In this document: positions 1 through 64,000 of the stretch, in pieces
Numbering within the stretch: position 1 is the stretch's first letter
Layout of the letters: the number at the start of each line of letters is the position of its first letter
From: a virus
Taxonomy: Duplodnaviria; Caudoviricetes
DNA: 64,000 nt
Virus record (IMG/VR): IMGVR_UViG_3300043391_000675
Span: 1 to 64,000 of that record
Strand: one strand, 5' to 3'
Notes under the pieces: generated by a model
What the model was told of the DNA's origin: nothing
Seen by the model: the letters and a program-made list of their open reading frames with translations, nothing else
Databases searched by the model: none
Position numbers and translations under genes: made by a program

Positions 1-40
1 TTAGTTGCATACCATGTGATTAGTATAGCTAGTATTGTTA

Positions 41-286
41 TCATTTCTTGGCCTCCCCGCCTAGTAATTCATTTACTGGCTCTTTTGACCAGTGTATATA
101 AGATCTAATATAAACTGCTGCATATGCTATTGCTGAGGCTATAAATCCATATTGCTTTGTTATTAGGGCATATGCTATCCAAAGACATTCATTGAATAAT
201 AGAACAAACCATCCCCATATAGTCTTCTTACCTACAAAGTAGATACCTGTTACACCTATAATAGCTAATACCCATGACCACATCAT
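41..286 (-). CDS. Small membrane protein, PnuC-like (nicotinamide riboside transporter-like) family
   Basis: Three hydrophobic segments (WSWVLAIIGVTGIYFVG, WGWFVLLFNECLWIAYAL, YGFIASAIAYAAVY). Start moved to ATG at 286. Confidence 0.5.
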   Translation of the reverse strand: MMWSWVLAIIGVTGIYFVGKKTIWGWFVLLFNECLWIAYALITKQYGFIASAIAYAAVYIRSYIHWSKEPVNELLGGEAKK

Positions 287-546
287 TTTGGCTCCCCGCC
301 CTCTTTTTCCCAATATGGGATCCCGTTTTTATCACGATCATTCCACTCTTCACCGCTCATATCAATATCCTTAAGCATCTCTTCTATAACTAATTTAAGA
401 CGCATTGATCTGTCAGGATCAATATCGCTGTATGTTCGTCTAGGTAGCATATCATCATCCATAGCACCACAATTAGAGCATGTAACCTGACCATCAAGGT
501 CTAGTTGAAAGTCATGCCCATACTTAGTGCATATGCCATCGCTCAT
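283..546 (-). CDS. Hypothetical protein with Cys/His motifs
   Basis: ORF track; CxxxGH and CxxCG motifs; 4-nt overlap with the downstream gene. Confidence 0.6.
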   Translation of the reverse strand: MSDGICTKYGHDFQLDLDGQVTCSNCGAMDDDMLPRRTYSDIDPDRSMRLKLVIEEMLKDIDMSGEEWNDRDKNGIPYWEKEGGEPK

Positions 547-686
547 TTTAGATCCTTAGATACTAGATATTTGTCCATGAGCTGATCAAAGACTTCTTTG
601 CATTTCTCATTATTCCAGCCATTTTCCATGCCAGTAGTTGACACTGCTTCTCTTAATTTACGGCTATACCAGAATAGATCATTCAT
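543..686 (-). CDS. Hypothetical 47-aa protein, not in ORF track
   Basis: Manual translation MNDLFWYSRKLREAV...VSKDLK; fills the gap with coupled start/stop overlaps. Confidence 0.55.
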   Translation of the reverse strand: MNDLFWYSRKLREAVSTTGMENGWNNEKCKEVFDQLMDKYLVSKDLK

Positions 687-895
687 TAGTATCCCCCAAG
701 ACATTCGTTACGAGTATGATATAACCTGATCTTAGTCAATATCTTCTTAGTTGGAGCGTTTAATGGCTCTGAGCAGCATCCACATTTCATATCCCATTCA
801 CCGCTAAAGAAGTCGTATTTAGCTCCCTTAAAATTGGCATACTTGTGTGCCACAAATGTAGCAAATGGATCAGGTATTTCTAAGCTCTGTAACAT
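686..895 (-). CDS. Hypothetical protein, leaderless
   Basis: ORF track; TATAAT lies 6 nt upstream of the ATG. Confidence 0.65.
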   Translation of the reverse strand: MLQSLEIPDPFATFVAHKYANFKGAKYDFFSGEWDMKCGCCSEPLNAPTKKILTKIRLYHTRNECLGGY

Positions 896-901
896 ATATT
901 T

Positions 902-930
902 ATTATAGCATTTATGTCAGGTACTGACAA
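902..930 (-). promoter_or_regulatory. Sigma70-type promoter TTGTCA-17-TATAAT
   Basis: Minus strand: -35 at 925-930, -10 at 902-907, 17-bp spacer, ATG 6 nt downstream. Confidence 0.75.
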
Positions 931-933
931 GGG

Positions 934-958
934 GGTCTCTACTTTTCGACTTCACTTT
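934..958. repeat. 25-bp direct repeat, copy 1 (ggtctctacttttcgacttcacttt)
   Basis: Identical to 2042-2066; degenerate third copy near 4553-4572. Confidence 0.85.
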
Positions 959-1129
959 CGGTCAATATATATTAAATTAGATCCTTAATAAACTGTACTA
1001 ATTCATCACAATCACATCTATCTAATCCATGATGATTAGTCCATTCCTTCTCAAAGGAGGATCCATCATCATGTCGTTGTTGTACCTTTTGTGCTATTTC
1101 AATAATTATTTTATCTCTAGATGAAGGTA

Positions 1130-1297
1130 TTATGAACTTAATCCTTTAAATGAATGGCATTCGCATACGCCTACTACATCATATCTACATGTATCTACTT
1201 CTGCTAAATCATTATACTTAGCTGCTTTAGAGCAGTAGTGACATTTCTCTGGCTCTTCCGCCTCTAGATAGGCTTCAAGGTTATCTAGTATCCCCAT
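1130..1297 (-). CDS. Hypothetical 55-aa Cys-containing protein, not in ORF track
   Basis: Manual translation MGILDNLEAYLEAEEPEKCHYC...CECHSFKGLSS. Confidence 0.55.
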   Translation of the reverse strand: MGILDNLEAYLEAEEPEKCHYCSKAAKYNDLAEVDTCRYDVVGVCECHSFKGLSS

Positions 1298-1298
1298 A

Positions 1299-1997
1299 TT
1301 ACTTGTTCCTTGGTATGAGGCTCTGGGGTCCTTCTGTGCCGAATAGAGACTTCTTTACTGGTACACAGTTAGGTACTTTTCTTCCGCCCTTATCTTTCAT
1401 ACCAACCTGCTTGTATCCGCTCCAGCAAGCCTTCTCTAAATTATTCCAGTTATCTTCTTCTTCGTTGTCTGACTCATAAGACTTAGTTAAACACTCTGGG
1501 CACTCTTCGCAATCAAGATCTTCTTCTTCGCACTTATCGCAATCGCAATCCTCTTCATCCTCATAATCTTCATCATCTTCCATCTCAATTACCTTAGTAA
1601 ATGGATTGACTACATCTTCAAGGATATCTTTGATCTCTTCTACTATTTCGTTTAATTCTAAATTCTTTTTCATTGTTTTCTCCCCATTTACTATTTTACG
1701 AGACCAAGAAAATCCTGCATCTCCGCCCCAAGCTAACCACATAATTTTACCGTTTGATGGGCTCTCAGCGTTATCCCAATCCTTGCCTTGCTTGTCAACT
1801 TCGTGACGAGAGAAATAAGAGTACATGCGCTTAACTGTAGATAAACTAAGTGTTTCGCCCCTTGCTAGCTGTCCAGCTCTAGTCCACCCCACAGAAGTTC
1901 CTGCACCCTTTGCTTTGCCCTGCTCTTTTAGTTTAATAGCACGACGTGCAGCTGACTGCATACCTGAAGTTGGCTTATATCCTGTTTTTTCACTCAT
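1299..1997 (-). CDS. Phage protein: basic N-terminal domain, acidic Cys-rich linker, CWxGYxxxG...VPNCV motif
   Basis: The N-domain (LSLSTVKRMYSYFSRHE, WGGDAG) resembles a module I recall from phage head-associated proteins; leaderless TGGTATAAT promoter. Confidence 0.6.
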   Translation of the reverse strand: MSEKTGYKPTSGMQSAARRAIKLKEQGKAKGAGTSVGWTRAGQLARGETLSLSTVKRMYSYFSRHEVDKQGKDWDNAESPSNGKIMWLAWGGDAGFSWSRKIVNGEKTMKKNLELNEIVEEIKDILEDVVNPFTKVIEMEDDEDYEDEEDCDCDKCEEEDLDCEECPECLTKSYESDNEEEDNWNNLEKACWSGYKQVGMKDKGGRKVPNCVPVKKSLFGTEGPQSLIPRNK

Positions 1998-2041
1998 ACA
2001 GAAATTATACCATATTCATTATTAAGTTAAAAGGACAATCT

Positions 2042-2066
2042 GGTCTCTACTTTTCGACTTCACTTT
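2042..2066. repeat. 25-bp direct repeat, copy 2
   Basis: Identical to 934-958; overlaps the 3' end of the 2047-2850 CDS, upstream of the promoter at 2004-2012. Confidence 0.85.
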
Positions 2067-2850
2067 TTCTGCTTTTATATTCAGAAATAGCAGGTAGTAT
2101 ATTATCATATTCTTGACCTACAAAATCAGCTTCCTGAAATAACATTCCATAGATTCCTCGTTTTTCTGCATTGTCCAAGAACTCAAAGAACTCATCTTTT
2201 GTAAAAAAGTCTAAATCCATACATGCACCATCTGCTGGATGCCTACATTCATTGTTATTGTCGCATTCATATCTATGATGAGTCTGATCTTCAGTAATGA
2301 TTGGTGCTATTGATATAATAACCTTTTGGTCTTCAGTATCAAATCGGTTTGCCTTATACCAAACATAAGGTATTATCATTCCAAAGCCATTCTGAGCGCA
2401 GCTACTAAAAACCGTATTATTTGTTGTTGACACAACAAATTCATTCTTACTTACTTTTTTAAAATCTTTTGCGTACTCTAACATGTAGTTAGATCTATCT
2501 ATACTCGAAGAGCTATCGTTAGGCTTTGTAAGTATTCCTCCGTATGCTTCTTCATGTTTATTTATATACCCCGTTAAAAAGTTTATGCACAGAACATCTT
2601 TGGATATTTTAGATATAGATGAGCATATCATTGATAAATATTGAGCTGATATAGTGTAAGGTCTTATAGCAATAATGAACTTAAACTTGCTTTTGGGGTC
2701 AATTATTCTAGATATTCTGGTAAAGTAATCTCCCATTGTATTTCCAAATGGGTACATTACTCCATCAATCCCAGCCTTTTTTAATTCATTGACTCTGCGT
2801 TCAAGGGATTCGTTTGTCTGATCATCTCTTTCAAACCAATACGTCTTCAT
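2047..2850 (-). CDS. Luciferase-like (LLM) flavin-dependent monooxygenase-fold protein
   Basis: KFIIAIRPYTISAQYL and LCINFLTG match the LLM/SsuD-like pattern (LxAxRP...RlxxNxxxG). Confidence 0.65.
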   Translation of the reverse strand: MKTYWFERDDQTNESLERRVNELKKAGIDGVMYPFGNTMGDYFTRISRIIDPKSKFKFIIAIRPYTISAQYLSMICSSISKISKDVLCINFLTGYINKHEEAYGGILTKPNDSSSSIDRSNYMLEYAKDFKKVSKNEFVVSTTNNTVFSSCAQNGFGMIIPYVWYKANRFDTEDQKVIISIAPIITEDQTHHRYECDNNNECRHPADGACMDLDFFTKDEFFEFLDNAEKRGIYGMLFQEADFVGQEYDNILPAISEYKSRKSEVEK

Positions 2851-3224
2851 GTTAATTTAACCTTTAAATCATCACCTTTTGATACCTGCTCCAAGAATAT
2901 CTTAGCTGAGAATGCTAGCTCTTCATAGGTCATAGATGTGCGCCTGTGTTCTGGATCCTTTCCAAACAATTTCTTTAATAATTCTATAGGAGTGATCACT
3001 TTATCTTCTGGCAACCCACCGTGCTTGTAAAGCATTTTAAGTAGTGCGCCTGCAATAAATATATCATCCGTAAATGCTGCCCAGGGAAAAAGTATATCAA
3101 ACGGATCAATCGGTGAAGCTAGCCAAATAACACACAGTATGGAAATAAGCTTTATGTGTCTTGGCGACCTATCAAATTGCGCTCTATAGGGACCAAGTAG
3201 TACTTTTAGTTTTTTTATTCTCAA
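2847..3224 (-). CDS. DUF1232/YkvA-like membrane protein
   Basis: WLASPIDPFD...DDIFI signature. Confidence 0.65.
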   Translation of the reverse strand: MRIKKLKVLLGPYRAQFDRSPRHIKLISILCVIWLASPIDPFDILFPWAAFTDDIFIAGALLKMLYKHGGLPEDKVITPIELLKKLFGKDPEHRRTSMTYEELAFSAKIFLEQVSKGDDLKVKLT

Positions 3225-3802
3225 TTAGCATCTCTAAATCCATCATAATTTGGAAAAGGAATATCCTTGTCTCCATTTATAAACAATCTTACCTTACTTC
3301 CAATTTCTGGGTCTGACAACTCAACTTCTAAGTAGTTTTTTTTATCTTTAAAGAATTGATTTATCTTATCTAAATGATTACTTCTTATAACCAGTAACTC
3401 TTCCTCGGAAAGATCTTGAATCTTTCTTTTCTCAGTTTTTAAATAAAAATTACAGTAAGCTTCTTCAAAAATATATGGTTCATGCTCGTGCCCCATCATC
3501 TTATTCATTCTTTTCATTGATGCTATCCATTGTTCAGAAGGCCTTGTTATGTTAATAAACTTTGCATCTGGGAATTTGTCATACATTTTATCAAAAACTA
3601 AACATGTTGGTATATCTATATAGGCATCTGTTTCAGGAAGACTATTAAAGTGTTCTACTATTCCATCAGCATCTTCTGTAAATGATCCCAAATCCATCTT
3701 ATCAAATCGATAAAAGTGGGTTGCTGTATATCCTTGATATCTTATAAACTCAGTGAGAGATTGAGTTCCATTTCTGCCCAAGCTTACGCAAAATATTTTC
3801 AT
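3221..3802 (-). CDS. Sulfotransferase-like P-loop protein (Sulfotransfer_4 type)
   Basis: N-terminal SLGRNGTQSL, DxP, and FPDAKFINITR..W..S motifs. Confidence 0.7.
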   Translation of the reverse strand: MKIFCVSLGRNGTQSLTEFIRYQGYTATHFYRFDKMDLGSFTEDADGIVEHFNSLPETDAYIDIPTCLVFDKMYDKFPDAKFINITRPSEQWIASMKRMNKMMGHEHEPYIFEEAYCNFYLKTEKRKIQDLSEEELLVIRSNHLDKINQFFKDKKNYLEVELSDPEIGSKVRLFINGDKDIPFPNYDGFRDAN

Positions 3803-3940
3803 TTATCTATTGTACCATTTTTTGTCTGATTATCATGGTATTGCATATGAAAATCTAATAATTGATGAGTAGTTGCACAAAAACATATTGGGCAGTGGGT
3901 GATCCACTGGGATTTGTCCTCCCAATGTTTAGGCATTAAG

Positions 3941-4011
3941 CTCCAGGTGAAGGAATCGGACCTTCATTGTCGGTTTCGGAAACCGCTCTACGACCATTAT
4001 AGGAACCTGAA
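3941..4011 (-). tRNA. tRNA-Arg(CCG)
   Basis: 7-bp acceptor stem TTCAGGT/ACCTGGA, anticodon loop TT-CCG-AA, T-arm GAAGG-TCCGATT-CCTTC (atypical TCC); no encoded CCA. Confidence 0.8.
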
Positions 4012-4014
4012 ATT

Positions 4015-4284
4015 CTAATTGCTATCTGCCTTACTTAACCATTGATCTTCCCATAAACCAATAAGGGATTTATTGCCTATGTCATCAAAGTAGTAACGCT
4101 TTGCGTTACTATCATAGTTCCATCCATACCACATGTCACCTTCCATCCAGCTTGAGGATGCTATCTTCATTCCTTCTGGGTCATTAACAATTGTATCTAG
4201 ATGATCATATAGGTGAACTTCTTCAAAGATATATTCTCTTAGGCTTGTCCAGCTAAATATGCGTCTTGCTAACCATTCAATCAT
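4015..4284 (-). CDS. Hypothetical protein
   Basis: ORF track; Trp/Tyr-rich; in frame with operon flow. Confidence 0.65.
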   Translation of the reverse strand: MIEWLARRIFSWTSLREYIFEEVHLYDHLDTIVNDPEGMKIASSSWMEGDMWYGWNYDSNAKRYYFDDIGNKSLIGLWEDQWLSKADSN

Positions 4285-4381
4285 CTTTTGGATCCTTTTC
4301 CCATGTTAGTTTTCCATCTTTATAAACTGGCCAATATCCTAATGGACGCCAGTCCATCTTCATAATCTTAGGCTCTTTCAT
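4277..4381 (-). CDS. Hypothetical 34-aa protein, not in ORF track
   Basis: MKEPKIMKMDWRPLGYWPVYKDGKLTWEKDPKDD; ATGA overlap upstream and 8-nt overlap downstream. Confidence 0.5.
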   Translation of the reverse strand: MKEPKIMKMDWRPLGYWPVYKDGKLTWEKDPKDD

Positions 4382-4509
4382 GCTGCCAGCTGAATTGGAA
4401 TCATGGCTTCACATCTTTCACAATACTGATATGTTGATCCAGTATATGGGCATGTGCCTGCTGCTACAAGAGTGTGTCCTTTAATTTTACATATCATTTT
4501 ATTTATCAT
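4378..4509 (-). CDS. Hypothetical 43-aa Cys/His protein, not in ORF track
   Basis: MINKMICKIKGH...CPYTG...CERC; directly after a consensus promoter. Confidence 0.55.
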   Translation of the reverse strand: MINKMICKIKGHTLVAAGTCPYTGSTYQYCERCEAMIPIQLAA

Positions 4510-4517
4510 TATAGTTC

Positions 4518-4546
4518 ATTATATAATATACGACAGGTACTGTCAA
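4518..4546 (-). promoter_or_regulatory. Consensus promoter TTGACA-17-TATAAT
   Basis: -35 at 4541-4546, -10 at 4518-4523. Confidence 0.85.
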
Positions 4547-4586
4547 TAGCCTTCTATTTTCCGCCGCACTTTTTTCGCTAAATTAG

Positions 4587-4772
4587 TTACAATATAGTAG
4601 AATCATCAGTATATTTTATAACTGGATCTAATCTATCCCAATGTCCATTTTCGCTACCCTGATAAACCTGTCCAGTTTCTCTGTCTACAAGTAGCCACTT
4701 TTCTGGAGACTTTGTTTTAACCTGAAGTAAAACTGAGTTAGCTAAAACCTTAAAGCTAAATATGTTTCTCAA
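4587..4772 (-). CDS. Hypothetical protein
   Basis: ORF track. Confidence 0.6.
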   Translation of the reverse strand: MRNIFSFKVLANSVLLQVKTKSPEKWLLVDRETGQVYQGSENGHWDRLDPVIKYTDDSTIL

Positions 4773-4774
4773 TT

Positions 4775-5071
4775 TTACCCCTTAATTGCTAGTACGCTTT
4801 TTGTATTCAAAAGCAAATACTTTTCTCCGTCTTCATCTTCAATATCAGTTCCACTGTTTTGATTATAGTATACACTATCTCCAATGGCCAATCCATTAAT
4901 TGGTATAAGCTCACCCTTATAGTTGTGTTCACCATTTCCAAGATCAAGTATCTTGCCAGTTCTAAGATTAGATTCACTTAATGAGGCCATTAAAACTATA
5001 CCAGATGATGTAGTTCTGTCTTCAACTTTATCTTCTTTTACCAACAGAAGATTACCAAAAGGCTTAATCAT
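4775..5071 (-). CDS. groES: Co-chaperonin GroES (Cpn10)
   Basis: IKPFGNLLLVK...TSSGIVL...G.ILDLGNG...IGDSVYY pattern; 98 aa. Confidence 0.9.
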   Translation of the reverse strand: MIKPFGNLLLVKEDKVEDRTTSSGIVLMASLSESNLRTGKILDLGNGEHNYKGELIPINGLAIGDSVYYNQNSGTDIEDEDGEKYLLLNTKSVLAIKG

Positions 5072-5077
5072 TTGTTA

Positions 5078-5239
5078 TTACTCCTCAAAAGATTCTTGTG
5101 TTTCCCAAAAGCTATCCTTTTTAAACTGCTCTTGTATTCTTTTTGCATCTAAAATTACAGAAATTTCTCTATAAAGTTTTATTCCCATGTAAGCACACAC
5201 TGCAAATATAGCTGCAGCAAATATAATAAAGTTATTCAT
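5078..5239 (-). CDS. Small single-pass membrane protein
   Basis: Start moved to the leaderless ATG 6 nt after TGTATAAT; N-terminal hydrophobic helix. Confidence 0.6.
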   Translation of the reverse strand: MNNFIIFAAAIFAVCAYMGIKLYREISVILDAKRIQEQFKKDSFWETQESFEE

Positions 5240-5246
5240 ATCTATA

Positions 5247-5879
5247 TTATACAGTATCTGTGCCAATCGTGTCAATAGATCCTTTATTTATTTCAGGGAA
5301 TATGTCTATTAATAAATGAACTCTATCAATATCACTATCATTTAAAACGGAATGTGGTTTTTGATTGTTTATCTCCCAGCATTCCCCCTCCTTCATATTA
5401 ATAGTTTCTCCATTAACTGTATAAGATACAAGTTCGTTGGTTATTATTGGTATGTGAAATCTTCTGACTGCAGACAGATATTCGCCTTTGTCGGTATGCT
5501 CAGATACATCTCTGTTTGCCAAAAGCCTGATTAGCAAAACCCTGCCAGACACTCCATTACACATTAATTCTAAATCATTTACAATTTTTGAAACAACATC
5601 TAGCATGGCAGGATCTTTAACTTCTGAGATAATTTTATCTCCGAAATTCCAATCAAAGCTGTGGTATTGGATTACAAATGTGTTTGTGTATAGATGAGGA
5701 TTTCTTCTTTCTGAGTACTTACGATTTTGTCTAAAGTCATAGATATTCCATTCATCATTAATTTTCTTTACACTATTTAAAATATCAGACACATCATATT
5801 TTTTATAGAATTTAAAATTAAAATCATCTGGCTTTACTGATAGAGACTCCTTATCTTTAAAGTAGCTCAATTGTTTCAT
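5247..5879 (-). CDS. Aspartyl/asparaginyl beta-hydroxylase family 2OG-Fe(II) oxygenase
   Basis: HTD...RFHIPIITN...GECWEINN..PHSVLN..DRVHLLID. Confidence 0.85.
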   Translation of the reverse strand: MKQLSYFKDKESLSVKPDDFNFKFYKKYDVSDILNSVKKINDEWNIYDFRQNRKYSERRNPHLYTNTFVIQYHSFDWNFGDKIISEVKDPAMLDVVSKIVNDLELMCNGVSGRVLLIRLLANRDVSEHTDKGEYLSAVRRFHIPIITNELVSYTVNGETINMKEGECWEINNQKPHSVLNDSDIDRVHLLIDIFPEINKGSIDTIGTDTV

Positions 5880-6699
5880 TATCCTTTACATAGTTGTATA
5901 TAAAATAATCAATATCGTTATTTTTTAATATTAAATCTATCTCTGATTGTGATAAAAGGGAAATTAGGTAGTCTGTTGTGACACCTTCTTCATTCCCATA
6001 GTTAAAAACTCCAGCATTAACAATTTTATCTTTCTTAAACTCTATGTCTACGTTGTAATTAGTATTAAACCAATTGTTAATATTTGTTTCAAACAAGTCT
6101 ATTCTGTCTAAAGAATTTACTATCTTAAAATCTTTTATTGCCTCTAATGCATTTTCCTTTGAGGTATTTGTATTGTCTATAAACCAACTAAACGCCTCTC
6201 CCCTTTTTAAAAATGGGCTCATTAACTCTTCATAATGATTTGTATAAAAATCTAATGGGCTAAAGGCTCTAGAATCTGCTGAGTTGCATATAAACCTAGA
6301 CTGATAATTATTATGTAACTCAAAATTAGGGTCTTCAAACAAATAGTATCTTAGTTTATCTAAGGGAGATTCTCTTTCTAAATATTCTTTTCTGCTAAAA
6401 AGAGCACGGTTGTGTAGAAAGTTAAAATAGCTAACCCTGGCCTCAACTGGGTTTCTTATTATTGTAGCAACATCAATATCTGGAACAACATCAATAGGAT
6501 ATCTCCCAGCATGCATAGCAGTGTAAACCTTTTTGGCAAAGTTGTTGTTATTTGGATGATGGGTGCTTATATAATAAGATATATCATTAGCGTCTAATGA
6601 TCTTTTAATATTCTCAGAAACATACTTGCCAGCAGTTTTTGGTATGTGCAAAAAGTATAGTTGCTTTAGTTCGACTTGTTTATTATCATTTCGTTCCAC
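5857..6699 (-). CDS. Sulfotransferase family 2 protein
   Basis: YFLHIPKTAG (5'-PSB) and IIRNPVEARVSYF (3'-PB) motifs. Confidence 0.8.
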   Translation of the reverse strand: MERNDNKQVELKQLYFLHIPKTAGKYVSENIKRSLDANDISYYISTHHPNNNNFAKKVYTAMHAGRYPIDVVPDIDVATIIRNPVEARVSYFNFLHNRALFSRKEYLERESPLDKLRYYLFEDPNFELHNNYQSRFICNSADSRAFSPLDFYTNHYEELMSPFLKRGEAFSWFIDNTNTSKENALEAIKDFKIVNSLDRIDLFETNINNWFNTNYNVDIEFKKDKIVNAGVFNYGNEEGVTTDYLISLLSQSEIDLILKNNDIDYFIYNYVKDNETIELL

Positions 6700-7505
6700 T
6701 TGTTAAGGCTCCTTCCTTGATTTAAAGAGCCTTCCTTGTGTCTTTCACGCAAAATTTCTTTCCAGTCTTCTTCTGTATTTTGATTTTTTTCAGCATGCCA
6801 TGCTTCAGAGCCTGGATACTGATATCTCCAGTAAGCTCTAATAAGCGCCTTAGATCCATTTTTAGCTATCATTGGGCTGTGGTAAAAAGGATGTCCAGAT
6901 GGGAAAATGATTAGATCCCCAGCTCCTGGTTTATAAAAAATATGATTTATTAGTGTTTCTTTATCATCACTTAATTCAATTAAATTTATTCCGCCTTCAT
7001 CATAATCATCATTGAGGTAGAACAAGCATGTAGTTCCAAACTTTAGTCCAGGATCTTCTCTTCTTTCTTCTTGGAAATCAGTATGGTAGTTCATACCTTG
7101 AGCTTCATTAACTCCCATTCCATCTTTATAGTAAGCTATATCGACTGAATCCCAACACCAGTTATCATAATTTACCTTTACAGATCCAAAGTAGTGCTCT
7201 GAAGATTCGTGAAAAACCTTAAATAAATCTTTAACATATTGATTGTTTGAAACTTTATCCTCTTTATCAGAAAAATTTTCATCTGTAAATGATTGCCACT
7301 CATCCTTGTTAGGAAATGACTCAAAGCATTTACCAGATGTTGGAATTAGGATATGAAATCCGAACTCATACCAAGGTATGGATCTATCTTCATGGTTAGT
7401 TAAATAGTAATTTAGCATTTCTTTTGAGTTTTTTAAAACATTCTTAAAAACCCAAACTTTATCGTGAAGCTTTAATACTTCAACCTCATTGCCATTGATT
7501 ATCAA
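6666..7505 (-). CDS. Prolyl 4-hydroxylase-like 2OG-Fe(II) oxygenase
   Basis: HTD...YLNDDYDEGG...KPGAGDLIIFPS...YH...K; TTG start. Confidence 0.85.
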   Translation of the reverse strand: MIINGNEVEVLKLHDKVWVFKNVLKNSKEMLNYYLTNHEDRSIPWYEFGFHILIPTSGKCFESFPNKDEWQSFTDENFSDKEDKVSNNQYVKDLFKVFHESSEHYFGSVKVNYDNWCWDSVDIAYYKDGMGVNEAQGMNYHTDFQEERREDPGLKFGTTCLFYLNDDYDEGGINLIELSDDKETLINHIFYKPGAGDLIIFPSGHPFYHSPMIAKNGSKALIRAYWRYQYPGSEAWHAEKNQNTEEDWKEILRERHKEGSLNQGRSLNKWNEMIINKSN

Positions 7506-7543
7506 TTTAAAATACCCAACCTTTATGTAACGTTAATGTTTTA

Positions 7544-7690
7544 TTAAACGTTAGTCTTCCTAGGATGTTTTGGAGTATAGTCTCCAATAATAGCTTTTAT
7601 CCTGCCATCTTTTCTTAATCTTACAATTTTTCCTTCTCGAATAATTGTATCGTTAAAGGGCACTTGCCTACCAAATTTTTTTGGAGGCAC
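7544..7690 (-). CDS. Basic 48-aa protein, not in ORF track
   Basis: GTG start; MPPKKFGRQVPFNDTIIREGKIVRLRKDGRIKAII... Confidence 0.55.
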   Translation of the reverse strand: MPPKKFGRQVPFNDTIIREGKIVRLRKDGRIKAIIGDYTPKHPRKTNV

Positions 7691-7872
7691 TATACTTTTT
7701 TTCTTCCAGTTTTTCTAGGTGCTTGAGGAACAGCTGGTGTTTCTCTTCTAATGCCGTGCTTGTTAACATCAATCTTCATTGGTGGTCTTTTTTCATGGAC
7801 ACCTGATTTAAATTTACCCTGAGAAGGATTTTTTTTAGGCGTATCGTTAGAGTTTACAACGTTTTCTGACAC
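7690..7872 (-). CDS. Small basic protein
   Basis: ORF track; Lys/Arg-rich. Confidence 0.6.
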   Translation of the reverse strand: MSENVVNSNDTPKKNPSQGKFKSGVHEKRPPMKIDVNKHGIRRETPAVPQAPRKTGRKKV

Positions 7873-7979
7873 TATGCACCCTTTATTTGTGATATAGTTA
7901 CAACATTATTACTGGCTGGCGATGAAGATGATTCATTTTGAATTTGCTCATCTTTTCCGCATCCGCAATCTTTACACAT
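7872..7979 (-). CDS. 35-aa MCxxCGC micro-protein, not in ORF track
   Basis: MCKDCGCGKDEQIQNESSSSPASNNVVTISQIKGA; TAATG overlap with the upstream gene. Confidence 0.65.
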   Translation of the reverse strand: MCKDCGCGKDEQIQNESSSSPASNNVVTISQIKGA

Positions 7980-8128
7980 TATTCGTTGATAAACCTTTCT
8001 CTTTGTTCTGGAGTTGAGGTCATGCTTAGAGTAACTCCAGAGTTTCCCTGAGATGTTTTGTCTATGATTGAAACTGGAACTATGCCAGTCTCACTGCCAA
8101 CACTTTGGCATCCACACTCAACGCACAT
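7979..8128 (-). CDS. 49-aa MCxxCGC micro-protein
   Basis: MCVECGCQSVGSETG...; start moved from 8197 to 8128, just after the stop of the upstream ORF. Confidence 0.65.
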   Translation of the reverse strand: MCVECGCQSVGSETGIVPVSIIDKTSQGNSGVTLSMTSTPEQRERFINE

Positions 8129-8129
8129 A

Positions 8130-8279
8130 TTACTTTGGGCCTTGTGCTTGTGCCTGGTTTGACATATCCGTTGATGGGAATGCTGCAGCAGGTGCATCTG
8201 ACAGGTGTAGGTTTAGATCGTTTGATCCTGACTGCTCGCCTGTTTCGTTAAATCCTTTTAAATCTTTTCCGTCTGACAT
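8130..8279 (-). CDS. 49-aa acidic/polar protein, not in ORF track
   Basis: MSDGKDLKGFNETGEQSGSND...QAQGPK, preceded by AGGAG Shine-Dalgarno. Confidence 0.65.
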   Translation of the reverse strand: MSDGKDLKGFNETGEQSGSNDLNLHLSDAPAAAFPSTDMSNQAQAQGPK

Positions 8280-8337
8280 AGTATTACTCCTATAGGTTAT
8301 TTATTTAGGCGGGACTAGTATTCCGCTTATCCATCTA

Positions 8338-9396
8338 TTATATCATTTTTCTATATTCTAAGGCGCTTTTAATATCAGCCCATAGATCATCAATGTTTTC
8401 ACATCCCACAGATAGCCTTATAAGGCTTTCTGGAACGGTGTGGCTCTCTAGTTGCCACCTTCTTCTTCTTTCCCATGTTGACTCTACAGCTCCAAGGCTT
8501 GTGGTATTCGATATCAACATAGCAGAATTACAAACTAGGTCTGCATCTTCAGCAGTTCCATGAATATCAAAAGATATGACTCCGCTAAACCCTGGATAGA
8601 AAACCTCCTTGACATTCTCATTTTTAGATAGAAGCTGAGCCAGAATTTTAGCATTGGTTTCAGCCTTTTCAAATCTTAAGCTAAACGTTCTCATTCCTCG
8701 TAAAGCCAAATAAGCCTCAAATGGCTGAATTATTGTTCCAGATAGTTTTCTTGTGAACTCTATATTATCGAATATTACATTGTTATTAGTCGATATAGAT
8801 CCAGCTAGCACATCTGAGTGACCAGCCATATATTTAGTTACTGAGTTTAAAGATATGTCAGCTCCCATGTCTAATGGCACTTGTCTTAGTGGCGTAGCAA
8901 ATGTGTTATCTACTCCAACTAAAACTCCTAAACTTTTAGCATATTTAATTATTTTTTCTAAATCAGCTACCTTTAATAAGGGATTAGTTGGGGTCTCAAT
9001 CCAAACCATAAAGGCATCTTCCATGTTATCTAATACTTCTTCTGTATTGGCTATGTCTACAAACCTAAGAATTATCTTTCCATCATGATGCATTCTTCTA
9101 AGTGTTTCTGTAATTCCAGCATAGCCTTGATCTGATGCCACAATTATTGATCCGTGTGGTATGTTTGAAGCTATTGCATTAAATGCAGACATTCCAGATG
9201 AAAACGCTAATGTTTTACCATGTTCTAATGAAGCTATTACATTCTCTAAGTCTAAGCATGATTGATTGCCGTATCTTGAATACCCAACATCGCCTCCAGC
9301 GTGTAGCGTTGAGTTCAATGATACCGAGCTATTCATTCCTACATCTGGACCAGCTTCTGGTCTACCTAAATGTATTACACTAGTCTCGTTCTTCAT
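8338..9396 (-). CDS. metB: Cystathionine gamma-synthase / beta-lyase family PLP enzyme
   Basis: YSRYGN, FSSGMSA, VWIETPTNP, VDNTFATP, SVTKYMAGHSD (PLP Lys), LIRLSVGCE; reaction specificity not resolved. Confidence 0.85.
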   Translation of the reverse strand: MKNETSVIHLGRPEAGPDVGMNSSVSLNSTLHAGGDVGYSRYGNQSCLDLENVIASLEHGKTLAFSSGMSAFNAIASNIPHGSIIVASDQGYAGITETLRRMHHDGKIILRFVDIANTEEVLDNMEDAFMVWIETPTNPLLKVADLEKIIKYAKSLGVLVGVDNTFATPLRQVPLDMGADISLNSVTKYMAGHSDVLAGSISTNNNVIFDNIEFTRKLSGTIIQPFEAYLALRGMRTFSLRFEKAETNAKILAQLLSKNENVKEVFYPGFSGVISFDIHGTAEDADLVCNSAMLISNTTSLGAVESTWERRRRWQLESHTVPESLIRLSVGCENIDDLWADIKSALEYRKMI

Positions 9397-9457
9397 CTTT
9401 ATCCTCTTTTTCATTACCTGGCCCTACATGACTAGCACAGCCACATATCCAACACAT
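9380..9457 (-). CDS. 25-aa MCxxCGC micro-protein, not in ORF track
   Basis: MCWICGCASHVGPGNEKEDKDEERD; ATG abuts the radical SAM stop, and the ORF overlaps the metB start. Confidence 0.55.
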   Translation of the reverse strand: MCWICGCASHVGPGNEKEDKDEERD

Positions 9458-10459
9458 TCAATTACTCCATATAGCAGCTGAGCACCTGGTGCACATGCCA
9501 GAATATGAGTCTTCTATCATGTCCGTTCTCTCTTTGCTTAGCCATATATCTTTAATTGTAGATTTGTTAGAATTCCCATAAACTGTCTTAAAATCAAAAT
9601 CGGCACAGCATATAAAAAAATCCCCATTTGGATTAATATGAATCCATTCATTGGTTCTGCTTCTTACGCCTAATCCACCATTACATCCTATTACCTTCTT
9701 GCCTTCTCCCGCCAAATATTTATTAATAGCTGAAGTCTGATCAATTATTCCTGAATCAGCAAGGTGGCCTGCTCTGTCGTATAAATGATGAGCTGGGAAA
9801 ACCTGAATTGACGGGAATAAAGATTTAAGCAGAATGACCTCTTGTGCTAAATCTCCACTCTCTACATCTAAATTTAAATCTGGAGCACCAGGAAGTATAT
9901 CAAGCCACCCACCATTTTCAACTAATGAATTGCTGTTTAATCCATTAACCATTAAATAGAATCTATCTTCTAATACTAATTCTTTTAGCTCTTCTGCAGC
10001 ATACAAAACACTGTCAACCATCTTATCAAACATTTTTTCATTTAAATTTACATATTTAGACCATCTAGTTTTATCTCCAGATGGTATATTTAAAAGTATT
10101 CCTCCGACTACATCAATATTTTTTTTAATAATATCAACTTTTTTCTTAGTAAGTGGGGTGCCATTTGTAAGAATGTTTATTGTAAATCCATATTTTCTGT
10201 ACACATCAAACATTTCTTCAAAATTTTTATATAATAAAACTTCATTGTAGTTAGCAGTAAAAATATTTGTTAAATTAGGATCAACAAAGTCTCCTTTGCC
10301 AGAATGAAGTTGAGAGAGTATGTGATCTAACTCCCCCAACTCCATATCTCTAATGGCAGATTTTGGATTTCCTTCGTAAGAAACTGGGCAAAACCAGCAT
10401 CCAGCATTACATAGACCATTTACGTCTATCTGTACTGCGCCAATCTTGTATTGTGACAA
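9458..10459 (-). CDS. Radical SAM enzyme with SPASM/twitch domain
   Basis: CNAGCWFC (CxxxCxxC); C-terminal C...INPNGDFFICC.D...CTRC. Confidence 0.9.
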   Translation of the reverse strand: MSQYKIGAVQIDVNGLCNAGCWFCPVSYEGNPKSAIRDMELGELDHILSQLHSGKGDFVDPNLTNIFTANYNEVLLYKNFEEMFDVYRKYGFTINILTNGTPLTKKKVDIIKKNIDVVGGILLNIPSGDKTRWSKYVNLNEKMFDKMVDSVLYAAEELKELVLEDRFYLMVNGLNSNSLVENGGWLDILPGAPDLNLDVESGDLAQEVILLKSLFPSIQVFPAHHLYDRAGHLADSGIIDQTSAINKYLAGEGKKVIGCNGGLGVRSRTNEWIHINPNGDFFICCADFDFKTVYGNSNKSTIKDIWLSKERTDMIEDSYSGMCTRCSAAIWSN

Positions 10460-10460
10460 A

Positions 10461-10931
10461 TTAGTCTTTCAATGACTTCCATGGGTTTGGAGGAAGCTTT
10501 AAGCTTGACTCAAGGAACCAGTTCCACTCTTGATGAGCAGACAGTCGATTAGATAGGTACGAAGATAATCCGTACTCATTATTTGCATTTGCAATAGAGA
10601 TCAAAACCTTAATGTCTTCAATCATCTTTTTATTAATTGGAACTAAATGGATTGCCATCTCAACGCCGCAATATGTGTCTGGCTTAACATTTCCAAGTGA
10701 CTGGTACTTCGCATAATCTTCAAGTGTATACGAAGCCTCTGCTCCAAGCTTTCTTAGCCAAGTAGATGTTTCATGAACAGCTTTTTCTGAGTTCTCATAA
10801 ATTTCTTCATAAACAATTCTAGATTGTCTCATTAGAGTTGACTCATTATTCCAAAAAAGCCCTCTTACCAAATCAGTATATACAACTGAATTAGCCTGAA
10901 ATGTCTTTAATAGACTGATTAGGATTTCCAT
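10461..10931 (-). CDS. dps: Dps/ferritin-like DNA protection protein
   Basis: 156 aa four-helix pattern (HWN-like FWNNE, LAERIRALG-like WLRKLG, HEKxxWFL-like HQEWNWFL); ferroxidase residues look partly diverged. Confidence 0.75.
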   Translation of the reverse strand: MEILISLLKTFQANSVVYTDLVRGLFWNNESTLMRQSRIVYEEIYENSEKAVHETSTWLRKLGAEASYTLEDYAKYQSLGNVKPDTYCGVEMAIHLVPINKKMIEDIKVLISIANANNEYGLSSYLSNRLSAHQEWNWFLESSLKLPPNPWKSLKD

Positions 10932-10947
10932 TTTTTTCCTTTGGCTA

Positions 10948-11070
10948 TTATCTCTTATAAATTTTATTATAACAGGTCTTACATACTTTAACTACTTTGC
11001 TTTCTGCAGAAGTTATGTATTTAGCTTCTCCAGCACATTCTTTTACTTCACATTTATTTAATAAACTCAT
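10948..11070 (-). CDS. 40-aa Cys4 zinc-finger-like protein, not in ORF track
   Basis: MSLLNKCEVKEC...VCKTCYNKIYKR. Confidence 0.5.
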   Translation of the reverse strand: MSLLNKCEVKECAGEAKYITSAESKVVKVCKTCYNKIYKR

Positions 11071-11078
11071 TAAGTTAA

Positions 11079-11291
11079 TTACTTAGCCTTAATCTTTTCC
11101 CAGATTTTTTCATGCATATAGTAAAATGACATTTCTACGAACAAATACGAAATTGCTCCAATGCCAATATACTCCCATTCAGCTTCTCCTGTGAGAAGTT
11201 TAGTTACAATATAAAGTAGTCCGCCTACAAAAAATACATGTACAAACGGCCATGTGATTGACTTATATATACTTTTTTTACTATTTAGCAT
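11079..11291 (-). CDS. DUF2061 family membrane protein
   Basis: KSIYKSITW...YYMHEKIWEKI signature. Confidence 0.75.
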   Translation of the reverse strand: MLNSKKSIYKSITWPFVHVFFVGGLLYIVTKLLTGEAEWEYIGIGAISYLFVEMSFYYMHEKIWEKIKAK

Positions 11292-11452
11292 GCTGCCTCT
11301 TTTTCTTTTAATTTTCTAAGTACTAAACTTAAGACCTCTCTTGGTCTCCAGTCTGGTGGTATTTCTAAGATTTCCATCTCTTCAATTAATTCTTTTAGAA
11401 CTTTTTTTTGAATTATATGATAGTAATCCCATTCATTATTTAATTGTACCAT
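11285..11452 (-). CDS. Hypothetical 55-aa protein, not in ORF track
   Basis: MVQLNNEWDYYHIIQKKVLKELIEEMEILEIPPDWRPREV... Confidence 0.5.
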   Translation of the reverse strand: MVQLNNEWDYYHIIQKKVLKELIEEMEILEIPPDWRPREVLSLVLRKLKEKEAAC

Positions 11453-11454
11453 TA

Positions 11455-12084
11455 TCAAAGATCTTTAGCAATATCTTTATTTATATCAGCATTTATAAGA
11501 AATCCAACTCTAGGGCCCTTAGCCCAAACACGATGTGTTGTTTTTTTAGGGAAAAACAAAAGATCTCCCTCTTTTAATTCATAAACTGCCTTTGAGCTTT
11601 TTCCTTTTATTTCCCAAAAAGAAGTTCCTATCGATTGTAAGTAGCAGGCTGGCCAAGGATCGCTATGTTCATTTACTGTTTTTTCTCCTAAAGAAACCTT
11701 TATTCCTTCGCTATGCCAAAGAGCACTACAGGAGCAATTTCTAGCATCCCATTCTCTATAGTAATCGCAATTTGAAAAGTCATGATCGTATTCTGAATCT
11801 AAATTTATTTTGTGTAAAAAATCTTTTATTTCTGGGAACTCTTCCCAAACTAATCCAGTTTGTGGGGCAAGCCAGAACGGATGCTGAGTCAAAATGTTTC
11901 CATTGACGTGTACGCTATCATCTTGATTTCTAACTTTTTCTTCTAATTCTATGTTTTTATCAATTGTTTGCTTGTATATAAAGTCTAAAGCATTTTGCCA
12001 TGTAAATGTTGTTTTAAAATAATTTTCAATAAATACGGCTTCTTCTTTAACCGATGCTTCTTTAAATTGTGAAAGTATATCCAT
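11455..12084 (-). CDS. Cupin/JmjC-like protein
   Basis: HSDPWPACYLQSIGTSFW...LKEGDLLFFPK.TTHRV. Confidence 0.7.
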   Translation of the reverse strand: MDILSQFKEASVKEEAVFIENYFKTTFTWQNALDFIYKQTIDKNIELEEKVRNQDDSVHVNGNILTQHPFWLAPQTGLVWEEFPEIKDFLHKINLDSEYDHDFSNCDYYREWDARNCSCSALWHSEGIKVSLGEKTVNEHSDPWPACYLQSIGTSFWEIKGKSSKAVYELKEGDLLFFPKKTTHRVWAKGPRVGFLINADINKDIAKDL

Positions 12085-12096
12085 AATAGTTCCCTA

Positions 12097-12128
12097 TTTA
12101 AGGGCAGTGGTTTCCCACTGCCCTTAAA
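12097..12128 (-). terminator. Strong hairpin, 14-bp stem with GAAA loop
   Basis: tttaagggcagtgg-tttc-ccactgcccttaaa directly after the stop of 12131-13291; short U-tract. Confidence 0.75.
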
Positions 12129-12130
12129 AA

Positions 12131-13291
12131 TTACTTGATTAGGGTAACCTTAGCTTTTGGATTCTTTGCATTCCACTTCTTTGCAAGTGAATTGAAAGCA
12201 TCCTTGATTGACTTAAGTGCAGCAGCATTATCTGCTGTTAACTTAGCAATAGTTGCATCCTTAGCAAGGACAACTGCATCTGAAGCAGCCTTAGCATCAG
12301 CAAGTGCCTTAGCAGAAGCAGCCTTTTCAGCAGCAAGTGCAGTTGCAGAAGCAGCCTTTTCTGCTGCAAGAGCAGCATCTGAAGCAGCCTTAGCAGCAAC
12401 AGCATCTGCAGCAGCCTTTACGACTGCAGCATCTGAAATTGCCTTAGCAGCAAGTGCTGCATCTTTAGCAGCAGTTTGTGCTGCAAGTTCTGAAACTAGA
12501 TCACGAACTGTAATTTCTGCAAATGGTGCTAGTGCACGAGCAGGAAGACCAACTACATCTACAGTTGTTGCATCTGATGATGTTGTAGGTGAAAATGTGA
12601 TTAGTGAGCGTGTTCCAGTTGCTGGAAGTGTTGCAACAAACTTGGCAACACCAAAATCTGAAAGTGTAGCACCAGTTGTTACTGTTGCTGTGTCCATAAC
12701 TGCTGTTGAAGCAAATACAATTGCAGTAATTGACTTAGCAGATACCTTGTTTCCAAATGTGTCTGTTGCAGTTACTGAGATGTCTTGCTTTGTGCCAGCA
12801 GCACCAGCGGTAGGGGCAGATACTGTAAGAGTATTAATCTTACCAGCAGTTCCCTGAACGTAGTAGGTAAGAGTTGTACCCTGATTTGTGATTACAACTG
12901 TACCAATTGCTGTTGTCTTTGTGTAGACATAGAATGTTGCTGTTGTTCCTGTACCAGTTGCAATTGTCAAGGATGATGATCCTGATGTTGCTCCTACTGG
13001 TGCAGCAGTTGTGTGTAGTGCAGACACGATTGTTGCGTTTGTTGCTACGACTGAAACACTTGTTCCAACATCAACTGTTGCAATAAACTTTAGTGCGTCA
13101 GCTGCATCAACTGAGTTGTCTGCAGGTACTGGCAATGATGCAGGCGTTGCAATTGCTGATGCCGTAGTGTTTGCTACAGTGTCAAGCGATACAGCGACTG
13201 TCATTACAGCAGCACTTGCAGGTGTTGCTACCATTGTGCCCAAAGTCATGGCTGCAACCATGGCTAGTGCGATTTTCTTAAATGAGTTCAT
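12131..13291 (-). CDS. Secreted Ala/Thr-rich surface (S-layer-like) protein, host-like
   Basis: Signal peptide MNSFKKIALAMVAAMTLGTMVATPASA, beta-rich body, AAKAASDAA repeats, basic C-terminus; strong SD. Confidence 0.7.
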   Translation of the reverse strand: MNSFKKIALAMVAAMTLGTMVATPASAAVMTVAVSLDTVANTTASAIATPASLPVPADNSVDAADALKFIATVDVGTSVSVVATNATIVSALHTTAAPVGATSGSSSLTIATGTGTTATFYVYTKTTAIGTVVITNQGTTLTYYVQGTAGKINTLTVSAPTAGAAGTKQDISVTATDTFGNKVSAKSITAIVFASTAVMDTATVTTGATLSDFGVAKFVATLPATGTRSLITFSPTTSSDATTVDVVGLPARALAPFAEITVRDLVSELAAQTAAKDAALAAKAISDAAVVKAAADAVAAKAASDAALAAEKAASATALAAEKAASAKALADAKAASDAVVLAKDATIAKLTADNAAALKSIKDAFNSLAKKWNAKNPKAKVTLIK

Positions 13292-13339
13292 TTAATTTAT
13301 TCTCCTTGTTTCCTCTGCGGTCTTTGCGAACACAGAATG

Positions 13340-13534
13340 TTAGTTTAGTTCATTTACTTTTACATGGAATGAACATGGGTCTCCACCCTCATTCCATTCT
13401 TGTTCTTCTTCATCTGTTAGTGGTGGGCCATCATGTGTATTACAAAATACATCTGATATCCATCCTCTATCGTAACCACTTTTGAGCCATATCTCAAACT
13501 CTAAATGATCTGAATCTATATTCTCTAGATCCAT
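13340..13534 (-). CDS. Hypothetical protein
   Basis: ORF track. Confidence 0.65.
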   Translation of the reverse strand: MDLENIDSDHLEFEIWLKSGYDRGWISDVFCNTHDGPPLTDEEEQEWNEGGDPCSFHVKVNELN

Positions 13535-13827
13535 TCTGAAAGCTCTTCTAGCATAATATGCTTAGGTTTTGCACCAGTAATAGTTTTTACTGGCTTACCC
13601 TTCTTAAATAGTACCATATAAGGTATAGATGTTACAGAGTATTCTGCTGATTTGATAGGATTCTCATCAACATTTAGTTTGCCGACCCATAATCCAAGCT
13701 CTTTAGATATCTCATCTAGTATTGGAGACACCTTCAAGCATGGTCCGCACCATGGAGCCCAAAAATCAATAAGGACTAGATTATGATAATCTAGCACCCT
13801 ACTAAAGCTTTCGTCTGTAACTATCAA
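13525..13827 (-). CDS. trxA: Thioredoxin
   Basis: DFWAPWCGPC active site; SIP cis-Pro motif. Confidence 0.93.
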   Translation of the reverse strand: MIVTDESFSRVLDYHNLVLIDFWAPWCGPCLKVSPILDEISKELGLWVGKLNVDENPIKSAEYSVTSIPYMVLFKKGKPVKTITGAKPKHIMLEELSEWI

Positions 13828-13828
13828 C

Positions 13829-14038
13829 TTACTCTCCTTTTAGTTCGTCCGCTGCATTATTAAACTTATTCATAAATGTTTGGATTACCCACAATGATGT
13901 CTCACCAGCATTTGTAGACATTGCTTTTGATGCTTCTTCTGTTCTATCTTCAATGGCAAGGGCGTTGTACCATTTCTGGTACAACTCCTCGCCAATCTCC
14001 TTGATTATTTCTTCAAGGATAGTTAACTTGCTATCCAT
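13829..14038 (-). CDS. Hypothetical protein
   Basis: ORF track. Confidence 0.65.
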   Translation of the reverse strand: MDSKLTILEEIIKEIGEELYQKWYNALAIEDRTEEASKAMSTNAGETSLWVIQTFMNKFNNAADELKGE

Positions 14039-14996
14039 TGATTACTTTACTCAAATTAAACAGATAAACTTTTTGTCCATGAGAGTTTTCTACTGGATCA
14101 GAAGCTGTTTTCATTAATGAAATTAGCTCTGTTGATGTCAGCGTTGGCTTAAGTGACTTTAAGTATACATATTTTGCTGCAACTACCTGAACGGAAACAG
14201 ATGTTCCATAAGAATGTCCATTAACATTTCCAGGATATATAGTTGGTTGCTGGATCTCACCCCATAGATCTACAAGGTTGGCATCGTAGTTACTTGTTAA
14301 AGAAACTTGAGGCTTATCTAGATTTAGAGTTTCAACTCCACCGACTGCAATTGATTGGCTAATACATGCTGGCCATTCAATCTTATTCTTCATGCTTGCG
14401 TTTCCAGCGCTGTTACCAGAAGGAAAAAATACTGGCACTCCAGAATTATTTAAGTTAGAAATTACTGCATCAAGCGGGGTTGCAGAGCAATAAGCAGTTC
14501 CTGCAGGTCGCTTAATGACTGGAGCATTTGTAGCATGCGCTGATGCAACTGCTACAATGTTGTACTTAGCCTTGTTGTTGTTAACCCAAGTTAAAGCATT
14601 TACAAGGGTGTTTAGTCCGTAAGTTTGCTGACCACCCTTTGTTGTATTTCCAACAATTCTAACAAACACAATATTAAGGTTTGGATTGGCTGCAATTGCA
14701 GCAGAAGCCATTTGTGTTCCATGGTTAAAATTATTTGTTGATAGCATGCTCATTGGAAGAATTGATGCTCCTGCACCCTCCATAAAAGATTTCTTATTTG
14801 GGCAAGAAGGCCAATCAAGGATACAAACCTCTGCAACTACCTTAGAAGAAATTGATGGGATTGATGTATCTAGTGCTGTATCTAGGATAGCCAATGTTGG
14901 AACAGATGTCTTTGGCTTTAGATTTGCCTGTGCAGGCATTGCGGTGATTGCGATTGTTGTGGCGATTAGTGCCATAGTAGTTATTAGTTTTTTCAT
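14031..14996 (-). CDS. Secreted subtilisin-like (S8) serine protease
   Basis: LDT (Asp), HGTQMA (His), GTS (Ser), SGN oxyanion residue; signal peptide from the ATG at 14996. Confidence 0.85.
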   Translation of the reverse strand: MKKLITTMALIATTIAITAMPAQANLKPKTSVPTLAILDTALDTSIPSISSKVVAEVCILDWPSCPNKKSFMEGAGASILPMSMLSTNNFNHGTQMASAAIAANPNLNIVFVRIVGNTTKGGQQTYGLNTLVNALTWVNNNKAKYNIVAVASAHATNAPVIKRPAGTAYCSATPLDAVISNLNNSGVPVFFPSGNSAGNASMKNKIEWPACISQSIAVGGVETLNLDKPQVSLTSNYDANLVDLWGEIQQPTIYPGNVNGHSYGTSVSVQVVAAKYVYLKSLKPTLTSTELISLMKTASDPVENSHGQKVYLFNLSKVING

Positions 14997-15003
14997 AAAG
15001 CTA

Positions 15004-15032
15004 ATCTTACTAAATAGTATAGTGTTTGTCAA
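15004..15032 (-). promoter_or_regulatory. Promoter TTGACA-17-TAAGAT, leaderless for the protease
   Basis: -35 at 15027-15032, -10 at 15004-15009, ATG 7 nt downstream. Confidence 0.7.
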
Positions 15033-15036
15033 CAGA

Positions 15037-15216
15037 TTATGAATTCTGATTTGGGTTCTTGCGTGGATACCACTTGCCAGAATCCATATTTCTTGCTTCC
15101 GCCACTTGTACCTGAGTATTAATTACGTTGCTCATAATCTCATGCATTATATCTAATTCAATTCTAAGCTTAAATAGCTCGAGCTCTAGCATATCAATTC
15201 TTCTTTGTGCTCTCAT
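15037..15216 (-). CDS. 59-aa coiled-coil protein, not in ORF track
   Basis: MRAQRRIDMLELELFKLRIELDIMHEIMS... Confidence 0.55.
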   Translation of the reverse strand: MRAQRRIDMLELELFKLRIELDIMHEIMSNVINTQVQVAEARNMDSGKWYPRKNPNQNS

Positions 15217-15425
15217 AGTTCTTCTTCTCTATCCAGTGGCGTTGGCGCCGTTGCTAGTGTGCCACAATTGGCACACTCCATGTCTAAAAAGTAAGTTGCA
15301 ATTTCACAATTATCAAAAAGGACTTTAAGGTTCCACACTTCACAACCACACGGACATATGTGTGTTGGAACACCTCGTACGTCCATTGAATGAGAATAAT
15401 CTGGTCTTAGGTCGTTGATGTCCAT
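15213..15425 (-). CDS. Small zinc-ribbon protein
   Basis: CPCG...CANCG; leaderless TGTATACT promoter. Confidence 0.7.
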   Translation of the reverse strand: MDINDLRPDYSHSMDVRGVPTHICPCGCEVWNLKVLFDNCEIATYFLDMECANCGTLATAPTPLDREEEL

Positions 15426-15439
15426 TGTCTAAGTATACA

Positions 15440-15997
15440 CTAAACTTGAATATATGTATAGGGGGCAGCTACGCTCATATTAAACTCAGTTGCTGCTTCC
15501 AATGCTGCTTTAAGCCTTAGTCTTGGGTTTTGCTGTTTCTTTGTTGCATGAAGGGCTCCAAGCGCTATCTGTCCGCCGCTTCCTTCCGCCATGTAGTTAA
15601 CTATATTTTCTCCAACATGAAAGTCTTCATCTATGGTAAAGAGTCTACCGCACACTCCAACTATAAAAATTCCACCAGTGTCTTCTTCTGAGGATGATCC
15701 AATGCTTCCATATCCATGCTCTTTAAATGCAGCCTTAACCGAATCAACAAATTTAGTTCTCATAAACTTATCTAAACCAGAATTAGTTTTAGTTGGCGTG
15801 TATTTTGGTGGAGCCCACATGTATTGTAAAATTTGTCCCATACGAAATGAGTCCGTGAATGCGATTCCGTATTGTCCTACTTTAAAAACTTTAGGCTCTT
15901 TTCTTGACAGGATCCAGCCAGTTTTTTCATCTGAGGCAGCATGATCTGATGCCATATAAACGACACCATTTTGGGCAATAGCAACAATACAAGTCAT
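15440..15997 (-). CDS. HslV/proteasome-beta-like Ntn hydrolase
   Basis: N-terminal Met-Thr, ASD, K at the position equivalent to K33, GSGG...ALGAL. Confidence 0.8.
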   Translation of the reverse strand: MTCIVAIAQNGVVYMASDHAASDEKTGWILSRKEPKVFKVGQYGIAFTDSFRMGQILQYMWAPPKYTPTKTNSGLDKFMRTKFVDSVKAAFKEHGYGSIGSSSEEDTGGIFIVGVCGRLFTIDEDFHVGENIVNYMAEGSGGQIALGALHATKKQQNPRLRLKAALEAATEFNMSVAAPYTYIQV

Positions 15998-16018
15998 ATT
16001 GCTATTGTACTATTTTAA

Positions 16019-16333
16019 TTATTCTGTGTCCACCATCTCATGATATTCTAAGTGATTTAATTGATTTATTACATTATCTAGTTCAGATTTCATTTCAATT
16101 AAATCCTGAATGGCCTTATAATATTTGTCTTTCCACTCAGTTAACTCTTTCTCTAATTGATATAATTCAATCTTAAGATCTTTCATATCTAATCTGAGCT
16201 GGTCTTTTTCTTTCTCTTCCCGCCTATTTTTTTCTTTTTTGCCGTCTCTAATACCAGCAACGATGGCGGTACCAAAACCACTTAAGCTTGCTGCTAATAT
16301 TGAAACCACTATGGTTATGTATGATATTTCCAT
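16019..16333 (-). CDS. Membrane-anchored coiled-coil protein
   Basis: N-terminal TM helix followed by heptad repeats. Confidence 0.65.
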   Translation of the reverse strand: MEISYITIVVSILAASLSGFGTAIVAGIRDGKKEKNRREEKEKDQLRLDMKDLKIELYQLEKELTEWKDKYYKAIQDLIEMKSELDNVINQLNHLEYHEMVDTE

Positions 16334-16362
16334 TATATATCATATTATACCTTATATTTAAT

Positions 16363-16602
16363 TTAAATTAATAGTTCAGAAGCTGTTATTTCTGCGCCAA
16401 GATACTTTCTTTTGTGTATAAAATCTTTAACTGTTTCGTGGCCAAATTGCCTTCCAGCGATTAAAACTACCCACCTTGGCTCAAGTTTTTCATCTATGCA
16501 TGTTTGGCACATAAATAAATTAATTGGTAGCAAGGAAGACTTCTTTAAGTTTAGCTTGTTTTTTGTCTTGTTACATGAATAACATAATATTTTTTCGCTC
16601 AA
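16363..16602 (-). CDS. Cys4 zinc-finger-like protein
   Basis: CYSC...CQTC. Confidence 0.6.
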   Translation of the reverse strand: MSEKILCYSCNKTKNKLNLKKSSLLPINLFMCQTCIDEKLEPRWVVLIAGRQFGHETVKDFIHKRKYLGAEITASELLI

Positions 16603-16907
16603 TTTGCTGGTACTCCTTCTAGTTCTACTCGAACACCATAAGACTCAAGTAGGTTTTTAACTTTTGAAACATAATCAATAACTTTTTCTTTTTCTGTGCC
16701 GTCAAATTGTATGAAGTTATCTTCGTATAATCTTAATGCCAAAAAATCTGGATACTTTACAATGTCCAGTAATAAAAACATGGGCTTCTTTAACTCCCAT
16801 ACTTTCTTTTTCATTTCTTCCGTGTAGAAGACTGGCTTATTAGGTTCACCAGTCCACTGATTCATTCCATACTTAAAGTGTTTATTGTCATAGACATTAG
16901 ATGCCAT
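16599..16907 (-). CDS. Hypothetical protein
   Basis: ORF track. Confidence 0.7.
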   Translation of the reverse strand: MASNVYDNKHFKYGMNQWTGEPNKPVFYTEEMKKKVWELKKPMFLLLDIVKYPDFLALRLYEDNFIQFDGTEKEKVIDYVSKVKNLLESYGVRVELEGVPAN

Positions 16908-17208
16908 GCTTTACCTTTAGCTGCTTCCAAGTATCTTTAGTTTTATGTACATTCTTTATTTTGTCCACCAATCCAGAAGACAGAAAAACTCCGCCCCAAA
17001 CCCCGTACTCGTCTTGATCAACTCCAGACCTATAGCACATCTTTATAACTGGACACGATAAACAACATTGATCAATTGCATTAGCCATTTGAACATCAGA
17101 CTCATACTTATCAAAGAAGAGATTGGTGTCCATGCCATTGCATGCTGCTAAATCCCACCATCTTATAGAATCTTGGTCTGAATTTAATTTATTTAAAATG
17201 TCTGACAT
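16897..17208 (-). CDS. whiB: WhiB-family Fe-S transcription factor
   Basis: AACNGMDTNLFF...CLSCPVIKMC...GVWGG (4 Cys plus GVWGG turn). Confidence 0.93.
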   Translation of the reverse strand: MSDILNKLNSDQDSIRWWDLAACNGMDTNLFFDKYESDVQMANAIDQCCLSCPVIKMCYRSGVDQDEYGVWGGVFLSSGLVDKIKNVHKTKDTWKQLKVKHGI

Positions 17209-17410
17209 GTTTTAGCGGAATTGACCATATACCTTTGGAATTAACTGGAAACTCGTTTGCGATTCCCCAGGAATTATTTCTATAAATACCCTTGAGATTA
17301 AAATATCCGCTACTATTTTTTTCCCATGCTATTAAATCGTAGTTGTTCCAATAAAAGTTATCACATCTTTTTATTAGAATATCTACTCCACGTTCTGTTA
17401 GGTTTAGCAT
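17189..17410 (-). CDS. Hypothetical protein
   Basis: ORF track. Confidence 0.65.
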   Translation of the reverse strand: MLNLTERGVDILIKRCDNFYWNNYDLIAWEKNSSGYFNLKGIYRNNSWGIANEFPVNSKGIWSIPLKHVRHFK

Positions 17411-17459
17411 ATTTAAATTGCCTTATGTCTATAATTATACATGACCAACACGCTGGATG

Positions 17460-18095
17460 TCAACCGTTTGGGGGCAAAATCATTTGCCAATGATGAGTTA
17501 TTAATATCTTTCTTCCCTTTAAAACCTTTAAAGACTGATGAGAATATGGGGCGGAAGACGGATACATTATTACGCTACCTGCCTCTGGCTTTATTGTTAT
17601 ATCTAAATCATTAAAGTAAAGCTCTCCGCCCTCATAATCATCATTTAGATAAACAACGATAGTGTATGCCAAATAGTAGTTGTCTTCATTAAAATCAACA
17701 TGGGATCCCATGAAGGCACCTTCATCATACTTATTTATTCCCATTGTTGTTCTTGGATCAGTTAGCAATGAAACGGCATAATACAAAGCATCTCTATCTA
17801 TATTGAATATATCTGCATATTCAATAGCACATTCAGACATCTTATTTGTTAAGCAATTAATGGCAAAAGCTGCCTTGGCTCTATCTTTATCAGAATTAAT
17901 TTCTACTATTTTATCTTTGCGTACATCTTTAATATCGCCATATCTAGTATCAGTTCCGTGCCCATTCCAGGGCCTCCAGTCGCTGACAGCGTCGTTAGAA
18001 AGGGATTCTATGGCATCAATTATTTCTTGATAATTTTTTATTACACCTTTAAAGTATACAATATTTGTTTCTGGTCTTTCTATAACTAAAGACAA
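17460..18095 (-). CDS. Prolyl 4-hydroxylase-like 2OG-Fe(II) oxygenase
   Basis: HVD...YLNDDYEGGELYF...KPEAGSVIMYPS...YSH...K. Confidence 0.88.
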   Translation of the reverse strand: MSLVIERPETNIVYFKGVIKNYQEIIDAIESLSNDAVSDWRPWNGHGTDTRYGDIKDVRKDKIVEINSDKDRAKAAFAINCLTNKMSECAIEYADIFNIDRDALYYAVSLLTDPRTTMGINKYDEGAFMGSHVDFNEDNYYLAYTIVVYLNDDYEGGELYFNDLDITIKPEAGSVIMYPSSAPYSHQSLKVLKGRKILITHHWQMILPPNG

Positions 18096-18097
18096 AA

Positions 18098-18244
18098 CTA
18101 TCTCTTTTCTTTTACGCTCACAATTTTTACTGATTGAACCTCTTCATCAGTACCAAATATCTCATTAACATAGTCTTTAGCATCATCCTCATTAAAAGCC
18201 TCAATGACTGCTGTTATCTCTATCTTAATAGAATATTTATTCAT
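18098..18244 (-). CDS. 48-aa protein, not in ORF track
   Basis: MNKYSIKIEITAVIEAFNEDDAKDYVNEIFG... Confidence 0.6.
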   Translation of the reverse strand: MNKYSIKIEITAVIEAFNEDDAKDYVNEIFGTDEEVQSVKIVSVKEKR

Positions 18245-18865
18245 TTATTTAACAGCTGAAGTTTTTCCGCCGCCAGATTTTGGTGCTGACTTCTTAACTG
18301 GAGCTGCGGCTTTCTTAACTGGAGCTGCGGCTTTCTTAACTGCTGGCTTACCAAATGAGGGTCTTCCAAATCCTACAATTCCTACTGTCTGGCTTCTGCG
18401 AAGTTTTGAACCATTCTTCTTCTTATAAGCACGATTCTTTAGGCAGCACTCTCCGCCATTTCTTTGATCGCCTTTCTTATCTGAAGATGTATTTCCTTCT
18501 ACAACATCCACTGTACCATCTGTGTTAACAGCGACAACAATTCCTACATGAGAAATTCTATCCACGCCGTCTGATGGGAAATCAAAATAGGCTATGTCTC
18601 CAGATTCTGGTGTAGCTGCTTCTGCCATCTGCCATGCACCTGATTTAATAAACGCTTGTGCACCTGCTGGAGTGTATACGGTATTTGGGACTTTTACCCC
18701 TGCCTGATCTGCACACCACATAACAAATGAACCGCACCATGGTTGAAAATTTGCCTTTGCAAACTTGCCGTACTTTGTTTCATTGTCTTTTGGGCCTTCA
18801 ATTGTTCCAACTTCTGCCAATGCAACTTCTACTAATCTTGCTGCTGTTCCCTGATCTGCTGTCAT
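18245..18865 (-). CDS. CHAP-domain peptidoglycan hydrolase (probable endolysin)
   Basis: QPWCGSFV (Cys), SHVGIV (His), VEGNT; Lys/Ala/Pro-rich tail. Confidence 0.85.
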   Translation of the reverse strand: MTADQGTAARLVEVALAEVGTIEGPKDNETKYGKFAKANFQPWCGSFVMWCADQAGVKVPNTVYTPAGAQAFIKSGAWQMAEAATPESGDIAYFDFPSDGVDRISHVGIVVAVNTDGTVDVVEGNTSSDKKGDQRNGGECCLKNRAYKKKNGSKLRRSQTVGIVGFGRPSFGKPAVKKAAAPVKKAAAPVKKSAPKSGGGKTSAVK

Positions 18866-18940
18866 TTTTTTCTCCTAATTAAATAAAGACGACCTTGTGT
18901 CATAGGAATAGTATACCATTTCTATGACTTTTTAGCAGTA

Positions 18941-19234
18941 CTATTGCTTATTAGATTTTTTGTCTACTGCCAAAAATGCCGCATTTATCTCTGTCACAGT
19001 AAGTTTTCCATCATCTAAAAAACCTCGTGCAAGCCTTTCAACTACGGTGGCAACGCCAAGAGTACCTGCTAATACAACTGCCTTATAGGTTTCAATACCT
19101 ACAATTGCTCCTGCTCCAATTACTGATAGTCCAGATGCTGCAAATACTGCAACTATTCTCATTACAATATTATTAATATTTGCAATTGCTCCTGAGCCTA
19201 CCTGCTTTGGATCTTCTAGATATGCTTTAGCCAT
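18941..19234 (-). CDS. Holin-like membrane protein
   Basis: Two TM helices; immediately upstream of the CHAP hydrolase. Confidence 0.55.
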   Translation of the reverse strand: MAKAYLEDPKQVGSGAIANINNIVMRIVAVFAASGLSVIGAGAIVGIETYKAVVLAGTLGVATVVERLARGFLDDGKLTVTEINAAFLAVDKKSNKQ

Positions 19235-19464
19235 TATTTATCCTCTTTTCTTAGTGGTATTGTAATTAACCATATTATTGTTACTGCCAATACTGCAATG
19301 CCTACAATGTCTCTTGCTGAGCCCGTTAGTGTTAGCCATGCAATAAAGAAGCCAAGGAGGGTGAATGCCTGTGCAATTAATTCCATACCTGCATCTTTAA
19401 ACCATTTAATTAATCCTTTTATTGCTTTGCCCAATAAGCTAAATGCTTTTTTGATTATTTTCAT
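19234..19464 (-). CDS. Small two-TM membrane protein
   Basis: Basic amphipathic N-terminus, two TM helices, charged C-terminus. Confidence 0.6.
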
Positions 19465-21578
19465 TTGTTCCTCCTTATCATTGCCCCTGCAATTTGTGAT
19501 GCAATGACCACTGGGACAATTACTTCCTGCGCTTTTTCTCTCTGATCATCTGTCATATCCATACCTAACTCAGAGAAATTAGATAGTAATTCTGTAACAT
19601 CCACTTCAAATACTGCTCCAAGTGGGTCTGCTAGGAATGCTTCTGTTTGTACTTCTGTTACTGCATCTGCTAATGTAAATGGCATTGGAGTTTCTCCTGC
19701 CTCCGCCTCTCTATCTGAGAACTCAACGAATGCTTCTGCCAGTGCTGGGTTAGACTTCATCTGCTCAGCAATCTGTGCAACTTCCGAAGGCTTAATGCCA
19801 AGGTCTTGTGCAACTTCAACCTTAGCTTCTTGAGTCAATGCTCTAAGTGTTTGGCTAACTGCTGTTACTTGTTCAGGGGAAAGAGTAACTAACTTATTAT
19901 CACTGCTTGTAAGGTTAGCAATAACATTAGATAGATCTTCTTCTGTTCCCGTTCCTTTTTCAGGAACAAGTGCTGCTAATACTTTATCAGTAATTTCTAC
20001 ATCTGGTTCATTCCAAGGGTTCTCTTCTGGCTTTGGTTCTGGTCCAGGTTCTGGAGATGGTTCTGGGGCAGGCTCCTCAGTTGGTTCTGGGGTAGGTTCA
20101 GGAGTTGGTGATTCCTCTGGGGTAGGCTCAGGGGTAGGCTCAGGTGTAGGCTCTTCTGTAGGGTCCACTGTAGGCTCTGGAGAAGGCTCTGGTGTAGGAG
20201 GCTCTTCTGGTGTTGGTTCAGGGCTTGGCTCTGGTGTAGGAGGCTCTTCTGGTGTTGGTTCTGGACTTGGCTCAGGAGTAGGTGGCTCTTCAGCAGTTGG
20301 TTCAGGACTTGGTTCTGGGGTAGGCTGATTGGCTGCAGCGTTGGCTGCTGCTTGTGCAATAGCAGATTGAATTTCTCTTTGTAGTTGCTCGTCATAGTAA
20401 CGCCATGCGTCATCAATTGCATTATTAACATTACTGATTGCTTGATTGTATGAACTAATAGCATTATTTTTATTTTGTAATGCCGCTACAACATTTAAAC
20501 TTGCATTCTCAGCCTCAGTTGTTTTATTAGTTAGTGTTTGATTGTAACCATTAAGTGTTGATACTGCTTGGTTATAAACATTTAGTTTGTCATTGTATAC
20601 AGCCTGTGCTGAGGTAACTGCATCAGTTAACTCTTGGCTTGGAGCACTTCCTATAATAGTTTTTATAATTACATTATCAATAATATACCAGTCAGCATTT
20701 GCCCAAAAATATATCTCATGAATTTGTTTACCAGGTAGGGCATCTAAAACCTCTTGATGAACAAATCCTGGATAATTTGAATTAACATTGTCTTGAATTG
20801 TAAAGTTATATGTTGTTCCATCTGTATGCCTGACCATAGCAGTGGCATCTCCATTTTTTGCATAAACGGAAAATTTAACCTGAGTAACTGCTCCCCCACT
20901 CCAATTGGCAACACGAAAAGCAAGTGTTTGACTTGGTAATTTAAGATGTAGTGCTGGTGGGTTTGTATAATCATTACTTGGAACCTGGTCGCTTCCATAA
21001 AAATATCCACCATTATTTGTTGAAGTTATTGCAACCTCAGTGCCCACAGAGTTTCCATTTGAGTCTATTGATTCAACTATAAATATACTAAGAGCACCTG
21101 CTGGCCAATTTTGTCTACCATTATTTATACTATTATTATTAAAATCTTCTGTTGTAATATCAGTTATTGAGCCAGATTGGGTTGATAAGTTTATGTTGGC
21201 TATATCAAGAGCATCTTGGGCATTATTTTTATTAGTTAGGGCAGTTGCAACTACTACTGTCTGTCCATCTACGGCTGATTGGGCTGATGCTTTTTCTTCT
21301 CCCGCCGTGGCTTTTAAGACAAGGGACGAATCATATGTGGCAGAGGTCTGAGTTTGTGTTTCTTTTGCAGATACTGCAATGGCATACTTATCTTCTGCCT
21401 CTTCAATTAGGGATATAAATTCATCCTTATAACCAAGGTCGTCAATGCTGTTATTTAGCTCTTCAATTTCTTGAGCTGCCAAGCTTAATGGGTCATCAGA
21501 ATAGGCGGGGGACATAAAAAGCCATCCAAATGCAAGCATTATGGACGCTGTTATTCTAAATAATTTTTCCCTTTTCAA
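19461..21578 (-). CDS. Large exported/membrane-anchored protein with coiled coil and (PEPT/PEPS)n linker
   Basis: Signal-like N-terminus, long heptads, Pro/Glu repeat at about 20020-20325, hydrophobic-then-basic C-terminus. Confidence 0.7.
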
Positions 21579-21628
21579 CTATGGCTCCTAAATAAGCAAA
21601 ATGCCTATTGAGTAATTATACCACTTAG

Positions 21629-21817
21629 CTATTTAGGATTATCTGTTTTATAAAAGCCATTACCTTTAAACTGTACACCAACTGTAGTAAAAAATCGTGT
21701 CATATCAGATTCACACTCTATGCATGTGTATCCAGGATCATCTTCAGTCATTGGTCTGTGTACTGACATTTTTGCATGTGCATCATCATATGAACACTTA
21801 TATTCGTATACTGGCAC
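21629..21817 (-). CDS. FmdB-family zinc-ribbon protein
   Basis: MPVYEYKC...CIEC...FKGNGFYKTD. Confidence 0.85.
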   Translation of the reverse strand: MPVYEYKCSYDDAHAKMSVHRPMTEDDPGYTCIECESDMTRFFTTVGVQFKGNGFYKTDNPK

Positions 21818-22239
21818 TACTTCCCGCTTTTCTTCCTAGCTTTTGCTAATGCATCGAAGTCTTTAATCTTTGTTTCTCCCATATAGCCCCAAGCATGTCC
21901 GTCTTCAATCATCTTTTGATTAATAGACTTATCTGATCCGTCCAAGAAAACCCATCCTAAAATGCGACCATACTTTTCAGATGAGTCCATCTTTTCTGTT
22001 TTGATAACAACAGATTTAGCTGAGTCAATTGCACTCTTAAGGTAAGCCTTGGCTTCAAGACCTAATGCTTTTTCCATTTTATCTGTTGTACGACTTTCTG
22101 GAGTATCTATCCCAGCTAACCTGACTCTTGAAGTAAATGATATATCAAACCCAAGATCAATATCTACATCAATAGTATCTCCGTCTACAACCTTACTTAC
22201 TTTCTTTACATAATATTCAAACATTATTTTCTCCCCCAT
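21817..22239 (-). CDS. Thermonuclease (SNase-like)
   Basis: VVDGDTI, VRLAGIDTPE, KYGRILG. Confidence 0.9.
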   Translation of the reverse strand: MGEKIMFEYYVKKVSKVVDGDTIDVDIDLGFDISFTSRVRLAGIDTPESRTTDKMEKALGLEAKAYLKSAIDSAKSVVIKTEKMDSSEKYGRILGWVFLDGSDKSINQKMIEDGHAWGYMGETKIKDFDALAKARKKSGK

Positions 22240-22436
22240 TTAACTTTATTCCAACCACGCTCATGGAAGTAATAAAGAATTGTCTTTGTAAATACTTCAA
22301 AACTTGCTATTGCTCCTGCTGTTACTGGCTCTTTTGTTATTGCCCAGGATATTACAAAAGTGTCTGCTGTACCAATTATACGCCATGTAATAGCCTTTAA
22401 TGCTGATCTTTGTTTGGTTACCTTCATGATGGCCAC
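22224..22436 (-). CDS. DUF2061 family membrane protein
   Basis: RSALKAITWRIIGT...YYFHERGW. Confidence 0.85.
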   Translation of the reverse strand: MAIMKVTKQRSALKAITWRIIGTADTFVISWAITKEPVTAGAIASFEVFTKTILYYFHERGWNKVKWGRK

Positions 22437-22472
22437 TCCATATTGTTAGGCTTAGTAATCAAGTTCCAGACT

Positions 22473-23249
22473 TTAGATACCCATCTCTTTACGTTTTTGC
22501 GTAGCCGATATAGCATGAATGTCTGCCCCCAAATCTACTTGTTCAATTTTATATCCTACATCTCTACCGTATACAATATTTGTTATGTTAGGTAGTCTTA
22601 GTACTAATGCACCATCCATAAATTCATCTTTGGCGATATATTCTTTTACCTGATCAAACCTAAGAGGATCTTTCTCACTTGTATTATAGGTATTACGGAC
22701 TCCCAGAAGTACCTGCTCAGTTCTCTTGCCAGCCTCCTTGTAAAGGGCGTGGTGGCCTTCGTGCCAAGGCTGGTACCTACCTAGCATAAGTGTTGTGGGT
22801 GCAGACCAGTCATGTAGTCTGAACTGCTTAATAATTTCTGTTGCTTTTTCGTTTGCGTTCCACTCATGACTAATAAAAGCCATGTCAAAATTGCTGGGTA
22901 CTTCAAACATTTTATTAGTATCTTCAAATCTGCTTTCTTCAATTGTTTCCATGTAGATTAAAATATCTGGCTTTCCAAATGCTTTACGAGTTAATTCTGT
23001 TGGGCATACAAAATCTACAATGACTGGAGCAACGCCCTGCTTAGATATTAGTCTTGCCATCTCGCCCATGCGTCTTGCTTGCTCTAATCTGTCTTCTGGT
23101 GTGAATCCTAGGTCGGAGTTTACTGTAGCACGAACCTCGTCTGCATTAAGATGAATAGCGTTAATTCTTTCTTTTAAAGCCTTTGCAAGTTCTGTTTTGC
23201 CAGATCCTGGGAGACCAATTATTTGTATAATCATAGGATTCCTTTCCAC
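22473..23249 (-). CDS. cysC: Adenylylsulfate kinase-like domain fused to an HxGH nucleotidyltransferase domain
   Basis: GLPGSGKT, LNADEVR, LGFTPEDR, FVCP; C-terminal GRYQPWHEGH and YGRDVG; start GTG 23249 or ATG 23234. Confidence 0.8.
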   Translation of the reverse strand: MERNPMIIQIIGLPGSGKTELAKALKERINAIHLNADEVRATVNSDLGFTPEDRLEQARRMGEMARLISKQGVAPVIVDFVCPTELTRKAFGKPDILIYMETIEESRFEDTNKMFEVPSNFDMAFISHEWNANEKATEIIKQFRLHDWSAPTTLMLGRYQPWHEGHHALYKEAGKRTEQVLLGVRNTYNTSEKDPLRFDQVKEYIAKDEFMDGALVLRLPNITNIVYGRDVGYKIEQVDLGADIHAISATQKRKEMGI

Positions 23250-23253
23250 TAAA

Positions 23254-23892
23254 CTATAGTACCATAGGGCTGGGAGCATAGTCAAACTTATTTATCTCCC
23301 AAGACCAGTCTTCGTATATCTCTTCAATATGTCTTGGTTCAAAAATATCTACAGGCTTAATGTCTTTAGGCTTGTACATTTTTTCTTTGGCATTAATTAC
23401 TATTGAGTCTATGCCCACATTATTTAACGTCTTGTTAATTTGATCTAGGCCATTCTCATACTTATATACATTTTTTGCCATCACCATGCCATCTTTTGTA
23501 TATATACTTCTTGACTTGTGGCTAGTAATCTTATTTAGTATAGTTTTATTACTAAAGTATTTATCTACATCAGATACAGATGGTATATTTATGCCGCTCC
23601 AAGAAAATGACATATACATATGAGATAAGACTACATCGAATGGGTTCCTTACAAAAACAACGGACTCCGCTTTATCAAGAACCTCCTTGCCCAACAGACC
23701 CTCAAGCTCAATGTAAGTGATATGATTATGAAAGTTATTAAAGTTCCTTGGCCTATGCAATAAATTTTCTGGATAAATTGGTGTAACAATTGCAGAATCA
23801 TCTAAAACTTGTGATAGCTCAACCTCTAGGGATGTGCTACCAACTTTATAATTTTTTAATAACAAAAAGTTATGCTTTGCTGAATAGATCAT
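23254..23892 (-). CDS. Sulfotransferase family 2-like protein
   Basis: KNYKVGSTS (5'-PSB-like) and FVRNPFDVVLS (3'-PB). Confidence 0.7.
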   Translation of the reverse strand: MIYSAKHNFLLLKNYKVGSTSLEVELSQVLDDSAIVTPIYPENLLHRPRNFNNFHNHITYIELEGLLGKEVLDKAESVVFVRNPFDVVLSHMYMSFSWSGINIPSVSDVDKYFSNKTILNKITSHKSRSIYTKDGMVMAKNVYKYENGLDQINKTLNNVGIDSIVINAKEKMYKPKDIKPVDIFEPRHIEEIYEDWSWEINKFDYAPSPMVL

Positions 23893-24449
23893 TTAATAAA
23901 CTTGTTAGGCAATATATCTAGCAAAAGATGAATTCGCTCTGTGCTTCCATTGTTTTCTACGCTATGAAGGAGGCTGTTATTTATTTCCCAACATTCTCCC
24001 ACCTTCATGTTTTTGCTTTCTTTATTAACAAAGAAAAGTACATCTTCATTTGTTGTTATTGGAATGTGGTGCCTTCTAACTGCCCCCAAGTAGTCCATTT
24101 TATCCGTATGCTCTCCAACATTTTTATTTTCAGGAAGCTTAATAAAAAGACATTTGCCAACCCTACCATCATGAATTAACTCAAGACTTTTAACAATTGG
24201 AGAAACAAGATCAATCATAACTGACTGACTATCATTTACTTTTAAAGCATATTTATTGCCGAAGAACCAGTTAGTTGTATGGTCATAAATAAATATAGAG
24301 TTGGTTTCTTTATGCACTTCGTATGACATTTGTCTTTCTTTGTCTACAAACCACTCATCGGAATATTGCAATATGTGATCTGATATTTTTGATACGTCGA
24401 ACTTCCCGTGAAACTTATAGTTAAATGGCTCATCTATTTTGCTAATCAT
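23889..24449 (-). CDS. Aspartyl/asparaginyl beta-hydroxylase family oxygenase (paralog of 5247-5879)
   Basis: HTD..YL.AVRR.HIPITTN...ECWEINN..HSVEN..RIHLLLD. Confidence 0.85.
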   Translation of the reverse strand: MISKIDEPFNYKFHGKFDVSKISDHILQYSDEWFVDKERQMSYEVHKETNSIFIYDHTTNWFFGNKYALKVNDSQSVMIDLVSPIVKSLELIHDGRVGKCLFIKLPENKNVGEHTDKMDYLGAVRRHHIPITTNEDVLFFVNKESKNMKVGECWEINNSLLHSVENNGSTERIHLLLDILPNKFIK

Positions 24450-25498
24450 CTATGACCAGACTCTAAGTTAGACATTGATGAAACCTCAATGTAGGTAGCA
24501 TTTTGTCTAAAGTCTAATAGGTTTTCTGATCCAGAGTAAGACAAGGCACTCTTTACGTTATTTAAAAGCATATTCAAAGAATACTCTACTGGGCCTTTAG
24601 GGCTAACAAAGCCTGATACTCCTTCAACGTATAAATTTTTTAAATCTTTAACTAGGTCTGGGTTATTGTCTCTTTGAACTTCCATTGAAGCAGAACCTCT
24701 AAATACATGTTTACCGTCTTTGTCAGTATCGCATTCATCGTGTCCAGAAAAGAAAGATCCCATCATTACTGCAGAAGCTCCAGCTGCCAAAGCTTTTGCA
24801 ACATCTCCGTTATTCTTAATTCCACCATCTGATATTATTCCGTTTACCTCAAAGTTATTAATGTTTTCATACACATCCATAACTGATGATAAAACTGGTA
24901 CCCCGAACCCTGTGACAACTCTAGTTGTACACGCTGCTCCTCCACCAATCCCAACTCTAACGGAATCAGCGCCAGCATCCATTAAGTCTTGGTACGCTTC
25001 GTATGAAGAAACATTTCCAACCATAATGTGAACACTAGAATCTACCAACAGCCTAAGATCTCTTACTGCATCAACTACAATTTTTAAATGTCCTAGAGCA
25101 ACCTCTAAAAGAAATACTGTTATGCCCAGATCCCTTAAAGTTTTAATACATCTTTCATCTCTTGATTCTTCAATAGATATGGCAAAGCCAAGCAACTTCT
25201 TATCTACGCTTAAAGGTATTGTATTTAATCTATTTATTCTTTGATCAAAATTAGCGTATCTTGGAAGTATAGCCATGCCTCCAAAAGATACAACCTTTTC
25301 TATCATGGCGTTGCTTGTAATAAAATCCATAGGAGCCATGATTAAAGGAGATCTTAAATGAATAAAAGCTTCTGGTCTAATTGGGTTACCAACTACAGTG
25401 TCTATCTTTATGTTACCTCTTGTAACTATATTAGACTTTTTAGGGACAAGTAGTATGTCATCAAAGCAGATTGATCTAGTATTTGTATCTTTTTTCAT
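24446..25498 (-). CDS. IMP dehydrogenase / GMP reductase family (no CBS domains)
   Basis: FDDILLVP, VRVGIGGGAACTTR (catalytic Cys), SDGGI, VMMGS, VEG. Confidence 0.9.
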   Translation of the reverse strand: MKKDTNTRSICFDDILLVPKKSNIVTRGNIKIDTVVGNPIRPEAFIHLRSPLIMAPMDFITSNAMIEKVVSFGGMAILPRYANFDQRINRLNTIPLSVDKKLLGFAISIEESRDERCIKTLRDLGITVFLLEVALGHLKIVVDAVRDLRLLVDSSVHIMVGNVSSYEAYQDLMDAGADSVRVGIGGGAACTTRVVTGFGVPVLSSVMDVYENINNFEVNGIISDGGIKNNGDVAKALAAGASAVMMGSFFSGHDECDTDKDGKHVFRGSASMEVQRDNNPDLVKDLKNLYVEGVSGFVSPKGPVEYSLNMLLNNVKSALSYSGSENLLDFRQNATYIEVSSMSNLESGHR

Positions 25499-25521
25499 AG
25501 TTCCCCCTTTTTATTTAATAG

Positions 25522-25594
25522 TGTCCCCAGATGGTATCGAACCATCGACCCGCAGATTAAAAGTCTGCTGCTCTACCAGCTGAGCTATAGGAAC
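25522..25594 (-). tRNA. tRNA-Lys(TTT)
   Basis: Cloverleaf; anticodon loop CT-TTT-AA; GGTTCGA T-loop. Confidence 0.93.
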
Positions 25595-25595
25595 G

Positions 25596-25668
25596 CTGCC
25601 CCACCTGGCCTCGATCCAGGGACATCCGAATTAACAGTTCGGCGCTCTACCAACTGAGCTATGGGGCA
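25596..25668 (-). tRNA. tRNA-Asn(GTT)
   Basis: Acceptor TGCCCCA/TGGGGCA; loop CT-GTT-AA; atypical T-loop ATCGAGG. Confidence 0.9.
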
Positions 25669-25695
25669 TAGGTAATTATTTTACCCTAGGCCATG

Positions 25696-25818
25696 TTATT
25701 TCTTTTTATTAAAAGAAAAAACTTTTTCCTTTGCATTTTGAGATGCTTGCTTAAACCCATAAACATATGAGCCAATCATTAAACCCACAATTGCTGTTGA
25801 ATGTGCTAAATAAAACAT
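25696..25818 (-). CDS. 40-aa single-TM protein, not in ORF track
   Basis: MFYLAHSTAIVGLMIGSYVYGFKQ... Confidence 0.5.
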   Translation of the reverse strand: MFYLAHSTAIVGLMIGSYVYGFKQASQNAKEKVFSFNKKK

Positions 25819-25829
25819 TGCACTTCTCA

Positions 25830-27893
25830 TTACTTTTTCTCCTTAATAAATAAATCAGCATTCATAACCTTTGTCCATGCTGAAACAAAATCATTTACAA
25901 ACTTTTCTTTAGCATCATCTGATGCATATACTTCTGCAATCGCTCTAAGCTCTGAGTTAGATGCAAGAATTAGATCTACACGAGGAATGTTTACTGCCTG
26001 GCTTGCATTGGTATATGAAAGTAATTCAACTAAATAGCTATTGTCTAGCTTATCTTTAGCTAATGTTCTTAGACCAGATAACAGTACAACTAATTCTACT
26101 GGAGTTAAGCCTAGAAGATTAGCTTTTTCTACTAGTAGTACCTCTTCTGGCTCTGTAATGCTCCAATGAACATAGTTACGGAAAGGATCAAACTTTGGTT
26201 CAAGAACTGCAAATGATTCAACATCTGTCTGCTCTTGCGTTGCATCTCCACGCATAAACTTTGCAGTGATATCAGCACCAAATCCAGAATTCTTAGCACC
26301 AATTCCGACACCAACGCTTCCAGCAAACACAATTAGATCTGCTAGAGATACGTTGAAGTCTGCCTTAATACTATTTAAAACAGAAACTACTCTGTTAATA
26401 GCTTCATGGTCATTTACTTCCCATGTATTCTGTGGAGCAAGAACAATTCTTGCACCATTAGCTCCACCACGCTTGTCTGTCTTGCGGAATGTTGATGCAG
26501 ATGCCCAAGCAGTTGCAACTAAATCAGAAACAGAAAGCCCAGATTCAATAATTCTTTCCTTAATGATATCTACTTCCTCTTGTACCAATGTAGTTCTTGT
26601 TACATTTCCAACTGGATCCTGCCAGATTAATACTTCAGAAGGAACTTCCTTACCAAGGTATCTTGAAATAGGACCCATGTCTCTGTGTGTTAATTTAAAC
26701 CATGCACGAGCAAAGACATCTGAGAAGTAATCAAAGTCTTCAAGGAATCTTCGTGAAATTTTTTCATACTCTGGATCAAATCTCATTGCAAGGTCTGCTG
26801 TTGTCATTACTGGAGCGTGAAACTTTCCTTCAATGTGTGCATCTGGAACTAAATTAGCAGCAGACTCATCTGAAGGAATCCATTGCGTTGCGCCAGCAGG
26901 TGATTTGGTTTGCTTCCAATCATACTTAAACAATAGCTTAAGGTATGAGTTATCCCACTTAGTAGGAGTTGCAGTCCATGCACCTTCAATACCACTTGTT
27001 ATTGTGTCTTCTGCATTTCCCTTGCCAAAAGAGCTCTTCCATCCGAGACCAAGCTCTTCAATAGGAGCAGCCTCTGGGTTTGGACCAACATGTGAAGGAT
27101 CTCCAGCGCCATGTGCCTTACCAAATGCGTGTCCACCTGCAATAAGTGCAACAGTCTCTTCATCATTCATTGCCATACGAGCAAAGGTTTCACGAATATC
27201 TCGTGCAGAAAGAACTGGATCGGGGTTTCCGTTAGGTCCTTGAGGGTTTACATAAATCAAACCCATCTGTACAGCAGCAAGGGGATTTTCTAATTCACGG
27301 TCTCCGCTATAGCGGTTATCTGCAAGCCATTCTTTTTCTGCACCCCAGTATGTGTCATCTGATTCCCAAACATCTGCACGTCCACCAGCAAAACCAAATG
27401 TCTTAAATCCCATGTTTTCAAGAGATACATTGCCTGCAAGAATCATTAGGTCTGCCCATGAAATCTTCTTGCCATACTTCTGCTTAATAGGCCATAATAG
27501 TCTGCGAGCCTTGTCTAAGTTACCATTATCTGGCCACGAGTTTTGTGGAGCAAATCTGTGCAGACCTTCTCCAGCACCACCACGTCCATCAGTTGTTCTG
27601 TATGTACCAGCAGAGTGCCACGCCATGCGAATAAAGAAAGGACCATAGTTTCCGTAATCTGCAGGCCACCAATCTTGCGAGGTAGTTAAAAGAGTATTGA
27701 TATCATCTTTTACAGCATCAAGGTCTAAACTATTAAACTCTGTAGCATAGTCAAAATCATCTGACATGGGGTCAGACTTTTCTGAATGATTTCGCAATCC
27801 TGATAGATCTAGTCTGTTAGGCCACCAATCTTTGTTCGTATTGTTTTCTGTAGAATGTGCTCTACCTGTTACTGGACATCTTTCTTCGCTCAT
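25830..27893 (-). CDS. katG: Catalase-peroxidase KatG
   Basis: [11 protein letters not shown] distal motif, GLIYVNP (adduct Tyr), MAMND (adduct Met), GGHAFGK proximal His, GGANGARI. Confidence 0.96.
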
Positions 27894-27931
27894 TTTTTCT
27901 CCTATTTTATAAGTGATGATATTTCATATCG

Positions 27932-28003
27932 CACCCCTGGCTGGATTCGAACCAGCGGCCAACAGATTAGAAGTCTGTTGCTCTTCCTCTGAGCTACAGA
28001 GGT
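27932..28003 (-). tRNA. tRNA-Arg(TCT)
   Basis: Cloverleaf; loop CT-TCT-AA; GGTTCGAATCC. Confidence 0.93.
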
Positions 28004-28020
28004 ATAGCTAAAGTATACTA

Positions 28021-28350
28021 TTAAAAATCAAAATCTTCAATATCTTCTAAAGGAATTATTCCTTTTCTTTTAGCGATATCAAATCCTTCTCTGGTAAAAT
28101 GATAAGTAGCTTTTAGCTCCTCATCATACTCTACCTGCATTAAATCATTATTAACTAAATCTATTAATTCAGACTCTATGTAATCTTCATGAGCCTGCCA
28201 TAAATCTGGAGCAAGTAATGGGGTAACATCTTCATTTAGCTCAAAGATAGCTTCTCCATCTTTTGTAAAGCCCGCAACTCTTATTGCACCAATATCTAGA
28301 TAATGTTGAATTTTTAACATTATCTCTTCTTCATCATAATCTTCAAACAT
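28021..28350 (-). CDS. Acidic hypothetical protein
   Basis: ORF track. Confidence 0.7.
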   Translation of the reverse strand: MFEDYDEEEIMLKIQHYLDIGAIRVAGFTKDGEAIFELNEDVTPLLAPDLWQAHEDYIESELIDLVNNDLMQVEYDEELKATYHFTREGFDIAKRKGIIPLEDIEDFDF

Positions 28351-28362
28351 ATTACCCCCTTG

Positions 28363-28436
28363 TGCAACAAGTAGGACTTGAACCTACGATTACCGAATTA
28401 TGAGTTCGGGGCTTTAACCAACTAAGCTACTGTTGC
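28363..28436 (-). tRNA. tRNA-CAT (elongator Met or lysidine Ile2)
   Basis: Loop CT-CAT-AA; paired 1:72 and no GGG/CCC anticodon stem, so not initiator. Confidence 0.88.
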
Positions 28437-28445
28437 CTAGTTGAA

Positions 28446-28694
28446 TTATAGTATTTTACTATCAGTTTTGTCAATAGATTGCTCAACTATCTGCTGAACA
28501 TACTCTGAAAAATGCTTTCTAATGCTTCCTGGAGGCCTATGCCCAATGTCAGACCACACTCTTCTATACTCATGAATGTTATCAAATGTAGTTGGGCAGA
28601 TTAGAATACCATTGTATTCTTTTAATCTTGTAGGAAGCGGAACATGCTTGCTGCAGCATTTACACTCCTTAGCTTTTTCTTGATATATACTCAT
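28446..28694 (-). CDS. Hypothetical protein
   Basis: ORF track. Confidence 0.65.
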   Translation of the reverse strand: MSIYQEKAKECKCCSKHVPLPTRLKEYNGILICPTTFDNIHEYRRVWSDIGHRPPGSIRKHFSEYVQQIVEQSIDKTDSKIL

Positions 28695-30481
28695 ACTATT
28701 TCCATTCCACTTAATGCATCAGAAAGATCTCTTGGCATTTGAGAAGGTGCTCTAATTAGATTAGGGGCATCTGCTGCTAAAGATTCTCTATACTGTTTCT
28801 TAACAGATGAATAATCATGAACCTCTATATCTCCAAATGCCGCCCTAGTTAAACTAATTGCATTATAGATAGACCCACAAACTGCGTCAGCTAAGTCCTT
28901 AGAACCCTTTCTAGGGTGGTCTACCTTATCTCTCATAATTCTTAGCTCTAGCAATTCGTCAACAAGCAACGGTATGTGTGGGCCATTTAACCTTTCTTCC
29001 AACACAACCATAGCCATGTCGTCATAATGTTTTTTAGATACAGATAAAGTTTCTGTATTAATTCCATACTGCTTTAGCTGCTGCATCATATCATGAGAGT
29101 TCCATCTGTCAAATGTACATATCTTGATATTAAAACCTCTTGACCTTAAAGACAATATGTAATCTCTAACTTCACCAAAGTCTACAGACTTATCTGAAGT
29201 AGGAGTCCAATACATTACAGCATCTACCTTAACAATTGGCGCTGGCTGTGAGTATGTGTCAGTAACCTTTACGCTAACAAACTTTTCAATATGCGCCATA
29301 GAAACCGCACAGTGGTCATGCTTTTGAGCTAAGTCTACGTGGATGTAATAATCTGTTTCTTCTTTTGGATTAAACCATTCTTCAAATCTTCCAAACCCAT
29401 CTACAGCTAATGATAAATCATTAAATGCCATCTCAATTTTTTCACGTGATTTAAAGAAAGCATCTATTGCTTCTGGCGGCATGCAAGCAAATCTTCCCAG
29501 AGCGTCCGTAACATCTCGGTAGAAAGCAATCTTAAAATCCTCAATACTTCTAGTTGGATTTACTTCCCAGGTTGGCCTGCGAATAGCATAAACTCTAGGA
29601 AACTTGTAGGAAACTATATGGTCTTCATCCCAGAATATTTCAAACTCGTTTCCAACTGTATGATCTGGTAAATCTGGATCTAATTTAAATTTGTGTGACC
29701 TAGAAATAATTTCTTTTTCAGATATAATCTCATCATATCTTTGTTGAATATAATCATTTTTAAATCTTGGAAAAGAAAGAAGTATTACTTTTCCATAATC
29801 TGGGAAACGAGAGTCTACGGATGCCCTGTACATATCATATATTCCGCTAGCAGTTTTTGCCTGATCATGTCCGCTTGTATTGTCTAAAGCAAAGCCAGAG
29901 ATTTCATCGAGTACCGCAACAAGAACGTTATAACCTTCAAATGCTTCTCTTTCTGAGTGGCCAGAGTATACCGTTACATTCTTATCAAATTTAATTTCAG
30001 ATGCCTTCTCAAAGTATCTGCCAGCAAACCATGGTGAGTGTGTTACTCTATTTTTAAATCCTTTAAAGAAAACGTTGTTCGCCTGCTGAGCGTTAATAGC
30101 AATGTTAATAATATCTATTGAATCACCTGGTGGCTTACCGTAATATGACGCTGGGTCTTTTAAGCATAATAGTAAATAAACTATATAAGCCACAGATATA
30201 GTAGAGCAATAATCTTTACCGCTGCCCTTGCCAAGCTGTGCAACAACTTCGTTGCAGGTCTGCCTGTATCTAAGAGATCCTTCTTCTTCACCAAATAGCT
30301 TGATTAAAGTTGACTCTTTATATATCTGAGATGATTTTTCTATAAGCGTGTACTGGTGTTCAGATAAGTCTGGTAGCCCTAAGTATTTTTTGTCTGTCAC
30401 AAAAGTTCTAAGGTCTACTGGTCTTTCATCAAACTCTTCGCCATCGAGGATGTCAATGAGATCATTAAAATTAAACTCCAC
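28691..30481 (-). CDS. terL: Terminase large subunit
   Basis: GKGSGKD Walker A, VLDE Walker B, HVDLA and KDLADA RNase H-like nuclease motifs. Confidence 0.92.
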   Translation of the reverse strand: MEFNFNDLIDILDGEEFDERPVDLRTFVTDKKYLGLPDLSEHQYTLIEKSSQIYKESTLIKLFGEEEGSLRYRQTCNEVVAQLGKGSGKDYCSTISVAYIVYLLLCLKDPASYYGKPPGDSIDIINIAINAQQANNVFFKGFKNRVTHSPWFAGRYFEKASEIKFDKNVTVYSGHSEREAFEGYNVLVAVLDEISGFALDNTSGHDQAKTASGIYDMYRASVDSRFPDYGKVILLSFPRFKNDYIQQRYDEIISEKEIISRSHKFKLDPDLPDHTVGNEFEIFWDEDHIVSYKFPRVYAIRRPTWEVNPTRSIEDFKIAFYRDVTDALGRFACMPPEAIDAFFKSREKIEMAFNDLSLAVDGFGRFEEWFNPKEETDYYIHVDLAQKHDHCAVSMAHIEKFVSVKVTDTYSQPAPIVKVDAVMYWTPTSDKSVDFGEVRDYILSLRSRGFNIKICTFDRWNSHDMMQQLKQYGINTETLSVSKKHYDDMAMVVLEERLNGPHIPLLVDELLELRIMRDKVDHPRKGSKDLADAVCGSIYNAISLTRAAFGDIEVHDYSSVKKQYRESLAADAPNLIRAPSQMPRDLSDALSGMEIV

Positions 30482-31007
30482 TTACTTCCTCAATAATCTC
30501 TATAGGCTCAACAATTCCAGTAATTTGAGACAAACGCTTAGCAACTTCCATCTTACACTTTGGGCAAGACGCAGTTACTTCTTTTAAAATTCTTACTATT
30601 ACTTCTTGCTTTCTTTCTGACTCTGCAATCTGCCCCGCAAGTTCTGCGTTATCAAGCAGTCCAACTTCTTGAAGCATGCCAATTCTTTTTCCTTCAATAT
30701 CAGCAATTAGTTTTAGCGCTCCAGATTTAACGCTAAGCTGTCCAGCTTGATCTGCATCCTCAACTGTTTTCCAAGCTTCTTTAATAAGCATTGCGTAGTG
30801 TTGATCTGCTCCAGAGATAGCCTCCTTAGCACGTTCACGGGCTGATGTGTCGTTGTGGACTACATTTTTCCACTCATCGATCAGGTCAATAACATCTGCC
30901 CTCTTAATGCCTGTTAGGGTAGCAATCTGGGTAGGGTTGTTTCCCCTAAGTAGTTCTTCAACTACTTTATTCATGCGATCAAAGTGATCAGCTAATTCAA
31001 TTTCCAT
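30471..31007 (-). CDS. Probable terminase small subunit
   Basis: N-terminal HTH, helical body, directly upstream of and overlapping terL. Confidence 0.6.
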   Translation of the reverse strand: MEIELADHFDRMNKVVEELLRGNNPTQIATLTGIKRADVIDLIDEWKNVVHNDTSARERAKEAISGADQHYAMLIKEAWKTVEDADQAGQLSVKSGALKLIADIEGKRIGMLQEVGLLDNAELAGQIAESERKQEVIVRILKEVTASCPKCKMEVAKRLSQITGIVEPIEIIEEVSGV

Positions 31008-31024
31008 ATGACTTTATTATACTT

Positions 31025-31366
31025 CTAGTCGACTGAAATAGCAAATTCTTTAGCAACTTTTAGCAATATTAGATATCCAATTAGATCATCAATATCATTA
31101 TCTCCTGGGTATTCTTCACCCTTAATAAGTCTATTTAGTTTATCATCAATTCTAACGTATAGTTGCTCTTTTGGTCCCGCCTTTGAAAATATACGAACTG
31201 GATCTAGAGCTGAGTTTCCATATGATATATTCTTTTTAATTAGCATGTGAGCAATATCAAGGCAGGTTGTTAAAATTTCATGCCCTGCTTCAGTTCCAAC
31301 TGTAAGCAAATAAAGGTCATCATATCTAAATTCTTTTGAGTCTTCAAAAATTGGCTTTAGCTTCAT
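31025..31366 (-). CDS. DUF1599 / nucleotide-modification-associated domain 1-like protein
   Basis: KKNISYGNS...VRIDDKLNR...DDLIGY. Confidence 0.7.
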   Translation of the reverse strand: MKLKPIFEDSKEFRYDDLYLLTVGTEAGHEILTTCLDIAHMLIKKNISYGNSALDPVRIFSKAGPKEQLYVRIDDKLNRLIKGEEYPGDNDIDDLIGYLILLKVAKEFAISVD

Positions 31367-31503
31367 TTAATTAAACCTTTTTCTTTTAGTGCTCTATATA
31401 TGGTCATAACGGTTACGCCACATTCGCTAGCAATTTCTTCCATGCTTTTTCTTTGGATAACATATCTTCTATGTAGCCAGTCTTTATTCTTGTACAATTT
31501 CAC
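31363..31503 (-). CDS. 46-aa HTH protein, not in ORF track
   Basis: MKLYKNKDWLHRRYVIQRKSMEEIASECGVTVMTIYRAL... Confidence 0.7.
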   Translation of the reverse strand: MKLYKNKDWLHRRYVIQRKSMEEIASECGVTVMTIYRALKEKGLIK

Positions 31504-32066
31504 CTCTTTGTCAACACTTCATTTGCGTAATGGGCGATACCAAAACTATCTGCGACGTCAAAATCAATTACATTTAATCCATACTTCTTGTTAAAATAAT
31601 CAACAGTTCTTTGCTTTCTCATGTTACGCAATTTGTTTTTATACCATGAGTCTGCGTATCCTGGGTTTAACAATCTTATTGCTTCCTTCTCATCTTTGGT
31701 TGGATTCTTGTTTCCTATATGTGCCTGCCAAGAGCTGGGGGATATAGTTATGACAGAGGCACCAGTAGACATAAGCTCGGCAATCACAACACCATAGACA
31801 TATGACAATTTTATCACAGCATCTGGTGATCTGACAAGTATGGCCCCTTCAACTGCTATATAGTCTGATTTAAGCTCATCAAGCATGAGGGCTGTTTTTA
31901 CTTTAGCATCGTATATCTTTTCATATATATCATTGCCGAGTATGATTATCTTGCCCCACTTTATTGGCTTGTTGTTTTCCATTAGACAGAATGCAACAGA
32001 AGATGTTGAGGCATCTATGCCCAGCACCCTACTGGCTTTAGTCTTGGCTAATTTGGCCAGAGTCAT
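31500..32066 (-). CDS. ruvC: RuvC-like Holliday junction resolvase
   Basis: LGIDAS, AVE, DVADS acidic triad. Confidence 0.82.
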   Translation of the reverse strand: MTLAKLAKTKASRVLGIDASTSSVAFCLMENNKPIKWGKIIILGNDIYEKIYDAKVKTALMLDELKSDYIAVEGAILVRSPDAVIKLSYVYGVVIAELMSTGASVITISPSSWQAHIGNKNPTKDEKEAIRLLNPGYADSWYKNKLRNMRKQRTVDYFNKKYGLNVIDFDVADSFGIAHYANEVLTKR

Positions 32067-32337
32067 TTAGCATCCTTAATACTTTTTCTTTATCTGAAGT
32101 TGATATGCTTTTATCACACTTAGCACATATAGTTGAGGTATTGTATCTACTTAAACTAGAGTTGCACTTTTTACAGTGTCTTTTTTGTCCAGATCGTATA
32201 GCTTTTTTCTCGTAATACTTTTCCATAATCTTTTTATTAGTTGCAACTCTGCAGCATTCATCGCAGCAATATTTTTGATTATGAGTTTTTGGCTCAAAGT
32301 TCTTATCGTTGAGGCAATCTGAATTAGCACAAATCAC
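32038..32337 (-). CDS. Multi-Cys zinc-finger protein
   Basis: CxxxxC, YCCDEC, CKKC, CAKC. Confidence 0.7.
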   Translation of the reverse strand: MICANSDCLNDKNFEPKTHNQKYCCDECCRVATNKKIMEKYYEKKAIRSGQKRHCKKCNSSLSRYNTSTICAKCDKSISTSDKEKVLRMLNDSGQISQD

Positions 32338-33125
32338 AGCACTGGCACCTGGAATCTTTCTATCTGAACTGTTCCAGTAGGTGTTTCTTTAGAGTAGCAC
32401 TCTTTTTTAATTGGGCAGTAGGTGCAGGGCATCTTTGTTTTTGTGGCACCTGCTGGCTTCATTGGAAGGTCCCCATCTTTAAAGTTATCCCAAACTTCTC
32501 TCATCCAGATAAATGTATCTTCAATAATCTTCTTATTTTTATCGTTCATTACAACTGGAATGATAAGAATCTCTTGAGTATTTTTATTCTCATAAAGGAA
32601 GAAGCCTTCTTTAGCATCCTTAAGCTTCATATATGTTAAAAGCTGAAGCAAATGGTTTGCTGAAGGGCTCATCTCTGCCTGCCTTGCATCCCAAACTTCT
32701 TGCTTTGCAGTTTTGATTTCTCCAATTACAGTCTCATCATCATACTTCATGATAATGTCTATAAATCCACGGATTGGAGGGTACTCGTTAATAATTTCTT
32801 CTTCTTCTGCAACCCATTGAGGCATTGTTTTAATTAGATTCTGTAGCCTTTCATGCGCTTGTGTTCCTTGTGCCATGTTTGCAACTGCAACAGCATCATT
32901 GTTATCAATAAATACTGCTCCTGAAAACGCCATGTACCAATATCTTGGGCAGGTTCCATGACCATATCCAAGCGAGCTTGGGCTAAATGATTTCTTTGTC
33001 ATTTCTCCATCAGCTCTTTTGGTATTCCTGTAGGACTCATCAAGCATTTCTGCAAAGCCTTCGGGGTCAAAGAACTTCCCTGTGTGCTTTTTAAACTTTA
33101 AGTTCTTTACTATATTTCTTCCCAT
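32334..33125 (-). CDS. Cas4/RecB-like PD-(D/E)xK exonuclease
   Basis: CPR, GTxxH, GFID, GEIKT, QxxxY, CTYCPxKKEC. Confidence 0.85.
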   Translation of the reverse strand: MGRNIVKNLKFKKHTGKFFDPEGFAEMLDESYRNTKRADGEMTKKSFSPSSLGYGHGTCPRYWYMAFSGAVFIDNNDAVAVANMAQGTQAHERLQNLIKTMPQWVAEEEEIINEYPPIRGFIDIIMKYDDETVIGEIKTAKQEVWDARQAEMSPSANHLLQLLTYMKLKDAKEGFFLYENKNTQEILIIPVVMNDKNKKIIEDTFIWMREVWDNFKDGDLPMKPAGATKTKMPCTYCPIKKECYSKETPTGTVQIERFQVPVL

Positions 33126-33463
33126 TACAAATTATACCTAACGACATACTTAAGTGCATCTACAAGTTTGTCTATGGACTCCTTTGCTGAATAGTAAATA
33201 TTCTTCTTATTGTTATTAGCCGTTCCAGCTTTGTCTTTTGCTATTGTTGAATAGTAAGAAGCCATCATGGCAAACTTAGTGGACATGGCCTGAAGCTCAA
33301 TAATAAGTTGTGGTGCTTTAGCAGCAGGAACATCTGGGTTCAATAAAAGCTTTACTATAACAGCCAATGCTCTATCCAACTGAGCATCATTCATATACTC
33401 ATGCAGATCATTAAACTCAGTTATAGAGTTAATCAATTCTAGAGTGTTTTTATCCTCTGTCAT
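33125..33463 (-). CDS. Helical hypothetical protein
   Basis: Start moved to MTEDKN at 33463 (SD upstream). Confidence 0.7.
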   Translation of the reverse strand: MTEDKNTLELINSITEFNDLHEYMNDAQLDRALAVIVKLLLNPDVPAAKAPQLIIELQAMSTKFAMMASYYSTIAKDKAGTANNNKKNIYYSAKESIDKLVDALKYVVRYNL

Positions 33464-33554
33464 TTTTAATTTTCCTATCCCACTTGTCTGCAAATAAGCC
33501 CATGCCATACCCAAATACAATACCCACCATTAAACCCATTAAAAAAAATGTCAT
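33450..33554 (-). CDS. 34-aa single-TM protein, not in ORF track
   Basis: MTFFLMGLMVGIVFGYGMGLFADKWDRKIKNDRG. Confidence 0.55.
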   Translation of the reverse strand: MTFFLMGLMVGIVFGYGMGLFADKWDRKIKNDRG

Positions 33555-33709
33555 TAAATAATCCTTTGAACTATTCCATACCCTAGCCATAGGCCAAAGA
33601 TTCCCATCAATCCAGAAAATACTGGAGGGGCAGGGATAGGTAATTTAAACAAACTAAATATCCCTCCTACGCCAACACCAACCAGTGTTGTAAGAAATAT
33701 CTCTTTCAT
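33554..33709 (-). CDS. XapX/DUF1427-like membrane protein, not in ORF track
   Basis: LPIPAPPVFSGLMGIFGLWLG signature. Confidence 0.75.
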   Translation of the reverse strand: MKEIFLTTLVGVGVGGIFSLFKLPIPAPPVFSGLMGIFGLWLGYGIVQRII

Positions 33710-34101
33710 TAAAAGGGAACCTCTGCGTATGTCTTATATGATGGGAAATCGTTATTGCTTGGTGCCTTATCCTTAGATAAAGTGTATGCTGTTACAGAGA
33801 TTGAGTCAGCGTTAATCTCGTATGAAGTTCTCTTTGCGCCTTCTTTATCTGTCCAGCTTTCCTCATAAATTTTTCCTACAATAATAACTTCCATGCCTTT
33901 TTTAATTACAGCTTTTGATTGTTCTGCAAGTGTGCGCCAGGCTTTGATTGTCCACCAAGAAGTGTTCTTATCTTCCCACTCTCCAGTAGTATCATTCTTA
34001 ACACGATCATTTGTTGCAACCCTAAAACGAAGACCATTTGATCCTACAGTTTCTGGTTCACTACCAACTCTGCCTACGATTGTAATCATTGGATTAGCCA
34101 T
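33709..34101 (-). CDS. ssb: Single-stranded DNA-binding protein (OB fold)
   Basis: ITIVGRVG, W.LAE...KKGMEVIIVGKI, acidic PF tail. Confidence 0.9.
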   Translation of the reverse strand: MANPMITIVGRVGSEPETVGSNGLRFRVATNDRVKNDTTGEWEDKNTSWWTIKAWRTLAEQSKAVIKKGMEVIIVGKIYEESWTDKEGAKRTSYEINADSISVTAYTLSKDKAPSNNDFPSYKTYAEVPF

Positions 34102-34402
34102 TTTTATTTTCCTCCCAAAATGCAATCAGCTCTTCTAGAACTGACCACTCTATGATTCCAAGACGAACCTTGGAATCCTCACCGATAATAATTTTAAGTG
34201 CTGGATGCATATCCCTGCTTACCTTAAAAGTATCTGTACATATTTTAGCCCATACATCTTTATTTAAATTAAATGATGAATTAGACTCCTTGTAATCCAC
34301 TACAAAGCTTTTCCATTTTGCATCACCTTTTTGATAAGCGCCTCTGCCACTATTTTTTTGTGCCTTGGCGCCATCTCTTTTTACTTCTGCTCTTTCAGAC
34401 AT
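34094..34402 (-). CDS. Hypothetical protein, possible PD-(D/E)xK fold
   Basis: GDA...VVDYKE motif. Confidence 0.6.
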   Translation of the reverse strand: MSERAEVKRDGAKAQKNSGRGAYQKGDAKWKSFVVDYKESNSSFNLNKDVWAKICTDTFKVSRDMHPALKIIIGEDSKVRLGIIEWSVLEELIAFWEENKNG

Positions 34403-34596
34403 CAGTTTAGCTTGTACTTTGTTTCATGCCCATCTGGGCATTTCCAGTACATTTCTAGACTTACTTCATCAAAATTATAAGAAGGAGAAGACAGATTGCA
34501 TTTACTGCATGGCCTTTCCTGATCTATTACTTTAACGTTGCTATTGTGATTAACTTCAGGTTTAGAAGTAAAAAATTCATTAATTTTTGGCATCAA
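34402..34596 (-). CDS. Small zinc-binding protein
   Basis: CSKC...CPDGH. Confidence 0.6.
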   Translation of the reverse strand: MMPKINEFFTSKPEVNHNSNVKVIDQERPCSKCNLSSPSYNFDEVSLEMYWKCPDGHETKYKLN

Positions 34597-35584
34597 TTTC
34601 TTTCCTTATATCTTCAAGCACTTCTTTATTGTCACGTAAGTACTGTACAGCCTTTGCACGTCCCTGGATTCTTTCTTTATTAATTGTATACCAAGCTCCG
34701 CCCTTTTCAATAGCTCCGCACATCTCTGCAACGTCTAGCGTTTCTCCAACATAATCTATACCGAGAGCTTCCCCTTGGTAGTAAAAGTCGTATTGTCCTG
34801 ATAAATTTGGGGGACCGACCTTGTTGTAATCAATAATCCAATTGACTGGCCTGCCAACTCTTTGTTCAATAATCTTGTCGCCAACTTTAATACCTGCTTT
34901 AATAGCGTTAGCTTCGGCTTCCGAAGACCATAGCTTGACAACGGTAGAGGAGAAGAACTTAACTGCCATTCCGCCCGTGGGTATGTGGCTAGCATGCATA
35001 GATCCAAACTGGTTTCTTTGTTGTGAAATGAGAACAAGTAATGTATTTTTGTTTGCATAATTTAACATTTTGACTGCGTGGGTCATATCCTTTGCTTCTG
35101 CGCCGATCTGCTTAGTGTCTTGCAAATCTTTCATTTCGTTTCCGTCTTTTTCAAAGTAAATTGCTGGAAGCAATGCTGAAATAGAATCAACTACTATTAG
35201 ATCTACTCCTGCTTCCATAAGCTTTGTTGCAACATCAACCATATCGTTAATGGTTTTAGCTGGTGAATAGATTAGCTCTTTTGAGTTAACCCCAAGCTTT
35301 TCTGCCCACTGAGGATCATAGGAATGCTCAGCATCTATCCAAGCACAAGTCTTTCCTTCTTTTTGGGCAAGTGCTATCATCTGCAAACAAAAAGAAGATT
35401 TTCCAGCAGACTTATTTCCCCATACAAGTATCTGTCTACCGTAAGCAAATCCGCCATTTAGCGCAAGGTTTAAACCGATGCTTGGTGTTGGCTGCTTATG
35501 TATTTGAATATCAACGGCCGATTGAACCCTGGCTCTTGTTTTAGGATCTAGCTTTGCTAAAATATCATCTAATTGAATGTCCAT
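34580..35584 (-). CDS. recA: RecA-like recombinase
   Basis: GNKSAGKS, WIDAEH, VVDSISAL, ISQxR, GGMAVKFFS, KGGAWY. Confidence 0.92.
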   Translation of the reverse strand: MDIQLDDILAKLDPKTRARVQSAVDIQIHKQPTPSIGLNLALNGGFAYGRQILVWGNKSAGKSSFCLQMIALAQKEGKTCAWIDAEHSYDPQWAEKLGVNSKELIYSPAKTINDMVDVATKLMEAGVDLIVVDSISALLPAIYFEKDGNEMKDLQDTKQIGAEAKDMTHAVKMLNYANKNTLLVLISQQRNQFGSMHASHIPTGGMAVKFFSSTVVKLWSSEAEANAIKAGIKVGDKIIEQRVGRPVNWIIDYNKVGPPNLSGQYDFYYQGEALGIDYVGETLDVAEMCGAIEKGGAWYTINKERIQGRAKAVQYLRDNKEVLEDIRKEIDAKN

Positions 35585-35589
35585 GCTAA

Positions 35590-35814
35590 TTAATTGTTAG
35601 CCAATTCTTCATCAGAATCTGCAGGCTTTGCCTCTAGCTTAAACTCAAATGATCTAGACTCGTCATTGTAAGAAACTGAAAGCTGAGTGTCTTTATCATT
35701 AGACTTAATAAAATCTTCTGTTGGTATCTCAATTGATCCAATTTTATTTAGAATTGCAACTAACACTCTAGATGCGTTCATTGTCTTAAAAATATCTTCT
35801 GTGCTATCTGTCAT
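35590..35814 (-). CDS. Hypothetical protein
   Basis: ORF track. Confidence 0.65.
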   Translation of the reverse strand: MTDSTEDIFKTMNASRVLVAILNKIGSIEIPTEDFIKSNDKDTQLSVSYNDESRSFEFKLEAKPADSDEELANN

Positions 35815-38800
35815 TTTACTTCCTTAACCATAAGTGTTCCATCTTCTAAAGTTTTTAGAACTGGTTCGCATATCATTCCTTCTCGCATTTTTGCCAACGA
35901 TAATGGGTACATGCTTGAGAATACAATTGCTCTATTTAGATTCTTATCTTTATCTGACAGAACCAGGTGTGCCATAGTCTTGCCAGCTTTTGTTTTGTAT
36001 GGTGTATAGCTTATCACAAACCTTTGATTTTCGTCAATAGGATAAGACTGTGCATACAGGTATTTAACAAAAGCATCTTCAGAGTCTTTATTAATTAAAT
36101 CAACCTCTACATATCTAGATATTCTATTGTCACCAACAAGAACAAAATACATTTTGTTTGTTTCTATTTTTGTTTGTTCTATATCAAATAAACCAACTGA
36201 TCCGCTCTCATCAACAATCTCAATTCTGGACCAGCCAGCGCCACGCTTTATAGCCTTAGCCATTCCAAACATAACGAACGAGCCCAGCTCTTCAAACTCA
36301 TCAATTGGTCTAGCTTGTGCTTTAATCTTTGGGTCTAAATTAGAAAGGTTAAAGGAAGGTATTCCTAAAAATTCGTAATAAGACTCGGCTTCTTTGCCGC
36401 TTCTAGGGTTATCATCAAAAGCAGCGCCCCCAATAGCGTTAAGAGAAGCAATGGCCCTAGAATTAATGCCGCTACCTTTCTTGGATGCCTTGTCAACAAA
36501 GTCTTTGTAGTTTTCATACGGTCTCTTTTCTATAATTTTATTTGCAATACTGTCTGAAATAAATTTAATCTCTGCTAATCCAAATCTAATTGAATCTTTT
36601 TGTAATGAAAAGTTTACGTCTGATTCATTTACATGGGGAAGCTTTACTTTAATCCCAAGTCTTTTTGCTTCAATCAAATAACCTGTTCTGGCGTCTTTGT
36701 CGCCTTCGTTTTTGAGGATCGAGAATAAAAATTCCAAAGGATAATAGCACTTAAGCCAAGCGGTATAATAAGAAAGCATAGAATAAGCGACAGCGTGACT
36801 ACGATTGAATGAGTATCCAGCGTGAGCTTCGAATGTTTTCCAGAGGTTGTCTGCTTCTTCTGCGCTGATATGCTTTTTAGCGCCTTGAATAAATTTATCT
36901 TTGAATGGACTGAGTTCTTTTGCATCTTGCTTTTTACCAATAACCTTTCTAACTTTGTCAGCCTCTGACCAAGTCATTCCTCCTAGGTGTACGCATGCTT
37001 GCATAACCTGCTCTTGATAGATAATAACTCCATATGTATTTTCTGTAAACGGTTTCATGATTGGATGAATATAATTTACCGCTTCATTACCATGCTTACG
37101 CTTAATGTAAGAAGCTCCAACTGTATTCATAGCTCCTGGTCTAACCAAAGCATTTGATGCAGCCAAGTCTTCAAACTTATCGACACGCATCTTTATGAGT
37201 AGGTTGGTGTATGGAGTTGCTTCCGCTTGGAATATACCCTTTGTGTAACCATCATTAAAAATCTTATATACATTTTTATCATCTAAAGCGATATCGTAAA
37301 GATTTATATCCTTACTGTATCTATCTTTAATTGATTTTAAAGTATCAGAGATTACAGATAAAGTCTTAAGACCTAGGGCATCTAGCTTAATAAGACCTAT
37401 ATCTGCAACCGTATCCATATCGTATGCCACGACTGGAATTCTTCCAGACACATCGTCATTTGCGTCTGCTCTTGATTCTATTGGTGCATACTTTCTTAAA
37501 TCATCTTTTGCAACCACAACACCAGCAGCATGAACTCCAACACTTCGAATCTTTCCACGAAGTCTTTCTGCAAGCCAAGTTACCTCTGGATACTTTGCTC
37601 TAAATTCTTTTGTATTAGGAGAATCCATAAAGTCTTCGAAGGTGTCAATTGATTTCATTGCACGATTAACATCAGATAGGGGCACCATAAACACACGGGC
37701 AGCATCTCTAATTACACCCTTATCTTTAAAGTAGGTGTATGTGGAAATAGAAGCAACGTGCTTAAACTTCTTCTTTAAATAATCTTTAACTTCTTTACGG
37801 CGACGGTCTTCAAAGTCGGTATCAATATCTGGAAAGTCATTACGCTCAGGGTTAATAAATCGGAAGAAAAGTAGGTCATACTTAATTGGATCTACATCTG
37901 TAATGCCAAGAGCGTAGCAAACCAATGAGCCAGCTGCAGAACCACGTCCTGGACCAACCATAATATTATTTGACTTAGCCCATGTAATCATATCTGCTAC
38001 AACTAGGAAATATGAGGCAAATGCTTTATCTTTAATTATAGATAACTCTTCTGCAATTCTATCCAAGTAGACCTGATCTTTGTCTAGGGATAGTCTTTTA
38101 AGGCCTTCTAAGGCCATATCAGACAGTTTCTTGTCAGCATTGGTCTTTGGGATAGGTAGCAGATCTAATCCGCTATGGAAGTCATACTCCTCAATCTTAT
38201 CAGCAATATCCATTGTATTATCATATATATCTGTACGAGTAATGCCTGCCTTATTAAAGTCCGCCTCAATTTCAGACCTACTTTGAATAAATAGATTATA
38301 GTCTTGGAATGATATTCTGCGGTCTGGGTACAAGTAATTAAATCTATCCAGCATATCTGGCATTTGTCTAGACATTTCAAAGTCTGCATCTTTATCCGAC
38401 TTAGGAGATGTTGATAGAATAAGCATTGCTTCTTCTAATACTCTATCTTCTTCTTTAGCAAAGTGGGCATCTCCTGTTGCCACCGCTTTAATCTTAAGCT
38501 TGTCCGCTAATTCTAAAAGGGCGGAGTTGATCTCCACAGGGTTATGTGATTGCACTTCCACGTAAAAATCTTGTCCGAAAGTTTGTTTAAAGCTTTTGAG
38601 AAGAAGTTCTGCTTCCTCCATGTTACCTTTATCGATAGCCTTACTAATGAGTCCATTAAGACATCCGCTGAGAACGATAATACCTTCGCTATAATCATTT
38701 AAAACCTCTCTGTCAATTCTTGGCTTATGATAAAAGCCTTCTGTCCAAGCAAGCTCTTGGAGAGTATTAATATTTTCTAAACCTTTTTTATTTTTAGCTA

Positions 38801-39080
38801 AAAGAATAATATGATTGTAAGCCTGAATAGACTTATCAGTCTTTGAGGATCTATCAAATCTATCTGTTGGTGAAATGTATGCTTCTACTCCAAGGATCGG
38901 CTTAATGCCTTGCTCCTTACATGCAATTTGCATGTCACGGTGTGAAGATAATGTTCCGTGGTCAGTAATTGCCAAGGAAGTTTGTCCAGCTTCTTTTGCA
39001 GCCTTTACGAGTTCGGCAGGAGAATTAAGTCCATCCATTAATGAATAGAAAGAATGCACATGCAAATGTGTGAAGTTCAA
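35811..39080 (-). CDS. dnaE: DNA polymerase III alpha subunit
   Basis: PHP motif HLHVH..YS.MDG, GPGRGSAAGS, PDIDTD, FNRSHAVAY; TTG start at 39080 after a GGAG SD; no intein. Confidence 0.96.
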   Translation of the reverse strand: MNFTHLHVHSFYSLMDGLNSPAELVKAAKEAGQTSLAITDHGTLSSHRDMQIACKEQGIKPILGVEAYISPTDRFDRSSKTDKSIQAYNHIILLAKNKKGLENINTLQELAWTEGFYHKPRIDREVLNDYSEGIIVLSGCLNGLISKAIDKGNMEEAELLLKSFKQTFGQDFYVEVQSHNPVEINSALLELADKLKIKAVATGDAHFAKEEDRVLEEAMLILSTSPKSDKDADFEMSRQMPDMLDRFNYLYPDRRISFQDYNLFIQSRSEIEADFNKAGITRTDIYDNTMDIADKIEEYDFHSGLDLLPIPKTNADKKLSDMALEGLKRLSLDKDQVYLDRIAEELSIIKDKAFASYFLVVADMITWAKSNNIMVGPGRGSAAGSLVCYALGITDVDPIKYDLLFFRFINPERNDFPDIDTDFEDRRRKEVKDYLKKKFKHVASISTYTYFKDKGVIRDAARVFMVPLSDVNRAMKSIDTFEDFMDSPNTKEFRAKYPEVTWLAERLRGKIRSVGVHAAGVVVAKDDLRKYAPIESRADANDDVSGRIPVVAYDMDTVADIGLIKLDALGLKTLSVISDTLKSIKDRYSKDINLYDIALDDKNVYKIFNDGYTKGIFQAEATPYTNLLIKMRVDKFEDLAASNALVRPGAMNTVGASYIKRKHGNEAVNYIHPIMKPFTENTYGVIIYQEQVMQACVHLGGMTWSEADKVRKVIGKKQDAKELSPFKDKFIQGAKKHISAEEADNLWKTFEAHAGYSFNRSHAVAYSMLSYYTAWLKCYYPLEFLFSILKNEGDKDARTGYLIEAKRLGIKVKLPHVNESDVNFSLQKDSIRFGLAEIKFISDSIANKIIEKRPYENYKDFVDKASKKGSGINSRAIASLNAIGGAAFDDNPRSGKEAESYYEFLGIPSFNLSNLDPKIKAQARPIDEFEELGSFVMFGMAKAIKRGAGWSRIEIVDESGSVGLFDIEQTKIETNKMYFVLVGDNRISRYVEVDLINKDSEDAFVKYLYAQSYPIDENQRFVISYTPYKTKAGKTMAHLVLSDKDKNLNRAIVFSSMYPLSLAKMREGMICEPVLKTLEDGTLMVKEVK

Positions 39081-39105
39081 CTTAATTCTCCGCCTATACT
39101 CTCTG

Positions 39106-39780
39106 TTACCAGTCGACGCTGCTACTGGTTGAAGATGATTCTCTTTCTTCTGGAGATGATTCTCCATTATAAAAAGCTTCTTGCTCTGCGTATGGAACGC
39201 TACGAACTGCTGTCTTCTCTAAATCAAACAGCTCCACAGAAGAGAAATCAAATGGCTTTTCATCTTTAGCCAAAGGAATGATTGTGTAACTTGTATCTGT
39301 TTTAAGACCGCTACGCTTTACTCTCCACATTAGATTTGAGATGCTTCCCATTTCATTTGCGTATTCAATTAGTGTTGGTGTAATTGTTTTTCCACTTACA
39401 CCCTGAGAAAGAATGGCAACATATGGCTCAGTCTTTCCATCATCAACTAATACGTTAATATAAAGACGCTTTCTTGCACCCCATCCAGCTTTTGGATCTT
39501 TGCGATGCTGTTCTTGAGCCCAGTCACGGCCTTCGTCTTCCATTGTATCTAATGCCTTACGGCGATAATCTTTAGGGTTTGTGTGTTCAATTGCAAAAAA
39601 TCCGCAACCCATTTTTTCATTATAGTTTGGTGAATCTGGATCAAGCTCTTGCAAAAAGCGAATCTTTACTGCTTCTCCATCTTCAATCTTTAACCACTTT
39701 GCCTTGCTGTCTTCTGAACTAGTATATGTAACCTTGTCCATTGCCTTTGTCATCCCTGACAAACCTTTTACTATTCCCAT
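39106..39780 (-). CDS. Probable gp32-like ssDNA-binding protein
   Basis: WLK..DG..VKIRFL, then RVKRSGLKTDTSY and an acidic tail; located between primase and polymerase. Confidence 0.6.
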   Translation of the reverse strand: MGIVKGLSGMTKAMDKVTYTSSEDSKAKWLKIEDGEAVKIRFLQELDPDSPNYNEKMGCGFFAIEHTNPKDYRRKALDTMEDEGRDWAQEQHRKDPKAGWGARKRLYINVLVDDGKTEPYVAILSQGVSGKTITPTLIEYANEMGSISNLMWRVKRSGLKTDTSYTIIPLAKDEKPFDFSSVELFDLEKTAVRSVPYAEQEAFYNGESSPEERESSSTSSSVDW

Positions 39781-39838
39781 TTTATTCTCCTTATGTATGT
39801 AACGGTGTATATCCGTTTGTAATCACTTATATTGTTGT

Positions 39839-40828
39839 TTAATTTTTATATTCAAAATTAGATATGGCATTTGTTATGCAGGCTTTAATATCTTCATCAG
39901 ACATATCACCTGCATCTTTTACACCCTCTGGATATATTCTACCATAAGAATGCGATGCCCACAAGATGTTTTTATTACTTAGTTTATATGCAATTGTTGA
40001 GCCTAAATCTCTTCCCGCCTTATCTGCATCAGTCATAATAATAACTGTATTGAAGTATCTATTTAGCAAGTTAAGGTTTTGTCCAGATATGTGGCCCCCA
40101 AGTGTGGCCACAACATTTGGAAACCCAGCCTGATGAACACGAATTGCATCGAAGCTGGACTCCACAACTATAACCCTATCTCCAATTTTTTTGGCACGGT
40201 GGATATTAAACATAGTTTTGCTTCTTGGCAAGTCTTTGCTATTCTTAAACCTTTTATCTGATATAGATCTACCAACTACACCGACTGGAACTCCATCTGG
40301 GCTATGTACTGGAACAGTTATCATATCCATATTTTCAGAATACCCTAATGAAAAATGTTCAATTGATTGTAAATCAATACCACGTGATTTTAAATACTCT
40401 TTTGCTTTGTCGCTTCCGACTAATCCATTATATAAACTTTTTAATGTCTCATCTGGAAATTCAACAAAGTCTGGCTTATCCTCTAGAATGTCTTTAAGAG
40501 ATTCATCAAAGTTTTCTAGGGCCTCAGATTGTTTTGATTCAATATACCTCAAAGATTGGAACTCATTTTTATTTAAAATCTTTTTTACTAGATCGCTTAG
40601 AGTACCTGCTTCTCCACAAGAAGGATTAAAGCATAGGTAGGCCCCTTTTGTTTTGCTTACGCTAAAGCTTGAGGTATGTCTATTGGAATGAAATGGGCAG
40701 TATGCTAGGTAATCATTAGATGTTTCACCCACCATATCTATTCCAAGGCTTTGGATTATTGATTTGATATGGACGGGGCTATACTCCGAGCTATCAACTT
40801 GCCTTGAGTTATACCCTCTAATTGCCAT
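39839..40828 (-). CDS. dnaG: DNA primase (Zn finger plus TOPRIM)
   Basis: CPFH...C..C; VVES.FD; MTDAD.AG. Confidence 0.9.
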   Translation of the reverse strand: MAIRGYNSRQVDSSEYSPVHIKSIIQSLGIDMVGETSNDYLAYCPFHSNRHTSSFSVSKTKGAYLCFNPSCGEAGTLSDLVKKILNKNEFQSLRYIESKQSEALENFDESLKDILEDKPDFVEFPDETLKSLYNGLVGSDKAKEYLKSRGIDLQSIEHFSLGYSENMDMITVPVHSPDGVPVGVVGRSISDKRFKNSKDLPRSKTMFNIHRAKKIGDRVIVVESSFDAIRVHQAGFPNVVATLGGHISGQNLNLLNRYFNTVIIMTDADKAGRDLGSTIAYKLSNKNILWASHSYGRIYPEGVKDAGDMSDEDIKACITNAISNFEYKN

Positions 40829-41055
40829 GCCTTCTTCTTTCCTACGTATATACCATGAAGAGTCATTAAGAATCTCCACGTTTCTCCAGTAAACTCTATT
40901 GAGAAAGCTGGGTCAACATCTAACACCCTGATATACCCTTTGCCACGCATATCTTGAACTAACAAGTTTTCGTACTGTGGTCTTAAACTTATTAACTGTG
41001 CGTTATCATAAAATTCAACCTGTATTTGAAACCTTTTTATATTTCTATGGGTCAC
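40756..41055 (-). CDS. Hypothetical protein
   Basis: ORF track. Confidence 0.65.
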   Translation of the reverse strand: MTHRNIKRFQIQVEFYDNAQLISLRPQYENLLVQDMRGKGYIRVLDVDPAFSIEFTGETWRFLMTLHGIYVGKKKAWQLEGITQGKLIARSIAPSISNQ

Positions 41056-42287
41056 TTGCTCAACTCTGGTAAGTCTTCATAGATTGGGGTAATAATTCCT
41101 CTATTAATGTCCCAGTCAAGGAAGAATCTAAAATCGTGACCGTGCCTATTTTTTCTAGATACAATCTCAATCAAATCTGTATTAGCATGCTTATGGATAG
41201 CAATGGCCATATCGGCATCATATTCAATAGCCTTTGACCATGCAACCTGACTCATCATCGGTGGCTCTTTTTGATCTGAAATATCATCTGCTGTAGCAGC
41301 AGTAATATCAATAATAGGAATTCCATTTGTTACAGCTAATAACTTAAAGTCTCTTGAAATATTTCTATTTCTTTCAACTTCAGAATTGCTTCGCTTATTA
41401 TCATTAAACAGCTGATGATAATCAAGAATAACTAAGTCTGGTTTATGCTGATCAATCTTGCCCTGAATAGTTGCTGGAGTTACTTCTCCTGCACCCTCGT
41501 TTGAAACAAGAATGAAACTGTTCTTACCCTCAGTCTTTTTCTTTCCCCATGTTTTAAAATCGTCAATGTTAATGTCACCCTTAGACAAATCGCTTGCTCT
41601 AAATAAACCAGAACCAAGCATTGTATAAATTCTATCTCGCATATTCTCTGGTGCCATTTCAAGAGAGACAATCATTGGCTTAAAACCTTGCTCCCAAGCT
41701 TTACAAGCAAGGTACGACGTAAACCAAGTCTTACCGCGACCTGGCCAACCAATTGCGACAATAAGATGTCCTGGAGCCATTCCAGTTGGGTATGCTTTAT
41801 CAATTGCATCAAAGCCCGTTAAGATTCCTGGGCTTCCGCCCATTGCTAAAGATCTAGTTCTTACTGACTCATAGTGTCTTTCTGCTGAATCTAAATCTGT
41901 TATGTCTAGGTCTTTAACATTGTTTGTGTACCTACTTAAGTTTGCAAGTTGCGATTGCATTGTTCCAAGCACTCTAGACGGAGCATCTTCTTTTAAAGAT
42001 GAGCCAGCCTGCATAAGAATTGTCTTTAGCTTATTTCCTACAAATTCATTCTTTAGCTTATCTAGATAATAACCAGTCTCTCCTTTTGTTTCAACTGGCT
42101 CAAAATCTTTAAACTTATCCTTTAATATTGAAGCTTCTGGTACTGCTCTAAACTTATAATAGTATGACTTAAGGCCATCCCAAATATCCTTATGAGATAC
42201 AAATAGGTCGTCTGAATTATCGGCAAGGATAGTGCTTATATCTTTATTCTTACAAACTGCTGAAATTAGTTCGGCTTCTGTATTCAT
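41052..42287 (-). CDS. dnaB: DnaB-like replicative helicase
   Basis: GWPGRGKT, SLEM, ILDYHQL, DAD, KNRHG. Confidence 0.92.
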   Translation of the reverse strand: MNTEAELISAVCKNKDISTILADNSDDLFVSHKDIWDGLKSYYYKFRAVPEASILKDKFKDFEPVETKGETGYYLDKLKNEFVGNKLKTILMQAGSSLKEDAPSRVLGTMQSQLANLSRYTNNVKDLDITDLDSAERHYESVRTRSLAMGGSPGILTGFDAIDKAYPTGMAPGHLIVAIGWPGRGKTWFTSYLACKAWEQGFKPMIVSLEMAPENMRDRIYTMLGSGLFRASDLSKGDINIDDFKTWGKKKTEGKNSFILVSNEGAGEVTPATIQGKIDQHKPDLVILDYHQLFNDNKRSNSEVERNRNISRDFKLLAVTNGIPIIDITAATADDISDQKEPPMMSQVAWSKAIEYDADMAIAIHKHANTDLIEIVSRKNRHGHDFRFFLDWDINRGIITPIYEDLPELSK

Positions 42288-42601
42288 TAGTTATCCTCAA
42301 CCATTCTTTTAGTCTCTTGCAACAGACGGCTTCTGTTAATTTTATCTTCTTTAATCTGAATCATCATATTTTCTATTCGATCAAAGTTGTTGTAAAAAAA
42401 ATTAAGCGGGTGCCTATTCTTTCCAGTTTTAAAGTAATACTCTAACACATCTTTAGATCTATCAAACCCTATGCTATCTATGACATCTTGCATAGCCCAT
42501 TTTTCTTTGTACCTATTAATGGTTGGCTTTGTTTTATAAGCCTCCTCATATAAATTAGAATATAAAGAAAGAAGAATGTAGGGTTCTTTATTTACTGCCA
42601 C
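42287..42601 (-). CDS. Hypothetical protein next to the helicase
   Basis: ORF track. Confidence 0.7.
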   Translation of the reverse strand: MAVNKEPYILLSLYSNLYEEAYKTKPTINRYKEKWAMQDVIDSIGFDRSKDVLEYYFKTGKNRHPLNFFYNNFDRIENMMIQIKEDKINRSRLLQETKRMVEDN

Positions 42602-42797
42602 GCAATTCCTCTTCTACTTCTTGTGTCTTTTGTATTAGCTTATCTTCAACAAACTTATATACTCTATCTGCTGCGGCATCGACTGTTTCACCTTCTCTAA
42701 CAAAATCGTCTACGCCAATACCGATTTTGATGCTCTCAAAATTACCGAGGTTGCGTGTAAAAGATAAGTCTACTCTAACTTGAGTTCCTTTTTCCAT
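42588..42797 (-). CDS. Conserved phage hypothetical protein
   Basis: TRNLGNFESIKI motif. Confidence 0.7.
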   Translation of the reverse strand: MEKGTQVRVDLSFTRNLGNFESIKIGIGVDDFVREGETVDAAADRVYKFVEDKLIQKTQEVEEELRGSK

Positions 42798-42904
42798 TAG
42801 TGCTCAGCCTTTCTATGTCTGCTTAAACTGTCATGAGCAAAGATGCCCCAACGTAATTCTATCTCTTTCTTGCATATGTCACAGACTACTACCCTGTTAG
42901 ACAT
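42797..42904 (-). CDS. 35-aa C2H2-type zinc finger, not in ORF track
   Basis: CDIC...LSRHRKAEH; TAATG overlaps on both sides. Confidence 0.6.
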   Translation of the reverse strand: MSNRVVVCDICKKEIELRWGIFAHDSLSRHRKAEH

Positions 42905-43386
42905 TATTCTGCTTTCCATACTGGTACAAAATTTCCTTCATTGGTCTTAGTATACAATATAGTGTTGTGTTTGAGAAGAGCTCTCATCTCATTCTTTGAT
43001 GGCATATCCTTAGAGTATCCTGATTCTAATATAAACTCATGTATGTCCATAATGTCCGATTCACTATACATAAACTTATACCAAGTACTATCTGGATTAC
43101 CTATTGGATATACTTTCTGAGGATATCTTATCTTCCCGTCCAAAATATAATCTTCTATGGTGACCTTATGCTTACCAAGCATTTGAGCTACTTGACTAGT
43201 TGAATATGCATTCTCCATAGTTTTTAAAACTTGTGAATAGGAATAAAGCAATCTTTTTTTATCTGGATAGCACCAAGCAACCATTTGGTCTTTAGATCTT
43301 GAATGACTTAATACTTTATGTATCTTGTTATTTAAGAAGAAATACCGAATGCTTTTAACTGAATTTTTTCTCTTTTTTCTAACCAT
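42904..43386 (-). CDS. HTH (MerR-like) DNA-binding protein
   Basis: YSTSQVAQMLGKHKVTIEDYI. Confidence 0.7.
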   Translation of the reverse strand: MVRKKRKNSVKSIRYFFLNNKIHKVLSHSRSKDQMVAWCYPDKKRLLYSYSQVLKTMENAYSTSQVAQMLGKHKVTIEDYILDGKIRYPQKVYPIGNPDSTWYKFMYSESDIMDIHEFILESGYSKDMPSKNEMRALLKHNTILYTKTNEGNFVPVWKAE

Positions 43387-43520
43387 TTACCTAGTGCACT
43401 CGTATCCTTATTAATCATCCATCTTTTACCGCACATCATGCAGAAAAGCTCTACGTGTAGTTTTTGTGAAAATACCCTATCAACAAAAACTCTTCCTTGG
43501 CATTTACTACATTTCATCAT
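43332..43520 (-). CDS. Zinc-ribbon protein
   Basis: CSKC...CMMCG. Confidence 0.65.
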   Translation of the reverse strand: MMKCSKCQGRVFVDRVFSQKLHVELFCMMCGKRWMINKDTSALGKWLEKREKIQLKAFGISS

Positions 43521-44317
43521 AGTGTAAATAGCTTCCCATCAACAACACATGAATAGTCTGGTGCCACATGAATCATCTGAATATGTGGATAGTCATTTAC
43601 AATATGTGCAATAGCAAAACCTTTTTGCCAATCGTGGTGCTGCATATATTTCATACCTGGTCCTTTTTCATCACACATATGTCCAAGCTCATACCCACGA
43701 AGAGTTTCTCCCTCGCCACCATTTCTTAGTTCATATGTTACAAGGTGCGAAGCAATTCTATGAGAGTGCCCTCTGATTAAAGATACCTGTAAGTCTTCCA
43801 TGTCTTTACGAACAGATCCAGTTGATGCAATTGAAAGTCCATGGTGTACATGTATGTCTCCAAATCGTCGTTTAGGCAATTCGTTATAATGAATGTATTC
43901 GTAACCTAGTGAATCTAATCCCCACAGTGCTTCTGCAGTAACTTCATTAATATAGTCGGGAAGTTTTGCATCCACATAGTTAAAAATTCTAACATCATGG
44001 TTTCCTAATGCTGAAAAAAGTTGAGCTTCTGGAAGCATCTCTCGTGTCTTTGTATAAAAATCTCTAGCGCCTTTTGCTTCATGGCGCATCATTGGAACAA
44101 TAAGATCTCTACTGTCAGTCTTGTGAAGGTTTAAAAATTCTGCTGATCTTCCTTCTGTGTACTTGCTATAACAGGCCTGATCATCCGTATCGCCAAGGTA
44201 GTCAACGACGTCTGGCTTAAACCACTTAATGACCTTAAACCATAGTGCAATCATTTTATCATCTTGATACGGGAACTGCTGGTCGGATGAAATCATCCAC
44301 TTTAAATCGTTGCTCAT
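43517..44317 (-). CDS. Calcineurin-like metallophosphoesterase
   Basis: SDxQ, GD, GNHD, HGL, GHSH. Confidence 0.85.
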   Translation of the reverse strand: MSNDLKWMISSDQQFPYQDDKMIALWFKVIKWFKPDVVDYLGDTDDQACYSKYTEGRSAEFLNLHKTDSRDLIVPMMRHEAKGARDFYTKTREMLPEAQLFSALGNHDVRIFNYVDAKLPDYINEVTAEALWGLDSLGYEYIHYNELPKRRFGDIHVHHGLSIASTGSVRKDMEDLQVSLIRGHSHRIASHLVTYELRNGGEGETLRGYELGHMCDEKGPGMKYMQHHDWQKGFAIAHIVNDYPHIQMIHVAPDYSCVVDGKLFTL

Positions 44318-44338
44318 TAAAACCCTTAATATATATAA

Positions 44339-44358
44339 AAGCCACGATATCGTGGCTT
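44339..44358. other. Perfect 20-bp palindrome (hairpin or operator)
   Basis: aagccacgat-atcgtggctt in the gap between the tail and replication modules. Confidence 0.8.
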
Positions 44359-44406
44359 AATGTTATAGTAATTGTAACATATTAAACTGGTGTGTCAATA
44401 GTAATG

Positions 44407-44829
44407 TTATGGTGCAGAAACAATTTTTTTACCAGCGCTAATCCAATGAAAATTAATTGGGCCTTTAACATTTTTTTCAGCGTAAACATTTAGCTTGGTG
44501 GAGTCTTTGTTTCCAGAAATAGACCATCTAATATTATTTGTCTTTGGGTCTTGTAGTCTTGGGGTTGCTACGACATACGCAACTTCATAGTCAGCGCCCC
44601 AACCTAATTCTATTTCAATTGTATTTACCTTGCCACCTACTAATCCGTTTTCAAATGTGGCTACGTCAGCGTTTAGATGCATTACAGAAAGTTTAGTTAC
44701 GCTATTTGCAGTAGTTGTGCTTAAGTTATAAGACTCATCAGATTGAAGTTTTATTTGATCTATCTGAGTTTGAAGGTCTTGAAGCTTTTTTGGATCTACT
44801 GGCTCACCGTCTGCAAATGTTACTGTCAA
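44407..44829 (-). CDS. Probable minor virion protein
   Basis: Last gene of the tail block; coiled N-terminus, beta-rich C-terminus. Confidence 0.55.
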   Translation of the reverse strand: MTVTFADGEPVDPKKLQDLQTQIDQIKLQSDESYNLSTTTANSVTKLSVMHLNADVATFENGLVGGKVNTIEIELGWGADYEVAYVVATPRLQDPKTNNIRWSISGNKDSTKLNVYAEKNVKGPINFHWISAGKKIVSAP

Positions 44830-45018
44830 TTACATTTCCTCCAGCTTAGATTGAATTTCATCGGAATAACTATCTAAAGCTTTTTGTTTATCATCTGATT
44901 GATTAGATAGCACTGTAAGTTCTGCTCTTAGCATAGCAATTTGCAACTCATAATTAGCTGCGAGTTGCCCAATTCTTTCCTGCATAGCAGTTATAATTAG
45001 CTCTTCTTTATTTTGCAT
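44830..45018 (-). CDS. Coiled-coil protein
   Basis: Heptad pattern. Confidence 0.65.
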   Translation of the reverse strand: MQNKEELIITAMQERIGQLAANYELQIAMLRAELTVLSNQSDDKQKALDSYSDEIQSKLEEM

Positions 45019-45026
45019 TTTTGTCC

Positions 45027-45245
45027 TTAGCTAACTAAAAGTAGTTCTGCTTCAAGGGCAGCTATTTTTTTATTAATTGAAACAAGCTGCGAGTTCAACT
45101 GACTTAAAGATTCTGCAGAAGGTGTCGTTAAAGACTGCTCTTCTAGAATTGAAAGATCTGTATTATACTTAGTATAAGATAGATTTCTTAGGTGAGTTGT
45201 AATCACCGTTGCTTTTTCTTCATTTGTTAATTCATAATCTGACAT
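45027..45245 (-). CDS. Coiled-coil protein
   Basis: Heptad pattern; GGAGG SD and TGGTATAAT promoter upstream. Confidence 0.65.
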   Translation of the reverse strand: MSDYELTNEEKATVITTHLRNLSYTKYNTDLSILEEQSLTTPSAESLSQLNSQLVSINKKIAALEAELLLVS

Positions 45246-45279
45246 TTTATACCTCCATGTTTATTATATTATTATACCA

Positions 45280-45516
45280 TTACCATTTGTCTACAGGACA
45301 AGTGGCTAATTGAAGCTTTGTTTTAGCCGCCATAAAGCAGCCACATTCAGAACATGTTTTAGTTGTCTGATTAAAAAGAGGGCATTCTAAGCATATAGAA
45401 TACCTTTTATCAGCTAAATCCTTATCTGCATACTCTGTATTTGGATCTAGAAAATCCCATGGCTTTACCCCATCGGAAGTTACTAGATTTTTCATCTGTT
45501 GCCATTTGCTAGCCAA
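45280..45516 (-). CDS. Cys-rich protein (DUF6171-like)
   Basis: ICLECP...TCSECGCFM..K...ATCPVDKW; TTG start at 45516. Confidence 0.7.
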   Translation of the reverse strand: MASKWQQMKNLVTSDGVKPWDFLDPNTEYADKDLADKRYSICLECPLFNQTTKTCSECGCFMAAKTKLQLATCPVDKW

Positions 45517-45748
45517 TTTCTTCTCGCTTTTCAAAACCCGTTCCATTCCACAAATATCCTTCTGCGGGAGTTGGTAAATCATCAATATCTAATTGAAGAT
45601 CTTCCATATCAATAATGGTTGGATTGCTTGCTAGTGCTGATCTAAGAAGAAATGTTTCTTGTGTTCCAGTAGGTATATTAAACCAACCAGCAAACTCTCC
45701 TTCAATTAAAACCATATAGGTGCTTCCACCTAGATCTAATTTATTCAT
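45509..45748 (-). CDS. Hypothetical protein (tail fibre-associated?)
   Basis: ORF track; GYLWNG motif. Confidence 0.65.
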   Translation of the reverse strand: MNKLDLGGSTYMVLIEGEFAGWFNIPTGTQETFLLRSALASNPTIIDMEDLQLDIDDLPTPAEGYLWNGTGFEKREEIG

Positions 45749-45804
45749 TTATTACCTTTCGAGTTACTATATTCTATCATTTTTAGTGATATTGTCAATA
45801 CCAT

Positions 45805-48800
45805 TTAGTACCCCCGAAATGTTGGAGGGAAGAACGGTGTTGCAAATGTAGGTGGGAAGAACGGTGGGAAGAACGGTGGGAAGAACGGTGGGAAGAACGG
45901 ACCGCCCTTAAAGCTTGGGAAGAACGGTGGGAAGAATGGGAAGAACGGTGGGAAGAATGGGAAGAACGGTGGGAAGAATGGGAAGAACGGTGGGAAGAAC
46001 GGTGGGAAGAATGGAGATTCAAAGAACGGTGGGAAGAACGGTGGGAAGAACGGTGGGAAGAACGGTGGGAAGAACGGACCGCCCTTAAAGCTTGGGAAGA
46101 ATGGCCCAACTACACATGCCTGAGTTTCTGAAGTTACGCATGGGTTTCCAGAAGGACATGTTCTTGTTCTTGATTGAGAAGAGTTTACACAAGTACTCCA
46201 TGCTGACCAAGCGGTGCAACCAGCTGCTTGTGTTGCATCGCAATTGCAAGGTGTTCCGCATGCTGGATATCCAGATGTGCTGCAGGAAGTTGAATATCCA
46301 GATCCGCTACCACTAATGTTAGAGGCTTCAATTGATTGTGAGCAACCAGCGCAGTTAAAGTTAACACTTGTTGTACAGTACCATGTACTGCATGCTTCAG
46401 TTTCAGATGTTGTACAAACATTTCCTGAAGGACAAGTTCTAGTTCTAGTTCGTGTGCCACCAGAACAAGCGCTCCAGGCAGACCATGCCCCACACTGACT
46501 TGCAACGCAAACACAAGGTGTTCCGCATGCTGGATATCCAGATGTGCTGCAAGCGGTTGAGTAGCCAGATCCGCTGCCGCTTATGTTGCTACTTTCAATT
46601 GATTGTGAACAGCCAGCACAGTTGGAGTTAACGCTTGTTGTACAGTACCATGTACTACAAGTTTCAGTTTCAGATGTTGTACATGGTGATCCTGATGGGC
46701 AAGTTCGTGTTCTAGTTCTTAGTCCTCCAGAACAAGCGCTCCAAAAGCTCCAAGACCCACAAGCGTTGCTTGCAGTGGCATCACAAACGCAAGGCGTCTG
46801 GCATGCTGGATATCCAGATGTGCTGCAAGCGGTTGAGTAGCCAGATCCGCTGCCGCTAATATTACTTCCTTCAATTGAATACCCACAACCATAACAGTTA
46901 GCTGGCGTACTTGTTGTGCAATACCAACACTGTTGTGATTCTGAAGTTGAGCATGGAGATCCAGAAGGGCAGACTCTTGTTCGAGTTCTGTATCCTCCAG
47001 AACAAGCACTCCAAGCAGACCAAGCTCCGCAAGCACTATTCTGTGTCGAATCACAAACGCAAGGAGTAGCACAAGCGTAGTAAGATCCATTTTGATTACA
47101 TGCCGTTGAGTAGCCAGATCCACCACCGCTTATGTTACTGGACTGAATGGTGTAAGAACAGCCAGCACAGTTTGAGTTAAGGCTTGTTGTACAATACCAG
47201 CACTGCTCTGTCTGTGTTGTTACGCAGGGGTTACCAGCAGGGCAAGTTCTAGTTCTTGTTCTTGTATGGCTTGCAGAACAAGCACTCCATTCACCCCACG
47301 CACCGCATGCGCTTTCTGCAGATGCACTGCAAACACAAGGTGTAGCGCATTCGTAGTAAGTTCCAGTTTGGTTGCATGCCGTTGAGTAGCCAGATCCACC
47401 ACCGCTTATGTTACTGGACTGAATGGTGTAAGAACAGCCAGCACAGTTTGAGTTAAGGCTTGTTGTACAGTACCAGCACTGCTCTGTCTGTGTTGTTACG
47501 CAAGGGTTGCCAGCGGGACAAATTCTTGTACGGGTTCTTGTGTGGCTTGCAGAACAAGCACTCCACTCACCCCAAGTACCACATGCGCTTTCTGCAGATG
47601 CACTGCAAACGCAAGGGGTAGCGCAAACTGGATATGCTATTGAACTGCATGCTGTTGAATATCCAGACCCACTACCGCTTATGTTAGTTGATTCTATTGT
47701 TTGGCTACAACCAGCACAATTAAAATTAACGCTTGTTGTACAGTACCAGCAATTTTCAGTTAATACATCGTCACTTTCAACTATAGTACAATCTAACATA
47801 TTTTCAATCTTAGTTCTAGTTTTTGTTCTAGTTCCATTAGAACATTCAGAATATGGTCCGTACTCAGTATATGTAGTAGATACGCAACATGATGGAGTAG
47901 TATAACATGCAATGGAGTAGCCAGATCCAGTTGCACTTACATTTGTTGGTGACTCAAAAGTACTGCAAGATATTGGTGTCGATTGAACATAAGAAACACA
48001 ATACCATGTACCTGTTGTTTCACAAATTGGAGCCGATACTTCATAGTCATAAGAAAATGCAGTTAAATCTATATCATTAATTTTTGAAGTTGTTACAGTT
48101 ACACAGGACGGTTGATCTGATTCTATGTCTGTAACGAATATTGTATTTCCAGTTCTAGAAGCATTTCCATTTGTGCAGCTTAGCTCTATATCAAATGAGC
48201 TGATGTCTGAGTAGTTTAATATTGTAACTTTAAAAGAAGTGGCGGTAGCGTCAAATGCTCTTGATAGCATAGCCTGAATACCCCAATTAAGAACTCTAAT
48301 GCTTTCTGTAACAGTATTACTTTCTTTTAGCGGTATAGATGTTCCGCCTAATGCAGTAACAGATACATTATACAAAGCATTCTCAGTAAGTCCAGTAACT
48401 ACTGCAGATGAATCTGTAGTAGTTACTGGGTATCCAGGTATAGAAATACCTGTTTGATTTCTTTTTATATCTACACGATATTGTGTTGCATTTGTAGAAA
48501 GCCAATCTACAGAAAATGATGTTCTTGTTCTATTAGAAAATGTAATAGTTGGATCTTCAATAACTCCTGGCTGCCAGTCTATAAACGCAAGCTCTTGAGT
48601 TGGACCAATTTCAGAATATCTTACACCAGTAAATTCTCTATAATAATCATCAGCTATGATTGACAGCTCCCACTGATAGCTATCATTAGGGTCTAAACTA
48701 TTTGGCAAATTGATTGTTACTGAAGTGTCAGTGAGCAATACTGGTTCTGGCACATAAAGCTTTTGAACACCTGCACTATCATATAAGCTTATTATCTGTG

Positions 48801-49521
48801 ACCACATATATGTCGGAACCTGAGCGGGTGTTATTGTTGCTGGATCGTATGCCCAAGATAGGGTTACAGATGTCTGAGTTTCATCTGTAATATCAAATGA
48901 TGATATGTTAAACCAGTATCTGGCTGCAATTCCTAGGCCTGGAAAATTAACATCAGCTTCCCCACTACTATTTTCAGCTTTTATTTTGCCTCTAAATTTT
49001 ACTTTATTAAGCACATTTGCTTTTGTTATTAATGGCCTGTTAGATGCGCTCACTGGGACTTGATATAGATAATCTGCATCTGAATAATCATCATATTGTT
49101 TAACTACAGGTGTTATTAAATCTGTCCATGTAGAATATGGAGGATCTGATTTTTGTATATACATAGTAAATTTTGTAGGCTCTTCATTCCATTGGCCTCT
49201 TACTAAATACATTTTGTCCCCATTAAAAGGAGAATCTATTGATTCAAATCCGTCAGAGCTAATAAATGTAAGTGATGGTGGATTTGCTGTTTCAGCATTA
49301 GGCACATTAGTTCCAAATATTTTAAACCAAAGTCCTGACGTTCCTAGTTGCCAAACACTTTTTACTCTTAGCCAGCCATCAATAACCCATGGGTTAGAGC
49401 TTAATCCAGAGTTTATTGTGTCTGAAACAGAAGCTTTTCTCCAGATGCTTCGAATCTTTACCCATCCGTTTATATTATGAGCACCAGTATCGGTTGCGCT
49501 AGTTTTTCTCCAGATGCTCAT
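45805..49521 (-). CDS. Putative tail fibre/adhesin with FN3-like domains, TSP1-like Cys repeats and (PFFP)n tail
   Basis: In the tail block; FN3-like segments (SVTLSW, FSVDW...YRV...YNVSVTA); six full 12-Cys repeats. Confidence 0.8.
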   Translation of the reverse strand: MSIWRKTSATDTGAHNINGWVKIRSIWRKASVSDTINSGLSSNPWVIDGWLRVKSVWQLGTSGLWFKIFGTNVPNAETANPPSLTFISSDGFESIDSPFNGDKMYLVRGQWNEEPTKFTMYIQKSDPPYSTWTDLITPVVKQYDDYSDADYLYQVPVSASNRPLITKANVLNKVKFRGKIKAENSSGEADVNFPGLGIAARYWFNISSFDITDETQTSVTLSWAYDPATITPAQVPTYMWSQIISLYDSAGVQKLYVPEPVLLTDTSVTINLPNSLDPNDSYQWELSIIADDYYREFTGVRYSEIGPTQELAFIDWQPGVIEDPTITFSNRTRTSFSVDWLSTNATQYRVDIKRNQTGISIPGYPVTTTDSSAVVTGLTENALYNVSVTALGGTSIPLKESNTVTESIRVLNWGIQAMLSRAFDATATSFKVTILNYSDISSFDIELSCTNGNASRTGNTIFVTDIESDQPSCVTVTTSKINDIDLTAFSYDYEVSAPICETTGTWYCVSYVQSTPISCSTFESPTNVSATGSGYSIACYTTPSCCVSTTYTEYGPYSECSNGTRTKTRTKIENMLDCTIVESDDVLTENCWYCTTSVNFNCAGCSQTIESTNISGSGSGYSTACSSIAYPVCATPCVCSASAESACGTWGEWSACSASHTRTRTRICPAGNPCVTTQTEQCWYCTTSLNSNCAGCSYTIQSSNISGGGSGYSTACNQTGTYYECATPCVCSASAESACGAWGEWSACSASHTRTRTRTCPAGNPCVTTQTEQCWYCTTSLNSNCAGCSYTIQSSNISGGGSGYSTACNQNGSYYACATPCVCDSTQNSACGAWSAWSACSGGYRTRTRVCPSGSPCSTSESQQCWYCTTSTPANCYGCGYSIEGSNISGSGSGYSTACSTSGYPACQTPCVCDATASNACGSWSFWSACSGGLRTRTRTCPSGSPCTTSETETCSTWYCTTSVNSNCAGCSQSIESSNISGSGSGYSTACSTSGYPACGTPCVCVASQCGAWSAWSACSGGTRTRTRTCPSGNVCTTSETEACSTWYCTTSVNFNCAGCSQSIEASNISGSGSGYSTSCSTSGYPACGTPCNCDATQAAGCTAWSAWSTCVNSSQSRTRTCPSGNPCVTSETQACVVGPFFPSFKGGPFFPPFFPPFFPPFFPPFFESPFFPPFFPPFFPFFPPFFPFFPPFFPFFPPFFPSFKGGPFFPPFFPPFFPPFFPPTFATPFFPPTFRGY
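45808..46104. repeat. In-frame tandem repeat of 12-bp (ggtgggaagaac) and 9-bp units encoding PFFP/PFF
   Basis: Directly visible; includes a duplicated PSFKGGPFFP segment. Confidence 0.95.
46114..48006 (-). repeat. About 270-bp tandem coding repeats (six full plus one degenerate)
   Basis: Each unit begins WYCTTS and contains SGxGSGYSTxC and WxxWSxC...RTRxCP. Confidence 0.92.
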
Positions 49522-52500
49522 TATGCTTTCCTACTTAATATTATGTCTCCAACAGAAAACGCTTTAGTTCCTTGATCTCCATCATTAAATTGTGATCTAG
49601 AAGATGCTCCGTCTGGATAATTGTTTCCAGCATAAAAGAAAGCTCTACCCGTAGTCAAAAATCCATCTTGATTTTGTACAACCGTTGTATCTCCAGCTGT
49701 TCCATTGTTGTCGCTTTGAACAGCTAATGCAATTTTAAAAGCAGCATAAGCTTTTTTATCTGGATTTATTGAAAAAATTCCATTTTCATAAACAATAGAT
49801 CTGTTTCCTAGGCTAAAGTTTCCAGCAGATTTTGTTACCCCACCTATAGTTGTGCTTTTGCCAAGAAGGTAATCACTTGAAAAACTAGCTCCGCCCAAAA
49901 ATACGTTAGATGCAACTAAATCTGTTTTAACTTTAAACTCAGATCCATTGTATGTTAAGTTGCCATTAGCTAGTCTAAAATTACCAGATGAGGATATATA
50001 ATCAATATTGCCTGGGTTTCCAGTTCCGCTTCCTGTCTCTGGGTTCCATGTGCCTGGATCGGGTGAATCTGCGCCAGTATTTGCTGCGTACCAATTTGTA
50101 GGATTCCAAAAGAAAACATTTGATCCAACAATATTTCCTCCAGCAATTGTTCCCTGTAAACCATCTAGTTTAACTTTTACTGTGCTACTTCCATCGATAA
50201 ATGATTCTAAAAACTTTCCGTTTATTTTCCATCCACTAGTTATCTTTTTGCTTGTTGCATCATACAATCCAAAGTATCCTGACCTGGCCTCTATAGATCC
50301 AGATAGTGTTGCTTCCTTTGCAATTAAAGATCCACCATATGTTACTGAGAAATTAGGACCAGGAGTTCCTGCCCTATTTCCGCCTGCCCAAATAGCAATA
50401 TCTGATAAAGTTGTTGTATTATAAAAGCCAATATTTTCTCCGTTATTAATAGAAGTATCGGTAATGGCCCAACCACCAATACTTCCCTTCCTTGCAATAA
50501 TTCCATTAACTGGATCTAGCTGAGCATAAATTCCATTTGTTGTATTTGTAACCTGTATGCCAGAACCTACTGTGGATCCAAGCACTGTAGCAAGTTGCCC
50601 AATTTCTACCTTGCCACCAGATGTTCCAGGAACGGTAACCCTCAGCTGTCCAGGGAACACAGTGTCAACACCATTGACTTTAATTGTACCGCCAATATCT
50701 ATTGAGCCAAGTATTCCAGATGATGCTTTTATTACTCCACTGAGTTCTGCATTAACCGCTTTAACCAATCCATCAGTATCAACTTCAAAATTAGAACCAA
50801 CCTTAATTGTTCCACCAGTAATATGAAGATTTTTTGCTTTTACATATCCTGCACTAGTTACTGAGAATTTAGCATCTTCATTTGCATTTACTGAATACCC
50901 ACCAGCTACTCCTCCGCCTGCCCAAAATGCGTAGGTGCCGCTTGGAGATAAGCCAGCATACGTTCCAGTTGTTGCATTTAAAGTATTTTCAATTTTGCCG
51001 CTAGATATAACCCAGTTAGCAATTTTTGCTTTTTGAGTTATAAATGTTGCTGTAACACCGTTGTCTTCACCAATTATTTGCGTTGTTGGATTTGTTCCAT
51101 TTAAATCATTTGAGTCGTATAAAAATAAACCACGCTTATTTATAAGCATTCTTGCACCAGATAAAACTGGATTGTCATTAGCATCTAAAGTGCCAGCAAA
51201 AATAGATCCATCTGTTTTTATCTTGACAGGATTTTCAATTAAAGAAAGAGATGCGACATCTATTATAGTAACCGAAACTGCAGCAGAAATAGTAGCAAGA
51301 CCCTCTTCACATGTCCACTGGCCTTTAACCCAAACTATATTGCCAGCATTTGCTTCATCGTAAACAATCACTGGGCTTGAGTTAGAAGACGCAACAAGAG
51401 AGTAAGTTCCGTTTTCTGTCGAACTTTGGTAAACCTTTATTCCAGTAGCACTGGCATTTAAATTAGAAGATACGCTATACCCATTAGACAATGCTGTTAC
51501 AGATATAGTGGTTGTAATTCCAGAAAGAGGATTTGGTTTTACTGCTGTTGCTAATCCAGATATTGCAACTTGCGTTGTATTTTCATTTCTATATATATCA
51601 AGGTCCGTAACATATCCGCTTGAAAAAGAGCTTGGGCTATCTCCGAATGCGTCTATAATTTTTGATCTAGTTATCTTGACTGAAGTTGTTGCAGATGCTG
51701 CTGCAGAAACTGGATACTCAAAGGATCTAGTTTTGGTTCCAGATGTAAGGTGTACTATAACATAAGATGGTAAATTTAGTGCTGGCATCGTGAAAGAAAC
51801 ATCTAAGTCTCTAACATTCCATACAGCTGATGGATTAATTACTGGGTCTGGAGGTAGGTCATCAAATACAATTTGATCATAAGCTTTTCCTTCAACAATT
51901 GGGGAATCAATAGACTGGCACCCAGAATCAGACAAGTGATTTAATTTAACATATACTGTATTCAATGTATATAATGTTATTGATGCTGGACCAAAGCCTG
52001 TGTACCTAAGAACCCAATTATATGGAGATGCTGTTTCTGAAACATAAACTCTAGTTTCTCTGTATGTTCCAATTTTAGTTGCAGGATCTTGCCAAGAAAC
52101 AATTATGCTGCTATCTGCACTTACAACTGTAGGGGCAAGCGTCGATGCTACACATATAGGGTCTACATAAACAGGTATAGTAAATGGACAATCGTCAGAT
52201 GATCCGTCTCCATATATACTTGTTATCTTTCCTGTTATTGTTGTTTGAAACACTCCGCCAAAGTTTGCCATGTTATTTGCTTGGCTAAGTGTATAGCTGT
52301 ATTGGCTTACTCCAGCTTTTGTAGCAAATGGGACGAAGATTGGCTCTTCTCCTGCTGCAGTTAAAGTTAATTGGAAAAGTCTTATTCTTTCATCACGAGT
52401 TACATTGTCTTCTAAAAATGGCTTTTCCCAAGAAACTTTTAAATCTGCAGTGCTTTCATCCCATACCGCAACAACATTAATTGGGCAAGTTCTTCTTGGG

Positions 52501-52679
52501 CCAGGTGTTCTAAAATTAAATCTGTCAGAGAACTCGCTTGTACCTAAAGTTTTATCGCTAAACACCCAGGCTGCTTGAAGAGCATAATCGGTACTACAAT
52601 CTAAATCTGGAATTACAACATCCCAGTAATCACCATCTTGTTTTTGTGTGATACCTAGATCTGGATATTGTTCTGACAT
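49521..52679 (-). CDS. Large tail/baseplate-associated structural protein
   Basis: 1052 aa; beta-rich FN3-like N-terminal half, Gly-rich IGGW/IWAGG spike-like repeats. Confidence 0.7.
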   Translation of the reverse strand: MSEQYPDLGITQKQDGDYWDVVIPDLDCSTDYALQAAWVFSDKTLGTSEFSDRFNFRTPGPRRTCPINVVAVWDESTADLKVSWEKPFLEDNVTRDERIRLFQLTLTAAGEEPIFVPFATKAGVSQYSYTLSQANNMANFGGVFQTTITGKITSIYGDGSSDDCPFTIPVYVDPICVASTLAPTVVSADSSIIVSWQDPATKIGTYRETRVYVSETASPYNWVLRYTGFGPASITLYTLNTVYVKLNHLSDSGCQSIDSPIVEGKAYDQIVFDDLPPDPVINPSAVWNVRDLDVSFTMPALNLPSYVIVHLTSGTKTRSFEYPVSAAASATTSVKITRSKIIDAFGDSPSSFSSGYVTDLDIYRNENTTQVAISGLATAVKPNPLSGITTTISVTALSNGYSVSSNLNASATGIKVYQSSTENGTYSLVASSNSSPVIVYDEANAGNIVWVKGQWTCEEGLATISAAVSVTIIDVASLSLIENPVKIKTDGSIFAGTLDANDNPVLSGARMLINKRGLFLYDSNDLNGTNPTTQIIGEDNGVTATFITQKAKIANWVISSGKIENTLNATTGTYAGLSPSGTYAFWAGGGVAGGYSVNANEDAKFSVTSAGYVKAKNLHITGGTIKVGSNFEVDTDGLVKAVNAELSGVIKASSGILGSIDIGGTIKVNGVDTVFPGQLRVTVPGTSGGKVEIGQLATVLGSTVGSGIQVTNTTNGIYAQLDPVNGIIARKGSIGGWAITDTSINNGENIGFYNTTTLSDIAIWAGGNRAGTPGPNFSVTYGGSLIAKEATLSGSIEARSGYFGLYDATSKKITSGWKINGKFLESFIDGSSTVKVKLDGLQGTIAGGNIVGSNVFFWNPTNWYAANTGADSPDPGTWNPETGSGTGNPGNIDYISSSGNFRLANGNLTYNGSEFKVKTDLVASNVFLGGASFSSDYLLGKSTTIGGVTKSAGNFSLGNRSIVYENGIFSINPDKKAYAAFKIALAVQSDNNGTAGDTTVVQNQDGFLTTGRAFFYAGNNYPDGASSRSQFNDGDQGTKAFSVGDIILSRKA

Positions 52680-52680
52680 G

Positions 52681-53541
52681 CTAAACTCCGAACGATAGGT
52701 CTAGTTTAAATTCTATTGCTGCTTCTCTTCCAATTACTTTAATTAATGTTGAATCCAACATAGATCTGGCAATCAGTCCATACTCTGGGTCAAAGGTGTC
52801 CTCATCATTTATTCTAAGACCATCCATAGATACGGATGTTTGAGCAGATGTTGGAGTAACTACAATACCTAATTTTACAACGCTTTGTGCATTAAATGTT
52901 CCTGTTGATACTCCAGCAGACATATTTAAATTTTTAATATTATAACCAACTGAATGTCCAGTAAATGTAAATTGCAGATAATCTGTATCTGAGCTATATA
53001 GTCTTACTTTTAATGAAGACAGATTAGCATCATTTACTTTATATGAAAATGATAATGTGTCTGATGGGTTATATCCAGATAGGTCTATATCTCCAAGGTC
53101 ATAGGTATATTCTTTTGCCGCCGCCCCGTTTGAAGTAAATATTAATGAGCTGTCTCCAACTCTATAATCAGTTTGATCTAATGCTGGTTCTGGGCTCCAC
53201 TTGTATGGTAATTCAAAGTTAGATATGAACTTGCTTTCGTATAAATTCTTTGAGTAAGATTGTCCAGAGTATATTCCAATCTCGTTAATCTTACCTGCAA
53301 TGTTTGTAGGAATTGTAGCAGAATATATAACTGTATACCTTGCTGGTGATACAGATGTGTCTATATCTATTCCGCCCTGCCTAATTGGAACTCTATAAAA
53401 TTCAAATCCTAATCTTGAGTTTGTGTTAGATAAAGCATACTCAGTTGATGTTGCAATTCCTAATGCCATCTCCTTTGAAGAAAATGCGGAGTTACCAGCA
53501 ACAAAGTTGGCTAGAAATCTTTTACCAAATTTAGTTATCAT
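52681..53541 (-). CDS. Tail structural protein
   Basis: MITKFGKRF...ALG...LGFEFYR pattern; position in the tail block. Confidence 0.6.
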   Translation of the reverse strand: MITKFGKRFLANFVAGNSAFSSKEMALGIATSTEYALSNTNSRLGFEFYRVPIRQGGIDIDTSVSPARYTVIYSATIPTNIAGKINEIGIYSGQSYSKNLYESKFISNFELPYKWSPEPALDQTDYRVGDSSLIFTSNGAAAKEYTYDLGDIDLSGYNPSDTLSFSYKVNDANLSSLKVRLYSSDTDYLQFTFTGHSVGYNIKNLNMSAGVSTGTFNAQSVVKLGIVVTPTSAQTSVSMDGLRINDEDTFDPEYGLIARSMLDSTLIKVIGREAAIEFKLDLSFGV

Positions 53542-53879
53542 GATCTTCCTCCTTGCGTATCTGATATTGTTATTGCATAAAGGAAGCCATCTATTTGCTC
53601 TTCACTTGAATTATAAATTCTAAACTTTGCTCTCGCCCTTTGCATTCCAGATGCATCCTCATATAGCTCAAAGCCTTTTAAGACTATGTCTGAAAGTTGT
53701 GGCCTCTTTCCAGTCCTTGGATCTGGATCCCCGTCTCCAGGAGCTCCACCAGAAGCTGTTGCTGAGAATGGAAACGATGCGGTAGAGGCTTGAGTCTCTC
53801 CAGACTTGCCTTTCCATACTGCAGCTAAGCGTGGGTCATCATCAAATATGACCGCAATTTTTCCTGCTTCGATTCCCAT
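53538..53879 (-). CDS. Hypothetical tail-block protein, leaderless
   Basis: TGGTATAAT lies 6 nt before the ATG. Confidence 0.6.
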   Translation of the reverse strand: MGIEAGKIAVIFDDDPRLAAVWKGKSGETQASTASFPFSATASGGAPGDGDPDPRTGKRPQLSDIVLKGFELYEDASGMQRARAKFRIYNSSEEQIDGFLYAITISDTQGGRS

Positions 53880-53902
53880 TTATTTATTATACCATTACGT
53901 TA

Positions 53903-56900
53903 TTAGATCGCTCTACACGAAACTGTGGTAGTTACCCCTTCCGAATACTCTAATGAGCACCTTGTTATTATGTATTTATCGCTGGTTTCTGTCATTCCCA
54001 GAATGGGATAATTTATAGTAACAATATCTCCAGCGGAAAGAATTGGGTTTCCAAAAACTGTCATGTCTATGAACTTTCCTTTATTTAAGCTATTAGATTT
54101 AATCCATTCAGCCAAGGCTTTTGCATCTTCTTGTGTTTGAATCCATGAAGAGTCAAATACAACAGACTCTTTATTTTCTGAATCCGTGGACTGATCTGTA
54201 TCATAATCTATTGCTCCAGAACGCTGAATCTTGTTTCCAAGGATGTATAGGCTGGTGTAATTATTATCGTGAAGAACTACTGAAGTAGATGTATTATTTA
54301 ATAAATAGGCTTCGGCAGAAAATGGCTGTAGTCTTTGGTCTAATACTGTTACAAATTTATTGTTTGCGGTTCTAACCTGAATTGGAACTGCAGGCCTATC
54401 CTGATAAGATTCTTTCACTTTTCTTATTTCTCTTCCGATAGTACCAAATTCATATAGAGATCCTGATTGATCTGCAACATCCTTGCCGTTATTATATATT
54501 AAATCTCCGTACAGCATTGATAAAGTGTCATCTGCGTACAAACCATTATACTGGTAAGCCTTGCTTGAATTTTTTGTTTTATAAGTTGGCTCATCAATGC
54601 TCTTGGCATATACGAATTCAAAGTAAGCAATGCCCTGGCCGCAATGTAGGCCTATGTTTTTTGTAATAGAAGTTGGAGGAATATAATCATTTACAGAATC
54701 AGATCCTGAATCAACTGCTGTTATCTTATACCCATTTATAAAAGCAGTAATAGTATTTTTAAATGTACCCCCAGATACAGATTCCCTTTTAACAAGGACG
54801 TCGACTGAGTATGAGCTTCCTGCATATATACCAGACATTGTTTTTGTAGATGTCTGCTGGCTATCTTTTAAAACAGTTAGCTTATTGTTTAAAACTTTTA
54901 CAATCATAATATCTTTTTGCAAGCCAGCGAACGCAGTAGTACGAATTAGAATATAATATCCGTTTTTACCAGTTGAATCAAGACAGAATCCGATGCCGCC
55001 GACTTGTTCTGGGCTTACATCTTGACTGTCAAAAAACATTCTTGTTCCGCAAGACATGTATGAATCAGATGTATTAATTGAATTAAATGGCTTTACTACA
55101 ATATCAAAAGTCTTCTTATCTTTGTCTAAGTTAGATACCGTAAGAAAGCTTTTTGATACAGTTTCTCCTGAAGTTCTTGCTGGAGAAGTTACTGATCCAA
55201 CTCCTGGGACTAGCTTAGCAACATCAGGTGTGGCTAGCGTAATATTGTATTTGTTAAATTTATTTGAATCTGTTTCTCCAGCACCATTAACATAGGATCC
55301 CAAAGTTTTTTTGTGTATGGACTTAGAGGTAGATAAGGCACCCCTTGTTTTAATATTATATTCTCCTGTTGGGTAGAAATTTTTATATCCTGGTTTTTTC
55401 AAAGCCTCGTACTTCCATATATCCGATTGGCTTTTAATCAAAACGGGAATAGGCACACTGCCTCCTGCTGGAACGTATTGATACCATAAGCCATCATACT
55501 CAATAATTTCTCCGTTAATCATAACATAACCGCTGAATGCATCAAGTACCTTGTCTGGTCTTGCTGAGTTTATTGTGTTTGGGCTTAGCTGAAATACTGT
55601 AGTGTCATCATTAATATCTGTAGATAGTGATCCAGCTCCAAGAAATGAATCTTCAGAGGTCCAAAGTGGTGAACTTGAAGTGCTGTTTGCTGCAACAAAT
55701 GCTGTAGCGTATCTTACTCTAACCTGGTTTGCAGAAAATATTTCTCTCGAAGACAGTTTTATTATGTTAGGAGCATACGTAACTGTTTGCCCAGTTTTAA
55801 TTTCTTCGCTTGTAAATGTCCAAGATGGAGTTGCAGATTTGTCATAGATTAAATTTCTGCTATAAAAATTTAACACATTGTTTTCATCAACAAATGCGTT
55901 CATCTGAATATCTCTACACAATTCTTGCAATACATCCCATACGGTTTTATCTCCATCAGACCACCAATAAGATAAAGATGGAATTGAATTGTCATCAATA
56001 ACACCATTTGTTCTTTTAACATTAATCTTGTAGTTAGAGAATCCAACAGAGTCTAGAACTCTTTTTATAATTGCTGTTATTGGTGAATCTTGAACTAGTA
56101 ACTGTGGACATAAAGTATCTTGCAATATCTTAGCTGCATCTGTTGCCTCAACAGAAGCATCTCCAAATTCAGATATGGACCATGAGTTAACATAGAAAGT
56201 TCCTTGCACAGTTTTTTGTGAGGATGTTCCATCTCCAATGTTAACATGAGGCTTAATAACTGCATTCTTAAATAGATATATCTTTGTGTTATCTATAGTA
56301 TTCTTTACATTGTATTCAACAATGGATCTTGAAGTTGTATGTGGCTTCATTAATGACATGCTTAAATAGTTTGCTGTAATTATTCCAACTGGAACAATTG
56401 ATCCGTCATCTGCTGATGTTTCTTTGTTAATAATAAAGCTTACTATGTCTGAATCAATTGGAAGAACCCATCTTGGGCTAAATTCAATTACACCAATTAA
56501 CTTGCCCGTATTTGAATTAACTGCAGTTAAAGATATCTTCTTTAGATACTGAGTTGTAGTATATGTAGTAGGTTCTGTTGTTGACCAAGTAGTTCCATTG
56601 TAATATATTACTGCTTCCCCGCTTGAATTAAGCGTAGTGCCAGAGGCAGTTATTGTTGTGTTATCCTGCTTAACTCCGCTTATTGTCCAGGAGGTGGGTG
56701 TGTCGTGGCTAGTTTCAAACCTAGCAATGATCTTGTTGGCAGGAACTAACTTTGCTACAGTCTTTGCTTCATCTGAAAAGTATTCTAGTGAAAGGTTTAT
56801 ATTTGTATTCTTAGGGGCAAGCCAATATTTGTACACCATATCTGGTCCAGGATAATACAGTCTAGGCTTTGTTCCAAGAGATATGTCGCGGGGTGGTTCA

Positions 56901-57172
56901 AAAGAGTTTACAGGTGTATCTGTATTATTAGTTGTATTAATTAAATACTTAATACCTGGGGCTAATGGTCTAAATGGTTTATATATTGTATCTATTGGGA
57001 ATAGCTTCTTAAAAGCATTTGAATAAGCATGGACTATATTTTCTGGAATAGTTGTTGGCTTTATATATTCAACCATAGAATTTAGGTTATATTCCATTAC
57101 GGCACCAGCCGAAGTTGAAATAGAATATCCCTTTTTAAGTAAATCTTTAGTTGCGTCTGATACCGTTATCAT
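53903..57172 (-). CDS. Large minor tail protein (hub/Tal-like position)
   Basis: 1089 aa; second gene after the tape measure. Confidence 0.7.
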   Translation of the reverse strand: MITVSDATKDLLKKGYSISTSAGAVMEYNLNSMVEYIKPTTIPENIVHAYSNAFKKLFPIDTIYKPFRPLAPGIKYLINTTNNTDTPVNSFEPPRDISLGTKPRLYYPGPDMVYKYWLAPKNTNINLSLEYFSDEAKTVAKLVPANKIIARFETSHDTPTSWTISGVKQDNTTITASGTTLNSSGEAVIYYNGTTWSTTEPTTYTTTQYLKKISLTAVNSNTGKLIGVIEFSPRWVLPIDSDIVSFIINKETSADDGSIVPVGIITANYLSMSLMKPHTTSRSIVEYNVKNTIDNTKIYLFKNAVIKPHVNIGDGTSSQKTVQGTFYVNSWSISEFGDASVEATDAAKILQDTLCPQLLVQDSPITAIIKRVLDSVGFSNYKINVKRTNGVIDDNSIPSLSYWWSDGDKTVWDVLQELCRDIQMNAFVDENNVLNFYSRNLIYDKSATPSWTFTSEEIKTGQTVTYAPNIIKLSSREIFSANQVRVRYATAFVAANSTSSSPLWTSEDSFLGAGSLSTDINDDTTVFQLSPNTINSARPDKVLDAFSGYVMINGEIIEYDGLWYQYVPAGGSVPIPVLIKSQSDIWKYEALKKPGYKNFYPTGEYNIKTRGALSTSKSIHKKTLGSYVNGAGETDSNKFNKYNITLATPDVAKLVPGVGSVTSPARTSGETVSKSFLTVSNLDKDKKTFDIVVKPFNSINTSDSYMSCGTRMFFDSQDVSPEQVGGIGFCLDSTGKNGYYILIRTTAFAGLQKDIMIVKVLNNKLTVLKDSQQTSTKTMSGIYAGSSYSVDVLVKRESVSGGTFKNTITAFINGYKITAVDSGSDSVNDYIPPTSITKNIGLHCGQGIAYFEFVYAKSIDEPTYKTKNSSKAYQYNGLYADDTLSMLYGDLIYNNGKDVADQSGSLYEFGTIGREIRKVKESYQDRPAVPIQVRTANNKFVTVLDQRLQPFSAEAYLLNNTSTSVVLHDNNYTSLYILGNKIQRSGAIDYDTDQSTDSENKESVVFDSSWIQTQEDAKALAEWIKSNSLNKGKFIDMTVFGNPILSAGDIVTINYPILGMTETSDKYIITRCSLEYSEGVTTTVSCRAI

Positions 57173-57762
57173 ACCTGCTCCAGGGATATATTAACACTCC
57201 AGAAGGGCTGTAAGCCTCTTTTAACGACAGTAAAATCACATGATGTAAACATTACAGTGTATGTGTAATCATCGGCTAAAGCCCCGCCTGACTCCTCTAT
57301 TAACTCTGTAGAAAAGACTGTAGGGTTTAGTTTAATACGAAATGCTCCACGGCCTGCAGCGCTTTCGTAAAAGGCTTTTAAGTCTTCTGCGCCCCAGCCA
57401 CCATCGACTGTTTCGTTTCTAAAAGACGGAACCATTTCCCAAGATGCGGATACATTTAATTTATCTGCAATAAAATATTTTCTTAATGTTCCATTTGACA
57501 TTCTTTGGCCAGATTCAATTCTTTCAACATTTAATGAAAGAGGTGCTCTATTATGCTCAGTAACTCTTCTAAATTTTGTTGCAGTTGTTTTATTACTATA
57601 CGCCAGCCCATTTCTATTTGCAGTTGTAGCGTCATATGTATTTCCTGGTGCAGTAATAGTTGTACCTTTATAATCAAATTGATTATTAGCTGGATCAATT
57701 GCAAATGGGTCTAATGCTTCTATATATAGGATTGATCCTTTTGATAAGTTTTGGAAACTCAT
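57169..57762 (-). CDS. Distal tail (Dit-like) protein
   Basis: First gene after the TMP; RMSNGTLRKY...SWEMVPS...WSVNISLEQV. Confidence 0.65.
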   Translation of the reverse strand: MSFQNLSKGSILYIEALDPFAIDPANNQFDYKGTTITAPGNTYDATTANRNGLAYSNKTTATKFRRVTEHNRAPLSLNVERIESGQRMSNGTLRKYFIADKLNVSASWEMVPSFRNETVDGGWGAEDLKAFYESAAGRGAFRIKLNPTVFSTELIEESGGALADDYTYTVMFTSCDFTVVKRGLQPFWSVNISLEQV

Positions 57763-60700
57763 GGTCTACCAACCTTTCTATTTACTCCAGCAGCCATTTC
57801 TCTAAGTCTCATTTCTTTATGAATTGAAGCGGCAACATCATCTGCTGTAAGATTGGTTCCACTTAAAGATACATTTATATTATACAATGAGCTTGAAGAG
57901 GAAGCAAGACCGCCTTCGTTAAATTTTACCCTGCCACCGCTTGACATCTTTGGAACATTATAACTAACCATTCCGCCAGAAGCCATTTTATTAATATTGT
58001 CTAACATAGGTACGCCAGCTGCTTGGACTGCTTTTGCACTAATTACGTATTCACCATTTGAAAGCATAGCTGGAATTGAATCAGATGTTGCACTGCCAGG
58101 ACCTGATATATATCCTCCATAAGCTTTTTTAATTCTCTTTCCCATTGTTTTTGTTTTTTCGTCCCATGGACGGATATCAACACCATTGTTATCACTTACA
58201 TAGGTTTGTCCATTATATTTAAACTTGTACCATGTCTGATCGTTTATGCTAACCATTGTTCCTTGGCCTTTAGAATAAGCTGATTTGAATCCATCAAATA
58301 CAGTTTTGCCAGTTCCTGTTTGAGCTTTATCTGGGCCGAACTCTACAGTTCCTTTAGGAGGTGTGCCTGGGGCTTTTCCAAGTGCTACCAAAAGATCGGC
58401 ACGAAGCTTAGCCAAGGTTACTCCTCCAGTAATTGAAGTTGCTAGTTTTTCTACGGCAGCTAAGTCTTTTTGGAATACATCAAGTGCTCCTCCGCTAATT
58501 CCAGTTGAAAATACTGGCTTTCCTTTTGCATCAAATCCAGTTGGAGATCCAGTTGGCGCTGTTACTGCAATAGGCTTTCCAGTCTTTGGATCGAAGTACC
58601 CACCGAATGCATCCCGAACTGTTTTTGCAGATAGTCCAGATCCAGATCCAGATTTTTGAATCTCTTTTACTAATGCTATTAACTCTGCAGTAATTTTTGC
58701 TTGCTCTGCGGCCTTTTCTTTTTCAGGAAGTAGTCTTGAGCTTATTGCTCTAGTGCTTAAATCATTGTATCTTGTTTGGAATCCAGTAATGGTTGTGTTT
58801 ATTTCACCTGCAAGGGCTGCATTGTCCTGTTGTCCTTGAAGCGCTAAAGCTTTCTTATCTGATTTATTTTGTATAGACTCAGCATCTTTTTCCAAAGGAG
58901 CCTTTGCTTTGTTAGCTGCATCTTCAATTGCTTTTGAAGCAAGCTCGCTCTGTCTATTTGAAGTTAGCTGATCAATATCTATTCTTGCTCTTGCAGCTGT
59001 TGCCATATCTCCACGAGCAACTGCATCAGCATATTCTATTTGAAGTTTTTGCAACTCTAATGCATAGTTTGATGCATCTTGAGTTGCTCTTAAAGATTCT
59101 AGCTTTTTGTTTTTTTCTTCTTCAATAAGTTTAATCTTTTTAGCAATTGCTTTTAGCTCTTCTTGTGCACTTCTTTGTGAAGCTGCAGCTGCTCTTTGAG
59201 AAGCAGCAGAATTTGCATTAATTGTCTTTTGCAATTTAGCCAAGGCTGCGCCTGTTTGTCCATATGTTGTAGCGCTGTCAGCAGCTTTAGTTAAATCCGA
59301 AATTCCAGTTCCTATTGCAGATGTAAATCCAGCTAATTTATTTGCTAATGTAGAATCAATCTTGCTTAAATCAATATTAATTCCAGATGTAAACAGCTTC
59401 CACTTGGCGAGTATGCCTTTAATTGTATCTGAAGAGTTTGTTATTGATGCAAGTAACGGCTGAGTCTTTTGAAGATTTTCATATGCATTTCTTCCAATTT
59501 CTTCATTCATCTTTGGATTATTTGCTTCTGATTTTGACATAACTAATTGATAAGCTTCATACTCATCAATTACATTACCCAACTCATCTTTAGTTCCCAC
59601 CAAAGCCGACGTTGCGTTTGAGAAAACATTTATTAATCCTTCAAATCCATTTCCAACTTCTTTGCCCCAGTCTGCAGTTCCTGCGCCACTGTTTAAAGTA
59701 TTGACTAAGTTTCCAACTGCAAACTCTGCAGCAGATGACTTGTCTACAATTGATCCAAACTGTACATCGGCTAAAACTTTGTAAGCCTGTGAAGCTTTTT
59801 TACTATTTGCTAAAGCTCCATATATTTTTTTGTTTGCTTCTTCAATGCTCATTCCTCCAGCAACCATTTGTGCCTTTTGATTATTAAGCAATCTTTGCGT
59901 TTCTTCAGTACTGCCCGATCTATTTATAGACTCAATTAAATCCTTGAGTCCCTTACCTTCTTCTTTAGCTTTCTTCATGTCTTCTATAGATTGAGGTATA
60001 CCAGGAATACCAATTGAATTGTTTGCAGATCCTTTAGCTGCTGCGCTCACTAGCTTTTGCTTATCTAAGTAGCCCTGCATTGTTTCTTTAAGATTAAAGT
60101 ATTTTATACCAGCTTGCTCTGCAGCTTTTGCTGTCATAGAAAGACCCATTGAAGCGTCTTGCTTTGCATCTTGATAGTCTTTATATACTTTAAATGCTAA
60201 TCCAGCGGCTGTGATCGCTGCACCAACAAGCCCAAATGCTTTTGCAAATCTTAACACTTGTGCGCCCATTGCGGCTAGCTTTGCTGTTGCTCCAGTGACT
60301 CCTGTAATTCCAGCTTTAGCTGAGGCTGCTCCAGTTTTTATTGAACCAAACATTCTAGCATAAGGAATTGGCATTGAAAGAAGAGAAGATCCTATCATCA
60401 ACCCCATACCTGCTTGCATTCCAGACATGCTGCCAACTTTTTCCTGGTTCATTAAAGCCATTCCGCCCATTGACCCAGCCATACCAATTCCCATTTGAGC
60501 ACCCATGCCCATGCCGCCAGCTCTTTGTGGAACTCTTATGCCTTCTTTTTTTGCTTGTGCCGCAGTCATAGAGTTTCCGTTTACAAGGTATTCGGTTTTT
60601 CTCATTCCCAGAGTTCCTACTTTTCTAGTCTGAACTCCATCTCCTGCATCTCTATACTGACCAATCATTCCTGGCCCAAATAGTCCTTGTGCTGGTGCTT

Positions 60701-63700
60701 GTCCTACAGGATAATTCCTTGCGGCAAATGCGTTTTGCTCTCTAATAATTGCATTCTGTGCTCTATTGGCAAATTTTGTAATTGAGCTTTGAGCACTTTT
60801 TCCAAAATTTACAATCATTTCAGAAGATTTCTTATAACCATTTCCAACTTTATTAGCTGCTGCAAGCAGTTCAAGATTTAATCTTATAGATCCTTTTATT
60901 ACAGAAGATGATACAGACGAGAATGCTGCTGATAGATATTGAGCTTTCATTGCTGCCGAATTTTTAAATGGGTCCATCATGTTGTTAACCATTACTTGTC
61001 CAGGATTATAGAAGCTTGTTGTTCCAGTTCTTACCGCCTGTCTTCCTAGTCCGCTTGTTAATGCTTGCTGGCCAGTAATTTGTCTAGATGAAGCTCTAGA
61101 TCTTTCTGCTGCAGCATCTCTTTCTGCCTGCTCACGTCGTTTAGCTTCCCACGCAGCTCTAGCTGCTGGGTTTCCTGGTCTCTGTGCACCTTTCTTTGCT
61201 CCATAAGCGCTTCTGCCTTTTTTAACTGGCCCACCACCAACTGGTCCTCCATCATTAAGGTATGTTGGGTTAGAGTGTACGGAATGATATTTACTCCAAT
61301 CAACCTCTATTCCATCATCCAACCTTTTGAGCATTGCTTGATAAGGTGGTCTAAGATCTACAGGTAGATCATTTATTATTTTTACCAATTTTGGACGAGC
61401 ATCTTCTAGAACCTTTTTCATCTTTCGACCATATTTTTTAGGGCTCATTTTAGCAATTATTGGGGCAGTATCACGTGCAAAATCTTTTCTTGCTCCACCT
61501 TTAACAGCAAGAAGATTGATCATTGCTTGTTTTTCCATAGAGTTCATTTCATCAGCTTTTGCAAGTGATGTGTTGCCAGATGCTGCTTTAAACACTCCAG
61601 CATTTCCAACATCTGGATTAAAGTTTCCATATACGTTTGATCTAGATAGATCTTTATTATTCATAAGAAGAGAGTTAGCAAGCTGTCTAATTATTGTGTC
61701 TTCTTCCCATGGCACATTAGTGTTTGCAAAGCGTGGGTCATAATCTGATTCTAGTGCAAGCAGCTTGCTTTTCTTTGATGGGTCTAATGGGTTGACAACT
61801 GTTCTAGCTGTTTGAACTGGAGATGATATTCCAAAAAGGTCTCTTGAAATTTGTGTGCCAATTGGCTCATGAACTGCAGTTAATTCATTAGGAACTCCTT
61901 TAACAAAAACCTTTTTCTTACCAACCTTATATAATCCAGATACACCAGGTACAGGATAACTCATTCCTGTACTTGCAGAAATTTGATGTCCATATTCAGT
62001 TACTGGTGTATCAGCAAACTTTCCTAGCGAGCTTCTTGAGCTTAATTCTCTTGCTTTTGCTAAAATCTTTAGTTGTTTTTCTGCAGGTAATAGTTTTAAT
62101 AAAGGAGAAACGTTTCCATAATTTGATCTGCCTTTAGATATAGATCCTCCTGGAATCATTCCACCCATATTAAATGATCCAGCAAGTGCACCTAGTTTTG
62201 GTCTTGCATAAGAATTTCCCATTGCGAATAATCTTCCGCCAAGTGTTGTGATCATTTTAGAGTTAAAGCCCGATGCAGATTTCATTCTCGTCAAGGTAAG
62301 TTGTCTAATAATTTCCTTCATTGTTGTGGGGCCCGTAATTCCCAACTTAGCTTTAAGTTTTTTAATTCCTGCTATAAAGTTGCTCTTTGCTTCATCCTGA
62401 AATGGTGAAACTTCATCTAGAAAAACACCATCTGTACTTTGCTGTAACCAGTTGCCCATCTCGTTAAATGATTTCGCAAGCCCAGTAGATTGACCAACAA
62501 AATTATTTGATCTGACTCCAGTAACATCAGCAAATTTGGCTGCTTCTGCTCTTGACATTCCTTCTTCAACAAGCAGGGCTTGCAACTCTCCTGGCTTAAA
62601 TATTGAAGCAGATCTTTTTGCAGTCATAGTGTGAGATTTAGAAACTGGATCGGGTCCATCTGATACTCCGCCTAAAATTCCAAAAACTTTTTTTGCTTGA
62701 GCTGTAGTTAAAACTCCCTCTTTTATTAAATCGTCAATTACAGATTTCATTGCTCCTGTATATGTCTGAGGAGCTATAGCTTTCATACGAGCTGCTTTTG
62801 CACTTTGATCGTATTTATTTTTACTTGAATATTCATCTAGAATTAAGTTTGCACCTGGGAACTCTTTGCTTAATCTAATAAGTTGAGCTGTTCTTGCCTT
62901 TACAAACTCTTCTGTTTTTCTTGTCCCATTTTTATTTGCTGCTTTTTTAGCATGCTCTGTTGCTGAATCATAATCTGCAGAAACTCTCTTTGTGGCATCT
63001 TTAATATCCATTCCAGTAAGCTGTGATAATATGGCAGCATCAGAAGCGACTGTTGCTGCTCTAATTACCTTTGGATAATCTTTAGAATTAACTAATCTTG
63101 CCCATATGGATAGATTGCTTTCTCTTCCATACCCATATGTACCTCTCATTATCTGACCACCAAAACTGTATCCATTATTAGCCGCATCGACTGCTGCATA
63201 AAGCTCGGGCATTCTTTGAATTTTTGGACCAAACACTGTTTCCTGTGGAGTTAATGCTGCTGTAATCTTTCCGCCGTTTTCATATGTAGCAGAAGCCATA
63301 GCAACAAGTGGTGCGTTTTCTGGATCTAAAGATGCACCCTGGTTTAATACATATCCCCCAACAGGTACACTTCCAAGCCTATCGTCGTAGTTAATTGAAG
63401 ACGGACCAGAAACTGTTGTTCTACTTGGCCCGAACTCTTCAATTCCTCCACCATCTGCAAACTTAGGAATTCTTGTTGCCTGTATACTGTAAGGTGCTCC
63501 GAATGTTCTTACTCCACGAACTCTTCCAAACTCTTCCATTACAGCAGCGTTTGCTTTCTTTTTGTAAAGATCTCTTAAAGTAAATTGTCCGTTGGCATCT
63601 ACAACTGGTTGGTTCATCATAGGAGCTTTTGTTAAATCTATAGATCTTCCTTTACTAGCTGCGTACATGCTGACAGCGGACCCCATGTCTGCTTCTATCT

Positions 63701-64000
63701 GTGCATTAAGTGCAAGTATTCTTGCCTTTGCTTGCTCAACAGTTATCTCTGCGCTTCTCATTTGCTGTACTATTAATGCAGATTGCTCAGCTGCGCTATT
63801 TGCAAACCTTTGTGTTATAGGAAGTATGTCATCGAAGGTGTCTAGTAATTCTCTGCTTACTGTTCCGCCCATTGCAATTGTTTTCTTAAGCATTGCAACT
63901 TCTTGTTCTGTTTGCATACCAAGCGTGGCCATTAATGCGTGGAATTTTGCTGCTTCCCCTGAAACAATTCCTGTAGATATATTCTTTACGCTTGTTAGTC
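57759..64000 (-). CDS. Tape measure protein, 5'-truncated by the window, with inserted domains
   Basis: Frame is open to the window edge (over 2080 aa); Ala/Gly/Lys-rich helices, hydrophobic segments, C-terminal GPGSATSDSIPAMLSNGEYV. Confidence 0.88.
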   Translation of the reverse strand, partial: LTSVKNISTGIVSGEAAKFHALMATLGMQTEQEVAMLKKTIAMGGTVSRELLDTFDDILPITQRFANSAAEQSALIVQQMRSAEITVEQAKARILALNAQIEADMGSAVSMYAASKGRSIDLTKAPMMNQPVVDANGQFTLRDLYKKKANAAVMEEFGRVRGVRTFGAPYSIQATRIPKFADGGGIEEFGPSRTTVSGPSSINYDDRLGSVPVGGYVLNQGASLDPENAPLVAMASATYENGGKITAALTPQETVFGPKIQRMPELYAAVDAANNGYSFGGQIMRGTYGYGRESNLSIWARLVNSKDYPKVIRAATVASDAAILSQLTGMDIKDATKRVSADYDSATEHAKKAANKNGTRKTEEFVKARTAQLIRLSKEFPGANLILDEYSSKNKYDQSAKAARMKAIAPQTYTGAMKSVIDDLIKEGVLTTAQAKKVFGILGGVSDGPDPVSKSHTMTAKRSASIFKPGELQALLVEEGMSRAEAAKFADVTGVRSNNFVGQSTGLAKSFNEMGNWLQQSTDGVFLDEVSPFQDEAKSNFIAGIKKLKAKLGITGPTTMKEIIRQLTLTRMKSASGFNSKMITTLGGRLFAMGNSYARPKLGALAGSFNMGGMIPGGSISKGRSNYGNVSPLLKLLPAEKQLKILAKARELSSRSSLGKFADTPVTEYGHQISASTGMSYPVPGVSGLYKVGKKKVFVKGVPNELTAVHEPIGTQISRDLFGISSPVQTARTVVNPLDPSKKSKLLALESDYDPRFANTNVPWEEDTIIRQLANSLLMNNKDLSRSNVYGNFNPDVGNAGVFKAASGNTSLAKADEMNSMEKQAMINLLAVKGGARKDFARDTAPIIAKMSPKKYGRKMKKVLEDARPKLVKIINDLPVDLRPPYQAMLKRLDDGIEVDWSKYHSVHSNPTYLNDGGPVGGGPVKKGRSAYGAKKGAQRPGNPAARAAWEAKRREQAERDAAAERSRASSRQITGQQALTSGLGRQAVRTGTTSFYNPGQVMVNNMMDPFKNSAAMKAQYLSAAFSSVSSSVIKGSIRLNLELLAAANKVGNGYKKSSEMIVNFGKSAQSSITKFANRAQNAIIREQNAFAARNYPVGQAPAQGLFGPGMIGQYRDAGDGVQTRKVGTLGMRKTEYLVNGNSMTAAQAKKEGIRVPQRAGGMGMGAQMGIGMAGSMGGMALMNQEKVGSMSGMQAGMGLMIGSSLLSMPIPYARMFGSIKTGAASAKAGITGVTGATAKLAAMGAQVLRFAKAFGLVGAAITAAGLAFKVYKDYQDAKQDASMGLSMTAKAAEQAGIKYFNLKETMQGYLDKQKLVSAAAKGSANNSIGIPGIPQSIEDMKKAKEEGKGLKDLIESINRSGSTEETQRLLNNQKAQMVAGGMSIEEANKKIYGALANSKKASQAYKVLADVQFGSIVDKSSAAEFAVGNLVNTLNSGAGTADWGKEVGNGFEGLINVFSNATSALVGTKDELGNVIDEYEAYQLVMSKSEANNPKMNEEIGRNAYENLQKTQPLLASITNSSDTIKGILAKWKLFTSGINIDLSKIDSTLANKLAGFTSAIGTGISDLTKAADSATTYGQTGAALAKLQKTINANSAASQRAAAASQRSAQEELKAIAKKIKLIEEEKNKKLESLRATQDASNYALELQKLQIEYADAVARGDMATAARARIDIDQLTSNRQSELASKAIEDAANKAKAPLEKDAESIQNKSDKKALALQGQQDNAALAGEINTTITGFQTRYNDLSTRAISSRLLPEKEKAAEQAKITAELIALVKEIQKSGSGSGLSAKTVRDAFGGYFDPKTGKPIAVTAPTGSPTGFDAKGKPVFSTGISGGALDVFQKDLAAVEKLATSITGGVTLAKLRADLLVALGKAPGTPPKGTVEFGPDKAQTGTGKTVFDGFKSAYSKGQGTMVSINDQTWYKFKYNGQTYVSDNNGVDIRPWDEKTKTMGKRIKKAYGGYISGPGSATSDSIPAMLSNGEYVISAKAVQAAGVPMLDNINKMASGGMVSYNVPKMSSGGRVKFNEGGLASSSSSLYNINVSLSGTNLTADDVAASIHKEMRLREMAAGVNRKVGRP

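Follow-up and report, generated by a model that had tools for sequence, protein, structure and literature searches.

MCxxCGC micro-proteins of freshwater phages as candidate metal-binding hooks, one of them paired with a radical SAM enzyme

The enzyme–peptide pairs PqqA/PqqE and MftA/MftC need a PqqD or RRE partner, and it is the C-terminal part of the peptide that is modified. BtrN and DesII, also radical SAM (rSAM) enzymes, act on aminocyclitols or sugar nucleotides. An auxiliary gene 'ahbD' has been reported in viruses of Planktophila (freshwater Nanopelagicales) that also carry katG (bioRxiv 10.1101/2024.02.06.579183). For short N-terminal cysteine motifs the closest described site is that of E. 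coli HypB, the nickel chaperone of [NiFe]-hydrogenase, whose N-terminus reads MCTTCGCGEGN. There Ni(II) sits in a square plane whose corners are three thiolates and the free N-terminal amine. Affinity for Ni(II) through this amine and Cys2/5/7 is picomolar, and Ni and Zn are also bound by short peptide maquettes (PMC12284835). How does a phage locus in which three micro-proteins begin with such a motif, close to an rSAM gene, compare with these systems?

We analysed a window of 64,000 nucleotides from a virus of the Caudoviricetes (IMG/VR record IMGVR_UViG_3300043391_000675). The original prediction of three MCxxCGC ORFs was confirmed by an ORF check of the window. All three lie on the minus strand: pepA (9380–9457), 25 aa, MCWICGC..., consisting of MCWICGCASHVGPGN and an acidic tail; pepB (7979–8128), 49 aa, MCVECGC..., which runs MCVECGCQSVGSETG...TPEQRERFINE; and pepC (7872–7979), 35 aa, MCKDCGCG...NVVTISQIKGA. 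The M-C-x-x-C-G-C pattern occurs three times in the DNA of the window and in none of 100 dinucleotide-preserving shuffles (mean 0.00). Over the whole virus record (90,005 bp) the coding strand holds three sites, the other strand none and a reversed control none. The peptides had been described as unannotated, which holds only in part, since public metagenome annotation already lists pepB-like genes as 'hypothetical protein'. Clusters that match pepB at E ≤ 0.001 number at least 501, all of them 'hypothetical', and the ESM Atlas contains exact-letter entries for pepB and for one pepA homologue.

Are these ORFs genes? Cys2, Cys5 and Cys7 are invariant in the family alignments of the hook, as we call the N-terminal motif. 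The pepA family (26 distinct sequences) follows the consensus MCW[ILM]CGCADH[VI]G[LP]GN; outside the pattern that was searched, G12 is invariant and G14 and N15 are present in 31 of 32, each of these residues using two to four synonymous codons. Relatives of pepB number 70 distinct sequences in IMG/VR loci, and here G11, S12 and G15 are invariant, again from two to four synonymous codons each. Starts and stops are tightly coupled, as had been noticed before: the rSAM stop (TGA, 9458–9460) is followed immediately and in frame by the pepA ATG, the pepA ORF overlaps the start of the MetB-like ORF (8338–9414), and pepB and pepC share a TAATG overlap. A ribosome-binding site, GGAG, lies 7 nt upstream of the pepA ATG. 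The pepB ATG falls 1 nt past the stop of the preceding gene, g8130; an upstream in-frame ATG exists at 8197, but in relatives the upstream frame closes two to five codons before the pepB ATG, and the start is therefore placed at the MC codon. RNA-library contigs from four runs span 7689–8307, and pepB is covered by metatranscriptome contigs. From the invariant residues, synonymous codons, start/stop coupling, ribosome-binding sites and RNA-library coverage we conclude that all three ORFs are translated into genuine phage micro-proteins and are conserved as genes under purifying selection.

The N-terminal motif is the only element common to the three peptides, as had been claimed, and disordered polar tails follow it. 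C-x-x-C-G-C is present in all three, but position 6 of the pepC family, MCKDC[GASNT]CG, is G, A, S, N or T, so that the true invariant is M-C-x-x-C-x-C and not the whole heptad first proposed.

The ORFs fall into two groups, pepB and pepC as backbone genes and pepA as the partner of rSAM. pepB and pepC belong to the backbone of freshwater phages that form a large uncultivated group, probably of actinophages. They sit in a block, g8130–pepB–pepC–g7690, that opens with a 49-aa acidic micro-protein (g8130, 8130–8279, minus strand) preceded by a strong AGGAG ribosome-binding site. Its conserved downstream partner, the 60-aa basic g7690 (7690–7872, minus strand), is translationally coupled to pepC by TAGTG, and a 48-aa basic micro-protein (7544–7690, minus strand), conserved in many related loci, ends the run of small genes. 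Among the 99 contigs with pepB and without rSAM, g8130 is syntenic in 82, g7690 is present in 94 and pepC in 22; these and the other co-occurrence counts are of related contigs and are not independent events.

Are all three peptides, then, sacti- or ranthipeptide-like RiPP precursors matured by rSAM? They share a cysteine-rich motif and lie within 2.6 kb of the rSAM/SPASM gene. But 99 + 35 related contigs carry pepB, pepC or the allelic family D in the absence of rSAM, pepA and the MetB-like gene and, with one exception, of the Dps-like gene; 83 of the 99 contain both flanks of the empty cassette slot. A relative that has lost pepA (L001, in which a pseudogene with the tail alone is left) keeps both pepB and pepC. 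Neither a leader nor an RRE is present, as the original prediction had noted; the conserved part of the peptides begins at residue 2. By that prediction's own yardstick, co-occurrence with the rSAM gene in related phages, pepB and pepC are not RiPP precursors of this enzyme, and maturation of all three is hardly credible. What may be left of the proposal concerns pepA, for which the same comparison gives the opposite result.

In IMG/VR the pepA pattern occurs in 46 contigs, in every one of which rSAM adjoins pepA, and 46 of the 47 rSAMs of the clade are accompanied by pepA. The spacing from rSAM stop to pepA start is 0–12 nt across relatives, and the peptide gene beside rSAM encodes 23–41 aa. 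Over the first 16 residues the pepA family is near-invariant. How much of the remainder is needed? In the window the MetB-like gene is inserted into the ancestral pepA gene, and residues 1–16 are the only part still conserved after this insertion. A vestige of the ancestral C-terminus, KNDIIDG and a stop in translation, persists at 8327–8350 (minus strand), in a different frame from the MetB-like gene, whose 3' end it overlaps. The same vestige lies downstream of MetB in L015, L017 and L019, while L014 has an intact pepA tail (...NQLNDIIDS and a stop). The semi-conserved tail is thus lost from pepA in the window and in these three relatives. Since MetB inserted into it, the tail is dispensable and only the first 16 residues are indispensable.

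The partner of pepA is an rSAM enzyme of 333 aa (9458–10459, minus strand) with a SPASM/twitch-type C-terminal domain. Pfam calls Radical_SAM (PF04055) at residues 16–173 and SPASM (PF13186) at 270–326, and found no RRE or PqqD domain in the protein. The CxxxCxxC motif begins at residue 17 (C17, C21 and C24, all invariant). Its auxiliary region has five invariant cysteines (C259, C284, C285, C323 and C326), compared with the seven or more of a full SPASM domain with two auxiliary clusters; RiPP enzymes of the twitch type, such as SkfB, are also known. The closest PDB profile match of the family is BtrN (4m7t, E 1.5e-13, in two stretches). An AF2 model (pLDDT 84.9) returned DesII, BtrN (third in the ranking, E 7.6e-9), SkfB, CteB and SuiB as top folds in Foldseek. 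The NCBIfam model N_Twi_rSAM matches weakly, at 24 bits against a cut-off of 170.

With its CxxxCxxC motif, short auxiliary domain and significant BtrN similarity, the enzyme belongs with the BtrN-like twitch class. Like BtrN and DesII, which lead the fold search, it combines such a domain with five conserved cysteines, and distant phage homologues lie among glycosyltransferases and methyltransferases. However, its identity to them is only 11–15% with TM-scores of about 0.5, values that RiPP maturases nearly equal; no sugar pathway is evident beside the window's rSAM, and BtrN has no companion peptide. AhbD is another SPASM-bearing rSAM, and the phage type of the window fits the reported Nanopelagicales viruses. 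But at E ≤ 1 the heme synthase model TIGR04545 has no match in the 90-kb genome while matching all 14 control genomes, and it is absent from the NCBIfam matches at E ≤ 10. We reject this identity.

The rSAM persists intact in L001, 95% identical, beside the pepA pseudogene. A 61% homologue in L226 and all homologues at 35–44% have no Cys peptide and adjoin glycosyl-, methyl- and sulfotransferases. We conclude that the enzyme has a role independent of pepA.

Might pepA alone nevertheless be a precursor? Its N-terminal core, CWxCGCADHxGxGN, would be modified by rSAM, possibly by a thioether or C–C cross-link, thiol oxidation or epimerisation, and where present the PLP C–S lyase would process it further to a peptide-derived cofactor or small molecule; pepB and pepC would be functionally unrelated to the enzyme. 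Such a system would resemble PqqA/PqqE or MftA/MftC, with which it has in common a short, highly conserved peptide segment and a 23–41-aa peptide gene that always adjoins one for an rSAM with a SPASM-type domain. The adjacency, the stop–start spacing, the SPASM call, the 16 near-invariant residues, which exceed what a metal triad needs, and the peptide-modifying enzymes SkfB, CteB, SuiB and YydG/EpeE among the fold and profile neighbours all favour it. So does the MetB-like gene, which co-occurs only with the pepA–rSAM pair, within about 3 kb and in at least four different arrangements. Against it, the system differs from PqqA/PqqE and MftA/MftC in lacking an RRE, the rSAM motif starting as early as residue 17, and in having its conserved part at the extreme N-terminus; close homologues of the enzyme live without the peptide; and its auxiliary cysteines are just five. 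Pfam showed no protease, transporter or immunity gene among the neighbouring ORFs of the window, a possible follower, the tail, has been lost in four phages including the present one, BtrN, the closest relative with a solved structure, has an aminocyclitol as its substrate, and the same hook heads many peptides without rSAM. On balance we think a precursor role for pepA rather unlikely.

What else travels with the pair? pepA and rSAM form an accessory cassette, often together with a Dps-like gene and a Cys/Met-metabolism PLP enzyme. The latter (8338–9414, minus strand) resembles cystathionine gamma-lyase, beta-lyase and gamma-synthase. It matches PF01053 over residues 43–353 (E 8.3e-82, full-length), and its SVTKY fits the PLP-lysine motif S-x-T-K. 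It falls below every NCBIfam equivalog cut-off, the top model being PRK07582, cystathionine gamma-lyase; the nearest PDB entries are a cystathionine beta-lyase and a bifunctional CGL/homocysteine desulfhydrase. The gene is found in 25 of 47 rSAM contigs and in 0 of 99 without rSAM, which bears out statistically the association proposed earlier; the role assigned to it is putative. The Dps/ferritin-like protein (156 aa; 10461–10931, minus strand) is a variable member, present in 24 of 47 rSAM contigs and in 0 of 99 pepB-only contigs. Its Pfam Ferritin match is below cut-off (E 3e-4, 21.2 against 24.5 bits), its full-length PDB matches to Dps-family chains are weak (E 1.5e-4 to 0.03), and by eye it has no obvious canonical ferroxidase His pair.

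If rSAM does not unite the peptides, what does? The hook is fixed at residues 2–7 in families whose tails diverge (A, B, C, D, F and the 46-aa neighbour of F). It also heads mini-proteins of an unrelated phage group, and in L016 and L030 a 2OG-Fe(II) oxygenase carries it as an N-terminal extension of about 30 aa that the oxygenase orthologues lack. In L030 the first seven residues, MCTTCGC, are identical to those of E. coli HypB. When aligned with HypB, pepA, pepB and pepC each place C-x-x-C-G-C at residues 2–7, directly after the initiator Met. This position matters, because the HypB ligands include the N-terminal amine as well as Cys2/5/7. Of the HypB-like site that had been predicted, motif identity and position thus stand; the profile evidence falls short. 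NCBIfam HypB_prefix_1 (NF053667) matches 22 of 22 tested pepA sequences over residues 1–17 or 1–22, but at 17–19 bits (E 0.002–0.009) against a cut-off of 30, the motif being short, and it has no match in pepB or pepC.

The likeness to HypB extends to the disordered polar or acidic tail behind M-C-x-x-C-G-C at residues 1–7. There are differences: the phage hooks stand alone, in micro-proteins of 23–63 aa, or cap a 2OG oxygenase, without a GTPase domain; they have no link to hydrogenase maturation genes; and, being of phage origin, they form several paralogous families, in one of which (pepC) Gly is replaced by A, S, N or T. Judged on motif and context, metal binding appears to fit all the peptides better than the RiPP hypothesis does. 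We give an even chance to the joint reading that they are modular N-terminal metal-binding hooks and that pepA is a specialised paralogue, a dedicated accessory serving the adjacent BtrN-like rSAM within the cassette. The cassette partners, with their Dps-like and C–S lyase family likenesses, would be metal- and sulfur-related, a point in its favour. So are the presence of pepB and pepC in contigs without rSAM, the dispensable tail of pepA and the role that the enzyme has apart from pepA.

How might such hooks work? Methionine aminopeptidase removes Met1 when Cys, a permitted residue, stands second. Met1 would thus be removed from the hook peptides, and the freed amine and three thiolates would together ligate a soft metal ion, which may be Ni, Zn, Cu(I), Co or Fe. 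In infected cells the peptides may serve as a metal buffer, a store or a donor, with pepB and pepC acting independently of rSAM and pepA as a metal, Fe–S or thiol helper of the enzyme, probably not its substrate. Two observations weigh against this. A peptide gene strictly adjacent to, and coupled with, one for an rSAM/SPASM-type enzyme classically marks a substrate. And W3, A8, D9, H10, G12, G14 and N15 are conserved in pepA beyond the need of a metal triad, which suggests protein recognition, possibly by the rSAM active site.

Redox chemistry, Fe–S ligation or enzymatic modification could account for the three cysteines just as well. On the first two of these uses, the hooks would be thiol redox or Fe–S modules and not single-ion chelators. 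CxC peptides can mimic disulfide isomerase, and the three invariant cysteines include both CxxC and CxC spacings. Disulfides might form and reopen between the overlapping pairs, in partnership with the phage thioredoxin, which is encoded in the same conserved block (13525–13827). Or an Fe–S cluster might be shared between two peptides that act as a mini-ferredoxin or sulfur relay; electrons or sulfide would then pass from pepA to the rSAM clusters, with iron from the Dps-like protein and sulfide or cysteine from the lyase. A cassette made up of a Dps-like protein, an Fe–S enzyme and a member of a family that includes H2S-forming lyases agrees with this, as does the reported H2O2 sensitivity of the likely hosts (bioRxiv 10.1101/2024.02.06.579183). 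It leaves unexplained, however, why the motif sits exactly at residues 2–7 in every family, and beyond spacing there is no likeness to known ferredoxin or thioredoxin motifs. We consider this improbable.

A second alternative assigns the hook no part in metal economy. The micro-proteins would act in host takeover or regulation by binding a protein of the host or of the phage, the hook only folding them, for example as a Zn knuckle, or targeting them. Conserved segments outside the hook (...G.T..M..TPEQ...FI at the pepB C-terminus, NVVTISQIKGA at the end of pepC) and the position within a series of small coupled genes, as is usual in early or accessory regions of phage genomes, speak for it. 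But pepB forms of 30–35 aa without the C-terminal segment are common, and the hook is the sole element shared across families and lineages, and we hold takeover to be decidedly improbable.

A more far-reaching proposal may also be framed. A lytic freshwater phage would use a twitch-type rSAM that needs no RRE to turn pepA, a precursor without a leader and with its core at the N-terminus, into a peptide-derived cofactor or metallophore, which a Cys/Met-family PLP C–S lyase would then trim, and the hook peptides overall would represent an unrecognised phage strategy to capture or re-route host metals. We put it forward as speculation that is unlikely to prove right in full.

The likely hosts of these phages are abundant freshwater bacteria with streamlined genomes and a scarcity of reduced sulfur. 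If the hooks bind metal as HypB does, freshwater phages carry a widespread toolkit of metal-handling peptides of 25–60 residues, comprising hundreds of sequence clusters, six micro-protein families and an enzyme fusion in at least two unrelated phage lineages, and ignored by gene annotation. The pepA–rSAM pairing offers a tractable case, in which a dedicated micro-chaperone for a radical SAM enzyme stands against a new leaderless peptide product, and the peptides are short enough for synthesis. Should metal binding prove true, metal economy (Ni, Zn, Fe, Cu) would join the known ways in which phages reprogram their hosts.

What are the three micro-protein ORFs, pepA, pepB and pepC, that begin M-C-x-x-C-G-C in this window? 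Every gene in the window lies on the minus strand, and around these ORFs the order is: a Dps-like protein (10931–10461), the radical SAM enzyme rSAM (10459–9458), pepA (9457–9380), the Cys/Met PLP enzyme MetB (9414–8338), the 49-aa acidic protein g8130 (8279–8130), pepB (8128–7979), pepC (7979–7872), the 60-aa basic protein g7690 (7872–7690) and a 48-aa basic protein (7690–7544). All three ORFs of the original prediction are present, as are the two junctions it described: pepA begins directly after the rSAM TGA with no spacer, a GGAG lying upstream, and pepB and pepC overlap in TAATG, one of the junctions (TAAtATG, TAATG, TAGTG) that link the small genes. An AGGAG site precedes g8130, the first gene of its block. 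A scan of 7400–11200 found no terminators, and promoter-like sites there did not exceed the number expected from shuffles. rSAM and pepA share one reading frame, with a single TGA between them (...AIWSN*MCWICGC..., window 9455–9463); read-through of this TGA would join rSAM to pepA, and the spacing differs in other loci.

The window (GC ~37%, five tRNA genes) covers the initial 64 kb of a record of 90,005 bp, whose completeness is estimated at 83%. Its large terminase is 63% identical to those of Streptomyces phages and its DNA is found in freshwater and lake metagenomes; we therefore read the source as an uncultivated freshwater actinophage, whose host may belong to the Nanopelagicales. Viruses of the Nanopelagicales are reported to have katG together with an rSAM that bears the annotation ‘ahbD’ (bioRxiv 10.1101/2024.02.06.579183). 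Since ‘ahbD’ is reported in Planktophila viruses, AhbD was considered for the rSAM of the window and rejected, TIGR04545 giving no match. The isolated-phage collection held no DNA match for 7500–10800, no protein match for rSAM and only a chance-level match for pepB; its MetB matches are bacterial contaminant records. The NiSOD model PF09055 matched neither the phage genome nor the controls, so its silence here carries no weight.

M-C-x-x-C-G-C is present at three sites in the window, as against none in 100 shuffles, and the rest of the 90-kb genome has no further site. The hook, Cys2, Cys5 and Cys7, always occupies residues 2–7, and in this it resembles the N-terminal Cys3 motif of E. coli HypB, which starts MCTTCGCGEGN. 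In HypB the motif is part of a disordered N-terminal extension; it binds Ni(II) at picomolar affinity, with Cys2/5/7 and the N-terminal amine as ligands, and Ni and Zn also bind to short maquettes of it (PMC12284835). NCBIfam HypB_prefix_1 is matched by the initial 17–22 residues of each of the 22 pepA sequences, at 17–19 bits against a cut-off of 30. The heptad MCxxCGC, originally described as shared, is constant across families only in Met1, Cys2, Cys5 and Cys7; Gly6 gives way to A/S/N/T in many pepC sequences. Removal of Met1 is permitted where residue 2 is Cys. Provided that Met1 is removed, ligation by the N-terminal amine would explain why the hook never leaves the N-terminus in any family. 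Literature searches on CxxCGC, on phage RiPPs and rSAM enzymes, and on cysteine-rich small phage proteins returned HypB work only, and no phage peptides of this type.

Might the three peptides instead be RiPP precursors modified by rSAM, as first proposed? A scan with the pepB pattern returned at least 119 contigs. Among the matches listed, 99 had not been retrieved previously; all 99 are without rSAM, pepA, MetB and the Dps-like gene, and they keep the syntenic block g8130–pepB–(pepC)–g7690, with both flanks of the empty cassette slot present in 83. A fourth hook family, family D (MCxMCGCG...MPNQNVYDVGPG...), replaces pepB in some phages and was found in 35 further contigs of the window's phage group, none of them with rSAM or pepA. 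For pepB and pepC the RiPP reading is contradicted; the co-occurrence with rSAM that it calls for is confined to pepA.

These backbone genes are widespread. A pepB profile search of 5.8 billion proteins found at least 501 clusters at E ≤ 0.001, all unnamed, on contigs of up to ~124 kb, and in the ESM Atlas pepA and pepB return only ‘hypothetical protein’ clusters. Codons at invariant residues vary synonymously, so selection acts on the protein. Metatranscriptome contigs from four freshwater runs cover 7689–8307 (g8130–pepB–pepC–g7690) at ~96–100% identity and diverge at both ends, and thus derive from relatives without the rSAM cassette; coming from RNA libraries, this coverage is consistent with transcription. 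No RNA-library contigs lay on rSAM, pepA or MetB, an absence that carries no weight.

The behaviour of pepA is different. The rSAM search returned 78 IMG/VR loci, and in every one with an rSAM at least 60% identical, except L001, MCW[ILM]CGCADH[VI]G[LP]GN lies right after rSAM or past an intervening MetB. An independent scan with a pepA DNA pattern found 46 contigs, rSAM being adjacent in all 46. Among 47 contigs with an rSAM of this clade, 46 carry pepA, 24 the Dps-like gene and 25 the MetB-like gene. This strict adjacency leaves a precursor role for pepA as a minority possibility. An RRE domain, of which the original prediction saw no obvious sign, is missing from rSAM: CxxxCxxC begins at residue 17 and so leaves no room for one. 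Complex prediction with rSAM (20-row alignment) and pepA (22 rows) gave 0.02–0.03 against a mark of 0.32, a result that counts neither way.

How much of pepA is needed? MetB occupies at least four positions: inside pepA, between rSAM and pepA, after g7690 and after an oxygenase. Where it is inserted into pepA (the window, L015, L017 and L019), pepA is shortened to 23–25 residues, and therefore only residues 1–16 are indispensable; the ancestral tail, ...NQLNDIIDS*, survives there as an out-of-frame KNDIIDG*, which overlaps the 3′ end of MetB. Compared with L015 and L019, the window is 92–96% identical in pepA and 87–88% in MetB but only 66–70% in rSAM, while its rSAM is 93–95% identical to those of L001 and L002. 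We conclude that pepA variants have been exchanged between diverged enzymes. In L001, the closest relative of the window, rSAM is intact, the MetB-like and Dps-like genes are lacking, and pepA persists only as a remnant, GN*RDPRVDVDPNQLNDIIDS* (L001:2341–2420): a deletion has removed the first ~14 codons, and with them the ATG and the three Cys, and the kept tail is preceded by an in-frame TAA.

The enzyme itself has Radical_SAM and SPASM domains (Pfam) and five conserved auxiliary cysteines. Against solved structures its family profile is closest to BtrN (E 1.5e-13), then YydG. The top folds for its AF2 model (pLDDT 84.9) are DesII, BtrN, SkfB, CteB, SuiB and BlsE, all at TM ~0.5, so that fold alone cannot separate sugar from peptide chemistry. 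Homologues at 35–44% identity have P4H-like oxygenases on one side and GlcNAc-, GT2- or mannosyl-transferases on the other, with no Cys peptide beside them. A 61% homologue (L226), whose contig was binned with a Sediminibacterium MAG, has TylF-like methyltransferases and a sulfotransferase-like gene as neighbours, and no pepA. A conserved trio recurs in L045, L048, L059, L068, L070, L072 and L076: a P4H-like 2OG oxygenase, a distant rSAM homologue (~5001–5900) and a GlcNAc-type glycosyltransferase (PF11397). It adjoins large proteins with Pro/Thr-rich PTPTP repeats, and suggests hydroxyproline glycosylation of virion proteins using an rSAM-modified sugar. Cellular, Streptomyces-type homologues (22–26% identity) look RiPP-like in arrangement: in L238:3524–6665 (Streptomyces hiroshimensis), and similarly in L234–L247, the homologue has a ~150-aa N-terminal extension, and behind it come another rSAM and a protein of the creatininase family (PF02633). 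At such identities these homologues are too distant for transfer of function.

The hook is also carried by unrelated proteins. In L016 and L030 a 2OG-Fe(II) oxygenase (PF13640) is extended at its N-terminus by ~30 residues that start with the hook, MCNSCGC (L016:4515–5231) or MCTTCGC (L030, start near 1848); the linker behind the hook contains DIID and is similar to the tail of pepA. Orthologues at 45–51% identity are without the hook, and those in L018, L021, L080 and L119 start ~20–35 residues later. In ~18 contigs of another phage group, which has no gene in common with the window, the hook heads family F, a Lys-rich protein of about 60 aa. The 61-aa example at L306:3620–3945 (MCAMCGCGKKKG...) contains a DADKDGKLEGSDF loop whose EF-hand, dockerin and Excalibur matches are all sub-threshold. 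A second hook peptide (MCATCGCG..., 46 aa) adjoins family F, and the pair, also found in L257, L262, L264, L270–L275, L282, L286, L289, L294, L301, L303 and L304, lies within a run of small basic genes in the structural-gene region, near what looks like a tail-sheath gene. On the coding strand, C-x-x-C-G-C has a single internal in-frame occurrence, at window 45354 (minus), in a small CxxC-rich protein (...CSECGCFMAAKTK...CP..KW). The homologue of this protein in L041 (3613–3843) has a distant rSAM homologue ~1.1 kb downstream of it.

The three ORFs are members of a class of phage micro-proteins that is large and has no name, and whose defining feature is an N-terminal Cys3 hook of the HypB type. 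From the identity of the motif, the hooks are predicted to bind metal. Metal binding would account for the fixed position of the hook, its modular occurrence on tails that are unrelated to each other and on an Fe(II) enzyme, the dispensability of the pepA tail, and the metal- and sulfur-related partners of the cassette.

Follow-up and report, generated by a model that had tools for sequence, protein, structure and literature searches.

A putative tail-fibre protein of a freshwater phage with tandem thrombospondin type-1-like repeats

The 64,000-nucleotide stretch of viral DNA analysed here (the window) contains, as the last large gene of its tail module, an open reading frame whose 1238-residue product carries a tandem array of cysteine-rich repeats. 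Each full repeat pairs an unnamed domain of ~46 aa with four or six Cys (module A; WYCTTS...SGSGSGYS) with a second module (module B) that, by sequence and predicted fold, is a shortened member of the thrombospondin type-1 repeat (TSR) superfamily. From the position of the gene and the properties of the array, we infer with a probability of roughly 0.6 that the protein is a distal or side fibre that is exchangeable, disulfide-stapled and adhesive, this inference extending to its function, its disulfides and its location in the virion. TSRs are taught as adhesion modules of animals and apicomplexans; here they would serve as a building block of a tailed-phage fibre.

The gene and its repeat array

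The gene and its immediate neighbours are laid out as follows.

49521-52679, minus strand: upstream gene, 1052 aa
45805-49521, minus strand: whole TSR gene, 1238 aa plus stop
48532-49521, minus strand: N-terminal ~330 aa, conserved in relatives with differing distal parts
48316-48546, minus strand: fibronectin type III domain, aa 326-402 (Pfam fn3, E 4.3e-7, 30.5 bits, exceeding the cut-off of 25)
48007-48315, minus strand: spacer domain, aa 403-505, 3 Cys, without family match
47749-48006, minus strand: R0, degenerate first repeat, aa 506-591, 8 Cys (repeat profile 28.4 bits)
47476-47748, minus strand: R1, aa 592-682 (module A 592-637, TSR module 638-682; TSP_1 17.6 bits)
47200-47475, minus strand: R2, aa 683-774 (TSP_1 18.7 bits)
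46927-47199, minus strand: R3, aa 775-865 (TSP_1 17.9 bits)
46651-46926, minus strand: R4, aa 866-957 (TSP_1 19.4 bits), the copy chosen for modelling
46789-46926, minus strand: module A of R4
46657-46788, minus strand: TSR module of R4
46384-46650, minus strand: R5, aa 958-1046 (TSR module alone: TSP_1 22.8 bits, E 1e-4, cut-off 21.6)
46114-46383, minus strand: R6, aa 1047-1136 (TSR module most divergent; TSP_1 9.8 bits)
45808-46113, minus strand: C-terminal tail, 102 aa, 80% Pro+Phe, with PFFPPFF repeats and FRGY at its end
45280-45585, minus strand: downstream 101-aa CxxC protein, DUF6171

Residues 506-1136 map exactly to 46114-48006 on the minus strand and comprise one degenerate copy (R0) and six full copies of a unit of 89-92 aa. 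The initial annotation, which had described six full repeats of about 90 aa and one degenerate copy, was thus exact on this point; the 12 Cys that it ascribed to most repeats are in fact invariant in all six full copies, and its estimate of about 80 Cys compares with a count of 83 for the whole protein, 80 of them in the array. Both motifs that it quoted (WYCTTS...NCxGC...SGxGSGYSTxC and CxxWxxWSxC...RTRxC...C...ExxC) are present. R0 retains WYC...GSGYS plus a Y..Y..C...TRTKTRT remnant and gave no match in a Pfam scan. Tandem Repeats Finder returned periods of 267 and 276 nt (scores 801 and 979), and the copies share 65-81% identity in DNA and 64-85% in protein. When a 19-repeat profile was run against the 90-kb virus record, exactly seven copies were recovered, all in the TSR gene, the six full ones at 132-146 bits and R0 at 28. 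Across 19 copies from four phages, the 12 Cys, W59, R72 and R74 are invariant, and this conservation of motif and Cys is far beyond chance; positions in the loops between the Cys differ from copy to copy. Short contigs from four freshwater runs break within the repeats, leaving population copy number unreadable from them; they show one in-frame skip of 813 nt (depth 2, side 20), too weak to count, and slight differences in the length of the Pro/Phe tract that keep the frame. A search for homologues of the repeat region at shorter lengths returned nothing, its candidate list probably being filled by low-complexity words.

The N-terminal ~330 aa contain two to three hairpin-like motifs (W-x-K-I-[KR]-S-[IV]-W-R) and, since this part is kept while the distal parts differ among relatives, it is presumed to be the anchor to the tail tip. 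In the ESM Atlas, residues 1-505 gave nothing beyond generic fn3/Ig-like leads, all under 0.85. At the other end, a Pro/Phe tail of like kind occurs on a second protein (348 aa) of the same phage, and in P0002, P0010, P0015, P0016, P0019 and L008-L019. As a whole, the 1238-aa protein was assigned no family by PHROGs or NCBIfam and had zero matches by tblastn in a set of 50,697 phage records that may lack near-identical ones. Pfam and PHROG give no family for the upstream 1052-aa gene; its stop and the start of the TSR gene share nucleotides (TAATG), so that the two may be translationally coupled. The DUF6171 CxxC protein likewise follows one further cysteine-module fibre gene (L036).

Affinities of the two modules

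That the second module of each repeat is a TSR had been proposed from the letters alone, and profile searches, profile-profile alignment and the predicted fold now support it. TSP_1 is the sole family listed by Pfam for five of the six isolated B modules (17.6-22.8 bits; E 1e-4 to 5e-3); the R5 module alone (22.8) passes the gathering score of 21.6, the others scoring 19.4, 18.7, 17.9, 17.6 and 9.8, and in a scan of the whole protein TSP_1 reaches 13.7 bits, below that cut-off. Against PDB sequences, the repeat profiles matched only proteins with the TSR fold (TRAP, BAI1, TSP-1, midkine). A six-repeat profile run against 1.84e9 proteins (1.84 billion representatives) gave 33 matches; most of those scanned among the matches at profile positions ~42-90 carry TSP_1 or TSP1_spondin well above cut-off, and such Pfam-positive proteins were reached at E 7.6e-8 to 1e-4. 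Alignment by hhalign to 12 Pfam-delimited TSRs, a set drawn from the repeat-profile matches themselves, gave a probability of 98.2%.

The AF2 model of R4 has a pLDDT of 80.7 overall and of 84-94 over TSR residues 56-90, one of five models of the full A-B unit being confident. Every match listed by Foldseek for this predicted fold in the PDB is a TSR-containing structure, with E-values above 0.1 and, in the top 30, mostly an rmsd of 1.6-3 Å over 33-47 columns; for residues 50-90, VIA-align gave Z 3-4.4 to the TSRs of Sema5A, MIC2, BAI1, properdin and TSP-1. Foldseek E-values above 0.1 and Z-scores of at most 4.4 are expected for 40-residue domains, each of these structural scores is weak when taken alone, and the WxxW/RxR motif by itself may trigger recall of a TSR from AlphaFold's memory.

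In the 19 copies, six module-B Cys are invariant (C48, 56, 65, 76, 82, 90), position 62 holds either W or Y, and most of the copies have a third Arg. The Trp ladder (W-x2-W) and the Arg ladder (R-x-R) can be read directly, their stacking being visible only in the predicted model. In the hhalign alignment, C65, C82 and C90 fall on Cys of the Pfam-delimited TSRs, and C76, which follows RTR, on a column holding Cys in three of the 12. The six-Cys layout matches neither classical TSR group exactly.

A closer counterpart was found in P0023, P0028 and P0029, which share with module B the spacing C-x5-7-C-x2-W-x2-W-x2-C-x6-8-RTR-x-C-x5-C-...-C (as a regular expression) and align with it gap-free over 34 columns (hhalign, 98.7% probability, E 2.3e-16). 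P0028 is named by NCBI "thrombospondin type-1 domain-containing protein [archaeon]", and two observations point to an archaeal origin of this type of protein, that name and the presence of an RFC-type clamp-loader gene on a contig. In its Cys layout, module B appears closer to archaeal-type proteins than to animal ones. TSRs are also found in phages: a crAss-like phage encodes a TSP1_spondin protein (P0021/P0048 on L020) within its structural gene block, and A0A6J5N7M8 of an uncultured Caudovirales phage bears the automatic UniProt name "Thrombospondin type-1 (TSP1) repeat". A literature search on thrombospondin or TSP1 in phages found no paper describing phage TSRs, and an Aravind-lab paper treats TSP1 as an animal-to-apicomplexan transfer. 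The label "eukaryote-like" given to the repeats in the initial annotation is not supported in that form, since the CSxTCG cysteine is absent, the alignment to archaeal-type modules is gap-free and TSRs occur in a crAss-like phage. The archaeal-type layout match and the spondin-type TSRs of the crAss-like phage make direct capture from a eukaryote unnecessary, and they support a history of the fold that is old, prokaryote-wide and virus-borne, not a one-off capture of this kind.

In these searches, every protein with module A was a tail protein of an uncultured phage, and its matches with a traceable source come from freshwater or lake metagenomes. It also occurs alone in other freshwater phage tail proteins, where its genes adjoin those for Mtd_N, PhageMin_Tail (a tape-measure family) and collagen. 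Modules A and B are independently mobile. A Pfam match of module A to TGF_beta_GS, on the SGSGSG stretch, is spurious. With module A alone, Foldseek returned nothing better than E 8 from the PDB.

Tail context, function and cysteine chemistry

The gene order is tape-measure gene (TMP), minor tail proteins, tail protein, 1052-aa gene, TSR gene and metallophosphoesterase. The neighbours hit PHROG tail families, and the order is syntenic with Stanwilliamsviridae (gp38-gp48 of Streptomyces phage Blueeyedbeauty), the 1052-aa and TSR genes together occupying the slot of Blueeyedbeauty's single 2021-aa minor tail protein; it is also kept in L005-L007. The earlier assignment to the phage tail is thus supported by gene position. 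The phage encodes WhiB and a DnaE-type polymerase 57% identical to those of Streptomyces phages, and its sequence is present in freshwater metagenomes (the sequencing runs that contain it include no listed RNA run). On these grounds it appears to be an uncultured freshwater siphovirus related to Streptomyces siphophages that probably infects a planktonic actinobacterium of low GC.

P0006-P0012 share only the N-terminal part with our protein (26-33% coverage, 36-40% identity), their distal parts being Flg_new/InlB-B-repeat or fn3 arrays. A survey of repeat number, as had been suggested, showed that it varies among relatives, with two, three, five or six A-B pairs. Distal arrays have been exchanged among relatives, and the N-terminal part is conserved.

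In the reading that we favour, the fibre would run from the N-terminal anchor through fn3, spacer and A-B array to the Pro/Phe tail, its distal part forming an exchangeable beads-on-a-string rod in which R0 is followed by the six full A-B units; module A would be a beta domain with two or three disulfides. The 72 repeat Cys would pair into 36 disulfides, most probably once the cell has lysed in oxic lake water, and the array so bonded would be a narrow, rigid rod that resists proteases. Its repeated TSR faces and its variable loops may then make multivalent, low-affinity contacts with glycopolymers of the host cell envelope, as a reversible first adsorption, and copy number (2-6) together with whole-array swaps would tune reach and specificity. 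In this scheme the disulfides, the shape of the rod, the binding to the host, the class of ligand and the place in the virion are all putative.

The array could instead be a rigid spacer that provides only length and stiffness, with receptor binding left to the Pro/Phe tail or to the adjacent 1052-aa protein. No other terminal element is shared as widely as the Pro/Phe tail, which occurs after distal parts as different as TSR arrays, lone module A and fn3 arrays; the W/R ladder and the Cys do not vary, as would be expected of a scaffold; and fn3 or Flg_new repeats replace the array in relatives. However, P0003, P0004 and L016 end in module A or a Hint domain and have no Pro/Phe tail, the loops between the Cys vary among copies, and in other systems both TSRs and InlB-type B repeats serve for adhesion; we consider a pure spacer unlikely.

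A fibre resembling extracellular matrix is a more speculative extension, which we regard as improbable. The phage encodes eight prolyl-4-hydroxylase-like oxygenases and one Asp/Asn beta-hydroxylase-like oxygenase, and these may hydroxylate the Pro/Phe tail and the conserved Pro and Asn of module A, while ~36 disulfides would form after release into oxic water; infectivity would therefore be redox-gated. If true, this would be chemistry usually linked with eukaryotes, and it would matter in oxygen-stratified lakes.

We strongly doubt that the array works in the manner of Hoc, adhering to particles, exopolymers, mucus or eukaryotic surfaces and thereby increasing encounters or allowing hitch-hiking. 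Eukaryotic TSRs bind matrix glycans, multivalent weak binders would suit such a role and conservation is limited to the N-terminal part, but the gene lies in the tail-tip/fibre slot and not among head decoration genes, the nearest TSRs by Cys spacing are prokaryotic surface proteins and not animal ones, and no tie of the phage to any eukaryote was found.

The loop and terminal Cys of module A are both present in 26 copies and both absent in four, and such paired gain and loss favours disulfides. Binding of Zn or Fe-S in the cytoplasm, which would make the modules metal-stapled knuckles, would fit the reducing cytoplasm in which phage proteins fold, the search of the 83%-complete virus record for an Erv1/ALR sulfhydryl oxidase (none; only a thioredoxin was found) and the C-x2-C of module A with its nearby C-x-C, but it is very improbable, as the four copies that lack one C-x2-C Cys also lack the distant terminal Cys in the manner of a disulfide pair, no His, Asp or Glu is conserved alongside the Cys in the 19-copy alignment, the module-B Cys fall on positions held by Cys in Pfam-delimited TSRs, and the Cys counts of full repeats and of module A are always even. 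A fibre with ~36 presumptive disulfides that comes from a reducing cytoplasm would be a clean test case for when and how phage structural proteins are oxidized.

Comparison with known systems

Among TSRs (TSP_1, PF00090; TSP1_spondin, PF19028), module B is nearest to "group 2" (TRAP, F-spondin), in which a Cys precedes the Trp motif. The two have in common a strand with W-x2-W, a strand with R-x-R(-x-R), six Cys and a length of ~45 residues; both are used in tandem, in rods that are adhesive (putatively so for module B), and the predicted fold of module B is TSR-like in having an irregular first strand and two beta strands. Module B is shorter than these TSRs and, without the CSxTCG cysteine, has no O-fucosylation site; its B-C loop has just five residues, an extra Cys lies seven residues upstream, it is synthesized in the cytoplasm of a bacterium, and successive copies are invariably separated by an unrelated domain. 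The archaeal-type TSR-like proteins, apparently surface proteins of archaea or ultra-small prokaryotes, have neither module A, nor a Pro/Phe tail, nor a phage context, and have N-terminal segments resembling signal peptides or membrane anchors. The crAss-like TSR protein (225 aa, spondin-type Cys spacing, Pfam 133.8 bits) also lacks module A and is only distantly related in sequence to our putative fibre protein.

For module A, about 20 of the 45 weak structural matches listed have the fold of three-finger toxins, Ly6-uPAR or TGF-beta-receptor ectodomains (VIA-align, Z 2-3.9 over 38-46 residues, rmsd 1.9-3 Å, all weak). Both are small, disulfide-stapled and all-beta, module A by prediction. 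However, roughly two of the three "fingers" are covered, sequence identity is 3-13%, and module A has 4-6 Cys and two or three putative disulfides against the 8-10 Cys and four-disulfide core of the three-finger fold; on the predicted model, this would be resemblance and not membership.

To our knowledge, no described actinophage fibre is made of disulfide-rich TSR units. Because the distal arrays are exchangeable, the family would constitute a natural set of host-range cassettes in phages of abundant, hard-to-culture lake actinobacteria. The nearest parallel is with the minor tail proteins or fibres of actinophages (Stanwilliamsviridae gp43-type), which share the gene position and a conserved N-terminus, and whose bead arrays of fn3, Ig or Flg_new domains are, like the TSR array, swappable C-terminal repeats of variable copy number.

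Modular composition of the cysteine-rich array

45805-49521, minus strand: ORF of 1238 aa carrying the cysteine-rich repeat array
46114-48006, minus strand: repeat array, residues 506-1136, made up of copies R0 and R1-R6

The initial annotation had described six full repeats and one degenerate copy, which was borne out in every detail that matters. The unit (89-92 aa) recurs with periods of 267 and 276 nt (Tandem Repeats Finder scores of 801 and 979), and the copies share 65-81% DNA identity. Exactly 12 cysteines are present in all six full copies (R1-R6), rather than merely in most of them as first suggested, and eight in the degenerate R0; only three of the 83 cysteines in the protein lie outside the array. 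An alignment was built from 19 copies, taken from this phage and from three relatives (proteins P0002, P0003, and P0004 on contig loci L005-L007); the resulting profile gave seven matches across the whole 90-kb virus record, all within this ORF. The 12 cysteines are invariant in the 19 copies at unit positions 3, 11, 14, 34, 42, and 46, and 48, 56, 65, 76, 82, and 90, as are W59, R72, T73, and R74. On the sequence evidence, the unit is two independent domains, A (1-46) and B (47-90): when scored with separate HMMs, module A occurs without B in proteins P0013-P0017, P0019, P0031, and P0036 and at locus L019, and module B occurs alone in non-phage proteins.

The second module had been likened to the thrombospondin type-1 repeat (TSR), and Pfam, profile searches, hhalign, and the predicted fold all agree. 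TSP_1 was the sole Pfam family listed for five of six B modules scanned singly (E 1e-4 to 5e-3). The TSP_1 cut-off of 21.6 bits was exceeded by R5 (22.8 bits), but not by R6 (only 9.8), the remaining modules (17.6-19.4), or the entire protein (only 13.7). Searching all PDB sequences with repeat profiles gave, on each occasion, four matches (TRAP, BAI1 TSR3, thrombospondin-1, and midkine), all TSR-fold proteins with marginal E-values of 0.1-4. The six-repeat profile found only 33 matches among 1.84 billion representatives, and most scanned matches covering profile positions ~42-90 scored far above cut-off for TSP_1 or TSP1_spondin, examples being the Pfam-positive TSR protein P0018 (profile E 7.6e-8) and P0021 (TSP1_spondin, 133.8 bits). 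The B-module alignment matched 12 Pfam-delimited TSRs with a probability of 98.2% (hhalign), these being drawn from the six-repeat profile matches and hence not fully independent. The best AlphaFold2 model of R4, based on the 19-row alignment, had a pLDDT of 80.7 (84-94 over residues 56-90), and the remaining four 56-66. Every listed Foldseek PDB match to this predicted structure contains a TSR (Unc5, C6-C9, MIC2, BAI1, properdin, F-spondin, Sema5A, and TRAP), with probabilities up to 1.0, E-values of 0.16-3.6 and, for most of the top 30, an rmsd of 1.6-3 Å over 33-47 columns; a Foldseek-independent aligner gave Z 3-4.4 to the same families over residues 50-90. The individual scores are small because the domain is 40 residues, but they are concordant and support module B as a TSR.

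Module A is a genuinely unnamed partner domain, with no model in Pfam, NCBIfam, or PHROGs. Common to its 30 non-redundant copies are W1, C3, T4, C14, N22, S24, G27-S28-G29, S31, C34, P40, and C42. Modelled alone, it forms a small beta sheet (pLDDT 83.2; four of five models >80). A Foldseek search with this model found no match, and among the matches listed by VIA-align, three-finger toxin, Ly6/uPAR, and TGF-beta-receptor ectodomains predominated, with a Z of 2-3.9 that signifies weak resemblance only.

Tail location and the fibre reading

57759-63932: tape-measure-sized gene (~2057 aa), a neighbour of the array gene
16987-17160, minus strand: WhiB-family regulator (47.1 bits)
13546-13824, minus strand: thioredoxin (81.3 bits)
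45280-45585, minus strand: DUF6171 small CxxC protein, downstream of the array gene

The proposal that this is a tail protein is corroborated by PHROG tail families on its neighbours and by a gene order matching that of Blueeyedbeauty (Stanwilliamsviridae), which continues with a metallophosphoesterase. Among the neighbours, PHROG 10359 was assigned to a 1089-aa minor tail protein, which also matches proteins annotated "minor tail protein" in 127 Streptomyces phages, and PHROG 9983 to a 286-aa tail protein. Two further neighbouring genes encode 197 aa and 1052 aa, and the stop codon of the latter overlaps the start of the array gene (TAATG). A single 2021-aa minor tail protein in Blueeyedbeauty fills the slot of the 1052-aa and 1238-aa genes. 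The DnaE-type polymerase is 57% identical to those of Streptomyces phages, and the WhiB gene points to an actinobacterial host. The phage has a GC content of ~37% and is found in freshwater metagenomes of several studies; its host would most naturally be a planktonic, low-GC actinobacterium. The DUF6171 protein is also encoded downstream of a module-A fibre gene in phage L036 (6874-7113).

The first ~330 aa of the protein recur in relatives P0006-P0012, which carry Flg_new/InlB-B repeats or fn3 arrays distally. Repeat number varies, with 2, 3, 5, or 6 A-B pairs in close relatives and 12 IMG/VR loci, and the C-terminal ends are a Pro/Phe tail, a bare module A, or a Hint domain. Module-A-only proteins of other phage contigs adjoin Mtd_N, tape-measure family (PhageMin_Tail), and collagen genes. 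The Hint (intein/hedgehog-type) autoprocessing domain follows the last module A in P0004 (L007 1003-4101), where it is preceded by a T-I-D/N/A triplet repeat, as well as at loci L016 and L017 and in P0019 and P0031; such terminal domains hint that fibres may cleave or ligate themselves at the C-terminus.

On the best reading, the 1238-aa protein, whose function we infer, would act as a distal adhesion fibre of exchangeable type. Its parts would be the conserved anchor, an fn3 domain, a spacer domain, a rod in which A and TSR beads alternate and are stapled by disulfides, and the Pro/Phe tail. These disulfides would most likely arise in oxic water once the cell has lysed; the 83%-complete virus record encodes thioredoxin, and a search of it for an Erv1/ALR oxidase found none. 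By analogy with the roles of TSRs and alternative arrays elsewhere, and given the tail-tip position and cassette-like exchange, the array may bind host envelope glycopolymers. As rival explanations, it could be a pure spacer, or it could adhere to non-host material. A third, that the cysteines bind metal, is disfavored within module A: all copies have an even number of cysteines (26 with six, four with four), and the four-cysteine copies, from two loci, lack the loop and terminal cysteines together, a joint loss that argues, at the sequence level, for a disulfide pair (C11-C46).

Pro/Phe tails and candidate modifying enzymes

45808-46113, minus strand: PFFPPFF tail of the 1238-aa protein
~84.2-85.2 kb of the virus record (G000:C1; L002 1228-2274, minus strand): second PFFPPFF tail
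6666-7505; 17460-18095 (minus strand); 78.5-83.7 kb of G000:C1: PF13640 oxygenases
23889-24449, minus strand: Asp/Asn beta-hydroxylase-family protein, 186 aa (PF05118, 53.6 bits)
25830-27893, minus strand: haem peroxidase, 687 aa, catalase-peroxidase-like (PF00141, 213.7 bits, two stretches)
22473-23285, minus strand: APS-kinase-like protein with an extra C-terminal part (PF01583, 58 bits)

Long PFFPPFF tracts finishing in FRGY end two otherwise unrelated proteins of the phage, and comparable tails, PFFPPHF among them, lie at the end of fibre proteins or interrupt them on many related contigs. In-frame length changes of 3 and 96 nt in the tract are seen on contigs from lake runs. The phage carries eight prolyl-4-hydroxylase-like 2OG-Fe(II) oxygenase genes (PF13640), six of which adjoin the second Pro/Phe-tailed protein. 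In two relatives (L006 9599-10174; L007 4101-4679), an oxygenase gene of this type immediately follows the TSR fibre gene, and a third contig (L036 7113-7706) has one near a module-A fibre; these enzymes are possible candidates for fibre modification. The substrates of animal Asp/Asn beta-hydroxylases are Asn/Asp residues of disulfide-rich EGF modules; N22 of module A is an almost invariant Asn. The haem peroxidase gene is flanked by tRNA genes. A 212-aa protein encoded beside the APS-kinase-like protein matched no Pfam family.

Prokaryotic and viral TSRs

Module B has the spacing C-x7-C-x2-W-x2-W-x2-C-x6-RTR-x-C-x5-C-x7-C, with a B-C loop of five residues, and aligns gap-free to modules of P0028 (an archaeal thrombospondin type-1 domain protein according to its NCBI name), P0023 (whose contig carries an RFC-type clamp loader), and P0029 (hhalign 98.7%, E 2.3e-16). 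A crAss-like phage contig (L020; Crass_capsid, CrAss_Ring_1/2) encodes, between capsid and ring genes (8001-8678), a 225-aa protein of three spondin-type TSRs that easily exceed Pfam thresholds. The best BFVD match to our predicted model is an uncultured Caudovirales phage UniProt entry auto-annotated "Thrombospondin type-1 (TSP1) repeat", and prasinovirus TSR proteins are also among the matches. Our literature search found no paper describing TSRs in phages. A different Cys/Trp repeat (e.g., ...YGAW.AFG.C..GERARSR.W...) in relatives P0005, P0013, and P0016 resembles the degenerate R0 and is possibly another variant derived from a TSR.

Given the gap-free match and the TSRs of other viruses, the label "eukaryote-like" in the initial annotation is not needed; judged by its sequence, module B is instead a member of a short TSR variant borne by prokaryotes and viruses. 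Animal TSRs, in contrast, have the CSxTCG cysteine and hence the O-fucosylation site, both of which are absent from module B.
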